In this document: piece by piece, positions 1 to 34,102 of the stretch
Layout of the letters: each line of letters starts with the position of its first letter
Position numbering within the stretch: position 1 is the stretch's first letter
From: Myxococcales bacterium
Lineage (GTDB): Bacteria > Myxococcota_A > UBA9042 > JABWCM01 > BTVJ01
Length of the DNA stretch: 34,102 nucleotides
NCBI GenBank assembly: GCA_045863395.1
Contig: BTVJ01000080.1
Location: 1-34,102, forward strand
Direction of reading: 5' to 3'
Translations under genes and position numbers: made by a program
Notes under the pieces: model-generated
Databases searched by the model: none
Told to the model about the DNA's origin: nothing
What the model saw: only the letters and a program-made list of their open reading frames with translations

Positions 1-650
1 ACCTCCGTGATGCCCTCGTCGGTCACCTCGCCGGTCAGCCCGTCGGAGCAGAGCAGGAAGATGTCCCCGTTCCGAGGCTCCACGGTCCGGATGTCCACCG
101 CCACCGTGTCCTTCATACCCAGGGCGCGGACGATGATGTTCTTGTGGGGGAAGTTCGCCTCCTCCTCCTTGGTCAGGTTGGCGATCTTCTTGTAGTCGTT
201 GAGCAGCGAGTGGTCCTCGGTGAGCTGGTCGAGCATACCGTCCCGGAACAGGTAGATGCGGCTGTCTCCCACGTGGGCGGCCGACGCCCGGCCCTCGTGG
301 AAGAGCAGGGCGACCACCGTCGTGCCCATCTGCTTGTACTTCGCATGGGTGAGCGACTTCTCGTAGATGCGCAGGTTGGCCAGCTTGACGGACTGAGCGA
401 GGCGGTTCTCGTCGTAGCTGAGCGCCTTGTCCTCTTTGTACGGCCAGGTCACCTCGTCGTCGTCGCTGGTCTGGCGGAAGAAGTCGGCGAGTGTGTCCAC
501 GGCGATGCGGCTCGCGACCTCCCCCGACGAGTGGCCGCCCATCCCATCCGCGACCACGTAGAGCTGGTGCTCAGGCACGAGGACCAGGTTGTCCTCGTTG
601 TGATCGCGCTTCATCCCCACGTGTGTCGAGCCTGCGTAGCGTAGCTTCAT
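1..650 (-). CDS. PP2C/PPM-family Ser/Thr protein phosphatase (Stp1/Pph1-like), runs off the left edge
   Basis: Manual translation of the minus strand from ATG at 650 (not in the ORF track): MKLRYAGSTHVGMKRDHNEDN...YVVADGMGGHSSGEVAS...MGTTVVAL...AHVGDSRIY...QLTEDHS...HKNIIVRALG...FLLCSDGL. These are the canonical PPM motifs. Confidence 0.93.
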   Translation of the reverse strand, partial: MKLRYAGSTHVGMKRDHNEDNLVLVPEHQLYVVADGMGGHSSGEVASRIAVDTLADFFRQTSDDDEVTWPYKEDKALSYDENRLAQSVKLANLRIYEKSLTHAKYKQMGTTVVALLFHEGRASAAHVGDSRIYLFRDGMLDQLTEDHSLLNDYKKIANLTKEEEANFPHKNIIVRALGMKDTVAVDIRTVEPRNGDIFLLCSDGLTGEVTDEGITE

Positions 651-826
651 GCGATGGGTGCCCTGCCTCGTTTGTGGCCACTGCAATGGGAATCGTAGTC
701 CACTGGTCGTCACATGGTCAATCACCGCATCGTCCCCGGCGCCTTGGGTCGCGCACTTCACCTCTCCAGCGGGAGGGGCGGCCCCGCGAGCGGACCCACC
801 CGTGGTTGCCCCCGTCGTCGGGGGTG

Positions 827-843
827 GGGAACGTGTGTTCAGT
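827..843 (+). promoter_or_regulatory. Candidate LexA (SOS) box upstream of uvrA
   Basis: GAAC-GTGT-GTTC at 829-840 followed by AG. It matches 14 of 17 positions of the M. xanthus LexA consensus CTRHAMRYBYGTTCAGS as recalled, and lies just upstream of the -35 element. Confidence 0.6.
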
Positions 844-849
844 TATTCG

Positions 850-878
850 TTGACGCTCGAACGGCGTGGTGCTACCGT
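850..878 (+). promoter_or_regulatory. Sigma70-type promoter for uvrA
   Basis: TTGACG (850-855), 17-nt spacer, TACCGT (873-878) with an extended -10 TG at 870-871. Confidence 0.55.
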
Positions 879-909
879 GCGCCCCGTGGCTGACACGGAG
901 AAGGGCGAC

Positions 910-3774
910 ATGATCGACATCCGGGGTGCCCGCGAGCACAACCTGCAGGACGTCTCCGTGCGGGTCCCAAAGAATCGCCTCGTCGTGTTCACGGGCCCCA
1001 GCGGCTCGGGCAAGTCGTCGCTGGCCTTCGACACCCTCTTCGCGGAGGGGCAGCGACGGTACATCGAGTCCCTCTCGGCGTACGCCCGCCAGTTCCTCGG
1101 CCAGATGGAGAAGCCGCGCTACGACTCCATCCGTGGGCTGTCGCCCACCATCTCCATCGAGCAGAAGACCGTTTCGGCCAACCCCCGCTCCACGGTGGGC
1201 ACCATCACTGAAATCTACGACTACCTCCGGCTGCTCTTCGCGCGCGTGGGCCGTCAGCACTGCCACTCCTGCGGGCGCCCCGTCGGCAAGCAGGACCCGG
1301 AGCAGATCGTGGCGCAGCTCCTCGCACGCGGCGAGGGGACGCGGCTGCTGCTCCTGGCGCCCATCTCCCGGCAGCGCAAGGGCGAATTCCGCGACGTCCT
1401 GGACCAGGCGCGGCGCGACGGCTACACCCGCGTCCGCGTCGACGGCGTCTCACGAGGGCTGGACGAAGAGATCGTCCTCGACAAGAAGAAGAAGCACGAC
1501 CTCGACCTGGTGGTGGACCGCGTGGTCGTGCGGGCCGACCAGCGGCAGCGGCTCACGGATTCGGTGGAGACGGCGCTGCGCGCCGGCAAGGGCCACATGG
1601 CGGTGCAGGAGCCGGATGGCCCGGACGAGCTCTTCAGTGAGGCGCTCCACTGCGCTGCGTGTGACCTGTCCTACCCGGAGCTCACCCCCCCACTGTTCTC
1701 CTTCAACACGCCGCTCGGTATGTGTCCCGAGTGCAATGGCCTTGGCGTCGAGATGGCGGTCGACCCGGCCCGGGTGGTGCCCGACCCGACGCTGTCCCTC
1801 AAGGGCGGCGCCATCGAGCCATGGACGAGCCGCGTCGCGGGTGAGGAGGGGTGGACCTTCGAGATCGCCCGCGGCCTCGCCCGCACCTTCGGTCTAGACC
1901 TGGACGCCCCCTTCGCCTCCCTCTCCGAGGAGCACCGCCACATCGTGCTCCACGGCAGCGAGACCCCCATCGAGGTCGAGTGGAAGACCGCCAACTCCAC
2001 GGGCACCCATCGCATGCGCTACGAGGGCGTGGTCAACGCGCTGCTCCGCAGGTGGCGCGACACCAAGAGCGAGGAGATGCGGGAGTGGTACGGCCGCTAC
2101 CTCAGCGCCCGCCCCTGCGGCACCTGCGAGGGCAGCCGCCTGAACCCGGCCGCCCGGTCGGTGCGAGTCGCAGGCCAGACCATCCCGGTGATCGTCCGCT
2201 GGCCCGTGCGGCAGTGCGCCGCGTTCTTCGATGCCCTGGAGCTCGTGGGCAACGACGCCCTCATCGGGGTAGAGATCGTCCGCGAGATCCGCGCCCGCCT
2301 CTCGTTCCTGCTCAACGTGGGCCTCGACTACCTCACGCTGGACCGCGCCGGCGGCACGTTGTCGGGCGGCGAGAGCCAGCGCATCCGCCTCGCGTCCCAG
2401 ATTGGCAGCGAGCTGACCGGCGTGCTCTACATCCTCGACGAGCCGACCATCGGTCTGCACCAGCGCGACAACCGGCGCCTGATCGCGACCCTCGAGCGGC
2501 TGCGCGACATCGGCAACTCCGTCCTGGTGGTCGAGCACGACCTGGACACCATCCTGGCGGCTGACCGCGTCTACGACTTCGGCCCCGGTGCCGGTCGCCT
2601 CGGGGGGCGCATCGTGGCCGAGGGCACGGCAGCGGAGCTGGCCAGCGATCCCGCGTCCATCACGGGGGCCTTCCTGTCGGGCCGCGAGTGCATCCCCATC
2701 CCGCCACGGCGCCGCGCTCCTCGCGCCTGGCTCACCATCCGTGGCCCCCGCGCCAACAACCTGGCTGGGGAGGACATCGCGTTGCCGCTCGGCGTGTTCT
2801 GCGCCGTCACCGGGGTCTCCGGTGCCGGGAAGTCCACCCTGGTCAACCAGATCCTGCTGCCCGCCCTGTCGCGGGCGCTCCACGGCGCCCGCGTCGAGGT
2901 GGGCGAGCACGACGGGATCGACGGCCTCGACGCCATCGACAAGGTCATCGACATCGATCAGCGCCCCATCGGGCGCACCCCGCGCTCCAATCCGGCCACC
3001 TACACGAAGCTCCTCGATCACATCCGCACGGCCTTCGCTTCGACGAAGGAGGCGCGGACCTACGGCTACGGTCCGGGGCGGTTCTCCTTCAACGTCAAGG
3101 GCGGTCGCTGCGAGCGCTGCGAGGGTGCTGGCTCCCTGAAGATCGAGATGCACTTCCTGGCCGACGTCTATGTGCCCTGCGACCAGTGCGGGGGCAGGCG
3201 CTTCAACGAGGCGACGCTCCGCGTCCGGTACAAGGGGCACTCCATCGCGGACGTCCTGGAGATGAGCGTCGACGAGGCGGTGGAGGTCTTCGGCAACCAC
3301 CGCACCATCCGCCGCATCCTTGAGACGCTGGCCGCCGTCGGGCTCGGGTACATCCACCTGGGGCAGCCGTCCCACACCCTGTCCGGCGGGGAGGCGCAGC
3401 GGGTGAAGCTGTCACGAGAGCTCGCAAAGGTGGAGACCGGCCGCACCCTCTACGTCCTCGACGAGCCGTCGACGGGCCTGCACTTCGACGACGTGCGCAA
3501 GCTCCTGGGGGTCACGGACGCCCTGGTGGAGGCGGGCAACACGGTCGTCATGATCGAGCACAACCTGGACATCATCAAGACGGCGGACTGGGTGGTGGAC
3601 CTGGGTCCGGAGGGAGGAGACCGGGGCGGCCGGGTGGTGGCGCAGGGCACGCCGGAGCAGGTCGCTGGTTCGGCTGGGTCCTATACGGGGGAGTTCTTGG
3701 AGCGGGTCATGCAGGGGCCCGCGCTTGCGACAGACGCGGCGCCCAAGGGGGCTCGGGCCCGGCGCGCCGGCTGA
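910..3774 (+). CDS. uvrA: Excinuclease ABC subunit A
   Basis: IDIRGAREHNL, two Walker A motifs (GPSGSGKSS, GVSGAGKST), LSGGESQRIRLASQIGS and LSGGEAQRVKL signatures, and CxxC zinc fingers. Start placed at ATG 910 (GGAG RBS); GTG 886 is possible. Confidence 0.98.
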   Translation: MIDIRGAREHNLQDVSVRVPKNRLVVFTGPSGSGKSSLAFDTLFAEGQRRYIESLSAYARQFLGQMEKPRYDSIRGLSPTISIEQKTVSANPRSTVGTITEIYDYLRLLFARVGRQHCHSCGRPVGKQDPEQIVAQLLARGEGTRLLLLAPISRQRKGEFRDVLDQARRDGYTRVRVDGVSRGLDEEIVLDKKKKHDLDLVVDRVVVRADQRQRLTDSVETALRAGKGHMAVQEPDGPDELFSEALHCAACDLSYPELTPPLFSFNTPLGMCPECNGLGVEMAVDPARVVPDPTLSLKGGAIEPWTSRVAGEEGWTFEIARGLARTFGLDLDAPFASLSEEHRHIVLHGSETPIEVEWKTANSTGTHRMRYEGVVNALLRRWRDTKSEEMREWYGRYLSARPCGTCEGSRLNPAARSVRVAGQTIPVIVRWPVRQCAAFFDALELVGNDALIGVEIVREIRARLSFLLNVGLDYLTLDRAGGTLSGGESQRIRLASQIGSELTGVLYILDEPTIGLHQRDNRRLIATLERLRDIGNSVLVVEHDLDTILAADRVYDFGPGAGRLGGRIVAEGTAAELASDPASITGAFLSGRECIPIPPRRRAPRAWLTIRGPRANNLAGEDIALPLGVFCAVTGVSGAGKSTLVNQILLPALSRALHGARVEVGEHDGIDGLDAIDKVIDIDQRPIGRTPRSNPATYTKLLDHIRTAFASTKEARTYGYGPGRFSFNVKGGRCERCEGAGSLKIEMHFLADVYVPCDQCGGRRFNEATLRVRYKGHSIADVLEMSVDEAVEVFGNHRTIRRILETLAAVGLGYIHLGQPSHTLSGGEAQRVKLSRELAKVETGRTLYVLDEPSTGLHFDDVRKLLGVTDALVEAGNTVVMIEHNLDIIKTADWVVDLGPEGGDRGGRVVAQGTPEQVAGSAGSYTGEFLERVMQGPALATDAAPKGARARRAG

Positions 3775-3843
3775 CATCGCCGCCTCCGCACTCTGTGTGG
3801 GTAATGTCTCGAAATCGCACGTGAATTTGCGTCGTCGCGGTGG

Positions 3844-3873
3844 TTGACAGATCGGCGGTGGGGCCGGTACGAT
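3844..3873 (+). promoter_or_regulatory. Sigma70-type promoter for the kinase gene
   Basis: TTGACA (3844-3849), 18-nt spacer, TACGAT (3868-3873). Confidence 0.6.
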
Positions 3874-3948
3874 GCAGCGCCATTCGTGCGAAGGTGTGCC
3901 CGGGCGCTCCGGGAGTCGCGCGATTCCACGAAGCAGGCGAGGGTGCGC

Positions 3949-6201
3949 ATGGCGATGAAGTACGGCAAGTACCTGCTGGAGAAGCAGCTCGCCATCGGTG
4001 GGATGGCCGAGGTGTTCCTGGCTCACCAGGAGGGCCCGGCGGGCTTCCGCAAGACGCTCTGCATCAAGCGCATCCTCCCGAACTTCGCCAACGACGCGGC
4101 CTTCATCGATATGTTCCTGGATGAGGCGCGCACCGCGGCCCAGCTCAGCCACCCGAACATCGTCCAGATCTACGAGCTCGGCGAGTCGGACGGGTCCTAC
4201 TACATCGCGATGGAGTACATTCGGGGGCCGGCGCTCTCCAAGGTCATCCGGCGCCTCAAGCAGGCCGACCTGCACATCCCGTTGCACTACGCAGCCAAGA
4301 TCGTCGCGAACGTGTGCGCTGGCCTGGAGTACGCCCACACCTTCACGGACTCCGAGGGGCAGCCGCTCCACCTGGTCCACCGCGACATCAGCCCCGACAA
4401 CGTCCTCGTGAGCTTCGCCGGCGCGGTCAAGATGATCGACTTCGGCATCGCCAAGGCGAAGACCAACCAGTCGAAGACCCAGGCGGGCGCGGTCAAGGGC
4501 AAGTTCAGCTATATGTCGCCCGAGCAGATCATGGGCTCCACGCTGGACGGCCGCAGCGACCTCTTCTCGCTGGGGATCGTCCTCTACGAGCTGACGACCC
4601 TGCGCAAGCCCTTCGGCGAGGATGCGGACCTGATGACGGTGAGCGCCATCGTCAACGACCCGCCGCCCCTGCCCGCTGACATGTTCGAGGGGTATCCGCC
4701 CGCGCTTCAGTCGGTGATCCTCCGCGCACTGGCGAAGGACCGCAGAGAGCGCTTCGCTACCGCGCAGGAGATGCAGAACGAGCTGGAGCGGTTCATCCAC
4801 GAGCAGGGCGAGTTCCTGAGCGAGCGCGACATCGGCAACTACATGACGCGCCTGTTCAGCCAGTCTCCGTCCGATCTGGAGACCTTGCGCCAGCTTGGGA
4901 CGGGCGTCCGCATGAAGCTCACGGGAGTCCCCGTGGTTCGCGCGGTCACGGGCGTTGGAGCCGACGAGGAGACGGTGCTCGCTCACGGCACCGGGCAGGT
5001 CATGCTCTCGCCCGAGCCGGAGACCATGGAGATCGAGCGCACACCGCCGCGGGGCGCCCCTGCGGACGACCCGGACGCGACCCGTCAGGTCCGGGCCGTG
5101 AGTGAGGCACCCACAGCAAGGGAAGCCGACGCCCCAAGGTCTGCGGGTGCAGAGGCGAACGGCACCCGCCCGACACCCAGAGTGGAGCCGTCTGACTCTC
5201 GCACGACGGCGCAGCCAGCTTCAGGGGGCAGCAAGAAGGGCCTCTGGCTCGCGCTTGGCCTGGTGGCTCTCGCCGCGGTCGCGGTAGGGCTGTGGTTTGC
5301 CTTCGGCGGCGGCACGCCGAGCACCGGCGCGGCCACGACGGGGACCGGCAGCGCTGCCCCCGTCGCCGTGGCGTCGGATGCCGTCGCGAGGCCGGAGGAC
5401 GCAGGTGGACACGCGGCCCGGAAGGACGCACAACCGGCGGCCCCTGACTCGAAGGTCGCGCTGGCAGCACCAGTGGATGCAGGGAGCCCTGCGCCCGAAG
5501 ACACAGGGACTGCGGCGACGGACGCGGCGCTCCCCGGGGACACCGCATCGGGGCCGAGTCCCGACGTCCAGCATGCAGTGGACGCCGCTCCCGCCGACGT
5601 CGCTCCCCCGGCGCCCGACGGTGCCAGGGAGGACGCGGGCCAACCTCCCGTCGACGCAACCACGCCCACGGCGGTGGACGCTGGAGCAGCGCCGGCTGCT
5701 GAGGACACCCTTGCGGCTGTGGACGACGCCCTCGTGGCCGCGGACGTAGAGCAGGAGCCCGACGAGACGGAGGACGTCCAGGCAGCGGAGGGGATCGAGT
5801 CCGGCAAGGTGCGCGTCACGTCCGAGCCGGCCACCGACGTCTACTGGGCTGGGCGCAAGCAAGGGCGCACGCCGTTGACGCTGGACCTCCCCGCCGGTCC
5901 CCAGACGATCAAGCTCAGAGGTCCAAGCGGCCTGCGCAAGACCCTCTCAGTGACCGTACAGCCAGACAGGCAGGTCACAGCGTCCTTCACCGCCGTGCGT
6001 GGCGTCGTAGCCTTTGAGGTGCCCCGCGGCGTCCTCGTCTTCTTGAACGGTGCCTCGCTGGGCGCCGCACCCGTGAAGATGCAGCAGGTCTGGGAGGGCG
6101 AGCACACGGTGGAGCTGCGCAGCCCCGACGGCCGGCGCACGGTTCGCTCGGTCAAGATCACGAAGGACGAGCCCAAGGTCCTCGTGAGGCACACGTTCTG
6201 A
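3949..6201 (+). CDS. Membrane Hanks-type Ser/Thr protein kinase with Asp/Ala/Pro-rich linker and C-terminal PEGA-like domains
   Basis: LAIGGMAEVF, IKRI, HRDISPDN, DFGIAK, KGKFSYMSPEQ and DGRSDLFSLG motifs; TM segment GLWLALGLVALAAVAVGLWFAF; PEGA-like VTSEPATDVYW..GRTPLTLDLPAG. Start is ATG 3949 or 3955. Confidence 0.95.
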   Translation: MAMKYGKYLLEKQLAIGGMAEVFLAHQEGPAGFRKTLCIKRILPNFANDAAFIDMFLDEARTAAQLSHPNIVQIYELGESDGSYYIAMEYIRGPALSKVIRRLKQADLHIPLHYAAKIVANVCAGLEYAHTFTDSEGQPLHLVHRDISPDNVLVSFAGAVKMIDFGIAKAKTNQSKTQAGAVKGKFSYMSPEQIMGSTLDGRSDLFSLGIVLYELTTLRKPFGEDADLMTVSAIVNDPPPLPADMFEGYPPALQSVILRALAKDRRERFATAQEMQNELERFIHEQGEFLSERDIGNYMTRLFSQSPSDLETLRQLGTGVRMKLTGVPVVRAVTGVGADEETVLAHGTGQVMLSPEPETMEIERTPPRGAPADDPDATRQVRAVSEAPTAREADAPRSAGAEANGTRPTPRVEPSDSRTTAQPASGGSKKGLWLALGLVALAAVAVGLWFAFGGGTPSTGAATTGTGSAAPVAVASDAVARPEDAGGHAARKDAQPAAPDSKVALAAPVDAGSPAPEDTGTAATDAALPGDTASGPSPDVQHAVDAAPADVAPPAPDGAREDAGQPPVDATTPTAVDAGAAPAAEDTLAAVDDALVAADVEQEPDETEDVQAAEGIESGKVRVTSEPATDVYWAGRKQGRTPLTLDLPAGPQTIKLRGPSGLRKTLSVTVQPDRQVTASFTAVRGVVAFEVPRGVLVFLNGASLGAAPVKMQQVWEGEHTVELRSPDGRRTVRSVKITKDEPKVLVRHTF

Positions 6202-6319
6202 GCGGAGTGGGGCGGCGAAGGCTCCCCCAATCAGGCGTACAGCCGCATCTGGGCACAGCATCCCGCCGAGGCCCACCAAATTGTGGGGGGCGCCTTGGCA
6301 CGCTGCCGTAGTGAGCGGA

Positions 6320-7480
6320 TCACTCGTTGATGGAGTTGCGGGCGAACTCGAAGCGGGTCACGTAGGGCATCACCTCGGGGATGAACAGGTGCTGCACTGA
6401 CGTGACGAGGTACTTACCCCCGAAGCGCTTCCCGAACTCCTTGACCTCGATGGTGTTCCCCGGGACGAGCTTCGGCGCCCCCTCCACCTCTGCCTCCCCG
6501 GTCACGAACTCCATGGCCAGCGAGTCGAAGATGGCCTGCGCCACCTTGTCGGCCTCGTCCTTGCTGTACACTGGGTGGTCGACGACCACCACCTTGGAGC
6601 CGTCGTCTCCAGAGCCGAAGAGCGCCTTGGTCGTCGCCTTGTGACCTTGGGTGCCGCCGAAGCTCAGCGTCGGTGACTCGGCCACGCCCACGATGTTCTT
6701 CTTCTGCTTGGGATCCCAGCCGCGGACCTCCACCCGGCTCACCTGCTTGACCGTGCTCATGCGGAACCGGATGTCCTGCGCGACATGCGGATCCGTGCCC
6801 TCCGGCTTCGTGCGCACGACCGTCATGGCAACGTCCGCGGGCTCGATCTTGCGCATGGAGAGCTGCTTGTCCTTGTCCGACGAGGTGTTGGCCTTGAAGC
6901 CCAGGTCGATGCCCAGCGACTTCACGAACTGATAGTCGTTGATGTTGAGCTGCGGAACGTGCCGGAACTTGGGCGGCGTATCGCCCAGCTCGCCTGCGGA
7001 GAGCTGGTGCTTGGTCCCCTTGTGTCCGCCGCTGTTCTTGATCACGTCGTCGACGATGGTCTTGTAGTCGAAGGCGTCCTGCTTCTTGTCGTCCCAGGTC
7101 TTGGACCGCGTCCCGCGGGTGAGCCGGTGGGAGCGGTCGTACCCGCTGATGGTCACCGTTCCATTGCCGTCCTTGCCGTAGTGAGGCTCGACGTAGGAGA
7201 TCTCACCCTTGAAGACCAGCTCCTCCTTCTCGTACCCGATGTGGATCTCGACTGGGTTGCCCTCCTTGAATGTGTCGAGGAAGGTCAGCTCAGTGCCCAC
7301 CAGCAGGTGATAGTCCACCGTGAACATGTCCGGGCTGTCGAGGCGCTTGTCTACGTGGATGCGGGTGATGTGCAGCCCATTCGCGGTGGTCAGAGTCTCC
7401 TTCCCGCTGGAGGTGGAGAAGTCTGTCTTTCCATCGATCTTGATGGTGATCCGCGGGATTGTCGCCTTCTGCTGCGCCAT
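6320..7480 (-). CDS. Baseplate hub, phage late control D/gp27-like (N-terminal part of VgrG/Afp8) with no gp5 spike domain
   Basis: LDSPDMFT, FKGEISYVEPHY, GYDRSHRLTRG, QVSRVEVRGWDPKQKK and GKRFGGKYLVTSVQH motifs; lies directly after the LysM tube gene. Confidence 0.85.
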   Translation of the reverse strand: MAQQKATIPRITIKIDGKTDFSTSSGKETLTTANGLHITRIHVDKRLDSPDMFTVDYHLLVGTELTFLDTFKEGNPVEIHIGYEKEELVFKGEISYVEPHYGKDGNGTVTISGYDRSHRLTRGTRSKTWDDKKQDAFDYKTIVDDVIKNSGGHKGTKHQLSAGELGDTPPKFRHVPQLNINDYQFVKSLGIDLGFKANTSSDKDKQLSMRKIEPADVAMTVVRTKPEGTDPHVAQDIRFRMSTVKQVSRVEVRGWDPKQKKNIVGVAESPTLSFGGTQGHKATTKALFGSGDDGSKVVVVDHPVYSKDEADKVAQAIFDSLAMEFVTGEAEVEGAPKLVPGNTIEVKEFGKRFGGKYLVTSVQHLFIPEVMPYVTRFEFARNSINE

Positions 7481-7489
7481 TGCGCCCTC

Positions 7490-8263
7490 CTACACGAGGA
7501 TCGGAGGAACGACGAGCTTCGTCCCCGGCTTGACATTCATGGGGTCGTCGAGGCCGTTGGCGTCGGCGATGCGCCGCCACTCGCGCGGATCGTCGTACTC
7601 CTGGTACGCGATGCTCTGCAGGGTGTCGCCGCGCCGCATGGTCACCAGCTTTGCGTGGTCGGGGGACTCGTTGGCGGCCATCTCGTGCTGCTGCTGCTCG
7701 GGGCGGGCCTCCTTGAGCGTCACGTTCACCTTGGCCCGCACCGGTGTCCCGTCGTTGAGGAACATCGTGTACTCGACGTCGAGGCTGGTCACCTTGAACG
7801 GCGGGCAGTTGTAGATGTCCACCTGGTTGCCGAAGTTGCCCCAGGTGAAGATCACGAACGGCGGGTCGTGCTGGTCCTTGTTGTCTCGCAGCGCGAGCTT
7901 CTCCAGCTTGTCGATGTACTCCGTCCGCACGCTGGTCCGCTTCTCGAAGGTGTCGAAGATGATGTTCGACAGCGTCAGCGTGCGACCCTCATTGCCTCCA
8001 TAGGTCTTGTCCGCCGAGTCCGAGGACGCGTCGCGGGTCTGACGCCACTGGGGCGTGACTGTCCACTTCACGCTTGCAGGGTTGTACATGAACGTGATGG
8101 GCGAGACCGCCGTGTTGGGGCTGGTCGACGCGTTCTTGCCCTGGCCGTCGACAGTCACCGGGACGATCTGCGCCTTCTCCAGCTTCCCTCCCCAGATGCC
8201 GGCGTCGATCGCCCCTGTGATGGCGCTCAGCCCCGCGCTGATCAGGTCTTGTGCGATTGCCAT
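7490..8263 (-). CDS. CIS tube-initiator protein with C-terminal LysM (Afp7/Pvc7-like)
   Basis: FMYNP, TLTLSNIIFDTFE, PPFVIFTWG and YTMFLNDGTPVRAKVNVTLKE motifs; LysM segment RRGDTLQSIAYQEYDDPREWRRIADANGLDDP. Confidence 0.9.
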   Translation of the reverse strand: MAIAQDLISAGLSAITGAIDAGIWGGKLEKAQIVPVTVDGQGKNASTSPNTAVSPITFMYNPASVKWTVTPQWRQTRDASSDSADKTYGGNEGRTLTLSNIIFDTFEKRTSVRTEYIDKLEKLALRDNKDQHDPPFVIFTWGNFGNQVDIYNCPPFKVTSLDVEYTMFLNDGTPVRAKVNVTLKEARPEQQQHEMAANESPDHAKLVTMRRGDTLQSIAYQEYDDPREWRRIADANGLDDPMNVKPGTKLVVPPILV

Positions 8264-11200
8264 ATCCCTCTCCTTTCAAGCTGAACTCGACTCATGATGC
8301 TGATCCGGTTGGCCATCTCGACCGCGAGCTTGTCCAGGTCGACCTTTGCCTCGGCCGCCTGCTTCGAATCTGATTTTCCTGCGTTGGCAGGCGCCGAAGC
8401 CGTGGGTGCCCGATCCTCGCGGGTGCTGAGCTGCGCCTGCGTGGCCACCGCCATGGTCGCCGGGGCGATGAGAGGGAGGTCGGCCCGCGTCACAGAGCCT
8501 GCTCCCAGTGTGGCCCGCGACAGCATCCCCATGTCCGGCGTCGAGCGGTTGCCCTCGCGGGCTGGGGCGTGCGGTGAGACCAGGCTCCAGTCCAGGTCGT
8601 CGAGCGCCGTCGGGGCCACCGGAGCGTGAGGTCGCGGCTCGACGTGAGCGAAGCCGCCGCCTCCTCCCTCGCTACGACCCGCGCGCGTGGCGCCCTGCCG
8701 GGCAGCAGTCGCCGTGTCGAGCGAGAACGGGTCGCTTCCGAGGACGGGTGAGACGAAGGACATCAGTCCCGAGGCGCCCAAGTCCGAGACTCTCGGTGCG
8801 ACCGACCCTCCGCCTCCTCGCAAGCCCGCCACGAGCTCCTCCACGGAGCGGCCCCCGGAGAGCGTGTCGATGGCGGTCTCGAGGCGCACAAGCAGATCTC
8901 GCGAGAAGCCAACGCCCCCACCAAACGCAGCCTCGCGTGCGGCAGCCGATGTGGGCAGGCCGTCGATGAGCGACGCGAGCTCACGCTGAAGTGGTGTCGC
9001 GGAGCCCCCATCGGAGAGGCGCCTGATCAAGCTGCTGAGCTGCGTCCACGCGGCGCTGCCGGAGCCGCTTGCAGGCCCGGTGGCCTCGCCCGGCACCTGA
9101 GGTCGGGTCGCGGGCGCCGCCACGCCGCGCGCTCGCCGTGCGCCCTTGCCCGGCGCCGCCGAGCGCTCGTGTCGCGCTGAGGTGCTCTCCCCCGTTGCCA
9201 GCTCCGTGGTCCCGTGAGGTGTCTCAGGACCAACACGAACGAGCGCGGCATCAAAGCCCAGGTCCCGAGTGGACCTGACAGCACCCCGCGCCGGTCGACC
9301 GCTCGCACCAGGAGCGGTGCCGGTGCCAGCCACGGCCGAAAGTGCGCCCTCAGTGTGGGGTGCCCCGCTCTTGCCGACGCGCTCGCTCACAGGCTGGAAG
9401 TGTGACGCGCGGCGTCCGCTGCGACCGATTCGCGGTCGCGACTCCTGCGCTTCGACAGCGTCACTCTGGGGGCCACCGGTCTCCAGTGCAGGGACGACGA
9501 AGCCCAGCTCTGCGCCCGCTCCCCGCAAGAGCGCGCTCTGGACAGGGGCCTGCGTGGCCCCGTGCACGGTCTCCGGCGACGACGCGGACGTCCCCGCCAC
9601 CATCCGCTCCGTTCGGCGCAGCATGCGCTCAGTCGCGCCCAGCACGCCGCCAGCGGAGGACTCCGTGGTCTCCGCGAGGGCCTCGGGAGTGACGAGATCG
9701 AGGTCTCCTGACAGCCCGTAGTCGCGGACCCCGACGTCAGGGATGGGCTCGAGTGCGAGGCCGGTCCGCTCCCCGGCGGCCTCCAAGCCCAAGGTCTGGA
9801 GGTGACGGTCCGCGAAGCCGATGCTCGACAGCGCGGTGCGAGCCGCGGGTGACAGGGCCTCCCAGGCGCTCGATCTCGCTCCGGCGAACGAGGACGTCTC
9901 ACTCCCGGCGCCGAGCCGAGCTGCCGAGGCGGGCGCGACGCCTCCATGGCGTCCCTCCCCGATCTCCCGGCCCACCAGCTCGAGGAGCAAGCCTGCACCC
10001 GCATCGGTGAAGCTCGACGCGCTGCTGCTCAGCGCCCACGCGAGGCGCTCAGCCGCACGCCCGATTGAATCCCCTGGTGCCTGCCCAGGCACCTGCCCAG
10101 CACCTCCGCGCGCGGTGCCGGAGACGCCCCGTCGGCTCGTGGTGGGCCCGGCTGCCCTGGCTTCTGCGATTGTCCTTGCGGCCGAATCGAGCGCCGCGGC
10201 GCGACTCGCGCCGGACGTCGCCGTGCGAGACATGCTGCCCACGGCTCGGGACGGCGCGCGGAGCGTGTCCAGCGCCACCAGGGACCGGCCGAGCGATGCT
10301 CGAGATTGGCTCGCGGTCAAGCGCTCCGCGACGATGTCGGCCGCACCGGGCGCTCCCGCCGTGAGCTCCGGAGCCAGCATCCCCAGCTCGGGGGCGTGGC
10401 TCAGGAGGCTACGGTAGGCAGTCAACGCGGTCTGCGGGTCTGCAGTGCGCTCCAGCAGTCCTCGGAGCGAGGCCATGACGGCCTCGGGGAGTCCCAACAC
10501 GGCGCCTCGGGCCACGTCGGTCTGCGCCGTGCCCATGGAGTGAACGAGCCGCTGCGCGTCCAGGTGCTCGACCAGGGTCGGGAGCGCGGCCAGCGCGCTC
10601 TGGCCCTCGGCCGCAGGCAGCACCACCTGAAGGGGGGGAAGTCCCTCCGTCGCACCGGACGATGCTCCGGTCGCCAACGGCGTGGAGCTCCCTCCACCCA
10701 ACGCAGTGCGACTCCCAAGCGTGAAGGGGAGCAGCCGCCCACCAGGCATGCGCACCGATACCCGCACCGGTCCCCGGTCGGCGGCCCCAGCGGCGCGCTC
10801 GGACAAGGAACCAACAGTCCGCCCGCGGGCGTCCATCCGGCTGGTCGAAGGCCCGCGCGGGTGGTCTCCGCCCGTCGTACGGGTAGTCCCCGCGTGCGTC
10901 GTGTCCTGGCGCGCCACCCGCCGTCCGAGCGCAGTCTCCACGGCGAAGTCAGCGGACTGCAGCGAGGTCAGCCCCCCCTCTCGGGGCATGTCCAGGAGGA
11001 TCGCCTCAGCCACGGAGCGGATGTGAAGCGGCGTGCCGGCTCCCTCCCTCGTGAGCGCGCGCATCACTTGCTCCGGCGAGGCATTGGAGGGCGCTCTGTG
11101 CAGCACGCCCAGCACCATCGCCGCCTCGGACGGACTCAGCGCCACCGCATCGACGAGGCGGCGGACGGTCTCGCCCATGCGTCCAGACCAGGAGCCCGAA

Positions 11201-12963
11201 CCAAGCGGCCTCCGCAGGGGGGCGCGACCGGTCGCTACTCCCAGCGCCGCCGAGTCGACCAGGACGCTGGCAGCCAAGTGTCTTGGTGCCTGCTGCGGCT
11301 GACCTTGCGTCCGTGACGGCGCCGCGGCGAGCTCCCCGTGGAGAGCGCCTTCGACGTCGTCGCCAGGACGAGGGAGGAGGGGGGAGGTGCGCGGCGGGCT
11401 CACCAGGGAGGGGAGCGCCCAGGCACCGGCCGGAGACCCGGATGTACTCCATCCGCCGCCAAGTAGCCGGGCAGGATCGGCGGATACAGGAGCGCCCGAG
11501 TCCGCGAAGGTTCCCCTCAGCGCGAACACCTCGGAGGGCGGCAGCGCACCGAGGTGGGCGGTCGCCGAGCCCCGCTGGGCTGGAGCATGGCCGCTGCTTC
11601 GTGGCTGGGAGCCGACTGCCGCCGCGCGAGGAACGACGTCGAAGAGCGACATGGACGGGCGGCGTGCAGTGCGTGGTCCCTGCACCTCGGCTGGCGCCGT
11701 GTGGATGGTCCCTGGCTCAGGACGGACCCAGTCCACGTCAAGCGAACTCCGCCACGACGGATCTGGGCTGGAGGTCGCCGCTGTGAGGCGGGCGACGCCC
11801 AGCATGCGGTCGATGACACCGGGACCGGCTACACCTGCGTGCGGTGCCCCTGGAGCTCCGAACGCAGCGTGAGCGACGCGCAAGGCGGAAACGAGCGCTG
11901 GGAGCGACGCGGCGCCGATGGGAAGGCCGTCGAGCAAGAAGGCCGACGCTCCCTGCGAGATACCACCCTGCCAGCGATTGCCCTGCCTCGAGGGCGCTCC
12001 CCCGACCAAGGGTCCGGCCGCTGCGTGCTGCGCGCCTGGGAGTCCCGTGGTCCCTGTCGTCGTCGGTGCGAAGGACCCCAACCCACGTCGTCCGAGGGCG
12101 GCGTCCAAAGGCAGGCCCGCACCGATCCGCGTGGCGGCCGACTGGGCAACCCGCGCGAGCCGGCCTCGCGCACCTGCCGCGCTGCCGGCTCCCGCAAAGC
12201 GGGCCATCGAGCGCGCCGCTGGGGTGAGGTAGCGGGCACCTGCGAGGCCCATGGTGCGAGGGTAGGGGAACGTCCAGTCCACAGGCGCGGTGGGACCCTC
12301 TGGCTGCTGCGTCGGGCCCTGCGCAGCGCGCCTCGCATCGGTGGTCCCATCACCGGCGACCGACGATACGGGTGTCTGCTCGGCTGCTGCGAGATGGGCG
12401 AATTCACCGACGGGCCGCTCCCAGAGCGCGGGCCGCGATGGTGCTCCATGGCGCGTTGCGCGCGGTCCGGCCGCAGCGCGTGCCGTCGACGATGTGGCTC
12501 CCCGACCGATCCCCCTGCCGCGCGTGGGAGCGGGGCGCTGGAACAGGCTGCGCCGGACCGAATGGCGGACGTCTCCGCTCTCCGACAGCGCGTCTTGCAG
12601 CTCTTCGTCGGCCTCCAGGGCGATGACGACCGGGTCCACGTCGCCGAAGCGCCAGTATCCAGGCGCCGAGCCGCCCCACGTGGGGCCCACGGACCAGTCC
12701 GTTGCGTACCCGAGTGGTGCTCCGCGACCGAAGTCATCGGTCAGGTATCGCCCCTCCACCTGGGAGAGGAGGCCGGTCGTGGCACCCAGCCCCGCGCCGG
12801 GTCCGAAGCCAAACTTGGACGAGGAGATGCGGTCCGCCAGGGCGTGGAGGCCCAACAGAAGCTCCCGCTCGGCGCGTGCCAGACCGGCTCTTGGGGTGCC
12901 CGCCAGGCCCATCAGCTCCGACGCCGTACGTTCGAGGGTTCGCGTCTCGTTGCTCGTTGCCAT
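8242..12963 (-). CDS. 1573-aa Ala/Gly/Arg/Ser-rich, largely disordered CIS-associated protein (candidate tape measure or lumenal cargo)
   Basis: Uninterrupted 4.7-kb ORF between tube-2 and the LysM tube gene. It ends in the helix VDLDKLAVEMANRISIMSRVQLERRG, resembling the C-termini of proteins found at this position in eCIS loci, and overlaps the next start codon. Confidence 0.72.
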   Translation of the reverse strand: MATSNETRTLERTASELMGLAGTPRAGLARAERELLLGLHALADRISSSKFGFGPGAGLGATTGLLSQVEGRYLTDDFGRGAPLGYATDWSVGPTWGGSAPGYWRFGDVDPVVIALEADEELQDALSESGDVRHSVRRSLFQRPAPTRGRGIGRGATSSTARAAAGPRATRHGAPSRPALWERPVGEFAHLAAAEQTPVSSVAGDGTTDARRAAQGPTQQPEGPTAPVDWTFPYPRTMGLAGARYLTPAARSMARFAGAGSAAGARGRLARVAQSAATRIGAGLPLDAALGRRGLGSFAPTTTGTTGLPGAQHAAAGPLVGGAPSRQGNRWQGGISQGASAFLLDGLPIGAASLPALVSALRVAHAAFGAPGAPHAGVAGPGVIDRMLGVARLTAATSSPDPSWRSSLDVDWVRPEPGTIHTAPAEVQGPRTARRPSMSLFDVVPRAAAVGSQPRSSGHAPAQRGSATAHLGALPPSEVFALRGTFADSGAPVSADPARLLGGGWSTSGSPAGAWALPSLVSPPRTSPLLPRPGDDVEGALHGELAAAPSRTQGQPQQAPRHLAASVLVDSAALGVATGRAPLRRPLGSGSWSGRMGETVRRLVDAVALSPSEAAMVLGVLHRAPSNASPEQVMRALTREGAGTPLHIRSVAEAILLDMPREGGLTSLQSADFAVETALGRRVARQDTTHAGTTRTTGGDHPRGPSTSRMDARGRTVGSLSERAAGAADRGPVRVSVRMPGGRLLPFTLGSRTALGGGSSTPLATGASSGATEGLPPLQVVLPAAEGQSALAALPTLVEHLDAQRLVHSMGTAQTDVARGAVLGLPEAVMASLRGLLERTADPQTALTAYRSLLSHAPELGMLAPELTAGAPGAADIVAERLTASQSRASLGRSLVALDTLRAPSRAVGSMSRTATSGASRAAALDSAARTIAEARAAGPTTSRRGVSGTARGGAGQVPGQAPGDSIGRAAERLAWALSSSASSFTDAGAGLLLELVGREIGEGRHGGVAPASAARLGAGSETSSFAGARSSAWEALSPAARTALSSIGFADRHLQTLGLEAAGERTGLALEPIPDVGVRDYGLSGDLDLVTPEALAETTESSAGGVLGATERMLRRTERMVAGTSASSPETVHGATQAPVQSALLRGAGAELGFVVPALETGGPQSDAVEAQESRPRIGRSGRRASHFQPVSERVGKSGAPHTEGALSAVAGTGTAPGASGRPARGAVRSTRDLGFDAALVRVGPETPHGTTELATGESTSARHERSAAPGKGARRARGVAAPATRPQVPGEATGPASGSGSAAWTQLSSLIRRLSDGGSATPLQRELASLIDGLPTSAAAREAAFGGGVGFSRDLLVRLETAIDTLSGGRSVEELVAGLRGGGGSVAPRVSDLGASGLMSFVSPVLGSDPFSLDTATAARQGATRAGRSEGGGGGFAHVEPRPHAPVAPTALDDLDWSLVSPHAPAREGNRSTPDMGMLSRATLGAGSVTRADLPLIAPATMAVATQAQLSTREDRAPTASAPANAGKSDSKQAAEAKVDLDKLAVEMANRISIMSRVQLERRGIWQSHKT

Positions 12964-13012
12964 CGTCTCGCTCGCTCCCCGTCAGCGGTTGGTTGGGTCG
13001 CCTGGACTCTCG

Positions 13013-13726
13013 CTACGAAAGCATCGAGAGGCCCTTCTTGATGGCCGCTCCCAGCAGGGAGTCGAGCAGACCGCTGAGCGCATCGCCCGGGTGGAACACG
13101 AACCAGTCGTAGGTGATCTCGATCTCCTCGAACGCCAGGTCCGACTGCTTGGCGTTGAAGGACGGGCCCTTGTAGCGGGACACGAAGGCCCCCTTGAAGT
13201 CGTACCGCCCGACCTCGTCGCCCTTGGCGTTGGTCACCACCAGAGAGATGTTGTTGCGCACGGTCCCGGCGGGCGAGTCGAGCTGGTCCCGCATCATGTT
13301 GTAGAAGCCCGAGTGCCCGGCGTAGAAGCCCTTCTTGAGGACGAGCGGCTTGAACGAGGCGGGACCGATCAGGTTCACCTGGTTCATGTTGTTGCCGCCC
13401 TCGGTGAAGGACTCGGTCTTCACGGTCCACTCGATGCCGTTGGCTTCGGTGAACTTCGCCCACTGGATGCTATCGAACTCCAACCAGAAGCAGAACTGGA
13501 TGTCGGGGTCCGTGCGGCTCGACCCGAAGAGGAGGTTGTTGAGCGCGGAGATGCCTGCGAGGGCCGCGCCCGTGAGCGCCTTCCCTGCGGCGCCACCGAT
13601 GGCCCCCGCGAGGGAGCCGGAGACCCCGGCGCCCGCGAGAGCACCACCGATCTTGTTGCCTGCGATCTGCCCCGACCCAGTAGCGAAGCTGCCGGCCTGG
13701 CTGTCAATCACGCCTTTGATTGCCAT
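13013..13726 (-). CDS. Second T4 gp19-like tail tube protein (Afp5-like) with Gly/Ala-rich N-terminal extension
   Basis: RTDP..FCFWLE..FTEANG..FTEGGNN..LVLKKG..YKGPSFNAKQSDLAFEEIEITYD; GAGGAG RBS. Confidence 0.88.
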   Translation of the reverse strand: MAIKGVIDSQAGSFATGSGQIAGNKIGGALAGAGVSGSLAGAIGGAAGKALTGAALAGISALNNLLFGSSRTDPDIQFCFWLEFDSIQWAKFTEANGIEWTVKTESFTEGGNNMNQVNLIGPASFKPLVLKKGFYAGHSGFYNMMRDQLDSPAGTVRNNISLVVTNAKGDEVGRYDFKGAFVSRYKGPSFNAKQSDLAFEEIEITYDWFVFHPGDALSGLLDSLLGAAIKKGLSMLS

Positions 13727-13765
13727 GATCTCACGCTCCTCGATGGTTCACGCGCTCGCGGCGCA

Positions 13766-15553
13766 TCATTCTTGAACTGCCTCGGCCCCTGAGCCTGGAC
13801 CAACCTCTTCGACGGCCTGCTGCACGCGGAACACGATGAACTCCGCCGGTCTGACGGGCGACACCCCCACCTCGACGACGAGGTAGCCGGCATCACGCAG
13901 CTCCGGGGGGTTCGTCTCGTGGTCGCACTTCACGTAGAAGGCCTCCTCAGGCACCCGACCCTTGAAGTAACCGAGCCGCCACAGGTCCCGCAGGAAGAAG
14001 GACACGTTGCGGGTCACGCTCTTCCAGAGCCTCGGATGGTTGGGCTCGAACACCACCCACTGAAGGTTCGTGCCGACTGCTCGGATGATCCCGTTCAAGA
14101 CCCGCCGCACGTTCACGAACCGTGTGTTGGGGTCGCTGGACACCGTCCTTGCACCCCACACGCGTACCCCCCTCGTGGGGAAGTACTTCAAGCAGTTGAC
14201 GCCTCGACCATTCAAATAGCCGATGTCAGTGTCCTGCAATACTCGTTCCAGGTCGAGCACCCCCTCCAGCGCCACATTGGCGGGAGCATGGTGCAGCCCG
14301 CCGTCCGCGTCGGTCCTGGCGTAGGCCCCCGCGATGTGCCCGCTCGGCGGGACGAGGCGCTGCTTCCCCTCGTGCTCGACGATGATCCAGGGGAAGTAGA
14401 GCGCCGCATAGGCGGAGTCGAACTGGAGGCGCCAGTTCAGGGCCTTCAGGTGGTCCCGGGGGTCCGGGACGTCCAGGATGGCGAAGCGATCCCGCGTGCG
14501 TTCGCACTGCCCGATCATCTCATCTTGGACGACCTCCACGTTCTTCGTGGTGTTGTTGAAACCCACCGAGTGGTCCAGCGCCCACATCAGGTCCGGGATC
14601 ACGAGGAGGTCGACCTGCTCGATGGCCTCGAGGGCTCGGAGGCCGAAGCGGTGGCCCGGGCCATCGTCCCGCCCTATGAAGTCGGCCGGGGTGACGTTGA
14701 ACAGCCCGTCGGAGCCGTTGCTCAGGCGCAGATCCACGGCCTCTTTGGGGTAGCGCAGGTGGAGCGGAGCGTCGGAGCCCAGGTTCGTCAGCGTGATGAG
14801 CTGGGACTGGCCGTTGACCGCCCGCTCGAAGTAGCTTGGGCTCATGCGGGCAAAGGACAGGTCCTTGAAGTGTTCCCGGAGTCCCTCGCCTTGCACCTCC
14901 AGCTCGAAGGCCACCGGCTCGACGTAAGTCGGGCCACCTGACTTGAAGCCCGTCTCCACCGGCTCATCCTGGCTCCAGAACAGGTTCTTGCCGTCGACCT
15001 CCTGGACGATGCGGTGGATCTCGCGCGTGTCATCATAGATGCGGACTACCGTCCCCCGCGCAAAGCCGTGTGTGGACTTGATGGCGACGCCGTTGTCACC
15101 CGGATGCATGTCCAGGGTGATGAACGTCTGGACCCTCGGTGGCTGAGGCCGGACCGTCGCCGAGATGCCGTTGCCCCAGCTCCCCTGGTTGACCGCATCG
15201 ATCTGGATCGTGAGCTTGTCCTCGTGGTCCCTGAGCCGCGCAGAAGCGCTCAGCGCGATCTCGCCGCGCCCGTGCTCGGCCATGTGTGCCACCCGGAGCA
15301 CGAAGCACTCGCGGCCGCCGTTGGCGAAGAAGCCCTCCACGGCGGGTGCGAGGTAGGTGTCGCTCTCCAGGCGACCATAGATCTCCCGGAAGCGCTCCAC
15401 GGACGTGATGTGCACGGGCACGTTGGTCGGGCCCTTGCGCGTGAGTCCGACGAAGCCCGGGACGCCGCTGCGTGCGAGTGCCAGCGGGGCCACTCTCTTC
15501 TCGGTCTCGTCGTGGTAGACGCCCGGTGGTCGAAGACGCAGCGACTGCCTCAA
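13766..15553 (-). CDS. Contractile tail sheath protein 2 (large, with inserted domain)
   Basis: PPGVY, PGFVGLTRKGP, AVEGFFANGGRECFVLRV, DRFAILDVP, YAALYFPW, VPPSGHIAG, VWGART, WVVFEPN and PVRPAEFIVFR motifs. The preferred start is TTG 15553 behind GGAGG; the ORF track gives GTG 15607. Confidence 0.93.
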   Translation of the reverse strand: MRQSLRLRPPGVYHDETEKRVAPLALARSGVPGFVGLTRKGPTNVPVHITSVERFREIYGRLESDTYLAPAVEGFFANGGRECFVLRVAHMAEHGRGEIALSASARLRDHEDKLTIQIDAVNQGSWGNGISATVRPQPPRVQTFITLDMHPGDNGVAIKSTHGFARGTVVRIYDDTREIHRIVQEVDGKNLFWSQDEPVETGFKSGGPTYVEPVAFELEVQGEGLREHFKDLSFARMSPSYFERAVNGQSQLITLTNLGSDAPLHLRYPKEAVDLRLSNGSDGLFNVTPADFIGRDDGPGHRFGLRALEAIEQVDLLVIPDLMWALDHSVGFNNTTKNVEVVQDEMIGQCERTRDRFAILDVPDPRDHLKALNWRLQFDSAYAALYFPWIIVEHEGKQRLVPPSGHIAGAYARTDADGGLHHAPANVALEGVLDLERVLQDTDIGYLNGRGVNCLKYFPTRGVRVWGARTVSSDPNTRFVNVRRVLNGIIRAVGTNLQWVVFEPNHPRLWKSVTRNVSFFLRDLWRLGYFKGRVPEEAFYVKCDHETNPPELRDAGYLVVEVGVSPVRPAEFIVFRVQQAVEEVGPGSGAEAVQE

Positions 15554-15621
15554 GGGTCCTCCACCGTGCCCTGCCAGGATGGGCGGAACGTGATTGATCC
15601 ACTTCACAGCGAAGCGGACCT

Positions 15622-15651
15622 AAGTTAGCACTCCAGTGGCGACGGACGCAA
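15622..15651 (-). promoter_or_regulatory. Candidate internal sigma70 promoter for sheath-2 and downstream genes
   Basis: Minus strand TTGCGT, 18-nt spacer, TAACTT with an extended -10 TG. Confidence 0.4.
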
Positions 15652-15859
15652 CGCCCGACTACGCCGCGTCCTGTTCGCACAACCCCCGGACCGCCGCAGC
15701 CACGCGCGACTGAACCGTTCGTTGGGCTGCCTGAGCGCCTCGACGCAGCCGAGCTCATCGTGCTGGGGCCCCATCGCAACCACGGGGCAGCCACTGTCGT
15801 CGGTTTGCCTGTCGGGGCCGTGGAGCGCAGGCCGAGGATCCGTGAGAGCTCCACCAGGT

Positions 15860-16021
15860 CTACTTCCTGGTCTTGTTGATCTCCCGGTTGATCTCGCTGA
15901 TCTCCCGCACCCAGGTCTGGCGCTCGCGGTGCTCCATCTCCAGGATGTCGTCGAGCGACCAGTGGAAGTGATAGGCGACGTACGCTACCTCCTGGTACAG
16001 GCGCTCCAAGGGGTAGCTCAC
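15860..16021 (-). CDS. Small tail-assembly-chaperone 'T'-like ORF (DUF6760-like), 53 aa; probably also or instead expressed as a -1 frameshift fusion to the upstream chaperone
   Basis: Below the ORF-track cutoff. (V/M)SYPLERLYQEVAYVAYHFHWSLDDILEMEHRERQTWVREISEINREINKTRK*; GTGA overlap with the upstream stop; typical codon usage. Confidence 0.85.
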   Translation of the reverse strand: MSYPLERLYQEVAYVAYHFHWSLDDILEMEHRERQTWVREISEINREINKTRK

Positions 16022-16389
16022 AATTCCCCCGAGTCACCCCCCATGGAGATCTCGAACTGGTGCTGGCACTCGGGGCAGGACACCTTGACCTTGTTGGTGC
16101 CCTCTTCATTGATCTGACGGTAGAAGTCCTGCAGGAACTGGAGGTCGCTGGAGTACATCCCCTCGATCACGCTGGGGTTGATCGACTGGATGTCGCCGAG
16201 CTTGGTGATCACCCGGCTCAGCAGCAGGATCACGAGGTACGCGCGGTTGTTCTGGACGCGGTAGTCCTGGAGCGGGAGGATCTCGTCCTTCGCCGTTGCC
16301 AGGCGCATGACGCCCTTCTTGTGGACGTTCCCGTCCTTGTCTACGAAGCCCTTTGGGAGGGTGAACTCGAACTCGGTCTTGAACGCCAT
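16018..16389 (-). CDS. Phage-tail assembly chaperone-like protein (gpG-like) with C-terminal CxxC
   Basis: MAFKTEFEFTLPKGFVD..GVMRLATAKDEI..AYLVILLLSRVI..DLQFLQDFYRQIN..CPECQHQF; sits right after the tube gene; GAAGGGG RBS. Confidence 0.82.
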   Translation of the reverse strand: MAFKTEFEFTLPKGFVDKDGNVHKKGVMRLATAKDEILPLQDYRVQNNRAYLVILLLSRVITKLGDIQSINPSVIEGMYSSDLQFLQDFYRQINEEGTNKVKVSCPECQHQFEISMGGDSGEL

Positions 16390-16432
16390 GGGTGGGACTT
16401 CCCCTTCAGGTTTCTTGGAGCGTGGATATGGA

Positions 16433-16552
16433 ACCGGCCCGCCGCTCAGGGCGCGCTGCCAGATCATGCGTGAGGGCTCCGGTTCCGCCTCTGGCGATGG
16501 GGAGTGACCCTGGCAGCATGGTCAGGCTGTGCGCTCTGAGCGACGGGCCGGT
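16433..16552. repeat. Long imperfect inverted repeat (37-bp arms, 31/37 complementary, 46-nt structured centre)
   Basis: ACCGGCCCGCCGCTCAGGGCGCGCTGCCAGATCATGC (16433-16469) pairs with GCATGGTCAGGCTGTGCGCTCTGAGCGACGGGCCGGT (16516-16552). Confidence 0.85.
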
Positions 16553-16605
16553 GATGTACGACGCGGGCACAGCCAGGAGACTGCGCCCGTCTCGCACGCA
16601 GTCTG

Positions 16606-17037
16606 CTAGCCCTTCTCGATCTTCTCGACGGCGAGCTCGAGCTCCTCGACGTTGACGTCAGCGCCCTTGCCGTCGAGGGTGAAGCCCTTCCACTTGGCCG
16701 GCCAGGCCTCGAAGAAGTTGTAGCGCATGATCTCGCCGCCGTCGTCACCGCAGAGGATGACGGAGCCGCTCTTGCGCTCGACGACGCCGTCGATCACCTT
16801 CTTCCGCCACTGCCACAGCTCGTCCGTGGCGATGTAGCCGCGCTTCAGCACGACGTTGCTGTACTTGGTGCGGCCGGGGCGCTTGCGGAGGATGATGTCG
16901 TCGCCGTCCTGGTACTCGACGATCTCCGTCTCGGAGTCGAGCCCCTCGACGTTGCGGAAGGCACCCTGGGTGACTCCCTCGATCTCCACCTTGAAGTTGA
17001 AGTTACCGATGTGGTCATGAGCTCTTCTGTTCGGCAT
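16606..17037 (-). CDS. Major tail tube protein, T4 gp19-like (Afp1/Pvc1-like)
   Basis: NFNFKVEIEG..FRNVEGLDSETEIVEYQDG..RKRPGRTKYSNVVLKRG..WPAKWKG..VEELELAVE; AGGAG RBS. Confidence 0.96.
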   Translation of the reverse strand: MPNRRAHDHIGNFNFKVEIEGVTQGAFRNVEGLDSETEIVEYQDGDDIILRKRPGRTKYSNVVLKRGYIATDELWQWRKKVIDGVVERKSGSVILCGDDGGEIMRYNFFEAWPAKWKGFTLDGKGADVNVEELELAVEKIEKG

Positions 17038-17099
17038 CTCCTGATCTCCTCTGGTCGGAAAGTGTCGGGGAGTGTTCCTGGTACCCCTCGGCCACGTTG

Positions 17100-17132
17100 A
17101 AAATTACCGGCGGGGCAACCGATGCCCCGCCG
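17100..17132 (-). terminator. Intrinsic terminator-like hairpin between sheath-1 and tube-1
   Basis: Perfect 10-bp stem CGGCGGGGCA/TGCCCCGCCG (17108-17132) with a 5-nt loop, followed on the minus strand by GTAATTTT. Confidence 0.6.
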
Positions 17133-17142
17133 ATCCCTCGAA

Positions 17143-18303
17143 TTACTCGCTGATGTCGCCTCCCGCCGGCATCTGGCCGATGCGGAAGATCACGAACTCG
17201 GCCGGCTTCACCGGGCACATGCCGATCTCGCAGATCATCTGACCGGCGTCGATGACCTCCGGCGGGTTCGTCTCATCGTCGCACTTCACGTAGAACGCCT
17301 CCTCCGGCGTCTTGCCGAAGAGGGCGCCCTGGCGCCACAGGCGGAGCAGGAAGGCGCTGATGTCGCGCGTGACGCGCTTCCAGAGCCTGTGGTCGTTGGG
17401 CTCGAACACCACCCACTGGGTTCCCAGCTCGATGGACTGCTCCACCATGTTGAAGAGGCGCCGCACGTTCACGTAGCGCCAGCTCGGGTCGCTGGAGATC
17501 GTGCGCGCGCCCCACACCCGGATGCCCCGGTTCGGGAAGCTGCGGATGCAGTTGATCCCCTTCGGGTTGAGGATGTCCTGCTCACCGCGGGTGATGTTGT
17601 ACTTGAGGCCGAGGGCGCCGCGCACCAGCTCGTTGGCGGGCGCCTTGTGGACGCCGCGCTCCGCGTCGCTGCGGGCGTACACGCCGGCCATGTAGCCGCT
17701 GGGCGGCTGGTAGATGTTTCCCTTGATCGGGTCGTAGACCTCGATCCACGGGAAGTAGTAGGAGCCGTACTTCGAGTCCCGGGGCTTCGGGAGCTTGTCG
17801 ACGCCGCCCTTCTCGATGGTCTCCGGCGAGTCGAGGATCGCGAAGCGGTAGCGCATGTTCTCGCAGTGCGAGAGGACGGCTTCTGTGATCGCGGGCTCCG
17901 TCTGGCCGGGGGCGCAGACGATGTTGATCTCCTCGATGTCCTCGAAGGCCTTCAGGCCTGTGCGGGTGCCGGGGCCGTTGTCCGAGCCGATGTACTTGCC
18001 CGCCTTGCCGGCCTTCTTGCCCTCTTCGCCGGCCTCCTCGGTGCCGACGTTCAGCACGAAGCAGCGGCCGCCGCCGTTGTTGAAGAAGCCGTACACCGCG
18101 TGCGCCAGGTACTCGCTGTTCTGGAAGTCACCGAAGTGCTTCGTGAACTGGCTCCAGTTGGTGCAGAAGATGGGCTCGTTCGTGGGGCCGATGTTGCACT
18201 CGCCGATGAAGGCGACGGTGCTGGTGCCGACCATCTCGAGCGGCTTTGTGCCGCGGTCGACTTCCTCGACATAGACACCAGGAGACAAGTACGAAGTAGC
18301 CAT
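17143..18303 (-). CDS. Contractile tail sheath protein 1 (compact, probable major sheath)
   Basis: YLSPGVYVEEVD, AVYGFFNNGG, RFAILD, YYFPW, PPSGYMAG, GVHKAPAN, VWGART, WVVFEPND and PVKPAEFVIFRI motifs; TAAGGAGG RBS. Confidence 0.97.
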   Translation of the reverse strand: MATSYLSPGVYVEEVDRGTKPLEMVGTSTVAFIGECNIGPTNEPIFCTNWSQFTKHFGDFQNSEYLAHAVYGFFNNGGGRCFVLNVGTEEAGEEGKKAGKAGKYIGSDNGPGTRTGLKAFEDIEEINIVCAPGQTEPAITEAVLSHCENMRYRFAILDSPETIEKGGVDKLPKPRDSKYGSYYFPWIEVYDPIKGNIYQPPSGYMAGVYARSDAERGVHKAPANELVRGALGLKYNITRGEQDILNPKGINCIRSFPNRGIRVWGARTISSDPSWRYVNVRRLFNMVEQSIELGTQWVVFEPNDHRLWKRVTRDISAFLLRLWRQGALFGKTPEEAFYVKCDDETNPPEVIDAGQMICEIGMCPVKPAEFVIFRIGQMPAGGDISE

Positions 18304-18545
18304 TGGTCCTCCTTAGCGGTTGCTATTGCTCACACCCCGAACCATTCGGGCACCGCGAGTCTCCGGGGGTCGCCTCGCGGCTCTTCCGGTGGTCGGCGGT
18401 GTCAAGCCATGCTCGTCGGGTCGCTCTCCCCGAGCCCGAAACTTCGGGCTCCTGCTTTGCGATCACTGGCATGAGCCTCATATGCACCCGCTGGGGGCCG
18501 TTGTGCCAACACGAGAGGTCTGCTTTCACTAGTGTCGGCTGGACC

Positions 18546-19130
18546 TCAGCGGACTGCAATATCCTTGCCAATGACGCGTCTGATCTCAGCGGACCGCCGC
18601 TCCGACTCCAACCGAAGCTTGATGTAGTAGTACACGGCGGGCCGCACCTCCTCGTTCAGGCTGCGCCAGAACGACAGGACATCGTTGTAGTCCGTCTGGA
18701 GGTTCGGATAGATGTTCAGGACATCGTTCGGGTAGAAGGAGTCGCCCTTCAGCCGTTCGCCCTGCACCATCGGGTTCTCCAGGAAGGTCTTCACCGCCAG
18801 GCCCATGAGGAGGTTCTCCTCGGTCGGCGTATTGCCCCAGATGGAGATGATGAAGTGGGCGAAGATGTAGAGCGGCGCGTCCTGGTAGTACTCGACGATG
18901 TTGCCGGTCTTGTCCTGCGTCGTGACCAGCGACTGGGTGCGCTCCTTGTACGTGGGAGCGAACGCCAGGTGGTACATGTAGCAGCTCACGGCCGGCTTGT
19001 TCTTGATGTTGTCTTTCTTGGGCACCTCGGTGGCGATGGTGACCGTCTTGAAGCCTGCTGCTACGAAGGAGTCCTTGAGGAGCTCCTTCATGGTCTCGCA
19101 CGCATCAGAGATGATCTGGAACTGACTCAT
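18546..19130 (-). CDS. Cap/terminator protein, Pvc16/Afp16 N-terminal (DUF4255)-like
   Basis: ISDACETMKELL..PAVSCYMYHL..PLYIFAHFIISIW..ENLLMG..FWRSLNEEVRPAVYY pattern, positioned upstream of the sheath gene. Start is ATG 19130 or GTG 19139. Confidence 0.8.
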   Translation of the reverse strand: MSQFQIISDACETMKELLKDSFVAAGFKTVTIATEVPKKDNIKNKPAVSCYMYHLAFAPTYKERTQSLVTTQDKTGNIVEYYQDAPLYIFAHFIISIWGNTPTEENLLMGLAVKTFLENPMVQGERLKGDSFYPNDVLNIYPNLQTDYNDVLSFWRSLNEEVRPAVYYYIKLRLESERRSAEIRRVIGKDIAVR

Positions 19131-19201
19131 GCCACTCACGAACCTGTAAGAGTCCGAAGGTCGGGTGCCGTTCGCTCATAGGTGCCTTCTGGGCCGGAGT
19201 G

Positions 19202-19231
19202 GTGGTAGCACACACCCGAAGGATCTGTCAA
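19202..19231 (-). promoter_or_regulatory. Candidate sigma70 promoter of the CIS module
   Basis: Minus strand TTGACA, 18-nt spacer, TACCAC with an extended -10 TG. Confidence 0.45.
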
Positions 19232-19420
19232 CGCGTTGCGGTCATGCATCCTGGCGGTTCCCTGTCGTTGTGCGGGGTGTGAGCGTCGGGGGTGTTGCGG
19301 TCGGCGCTGGAAGGGCTGTCGCAGGGCGTGGGGTGCGCAGGGGTGGTCTCCTCGTTGGGTACAATTGGCCACAGGCGGGGTCAAGTGACCTGGGGGCTGG
19401 GAAGCCCCGTGGCGGCGACT

Positions 19421-20215
19421 TCAGGAGAGGAGCGTGCGGACCTCACGGGCGATGACGTCCGCGAGGTCGGGGGAGGGGGCGGAGGGGATGGGGAGGTCCC
19501 GGGGGCCCGTACAGAGGCCGACATAGGTGCGGGTAGCCGGCGCTGGGCCGAGGCCGCGGGCCTCGGGGCCCAGGCCCGCCTTTGCGCGGCGGGCCAGCAG
19601 CCTGTCGACGTCCTCGGCCGGGATGGTCGTGACCCGGCCGAGCTGGAGCGCAGCTCGCTGGATGCGTGCGAGGTGCTCGACCAGCTCCATGCGGAGGAAG
19701 GCCTGCTCGAGGGTCGCGCCGATGGCCAGGACCCCGTGGTTCGAGAGGAGCACCACGTCGTGCCATGGCAGGGCCGCGTCGAGGGCGTCGACCGCTGCGT
19801 TCGTGCCGGGGAGCGCGTAGGGAAGAAGCGGGACGCGGCTGCCAAGGCTGACGACGGCCTCGGCGATGATGCGGGGGTCGATCTCCATGCCCGCGATGGC
19901 GAAGGCGGTGGCGTCCGGGGGGTGGGCGTGGAGCACGGCGGCAGCGTCGGGGCGCAGCTTGAGGGCGCGCAGGTGGAGGTCGACTTCGCTGAAGACCCGG
20001 TGCCGACCGTGGAGGACCTTGCCCGCCGAATCCAGCACCAGCAGATCGTCTTCTCGCAGCTCGCCCTTGCTGAAGGCGGTGGGCGTCGCAAGCAGCCGGC
20101 CCGCCTCCAGGCGCACCGTGGCGTTTCCGTCGTGGTTGGCGACCCAGCCCTTGGCGTCCACCTTGTGGATCCAGTGGACCAGCTCCCGCCGCAGCAGCGT
20201 CTGCGGGAGGCTCAT
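19421..20215 (-). CDS. Class II aldolase/adducin-family protein with C-terminal BMC encapsulation peptide
   Basis: DGNATVR, LATPT, SEVDLH, VLHAHPP and LLSNHGVL motifs; Pro-rich linker then amphipathic DLADVIAREVRTLLS. True start is ATG 20215, in an ATGA overlap with the BMC-P stop. Confidence 0.92.
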   Translation of the reverse strand: MSLPQTLLRRELVHWIHKVDAKGWVANHDGNATVRLEAGRLLATPTAFSKGELREDDLLVLDSAGKVLHGRHRVFSEVDLHLRALKLRPDAAAVLHAHPPDATAFAIAGMEIDPRIIAEAVVSLGSRVPLLPYALPGTNAAVDALDAALPWHDVVLLSNHGVLAIGATLEQAFLRMELVEHLARIQRAALQLGRVTTIPAEDVDRLLARRAKAGLGPEARGLGPAPATRTYVGLCTGPRDLPIPSAPSPDLADVIAREVRTLLS

Positions 20216-20481
20216 GCCACGTCCACCGCGTCTACGATGCCCACGATGAGCGAGCGGATGGGGAGGACCTTCTCGCGGAGGATCTGGCGCACGCCGTTGC
20301 CCTCGCGCATGACGAGCACCCGGTCGCCGACGCCCGCCTGGACCGTGTCCACCGCCAGGACCACCTCGCCGCAGTCGGTGCCGTGCTCGTCGATGGGCTG
20401 GACGACCATCAGCTTGTGGCCCACGTAGGTGGGGTGCTTGACCGTGGAGGTGACGGTGCCGATGACGCGGCCGAGGGTCAT
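20212..20481 (-). CDS. BMC vertex (pentamer) protein, EutN/CcmL family
   Basis: MTLGRVIGTVTSTVKH..KLMVVQP..VLAVDTVQAGVGDRVLV..IVGIVD. Confidence 0.95.
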   Translation of the reverse strand: MTLGRVIGTVTSTVKHPTYVGHKLMVVQPIDEHGTDCGEVVLAVDTVQAGVGDRVLVMREGNGVRQILREKVLPIRSLIVGIVDAVDVA

Positions 20482-20759
20482 GGCTGCGCCTCCGGTTCCA
20501 GATCCACCGAGTCCACGATGCCGATGATCGCTGCGTCAACTGGAACAAAGGTCTCCGGGAGGGCGAGGGCGGCCTCGCGACTACCGACCAAGGCGACACG
20601 GTCCCCGGGGCCCGCCTGGACCGCGTCGCAGGCGACCTGGACGTTGCCCTTGGGGGTCCAGTCGGGCTCCACCGGCTGGACGAGCATCATGCGGATGCCC
20701 TCGAGACCCGGTGCGCGCTGCGTCGCGACGACGGTTCCTACCACGATGCCCAGGTACAC
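20478..20759 (-). CDS. BMC vertex (pentamer) protein, EutN/CcmL family
   Basis: GTG start behind AGGAGG; YLGIVVGTVVATQR..VACDAVQAGPGDRV..GSREAA..PVDAAIIGIVD. Confidence 0.95.
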   Translation of the reverse strand: MYLGIVVGTVVATQRAPGLEGIRMMLVQPVEPDWTPKGNVQVACDAVQAGPGDRVALVGSREAALALPETFVPVDAAIIGIVDSVDLEPEAQP

Positions 20760-20787
20760 GGCGCTCCTCCTGCCCGAGACGGGCCGC

Positions 20788-20853
20788 ATTGTCGACCCCG
20801 GCGGCGCGTGGTGTCAAGGCCGCGTTGACAGCGCACCGGGGGCGTGGCATCAC
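20788..20853. promoter_or_regulatory. Back-to-back divergent sigma70 promoters (BMC operon and M16 operon)
   Basis: Minus strand TTGACA (20817-20812), 18-nt spacer, GACAAT. Plus strand TTGACA (20825-20830), 17-nt spacer, CATCAC. Confidence 0.5.
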
Positions 20854-20890
20854 GTCGGCAGCCTGCGGTGAGCGGGCAGAGGAGCGTGCG

Positions 20891-23437
20891 ATGAGGGTGA
20901 GGCTGGACAATGGGCTGACCGTGATCCTGGATCCGCGCCGGGGCGCGCCCGTGGTGGCGATCCAGGCGTGGGTGAAGGTGGGCTCTGCGGACGAGGACGA
21001 CGCGGAGGCGGGGCTGGCGCACGTCCACGAGCACATGCTGTTCAAGGGGACCGAGACGCGGGGGGTGGGGCAGATCGCGCGGGAGGTGGAGGGGGCCGGT
21101 GGCGAGATCAACGCCTGGACCTCATTCGATCAGACGGTCTACCACGTCGTCATGTCCAGCCGGGAGCTCGATCGGGGGCTCGACATCATGGCGGACGCCC
21201 TCCAGCGGTCGGCCTTCGATGCGGACGAGCTGGGGCGGGAGCTGGAGGTCATCCTGGAGGAGATCAAGCGCGCAGACGACGCGCCGAGCCGCGTGGCGAG
21301 CCGCATGCTCTTCGAGACGGCCTACCGCGCCCATCCGTACCGCAAGCCCGTCATCGGGACCCGGGAGTCCGTGCGGGCGTTCACCCGTGACGCGGTCACC
21401 TCCTTCTATGAGAAGTGGTACACGGCGGACAACATGGTGCTGGTCGTCGGGGGGGACTTCGACGCGGGCGTGGTGTTGCCCAAGGTAGAGGCGGCGTTCG
21501 CCGGCCTGAGGCGTGGGGCCTTGCGCAAGGAGCGGCCCGCGGAGCCGCCACAGGGCGGGCTGCGCTGTCGCGTCGAGCGGGGGCCGTTCGCAGAGACCCA
21601 GATGCTGCTCGCCATCCAGGGGCCGGACGTCGAGGATCCCGACGTGGCGGCGCTCGACCTGCTCACGCTGATCCTGGGGCAGGGGGAGAGCTCGCGGCTC
21701 AATCTGCAGGTGAAGCGGGAGCTCGGGATCGTCAACGAGGTGTCGGCTTACTCCTTCAAGATGCGGGATCCGGGGCTCATCGTGCTGAGCGCCCAGCTCG
21801 CGGCGCGGGACGTGGAGGCCGCCTACGAGGAGTGCCTGCGACGGCTGCTCCTGCTGCGTGCGCACCCGGTGGGGGAGGACGAGCTGGACAAGGCGAAGAC
21901 CCTCATCGAGAGCACCACGGTCTATGAGAAGGAGACCGTGCAGGGCATGGCGAGCAAGCACGGGTGGTACGAGGTGGTCGCCGGCGGGATCGCCTGGGAG
22001 GCCCGCTATTACGAGGCGGTCCGCCGCGCGACGCCGGACGAGCTGCTGCGGGTGGCGCGCCGGTGGCTCGACATCGGGCGCCTGTCCGTGGTGCTGCTGA
22101 TGCAGCAGGATGCGCCGGAGCTGCCGACGGAGGAGGCGCTGAGGGCGACGGCGGAGCGCATCGCCCGCGAGGCGGATGGGGCGCGGGCGGTCGGACCCTC
22201 TGGGACGGGGGTCGTGCGGCACCGCGTGGAGAACGGGCCCCTGCTGGTCATCGATCAGGACGCCAGCGTCCCGCTCATCGCCATGCGCGCGGTGTTCGGG
22301 GGGGGGCTGCGCTTCGAGACCCCGGCCGACGGGGGCGTCGGGACGCTGATGTCCCAGTGCCTGACGCGGGGGACTCCGACCCGGACCGCCGCGGACATCG
22401 CGCGGGAGCTGGACCGCACGGCGAGCGGTCTCGGCGGCTTCATGCGCATGAACAGCATCGGGGTGCGCGGCGAGCTCCTGACCCGGCGCTTCACCCCTGG
22501 GCTCGGATTGCTGGCCGACTGTGTGCTCAACGCCAGCTACCCGGAGGGGGAGGTCGCGCGGGAGAAGGCGCTCCATCTGGAGGAGATCCGCGCGCAGGAG
22601 GACCACCTGTCCAGCGCCGTGTTTCGTGCGTTTGCGCGGACCCTGTATGGAACGCACCCGTATGGGCTCCCCGTGCTCGGGACCGAGGCGTCCGTCCGGG
22701 GGATGAGCCGCGAGATCCTGATGGCTCACCACCACCGCTACCTGCACCCCGGGCGCATGACCCTGGCCGTGGTCGGGGACGTGGACCCGGATCGGGTCAT
22801 CGAGGAGGCGACCGCCCTCTTTGGCGGGCGGGGTGACCGCCCGGTAGCCGACCCGGCGGTGGTGGCGCCACACGCGCCGGAGCATCCGCGGGAGACCGTG
22901 GAGCACCGGGACCGGCAGCAGGCCCACATGGCCATCGGGTTCCTCGGGACGACGGTGGCCAGCGAGGACCGGTTTGCGCTGGACGTGCTCTCCACGGTGC
23001 TCGGCGGGCAGGGGGGGCGGCTGTTCCTGGAGCTGCGGGACCGGCGGAGCCTGGCGTACTCCGTGGGGGCGTGGTCCGTGGAGGGCATCGACCCGGGCTA
23101 CTTCGTGACGTACATCGGGACGAGCCCGGACAAGCTGGACGAGGCCGAGCGGGGCATCGAGGCGGAGCTCTCGCGGGTCACCGAGGAGCTGGTGTCGGAG
23201 GCGGAGCTGGACCGGGCGCGGAGCCACATCGCCGGCTCCCACGACATCTCGCTGCAGCGCCGGGGGGCGCGCGCGGGCTTCCTGGCGTTCAACGAGGCCT
23301 ACGGGCTCGGCTATGAGAGCTACGGCGACTATGGGGCGCGGGTGCGGGCGGTGACGGCCGAGGACGTGCGCGCGGTGGCGGAGCGGGTGCTTCGGTTGGA
23401 CCGGCGCGTGCGGGCCGTGATCCGCCCGGAGAGTTGA
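20891..23437 (+). CDS. M16 family zinc peptidase (insulinase/pitrilysin-like, two-lobed)
   Basis: LDNGLTV, GLAHVHEHMLFKGT (HxxEH) and INAWTSFDQTVY; the second lobe lacks HxxEH; GAGGAG RBS. Confidence 0.95.
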   Translation: MRVRLDNGLTVILDPRRGAPVVAIQAWVKVGSADEDDAEAGLAHVHEHMLFKGTETRGVGQIAREVEGAGGEINAWTSFDQTVYHVVMSSRELDRGLDIMADALQRSAFDADELGRELEVILEEIKRADDAPSRVASRMLFETAYRAHPYRKPVIGTRESVRAFTRDAVTSFYEKWYTADNMVLVVGGDFDAGVVLPKVEAAFAGLRRGALRKERPAEPPQGGLRCRVERGPFAETQMLLAIQGPDVEDPDVAALDLLTLILGQGESSRLNLQVKRELGIVNEVSAYSFKMRDPGLIVLSAQLAARDVEAAYEECLRRLLLLRAHPVGEDELDKAKTLIESTTVYEKETVQGMASKHGWYEVVAGGIAWEARYYEAVRRATPDELLRVARRWLDIGRLSVVLLMQQDAPELPTEEALRATAERIAREADGARAVGPSGTGVVRHRVENGPLLVIDQDASVPLIAMRAVFGGGLRFETPADGGVGTLMSQCLTRGTPTRTAADIARELDRTASGLGGFMRMNSIGVRGELLTRRFTPGLGLLADCVLNASYPEGEVAREKALHLEEIRAQEDHLSSAVFRAFARTLYGTHPYGLPVLGTEASVRGMSREILMAHHHRYLHPGRMTLAVVGDVDPDRVIEEATALFGGRGDRPVADPAVVAPHAPEHPRETVEHRDRQQAHMAIGFLGTTVASEDRFALDVLSTVLGGQGGRLFLELRDRRSLAYSVGAWSVEGIDPGYFVTYIGTSPDKLDEAERGIEAELSRVTEELVSEAELDRARSHIAGSHDISLQRRGARAGFLAFNEAYGLGYESYGDYGARVRAVTAEDVRAVAERVLRLDRRVRAVIRPES

Positions 23438-23465
23438 TGCTTCCCAACTGCTGAGAGGAGAGAGC

Positions 23466-24554
23466 ATGAGGATCGGGGTCATGACCGGTGGCGGCGACTG
23501 CGCTGGGCTCAACGCGGTGATCCGCGCCGTGGTCAAGACGGCGCACTTCGAGTTCCACGACGATGTCGTGGGCCTGGAGGACGGCTTCGACGCGCTGGTG
23601 CGGGGGGACCTGCCGCTCCCGCTGACGCCGCGAGAGGTGCGTGGGATCCTGGGGCTCGGAGGGACGATCCTCGGCACCACGAACCGGGGCAACCCCTTCC
23701 AGTATCTGGAGCCGGGGCGTCCGGGGCGCGTGGATCGGTCGGGGGACGTGGTGGAGCAGCTCGAGGCCCTGGGCATCGACGGGCTCGTGCTGATCGGTGG
23801 CGACGGGACCATGAGCATCGGCGCCGAGCTGACCCGCCTGGGCGTGCCCATCGTGGGCGTTCCGAAGACGATCGACAACGACCTCGTGGGGACGGACCAG
23901 ACCTTCGGGTTCGACTCGGCGCTCGGCGTGGCCATGGACGCGCTGGACCGTCTGCGCACCACGGCTGAGAGCCACGAGCGCGTGATGATTCTGGAGGTGA
24001 TGGGGCGCTACGCCGGGTGGATAGCGCTTCACGCCGGGATCGCGGGCGGGGCGCACGCCATCCTGATCCCCGAGATCCCCTACGACCCGAAGCTCCTGGT
24101 GCGGTGCATCAGGAGGCGCTTTGCTCAGGAGGGCAAGTACTTCCTGATCGTCGTCGCGGAGGGGGCGCGGCCCCAGGACGGGAGCCTCGCCGTACTCGCC
24201 GCGGGAGTCGACGGCACTCCCGAGCGCCTGGGCGGCGCGGGGGAGCGGCTGGCGCGCCAGATCGAGGAGAACATCCACCCCGAGATCCGCGTGACCGTGC
24301 TCGGGCACCTGCAGCGGGGTGGGTCGCCCTCGCCCCTGGATCGGATCCTGGCGACCCGGTTCGGGTGCGAGGCCGTGCACATGGTGCATCGCGGTGAGTT
24401 CGGCCGGCTCGTGGTGCTGCGCGGGGAGCACCTGGAGAGCGTGCCGTTGGAGGAGGTGGCGGGAAAGCAGCGGCTCGTCGACCCGGGGAGCCAGCTCATC
24501 CTGACGGCGCGGAGCCTGGGGGTGTGCTTCGGCGACGGCGTCGGGCCGGGCTGA
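23466..24554 (+). CDS. pfkA: 6-phosphofructokinase (PfkA family, likely ATP-dependent)
   Basis: TGGGDCAGLN, GGTILGT, IGGDGT, PKTIDND, EVMGRYAG and LGHLQRGG motifs. Confidence 0.95.
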   Translation: MRIGVMTGGGDCAGLNAVIRAVVKTAHFEFHDDVVGLEDGFDALVRGDLPLPLTPREVRGILGLGGTILGTTNRGNPFQYLEPGRPGRVDRSGDVVEQLEALGIDGLVLIGGDGTMSIGAELTRLGVPIVGVPKTIDNDLVGTDQTFGFDSALGVAMDALDRLRTTAESHERVMILEVMGRYAGWIALHAGIAGGAHAILIPEIPYDPKLLVRCIRRRFAQEGKYFLIVVAEGARPQDGSLAVLAAGVDGTPERLGGAGERLARQIEENIHPEIRVTVLGHLQRGGSPSPLDRILATRFGCEAVHMVHRGEFGRLVVLRGEHLESVPLEEVAGKQRLVDPGSQLILTARSLGVCFGDGVGPG

Positions 24555-24746
24555 ACACCGCCAGACCGGGTTTGCGACCCGCACGGCCTGCTTGGTGCGC
24601 TCTCCCTCGGAGCGCGACACATGGGCGGCGCTCTTCTCGTGCTCGGACCTCCGGGCGCGCTGCGCGGCGGCGGGCGTGCCAGGGCCGCCGCGGTCCACTG
24701 CTCGTGAGAACCTGTCGCTCTCCCCGGTGGGTATCGGAGGCTGCTC

Positions 24747-26027
24747 GTGGAGCGTCAACGCGTCGTCGTCGTGGGGGGCGGGTTTGCGGGGCTCAACTGC
24801 GTGCGTGCGCTGCGGGGGGCGCCGGTAGAGATCACGGTCGTCGACCGCAACAATCACCACCTGTTTCAGCCGCTGCTCTACCAGGTCGCCATGGCGGGGC
24901 TGTCTCCGGCGGACATCGCGTCGCCCATCCGGTCCGTCCTGCGCCGCCAGGCCAACGCGCGGGTGATCCTCGGGGAGGCCGTCGACGTGGATCTGGTGCG
25001 GCGGCGCCTGATCCTGCGGGATGGTGAGGTCCCGTATGATCGGCTGGTGGTGGCGGCCGGGGCGGTCACGAGCTGGTTCGGGCACGATGAGTGGGCGTGG
25101 GTGGCGCCGGGGCTCAAGGAGATCGAGGACGCCCTGGAGATCCGGCGCCGTGTGCTCGTCGCCTTCGAGGAGGCGGAGCGGGAGCCTGACGTCGAGCGGC
25201 GGCGTGAGCTGCTGACCTTCGTCGTCATCGGTGGCGGACCGACGGGGGTGGAGCTGGCCGGGTCCCTGGCGGAGCTCGCCCGTGTGGTCGTCGCGCGCGA
25301 CTTTCGCGTCATCGACCCGCGGCAGGCCCGCATCGTGCTGGTGGAGGCCGCGCCTCGTGTGCTGACCACCTTTCCGGAGGAGCTGTCGGAGGCGGCGCGC
25401 GGAGACCTGGCTCGTCTTGGCGTCGAGGTCCGCACGGCCACGCGCGTTCTCGCCATCGAGCACGACCGGGTGCGGCTGTCGGACGGTGAGCTGCGGTCCA
25501 AGACCATCCTGTGGGGCGCCGGGGTGCGGGCGAGCCCGCTGGCGGCGCGTCTCGGGGCCGTCGACCGGGGAGGGCGGGTCCTCGTGGAGCCGGACCTGAC
25601 GCTTCCGGGACACCCCGAGGTCCACGTCATTGGGGACATGGCGGCGGTCGCCAAGGGCGGGCCCCTTCCGGGCATCGCGCCGGTGGCCATCCAGCAGGGG
25701 CGCTACGCGGGACGGGCGATTCGGGAGGCGGCGCTGGGGCGGCCGGTCGTGGGGCCGTTCCGCTACCGCGACAAGGGCGCCATGGCGACCATCGGCCGCA
25801 AGGCGGCGGTCGCCGTGGTGGGGAGGCTCAGGCTGAGGGGGCTCGTCGCGTGGGTGGCGTGGCTGCTCATCCACATCATGTACCTCGTAGGCTTCAAGAA
25901 CCGCCTCGCCGTGCTCATGGGCTGGTGGTACTCCTACGTGACCTGGCGCCGGGGGGCTCGCTTGATCACGGGTGACCGCATGAAAGCAGGCCCACCCGAG
26001 GAGTCGCGGGGCCGAGAGGTCGACTGA
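24747..26027 (+). CDS. ndh: Type II NADH:quinone oxidoreductase
   Basis: VVVGGGFAG, HLFQPLLYQVA, GGGPTGVELAG, IGD, APVAIQQG and FRYRDKGAMATIGR motifs; GTG start behind GGAGG. Confidence 0.93.
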   Translation: MERQRVVVVGGGFAGLNCVRALRGAPVEITVVDRNNHHLFQPLLYQVAMAGLSPADIASPIRSVLRRQANARVILGEAVDVDLVRRRLILRDGEVPYDRLVVAAGAVTSWFGHDEWAWVAPGLKEIEDALEIRRRVLVAFEEAEREPDVERRRELLTFVVIGGGPTGVELAGSLAELARVVVARDFRVIDPRQARIVLVEAAPRVLTTFPEELSEAARGDLARLGVEVRTATRVLAIEHDRVRLSDGELRSKTILWGAGVRASPLAARLGAVDRGGRVLVEPDLTLPGHPEVHVIGDMAAVAKGGPLPGIAPVAIQQGRYAGRAIREAALGRPVVGPFRYRDKGAMATIGRKAAVAVVGRLRLRGLVAWVAWLLIHIMYLVGFKNRLAVLMGWWYSYVTWRRGARLITGDRMKAGPPEESRGREVD

Positions 26028-26152
26028 CGACGGCGGGGCTCCTTGCGCCTTGAAGGCTTGCACGGCGCACGAAGTCGACGCATTCTCCACCCGCTCAGCA
26101 ACAATGTGACCAAGACCTGCCCGGAACGTCCCAGGGCAACGGAGGAGATGGA

Positions 26153-26995
26153 ATGGATGAGTTCATCGCGTCGGCCAGCACCATTGGCCTCGACATCGGG
26201 TTGAAGGTCCTCGGCGCCATCGCCGTGTGGGTGATAGGCCAGAAGATCATCGGCCTTGCCCAGCGCCTGCTGCGCGCCACCGTGGACCGGCGCCACTTCG
26301 AGCCCACGCTTGCCCGCTACCTGGTGTCCGCCGCGGGCGTGGGCCTCAACCTGCTGCTCGTGGTGACCGTCCTCGGCGTGTTCGGCGTCGATACGACCAG
26401 CTTCGCCGCCCTGTTCGCCGCCGCGGGCGTCGCCATCGGCATGGCATGGTCGGGCCTGCTCTCCAACTTTGCCGCGGGGCTCATGATGATCATCCTGCGC
26501 CCCTTCAAGTCCGGCGACTTCGTCGAGGTGGCGGGGCAGCTCGGCACAGTCCAGGAGGTCGGCATGTTCGTCACCGGGATCGACACCATGGACAACGTGC
26601 GCACCATCATTGGAAATGCGCAGGTCTTCGGCGGAATCATCCGGAACTTCTCCGCCAACCCCGTGCGCCGCGTCGACTGCGTCGCGCAGCTCGCCCACGG
26701 GGCCGACCACGGGCGCGCCATCGACGCGCTGCGGGCGGCGCTGGTGGCGCTCCCGCACGTAGCCAAGGACCCCTCGCCGGTCGTCGAGATCGTCGACTTC
26801 ACGCTGGCGGGACCGGTCCTGGCGGTGCGCCCGTTCACCCACACGGACCACTACTGGGACGTCTACTTCGCTACGAACAAGGCCATCCGTGAGGAGCTGG
26901 GCAAGCTCGGGCTGCCCGTCCCGGAGACGCACCACAAGGTCGATGGGGGCGAGCTGGTCGTCGCAGGCGCGCGGACGGCCGGACGCGTCAACTGA
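26153..26995 (+). CDS. mscS: Small-conductance mechanosensitive channel
   Basis: Three TM helices, then AAAGVAIGMA..LSNFAAG..RPFKSGDFVEV..GTVQEVG. Confidence 0.92.
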   Translation: MDEFIASASTIGLDIGLKVLGAIAVWVIGQKIIGLAQRLLRATVDRRHFEPTLARYLVSAAGVGLNLLLVVTVLGVFGVDTTSFAALFAAAGVAIGMAWSGLLSNFAAGLMMIILRPFKSGDFVEVAGQLGTVQEVGMFVTGIDTMDNVRTIIGNAQVFGGIIRNFSANPVRRVDCVAQLAHGADHGRAIDALRAALVALPHVAKDPSPVVEIVDFTLAGPVLAVRPFTHTDHYWDVYFATNKAIREELGKLGLPVPETHHKVDGGELVVAGARTAGRVN

Positions 26996-27011
26996 GCGGC
27001 GGTCGTCGGGC

Positions 27012-27962
27012 GTGGCGCCGCGGGCCGAGGTGGGGGGAGCTGCGAGCCGCGACCGCAGCGTGCCGCGTCCGTCCCTGACGCGCGCCGTCGGCCTGATGCT
27101 CCTCGCATCGGCCTGCTTCGCGGGCATGGGGGCGCTCGTGAAGGTCGCATCTGCGGACGCCTCGTTCCTGCTCGTCGTGCTCGTGCGCAGCGCGGTCATC
27201 GTGGTCGTGACGGTCGCCCTCGTGCGCTTTCGTCGCGCTCCGTGGCGCGCCCGCAACCGCCCCCTCATGCTCTGGCGGTCTCTCACGGGCTTCACCGCCA
27301 TGTGCTGCTACTTCTTCGCGGTGGGGGAGCTGCCCCTGTCGACGGCGATCACCATCCAGTACACGGCGCCGGTGTTCGTTGCGCTGCTCGCCCCCGTGGT
27401 CGTGGGGGAGCGGCTGCCGCGCGGCGGCATCGTGCTCGTGCTTGGGGCCTTCGGTGGCGCCGCGCTCGTGCTGTCTCCCGAGGCGAGCTCGCTGAACCCG
27501 GGCGTCGTCGCGGGCACGGCCTCGGCGGTCCTCGCCGCCTTCGCCTACCTCGCGGTGCGGGCGCTGCGCGCCACGGACCAGCCCGAGACCATCGTGCTGC
27601 ACTTCTCGGTGTTCTCGGTGCTGGCGTCCCTGCCGGGCCTCGTCTGGGCGGACCCCGTCTCCTGGGAGACGCTGTGGGTGCTCATCGGTGTGGGCGTCCT
27701 GGCCGCGGGCGGGCAGCTCGGCATGACCTACGCCTTCCGCTTCGGGCCCGCAGCCACGGTGAGCGCGTTCTCGTACTCCACCGTCCTCTTCGGGGCGGTG
27801 GTGGGCGTCACCGTGTTCGACGATCCGGCGCCTGCCCACTCCGTCGTGGGGACGGCCTTGGTCATCGCCGCAGGGGCAGCGCTCTCGGCGCTGACGCGGG
27901 AGCGGCCCGCGTCTCCCCCGGGGGCGGCGGGGCCCCCCGAGCCCAGCGAGGGGGCGCGCTGA
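27012..27962 (+). CDS. DMT/EamA-family transporter (start uncertain: 27012, 27060 or 27096)
   Basis: About 10 hydrophobic segments in two repeats; LPLSTAITIQYTAPVFVALLAP..GER; AFSYSTVLF. Confidence 0.88.
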   Translation: MAPRAEVGGAASRDRSVPRPSLTRAVGLMLLASACFAGMGALVKVASADASFLLVVLVRSAVIVVVTVALVRFRRAPWRARNRPLMLWRSLTGFTAMCCYFFAVGELPLSTAITIQYTAPVFVALLAPVVVGERLPRGGIVLVLGAFGGAALVLSPEASSLNPGVVAGTASAVLAAFAYLAVRALRATDQPETIVLHFSVFSVLASLPGLVWADPVSWETLWVLIGVGVLAAGGQLGMTYAFRFGPAATVSAFSYSTVLFGAVVGVTVFDDPAPAHSVVGTALVIAAGAALSALTRERPASPPGAAGPPEPSEGAR

Positions 27963-28699
27963 CAGGGGTCACAGCGCCGCGATGCGGTCGCGCACGGCGG
28001 GGTCCGGGAGGGGGTGGGAGGGGCCGGGAGGGGGCGGGAGAGCAGGTGGGCGGCCAGCGCACTGCGGTGCGGGTCGGCGACGCGACCGGCGAAGCAGGCC
28101 ACGAGGGCGTCGTTCTTGGGGGGGCAAGGCCGCCGGCGAGCCGCCGCCGTCCGCCTCCTGGGCGCCGCTGTCGCACTGCTCGGCGCCCACGACCACGCAG
28201 TCCCCGCAGACCTCCAGCGGGATGAGGCTCGCCGCACACTCGACGGTGACGTGCTGTGCGCTCAACGGCGCCTCCACCACGACGTGCCGGGTCAGCGGGG
28301 CAAGCGCCTCGTTGCGCGGGAGGACGTCGGACCTGCCGACTCGCACAGCGAGGCGGCGCCGTCGAAGGCGTCCACCAGCAGGGCCTCGCCGGGCCGCCAG
28401 CGGGGACGCAGCGGCTGGCGAGTGGACAAGCTATCTCCGCACGGGCCCAATGCCCCCGGTGCCGCTCGTCTCGGGTCCGGCGTCTGAGCGGGGCGAGGGC
28501 CGCATTGCACACGAACAATGCTCCCGGAGGTAGAGACCTCACGGTCAGCGGTCACCACCGTCATGTGGGTGGTGTTGGGCATCGCTGACCCTGTCGGTGC
28601 CACTGCGGAGGGGGACGAGGTGCGGTATGATGTGGTGTTGGATTGTGTGGAGGTGGTCGGGGCCTTGCGGGTGTCCGAGGGCGCGGAGCGGCAGGACGG

Positions 28700-28726
28700 T
28701 GTAACGAGGCGGTGGCTTCGTGCGTC
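28700..28726 (+). promoter_or_regulatory. ECF-sigma-type promoter upstream of the metallothionein/ECF pair
   Basis: TGTAAC (28700-28705), 17-nt spacer, CGTC (28723-28726), the classic AAC/CGT ECF architecture. Confidence 0.65.
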
Positions 28727-28810
28727 AGCCCGGACGAGAGCGCGGCGGGCCCACGGTGGGCGGCCTCGCGAGAGCACTACGGGCGGCGTCGCCGCCTTGG
28801 AGGACCGACC

Positions 28811-28948
28811 ATGAGCGAGAACCAGAGCGAGAAGAGCTGCTGCTGCAACCCCTCCCCCTGCCAGTGCGCCCCGTGCGCCTGCGAGTGCAAGCCGGCCCAG
28901 CAGACCGGCTGCCAGTGCAACCCCTGCTCCTGCTGCGCGGCGCGGTGA
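28811..28948 (+). CDS. Metallothionein-like peptide, 45 aa with 13 Cys
   Basis: MSENQSEKSCCCNPSPCQCAPCACECKPAQQTGCQCNPCSCCAAR*; GGAGG RBS just upstream of the ATG; nearly all codons end in G/C; no aromatic or His residues. Confidence 0.8.
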   Translation: MSENQSEKSCCCNPSPCQCAPCACECKPAQQTGCQCNPCSCCAAR

Positions 28949-29029
28949 GCCCCGACCCCGCCGCGCCGGGTGCGCCCGGAGCGGCGGGGGAGGCTCGCGT
29001 GTCCCACACGGATGAATCGGAGGAGAGAC

Positions 29030-29623
29030 ATGAGCACCGTGCAGTCGGCCCTGAGCGGGCCCATCGAGATCGACGACGCGCCCGGCGAGTCACGGATGAG
29101 CGACGCGGCCGCGGCGACTCTCGTTGGCCACCACCGGCGGTTCCTGACGTTCCTGGAGAACCGCGTCGGCAGCGCGGCGGATGCGGAGGAGATCCTCCAG
29201 AGTGCGTACCTGAAGGGCGCCTCCGCGGCCGACCCGCCCGAGGGCGAGGGGGTCGTCACGTGGTTCTACCGCATCCTCCGCAACGCGGTCATCGATCACT
29301 ACCGCCGCCGGGACGCGGAGAGACGGGCGCTGGACAGGAGCGCCCGGGAGGTCGAGGCGCCGAGCGAGCAGGAGCTACACGACACGGCCTGTGAGTGCAT
29401 CCTGGACGTGCTGGCGAGCCTGAAGGGCGAGTACGCCACAATCCTGCGGCGCGTGGACGTGGACGAGCAGGCAATCGCCGACGTCGCCGCCGAGCAGGCC
29501 ATCTCCTCGGCCAACGCCCGCGTCCGCCTGCACCGGGCCCGCGCCGCCCTGCGCACCGAGCTGATCGCCGCGTGCGGAGCGTGCGGCGACGGCGGCTTCC
29601 GCGACTGTGCCTGCGTGGGGTGA
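29030..29623 (+). CDS. ECF sigma factor, CorE-like (metal-responsive, C-terminal Cys-rich domain)
   Basis: Region 2 (DAEEILQSAYLK..TWFYRILRNAVIDHYRRR), linker CxC (ACECI), region 4 (NARVRLHRARAALR), tail CGACGDGGFRDCAC; GGAGG RBS. Confidence 0.85.
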   Translation: MSTVQSALSGPIEIDDAPGESRMSDAAAATLVGHHRRFLTFLENRVGSAADAEEILQSAYLKGASAADPPEGEGVVTWFYRILRNAVIDHYRRRDAERRALDRSAREVEAPSEQELHDTACECILDVLASLKGEYATILRRVDVDEQAIADVAAEQAISSANARVRLHRARAALRTELIAACGACGDGGFRDCACVG

Positions 29624-29683
29624 GTCGGTGCCCAGCGCGCCTTCGGGCCCGTCCGGCCGGGGGCAGCCGAGCCCGCTGTGCCC

Positions 29684-31774
29684 TCACTCCAGCAGCCACC
29701 CGGCGCCGTTGCCCGGGTGGACGTTCGGGCACATGACGGCGACGCGGGTTCCGGTCCAGATGGCGTCCACCTGGGCATAGACGCTGGGGATGCCCGTGTG
29801 CACCTGGGAGACGATGATCTGGCCCGTCACGGGCTCCAGGGTGACAAGCTCCATGACCGCCTCGCCCTGGGTGCCGTTCGGGAAGGGCTCCACGCAGAAG
29901 GGCTTCTTGTGGTAGCGCGCCATGGCGACGGAGTAGCGGCCCTCGGGGCGAACCGCGATGGCGCCGCGGTGGCCGGCGCCGATGACGTGGCCGCAGAGCA
30001 CGGGCGAGGGAGCGCCGAGCCATTGGCCGCTCGGCGAGAGGCGCAGCACGGCGGCCATCACGTTGCTCGGGGTCTTGTCGCACAGGCCCGTCCCCTGCCC
30101 GCTGACCAGGACGCCGAACTCACCCAGCGCCTGGTTCCACACGATGTCGTGGCCCGACCCGTTGGTGCCCATGCCCGAGGGGCAGCCCGGGGTGGCCCCG
30201 AGGACCAGGCCGGTGGTCAGGTCGACCACCGCGGCGCCCCACGTGGTCTCGCCGTATACGAGCCCCGCGAGCGTGCCGCCCTCGTTGACCGCCAGGCTTG
30301 GGTGGGCGGCGTCCGTGCCCTCGCTGACCGTCACGACGCCGCCGTCGCCCCACGTCAGGTCGGGCGTGCCGTCAGCGGTGAAGCGGGCGAGGAGCAGGCG
30401 CTCCGAGGGGCCCACCTCCCAGGCCGCGAGCCAGGCCGTGCCGGTCCAGGCCAGCGCGGGGCCCTGGCTGAGGTGCGTGCCTGCGCCCGGAGGATCCACG
30501 GAGGTTGGGCCGCTGACGAGCTTGCCCTCGCCGTCCACCGTGTAGAACCAGAGGCGGTCCGACGACGTGGAAGGCCGAGCCACCGCGAACACCGTGCCGT
30601 TGGTCGCCAGCGCCGGCGTGTAGAAGGGAGGCCAGGCGGGGTCGCCGAGCGCCGCGGGCTCCAGCGAGGGGTTGAGGGTCGCCAGCCGCACGGCGGGCAG
30701 GACGAGGTTGCCCGCCTCGTCGATGCGCTCTAGCCACTCCTGCTCGTGGTAGAGGGCCGCGACCGTCGCGCCAGGCCCCCGGACCACCGTCACACCGTAG
30801 GAGTCTCCTTTGCCGCCCGTACCGACCACCTTGCCGAAGGGCACGGTGGAGGCGGGTGTGGCGCAGGGCGCGTCGTCGGGGTAGGGGAGGGCCGCAGGGC
30901 AGGGGATCTCGGCGCCCGACGGGCACTCCTGCTCGTTGCACGGCTCGTTCGTGGCGGTGGGGCCGTCGCACGGCGTGCCGCCGCATGACGGGGGCGGGCT
31001 CGTGCAGGTGCGGCTGCCCGTCCGCGTGCCGCCAGCGCAGGGCTTGTCGCAGGGGCCAAAGGACCAGGGTGAGAAGCCGCCGTCCACCGGGTCGCAGCCT
31101 CCCGGGACGCAGACGCCCGCCTTGCACGTGCCGGGCTCGGGCGCGGCGCACGGCATGCCGTCGATGGGGGTGTGCGTCACGGTGCCGCCGGCGCAGGCGT
31201 CGTCGGTGCAGGGGTTGTCGTCGTCCACGGGGACCGGGGTGCCGAGGCAGGTCTTGAACTCCAGCTCCTGGCAGGTGTCGCCCGTGGTGCATGGGTTGCC
31301 GTCGCTGCAGGAGTTGCCCGGCACGAACACCGCCGCCACGCAGCCGGACTTCTGGCTGCAGGTGAAGGTCCAGCAGGGCTGGGCGGCCTGCTCCGCGGCG
31401 CAATCCGCCTGGACGCCCGTGGGCACGCAGAGGCCGGCGGCGCACACGTCGATGGAGCAGAGGTCCGCGTCCAGGTCGCAGGGCGCGCCGTCCGGTGCGC
31501 CCGCGCAGGGGCCCTGGGGGCCGGTGTCCGGGGCTGCGTCGGGGCCGGCGTCGGTGGTCGCGTCCGGAGCGCTCGCGTCCGCTGTCGCGCCATCTTCTCC
31601 CGTGCCTGCGTCCTGGGTGGCGTCCGAGGCGTCCTGGTTCGGCCCCACGTCCACGCCGGACGGGACATCGCCGCCCCAGGCGTGGGTGTCACTGGCCGCG
31701 TCCACGGCACCGGCGCCCGTGTCCGCGTCGGCACAGGCGGCCAGGACCACGCACATCATCGCGATTCGCTTCAT
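29684..31774 (-). CDS. Cys-rich lipoprotein with CTDC-type repeats, a thrombospondin type-1 repeat and a C-terminal beta-rich domain
   Basis: Lipobox MKRIAMMCVVLAAC; Asp/Ala/Gly linker; CSDGNPCTTGDTC and DDDNPCTDDAC repeats; PVDGGFSPWSFGPCDKPCAGGTRTGSRTCTSPPPSCGGTPC..PCNEQEC. Confidence 0.85.
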   Translation of the reverse strand: MKRIAMMCVVLAACADADTGAGAVDAASDTHAWGGDVPSGVDVGPNQDASDATQDAGTGEDGATADASAPDATTDAGPDAAPDTGPQGPCAGAPDGAPCDLDADLCSIDVCAAGLCVPTGVQADCAAEQAAQPCWTFTCSQKSGCVAAVFVPGNSCSDGNPCTTGDTCQELEFKTCLGTPVPVDDDNPCTDDACAGGTVTHTPIDGMPCAAPEPGTCKAGVCVPGGCDPVDGGFSPWSFGPCDKPCAGGTRTGSRTCTSPPPSCGGTPCDGPTATNEPCNEQECPSGAEIPCPAALPYPDDAPCATPASTVPFGKVVGTGGKGDSYGVTVVRGPGATVAALYHEQEWLERIDEAGNLVLPAVRLATLNPSLEPAALGDPAWPPFYTPALATNGTVFAVARPSTSSDRLWFYTVDGEGKLVSGPTSVDPPGAGTHLSQGPALAWTGTAWLAAWEVGPSERLLLARFTADGTPDLTWGDGGVVTVSEGTDAAHPSLAVNEGGTLAGLVYGETTWGAAVVDLTTGLVLGATPGCPSGMGTNGSGHDIVWNQALGEFGVLVSGQGTGLCDKTPSNVMAAVLRLSPSGQWLGAPSPVLCGHVIGAGHRGAIAVRPEGRYSVAMARYHKKPFCVEPFPNGTQGEAVMELVTLEPVTGQIIVSQVHTGIPSVYAQVDAIWTGTRVAVMCPNVHPGNGAGWLLE

Positions 31775-31891
31775 GGAGGCTCCCCTCGGGCGGCGGTGTC
31801 GAGCGCTCCCCACTCCGTCGGGGGAGGCGTGCGGCACCCGGAGGCGCCCCTTATACCACTCAGTCGGCGGTCAGGAACATGGGTAGAGGGG

Positions 31892-32287
31892 CTACTCGGG
31901 GAAGCTGACCTCGGCCACGGACGGGCCGTTGATCACGAAGATGCGCTCGTTGTTGCTGTCGGGATCGGTCGGGTACACGTAGAAGCCCTTCTGCTGGGGC
32001 GAGTAGGACTGGGTGATGCCGAAGAGCTCCTCGCCGTCGGCGAAGCGGACCACGACGCGGCGGCCGGGGCGCGTGCCGAGCGCCGGGAAGGTCTTCTTCT
32101 CCTTGTGGAAGGGGCGGCCGTCCCAGTACTTGACGTAGTAGATGGCCTTGAGCTCCGTGAGCGCCACCGGGGCGTTGTCGCGCTTGCCCAGGCTGCGGAT
32201 GTGGAACTGATCTCGGAGGGGTGAGAAGTCGTTGGACTGCCCCTTGACGACCCGTCCGTCCGTATACCGCACGATCATTCGCTCCAT
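31892..32287 (-). CDS. Conserved hypothetical protein (DUF6982-like) with an internal two-fold repeat
   Basis: MIVRYTDGRVVKG..FSP and VVVRFADGEELFG..YSP; GFYVYPTDPDSNNERIFV; strong codon bias. Confidence 0.7.
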   Translation of the reverse strand: MERMIVRYTDGRVVKGQSNDFSPLRDQFHIRSLGKRDNAPVALTELKAIYYVKYWDGRPFHKEKKTFPALGTRPGRRVVVRFADGEELFGITQSYSPQQKGFYVYPTDPDSNNERIFVINGPSVAEVSFPE

Positions 32288-32481
32288 GCTGACCGCCTCG
32301 GGGGAGTGAAGTGCCTCCGCAAGTCTGGACGGGCCCGCCTGCGGCGTCAAGGGTGCTCGACGCCCGGGGGTGCCCTGGCCTATGCTCGCCGGGCGACCGT
32401 CATGCGGGGGCGGGGTCCGCGTTGGGACCGCTGGGTGGTCGGGCGGATGATCGCGCCCCTGGCGCTTGGAGAGGTGCAGCG

Positions 32482-33315
32482 ATGCGTGTGGTCTGCATGG
32501 CCGTGATGGCGATGCTGCTTGGGTGCGGGGACGAGGCGATCACCGGCGGCGGGGAGTCGGGGACCAACATCAAGTGCCCGATCCCGCTCCCCCAGGAGGG
32601 CGACGACGCAGGTGGCGCCGACGGGGGCTCGGACGTGGCCATGGTGCCCGACGTCGCGGGCGGACCAGGCCCGCTCGGCGCGGGGGAGGCGCTCCTCGTC
32701 GGCGAGTGGCGGGACTGCGGGGGCGTGTGGAGCCTGAACAAGGACGGCTCGTGGACCTGGCGGGGCGCCTACATGGACTGCGACGTCAAGGGCACGGCGG
32801 CCTTCGCGGACGGCCACCTGGACGTGGTGGTCACCGAAGACACGTGCTTCGGCGCCAAAGACTGGATGACCACGGGCCTCGCCGTGTCCTTCAACGGCAA
32901 CACCATGGCGCTCGTGTCCGACGCCATCCGCCTGCGCGTGAAGCTGCTGACCCACGGCGCGCTGACACGTAAGGTGTGGGACGTGAGCGCGGGCGGCACG
33001 CTGACGCAGCTCGCGCTCTGTACGCTGCCGAGCGGTGCGTTCTTCGACGGGGGCTACCGCACCCTGGACGGCTCCTGCCAGCCTCTGTCCTGCGGTGGCG
33101 GCGTCAACGGCCTCAAGCCCTTCCCCAAGGAGGACGGCGGCGTGGACACCCACATCTGGCTGAGCTGCTCCGGGTGGTGTCCGTGCTCGTCGTTGATCAT
33201 CGTGACGGAGGAGACGCCGACCACCCTCGCAGGGTCCTACGCGGGTGGCAACTGCCAGGGCGCCACGGAGGGGGCCTTCACCGCCGTGCCCGGGAGCTAC
33301 CCCGAGGGCTTCTGA
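32482..33315 (+). CDS. Hypothetical Cys-containing lipoprotein
   Basis: Lipobox MRVVCMAVMAMLLGC; GGAGAGG RBS; GC3-biased frame. Confidence 0.75.
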   Translation: MRVVCMAVMAMLLGCGDEAITGGGESGTNIKCPIPLPQEGDDAGGADGGSDVAMVPDVAGGPGPLGAGEALLVGEWRDCGGVWSLNKDGSWTWRGAYMDCDVKGTAAFADGHLDVVVTEDTCFGAKDWMTTGLAVSFNGNTMALVSDAIRLRVKLLTHGALTRKVWDVSAGGTLTQLALCTLPSGAFFDGGYRTLDGSCQPLSCGGGVNGLKPFPKEDGGVDTHIWLSCSGWCPCSSLIIVTEETPTTLAGSYAGGNCQGATEGAFTAVPGSYPEGF

Positions 33316-33432
33316 GCCTCGACGGGGGTGGCGGAAGCACCGCGGGTGGGTTCGCGCCGGCTCGACATCGCACTGCGCACGGGCTACGGTGGATCCCATT
33401 GATCGACCAATCTTCCGGGTGGAGGACGTGCG

Positions 33433-34102
33433 ATGGGATGGGCGGCAAGGTGCGACCGTGGGGCCGTGGCTCTCCTGATTCTGCTCGTGGCGTGCGGTGA
33501 CGGGGCGGCTGGTACAGGGGGGGACGATGCCGACGTCGTTGGGGCCACGGCAGACGGTGCTGGAACCTCCGGCACGGGTGGTGCGGGAGACGGTGGGGGC
33601 CCGGGGTGGGATACCGCGGTCGATGCCGGCCTCGTCGGCGGCACGAAGGACTCGGCCACGGTCGAGGATGTGTGGCAGGCCGCAGACGGCGATGTGGAGC
33701 CCGGGGAGGATGCGGGCAGCACGCTGGAGGACGCTCCGGCAGACGACGTCGGACAGGGCGAGACAGACTCCGGGGAAGAGGATGGGGACGCGGGGGTGGT
33801 GACTGACGGGGGGAAAGACGAGGATGTGGACGCAGGGCAGACCTCGCCCGACGTGGGTGACGACACGCAGACGGAGCCCTGCGAGGCCGCCTGCGACGAT
33901 GACGACCCCTGCACCGTCGACGTCTGTTTCGGCCCCTCCGGCTGCGTGCACCAGCCACTGCCCTGTGACGACGGGGACGCGTGTACGGCGGACTCGTGCT
34001 CCCCGGCGAAGGGCTGCGTCTCTGCGGATATCTCCGGGGCCTGCGACGACGGCGACGCGTGCACGGCGGACTCGTGCGAGGCTGTGGGCGGGTGCGTCTC
34101 CG
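33433..34102 (+). CDS. Lipoprotein with acidic linker and CDDGDxCTxDxC repeats, runs off the right edge
   Basis: Manual translation (not in the ORF track): MGWAARCDRGAVALLILLVAC-GDGAAG...CDDDDPCTVDVC...CDDGDACTADSC...CDDGDACTADSC; GGAGG RBS at 33421. Confidence 0.82.
   Translation, partial: MGWAARCDRGAVALLILLVACGDGAAGTGGDDADVVGATADGAGTSGTGGAGDGGGPGWDTAVDAGLVGGTKDSATVEDVWQAADGDVEPGEDAGSTLEDAPADDVGQGETDSGEEDGDAGVVTDGGKDEDVDAGQTSPDVGDDTQTEPCEAACDDDDPCTVDVCFGPSGCVHQPLPCDDGDACTADSCSPAKGCVSADISGACDDGDACTADSCEAVGGCVS
33892..34077 (+). repeat. Coding Cys-rich repeats, three copies starting at 33892, 33964 and 34042
   Basis: Copies 2 and 3 read TGYGACGACGGSGACGCGTGYACGGCGGACTCGTGC; copy 1 is more divergent. 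Confidence 0.8.

Follow-up and report, generated by a model that had tools for sequence, protein, structure and literature searches.

The locus analysed here raises the question whether ten contractile tail genes that stand together without a spike are a complete module, a remnant, or one part of a larger machine. They are located in a stretch of DNA of 34,102 nucleotides, the whole of which is referred to as the window. It likely carries the cap-to-hub half of a lineage II contractile injection system (CIS) that is intact and has been inherited vertically, with the remaining genes scattered over the genome; all parts would form one syringe, which ATPases would fill with many toxins.

Tail genes and flanks of the window

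All ten tail genes are intact open reading frames on the minus strand. The cap or tail terminator (Afp16/Cis16, Pvc16_N; 18546..19139) matches Pfam PF14065 (E 1.5e-15), is 80% identical to its counterpart in genome G001 and more likely starts at the ATG at 19130. Sheath 1 (17143..18303, 386 aa, PF04984 and PF17482), likely the main sheath, has 83-93% identity across 25 near-full-length matches in relatives; its nearest solved structures are the Streptomyces entries 8bky and 8bl4, and 9ezm. It is followed by inner tube 1 of the Afp1/Cis1 type (16606..17037; PF06841, E 1e-37; TIGR02241). Sheath 2 (13766..15607, PF04984 and PF17482) has about 575-613 aa, its start being uncertain, and orthologues of 562-613 aa. 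Tube 2 (13013..13726) is of the Afp5/Cis5 type, with matches to PF06841 and, below the cut-off, to CIS5_fam (E 2.7e-15). The tube initiator with LysM (Afp7/Cis7; 7490..8263; PF19266 and PF01476) and a gp27-like hub (6320..7480; PF05954, Phage_GPD), equivalent to the N-terminal half of Afp8/VgrG, complete the end distal to the cap.

A G-like tail assembly chaperone of 123 aa (16018..16389; phrog_508, E 3.4e-7; 85% identity to G001) precedes DUF6760 (15860..16021; PF20546, E 3e-16; weak P2 GpE match), the T-like part of the pair. At the sequence G GGG GAA (16024..16030, minus strand) a -1 frameshift is predicted to join the two. GGGGGAA, a known phage slippery motif, is in frame in 18/18 class genomes, against a background of 36 among the 1,630 Gly-Glu codon pairs of these genes. 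The G/GT-type arrangement (slippery site ending the G gene, T in the -1 frame) is likewise present in all 18, and the first four codons of DUF6760 lack a start codon in 14 of them. The conserved site points to a phage-type -1 frameshift, and together with phrog_508 and DUF6760 it bears out the G/T chaperone pair proposed in an earlier, sequence-only reading of this DNA. The site and the pair also occur in Streptomyces and Chloroflexi loci.

The giant low-complexity protein (8242..12963, 1,573 aa) gave no family match in Pfam, PHROGs and further profile searches, and no sequence similarity to known tape measures. An open reading frame of 975-2,103 aa with a conserved C-terminal helix occupies its position in 19/19 genomes examined, and we infer that it is the tape measure.

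Spike, wedge, fibre, ATPase and lysis genes are absent from the ten-gene locus, and no capsid, terminase, integrase or holin was matched by Pfam (32 window ORFs) or PHROGs (16 window proteins), as the sequence-only reading had it. A prophage or tailocin identity was rejected, given the lack of head, packaging, integrase and lysis genes among the window proteins scanned and the class-wide vertical inheritance (see below).

Pfam also confirmed the flanks as a convergent kinase and microcompartment (BMC)-type genes. The former is a Ser/Thr kinase with PEGA domains (3949..6201, plus strand). CIS-adjoining kinases in three of six relatives have it as their best match and are orthologous; it is an ancestral neighbour of the CIS locus. 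Its position, like that of PP2C, makes it a candidate for a dedicated CIS regulator. On the other side, outside the CIS, lie a class II aldolase gene and two EutN/CcmL pentamer genes (19421..20759, minus strand), found upstream of the cap in the window genome (G000) and G001 only. A promoter and terminator scan gave no signal exceeding that of shuffles.

Missing parts and their inheritance

'Tail-only', the term used in the sequence-only reading, is correct for the locus and incorrect for the organism, whose other CIS parts lie on other contigs. The genome is a draft of 186 contigs, 97% complete, and its Myxococcota-type assignment is in line with the closest relatives. All core eCIS parts are present. 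The window contig (C80) holds the tail; contig C18 holds gp25, Afp11, a Cis12 with PASTA, a TssK-like fibre (Cis13-like) and two FHA proteins; contig C90 holds gp5, PAAR, DUF2169 and an unnamed protein of 282 aa. The sequence-only reading was right to expect a domesticated CIS that has its baseplate and spike genes outside the locus, and an ATPase is not absent either: 13 Afp15-type copies were found, often beside cargo-like genes. Afp11 on C18 is a single copy (1,016 aa, TIGR02243); a second match, on C29, is weak and stands among unrelated genes. On the VgrG_rel model (547 positions) the hub covers 15-346 and the C90 gp5 covers 369-506. A separate T6SS is located on contig C11. The C90 spike was ruled out as part of it; a T6SS sheath occurs in only 3/41 genomes, so gp5 is assigned to the CIS.

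The fragmented draft, with parts on separate contigs, might suggest that the locus is the decaying remnant of a prophage or CIS, or that it arose in assembly; the chance of this is negligible. All three structural modules are contig-internal, between unrelated genes, and G001 has the same hub/baseplate break and the same flanks. The kinase junction at ~6250, earlier suspected of misassembly, is bridged by contigs of two independent assemblies, from runs X5 (2436-17418) and X10 (5639-9080). Codon differences between G000 and G001 amount to 4-26% at second and 52-72% at third positions in 10/10 genes, which indicates strong purifying selection; no dN/dS ratio is given because dS is saturated. 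Seven RNA-labelled runs from three studies contain the stretch, all as assembled contigs, which can include DNA. Depth over tube 1 is raised in run X19, but run X6, presumably DNA, has the same rise, and the X19 depth does not by itself demonstrate transcription.

CIS genes occur in 33/41 genomes of the class. The hub was found in 30/41, gp5 in 30/41, Afp11 and the 282-aa protein in 31/41 each and DUF4157 in 33/41, with all five missing from the same 8 genomes. In 11 of the 18 relatives examined, baseplate and tail genes form one contiguous run, and the hub/baseplate break is thus a lineage-specific rearrangement. An exchange of spike and baseplate modules between lineages, the 'swappable' modules of the sequence-only reading, could be read from the separation of gp5 and hub in 27/27 genomes having both, the varied gp5 neighbours, and two splits of the gp5 tree in conflict with each of the Afp11 and Cis13 trees. 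This explanation is very improbable: gp5 is mostly single-copy, its tree has all six well-supported hub-tree splits (6/6) without conflict, and PAAR is a conserved orthologue (58-70% identity). From the agreement of the trees, the spike gene is judged to be co-inherited with the hub, not swapped. The trees of five genes agree in recovering clades at family level; patristic correlations between trees (-0.1 to 0.77) were not relied on.

Cargo loading and mode of firing

The 13 Afp15-type ATPases are scattered, full-length WHD-AAA homologues, none inside a CIS cluster, with 23-53% identity to one another. In the second ATPase domain Walker A is intact in 13/13 and Walker B matched in 12/13. Five of the nine DUF4157 proteins of G000 are encoded at most 6 kb from an ATPase (null mean 0.2; 0/20,000 shuffles reach 5). 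Among the matches listed, 23 of 150 WHD matches, in 14 genomes, lie within 5 kb of DUF4157, with 1.25 expected; per-genome maxima are 18 DUF4157 and 16 WHD matches. Eight of the 13 ATPases are at least 6 kb from any DUF4157 gene and the WHD domain occurs in 3/8 CIS-negative genomes, so a different function is possible for some of the paralogues. Divergence in the predicted loading region, which lies upstream of DUF4157, is not correlated with the ATPase tree (rho 0.03). For the DUF4157 domain itself there is a weak correlation (rho -0.23, 22/2,000 permutations), mostly owing to one orthologous cassette. Walker-A genes adjoining the cap in Planctomycetes were rejected as Afp15, being MutS. The ATPase and cargo set is the part that varies between genomes.

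In the proposed machine, the hub and gp5 would come together in trans as a spike of the VgrG type, the giant protein, acting as tape measure, would be escorted by the frameshifted chaperone pair, and tube and sheath would polymerise up to the cap. The ATPases would load the tube with cargo encoded beside them, threading it in as Pvc15 and Alg15 have been shown to do in other systems. The targets would be mainly bacteria, to judge from the cargo domains that could be named: peptidoglycan-binding, M15 peptidase and one ADP-ribosyltransferase. Firing from the inner membrane via VWA-TM-FHA and FHA proteins is slightly favoured over release by lysis.

The Cis13-like fibre (505-518 aa, 42-64% identity among relatives) may be TssK-like. 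Its predicted model resembles TssK (pTM 0.40, rmsd 11-12 A); a profile comparison with the genome's own TssK gave no alignment of note (probability 0.2%), and a PDB sequence search gave no match. The C-terminus of the model resembles CBM35/CBM6 folds (Z 10.6, rmsd 2.8, 121 residues). The carbohydrate-binding fold of the fibre head is also compatible with a released particle.

A free, released eCIS with a Cis13-like protein binding prey glycans, in which the FHA, VWA and lipoprotein genes are regulatory or passengers, is a serious though less probable alternative, and differs from the preferred explanation in firing mode only. It would account for the CBM-like C-terminus, for PASTA on Cis12, for the fixed particle length implied by a tape-measure candidate, and for family f8, in whose four CIS-positive genomes VWA-TM-FHA was not found and which shows that this gene is not essential. 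It fits poorly with a fibre of constant length, unlike diversified receptor-binding fibres, with three structural loci (C80, C18, C90) that lack a lysis gene, and with an FHA gene adjoining the fibre gene in 14/18 relatives.

A cytoplasmic CIS that, like the Streptomyces one, acts on its own producer in development or in death under stress, and that uses VWA-TM-FHA as a CisA-like membrane adaptor, is unlikely. The nearest solved sheaths are those of Streptomyces CIS, the part of PMC12237407 available describes CisA as a membrane protein needed for firing, and cell-wall hydrolase cargo could hit self; yet antagonism is more in keeping with up to 18 DUF4157 matches per genome, with the presence of a fibre-like gene and with the small gene immediately 3' of the ADP-ribosyltransferase cargo gene.

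Within the preferred reading, a fuller version is offered tentatively and is rather doubtful as a whole: a membrane-docked, phosphorylation-gated, T6SS-like lineage II CIS (TssK-like adaptor, FHA, VWA-TM-FHA, lipoprotein) with a dedicated loader per toxin, an orphan spike unit including the 282-aa protein, and a chaperone pair that marks the lineage II tape measure. The 282-aa protein may have a new fold, though the searches fall short of proof: for its predicted model (pLDDT 92) Foldseek gave no match at E<=0.001 and the best VIA Z was 7.6 at rmsd 8.5, and the only atlas matches were Myxococcota clusters without a name. Its complex prediction with PAAR (median 0.55, one control 0.42) carries no weight either way.

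Comparison with known systems

The system is a new variant of lineage II CIS, the parts themselves being known. Profile searches identified the Afp1/5 tubes, Afp2/3/4 sheath, Afp7 and Afp16; Afp8 is present as hub (window) and gp5 (C90), Afp9/gp25 and Afp11 are on C18, and the Afp15 AAA+ ATPase is represented by the 13 WHD-AAA homologues, candidates for a CIS role. Three structural loci and dispersed ATPases replace the usual single contiguous cluster. A phage-type sheath, Afp11 and cap, not TssB/TssC, exclude T6SS i-iii. In a tree with no lineage I sequence and no true root, sheath 1 falls into a clade (support 99) separate from the actinobacterial, Chloroflexi and archaeal sheaths; the lineage II relation agrees with the best PDB matches.

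No lineage II subtype fits cleanly. The hub and gp5 are encoded by two genes without linkage, in contrast to the single fused Afp8 of IId; one Afp11 is present, not the two copies of IIa/IIc. IIb, defined by a split Afp8, a single Afp11, no PAAR and the presence of Afp6, is a candidate: the first two traits are seen here, together with a conserved PAAR. The dbeCIS lineage II loci, as far as PMC6899500 could be consulted, share the core Afp1/5, 2/3/4, 7, 8, 9, 11, 15 and 16 and a separate gp27 and gp5; split loci number 13/631 there (Chen et al. 2019). Here, unlike there, gp5 is outside the cluster class-wide, PAAR often lies at yet another site, the ATPase exists in several copies, none of them in any cluster examined, and FHA and VWA-TM-FHA genes accompany the system. 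An intermediate position between phage tails and canonical eCIS, suggested earlier, was not borne out, as the features in question are common to lineage II: split gp27/gp5 ORFs are described for IIa-c in the same source, and the chaperone pair is found in Streptomyces and Chloroflexi loci.

With the S. coelicolor CIS and the subtype IId systems of Chloroflexi, as portrayed in the accessible parts of PMC10066040, PMC12237407 and PMC12998442, the system shares the nearest solved sheath, chaperone plus DUF6760 plus a large low-complexity gene, a Tail_P2_I baseplate and, following the baseplate genes, one for a membrane protein. In the IId loci examined there is a single sheath, VgrG is fused and an ATPase usually lies next to the cluster; the present system differs in its two sheaths, its orphan gp5 and its TssK-like fibre. 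According to the text consulted of PMC12237407, the particles of S. coelicolor have a uniform length of 268 nm with no recognised tape measure, for which the slippery site and the large gene 3' of it offer a testable answer.

No printed account of a class-wide orphan spike, ATPase multiplication or FHA/membrane accessories was found. The portion of PMC11937823 at hand reports eCIS-like clusters of uncultured marine Myxococcota, likewise with sheath and gp19 tube and without other phage genes, the tube being highly transcribed; orphan spikes, ATPase multiplication, FHA genes and a frameshift are not described in that portion. The Halogeometricum CIS that acts as a T6SS (PMC11566945, in part) has a lineage II particle, as predicted for the present system, and shares with it DUF4157 cargo partly outside the cluster and a candidate membrane anchor; it differs in being archaeal, in one cluster, without tape measure and with a different anchor, and in the text consulted dispersed ATPases do not appear. 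The eBAP3 fibres, by the excerpt of PMC12923769, also have a shoulder domain like TssK and are anchored via a Tail_P2_I protein; the present fibre differs in that the alignment of its model to TssK/IglD extends to the helical neck, and in that the length of the fibre protein hardly varies.

Cluster-based eCIS surveys would miss or misfile such systems and their effectors. In an uncultured class of Myxococcota where T6SS sheaths are rare, the system is a candidate weapon, and its layout, kept across most of the class, would mean one syringe with many interchangeable payloads. Cargo selection by eCIS is poorly understood, as loading signals show no conservation and an operon with a single ATPase allows no comparison. 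In AlgoCIS, Alg15 is required for loading DUF4157 cargo (10.64898/2026.05.27.728243), and according to the available text of that source and of PMC11495950 the AAA+ ATPases Alg15 and Pvc15 are needed for the loading of cargo whose N-terminus is disordered, whether or not DUF4157 is present. Those systems have one ATPase in the operon; here up to 16 WHD matches occur per genome, often beside cargo, and the thirteen diverged ATPases of G000, several beside their own cargo, are natural pairs for testing loader-cargo specificity.

Tail, baseplate and spike modules

The window spans all of contig C80 of an 8.8-Mb genome in 186 contigs that is 97% complete. Its ten-gene tail block (19139 to 6320, minus strand) encodes in order a cap, sheath 1, tube 1, a tail assembly chaperone, a DUF6760 protein, sheath 2, tube 2, a 1,573-aa ORF, a LysM tube initiator and a gp27-like hub. 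Head, packaging, integrase and lysis genes had no match among the window proteins scanned. The closest relatives are mostly records labelled Myxococcota, Myxococcales or Deltaproteobacteria. Purifying selection was found in 10 of 10 genes (codon-position differences, reference G001, a genome of the same order).

The sequence-only reading had placed the missing baseplate and spike genes elsewhere in the genome, and they are indeed present, on contigs C18 and C90. The baseplate module (C18:59053-49926) encodes a 62-aa zinc-ribbon protein, gp25, a 1,016-aa Afp11, a PASTA-Tail_P2_I protein, a 513-aa Cis13-like protein, an FHA protein, a VWA-TM-FHA protein and Yip1. The spike module (C90:17194-21400) encodes gp5, PAAR, DUF2169 and an unnamed 282-aa protein. 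Hub and gp5 cover complementary halves of one VgrG model. Each of the three modules is contig-internal and flanked by unrelated genes. The suspected misassembly at the kinase/hub junction is removed as a concern, the junction being bridged by contigs of sequencing runs X5 and X10. Runs with the stretch derive from sludge, wastewater, bioreactor and aquatic samples (20 of 24 rows, 7 studies). This contractile injection system (CIS) of eCIS lineage II is real, intact and class-wide, with an unusual dispersed layout; its function and mode of firing we infer.

Several relatives have some of the PP2C, UvrA and kinase genes (window 3-6201), in differing combinations, upstream of the cap; the tail block in the window is therefore inverted relative to them. 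Aldolase and BMC pentamer genes at window 19421-20759 were the only such genes identified, and no BMC hexamer gene was identified in the window. A type VI secretion system (T6SS) on C11 and a prophage-like region on C60 are distinct from the CIS. The former is Francisella-like (C11:89887-103050, locus L014), with TssB, C, K, E, F, G, an IglI-family protein and a short TssI-like protein, and is adjoined by an 855-aa protein with DUF294 and SidM N-terminal (nucleotidyltransferase-like) matches (C11:86917-89484; L014:2918-5485). The latter (C60:15830-36970, locus L016) has its own divergent sheath. A second, extended PAAR of 181 aa (C10:25686-26920, locus L224) shares 61% identity with that on C90 and is followed by an M15 peptidase gene; the two may form a tip-borne cargo unit.

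Distribution and gene order in the class

Among 41 genomes, hub and gp5 were each found in 30, Afp11 and the 282-aa protein each in 31; DUF4157 was found in 33. All five are missing from the same eight genomes, two of which have divergent sheath matches only. Gene order was compared in the hub regions of 18 relatives picked for long contigs. The consensus operon reads lipoprotein, cap, sheath 1, tube 1, chaperone, DUF6760, sheath 2, tube 2, giant, LysM tube, hub, zinc ribbon, gp25, Afp11, Cis12, Cis13-like, FHA and VWA-TM-FHA. Eleven of the 18 have hub and baseplate in one contiguous stretch and seven have them split; the break and flanks seen here are common to G001. Tail-locus breakpoints differ between lineages: in G007, G021 and G010, cap, sheath 1 and tube 1 are detached from the remaining tail genes, and the G014 tail locus has no called tube 1.

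In none of the 27 genomes that have both genes is the best gp5 match linked to the hub: 26 have it on a separate contig, and in G013 the two share a contig but lie 113 kb apart. No gp5 stood among the genes after the hub in the 18 regions where those genes are visible. Other sites again are usual for PAAR and the 282-aa gene. In two Kofleriaceae genomes hub-gp5-gp5 adjacency is retained (in G041 and G045 it is not), and because of this the displacement of gp5 is probably derived. Just 3 of 41 genomes have a T6SS sheath; the spike therefore serves this CIS. In gene trees of 18 genomes family clades recur across genes. All six strong hub splits are shared by the gp5 tree, which has two conflicting splits with Afp11 and two with Cis13.

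Residues 7-318 of the predicted Cis13-like model align with TssK/IglD (Z 9.5-9.7, rmsd 11-12 A) and residues 364-512 with CBM35 (Z 10.6, rmsd 2.8 A); a shoulder likeness of eBAP3 fibres to TssK is already in print, in the text available from PMC12923769. The FHA gene follows the Cis13-like gene in 14 of 18 relatives; 13 of 15 have a predicted lipoprotein gene before the cap. The periplasmic VWA part was detected in 25 of the 41 genomes; the eight CIS-negative ones and family f8 gave no match. These accessory genes favour membrane docking as a candidate arrangement. The best match to the lipoprotein in the study genome is displaced (C54:38496-38963), and its product has no Pfam match.

Two loci from genomes labelled Planctomycetota (L053, L054) have an identical two-sheath architecture with 68% sheath identity, which suggests transfer or misbinning. 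L048 and L049 are labelled Enterobacteriaceae, yet carry this Myxococcota-type locus with 86-88% sheath identity; these labels are probably wrong.

Chaperone, giant ORF and candidate cargo

An in-frame G GGG GAA lies at the chaperone 3' end in every one of the 18 class genomes; over that whole gene set the motif occurs at 36 of 1,630 Gly-Glu pairs, those 18 included. From the chaperone site the -1 frame enters DUF6760 in all 18. The first four DUF6760 codons lack a start codon in 14 genomes, nine of which also have no upstream start in that frame. Across 83 chaperone genes, 59 carry the motif, among them many from Streptomyces, Chloroflexi and archaeal loci, and most others have G-runs at that position.

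The giant ORF is uninterrupted in 19 of 19 genomes, with conservation confined to near the C-terminus. A profile of this end matched 12 of 8,899 ORFs, three of them class members; matches to ORFs at the equivalent place in Chloroflexi and actinobacterial loci are weak (E 1e-4 to 1e-2). The protein is presumably a tape measure. Effectors related to tape measures are described for Streptomyces in accessible parts of PMC11126660 and 10.1101/2025.11.06.686954, so by analogy it may possibly be cargo.

A profile built from eight lineage II cluster ATPases found 13 full-length homologues in the study genome, 23-53% identical among themselves; all 13 have a second-domain Walker A motif and 12 a Walker B. 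The nine DUF4157 proteins are dispersed like the ATPases, five of them within 6 kb of one (null mean 0.2). A sixth ATPase lies directly 5' of the gene for a 2,101-aa protein with a C-terminal ADP-ribosyltransferase domain. Peptidoglycan-binding domains occur in two lone DUF4157 proteins, one of which also has an M15 peptidase. Class-wide, at least 23 of 150 listed matches to WHD, a domain of the Afp15-type ATPases, lie within 5 kb of one of 150 listed DUF4157 matches (1.25 expected; 21 and 43 more exist). By analogy with AlgoCIS the 13 ATPases would load cargo. Against a simple loader reading stand the eight ATPases without a DUF4157 neighbour, the WHD matches in three of eight CIS-negative genomes, and a cargo N-terminus that does not track the ATPase tree (21 closest of 25 ATPase/cargo pairs). 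Dedicated pairing of each ATPase with its cargo is hypothesized.

Two ATPase/DUF4157 cassettes contain CpXC proteins (C50:16188-16901 and C30:59137-59973). At C16:37703-46152 (locus L218) a DUF4157 gene, whose product is possibly a modified cargo, precedes genes for a B12 radical SAM enzyme, a TPR protein and an ATPase. At C1:53666-60008 (locus L219) the most divergent ATPase is followed by a signal-peptide/C-terminal-TM protein, similar by eye to the VWA membrane protein, and an amidase/M23 protein.

Comparison with known systems

In the literature searched, largely the main text of non-subscription papers, neither class-wide orphan spikes nor multiplied Afp15 next to cargo are described, nor is an FHA-bearing eCIS or a frameshift in a CIS chaperone. 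The word 'frameshift' is absent from the portions of the Streptomyces CIS literature examined, and a search for DUF6760 yielded no paper. As far as the accessible text goes, split loci and separate gp27/gp5 ORFs are on record (PMC6899500), DUF4157 cargo dispersed outside the cluster has a precedent (PMC11566945), and an eCIS-like cluster is reported from uncultured Myxococcota (PMC11937823). Each part type of this CIS is already known.
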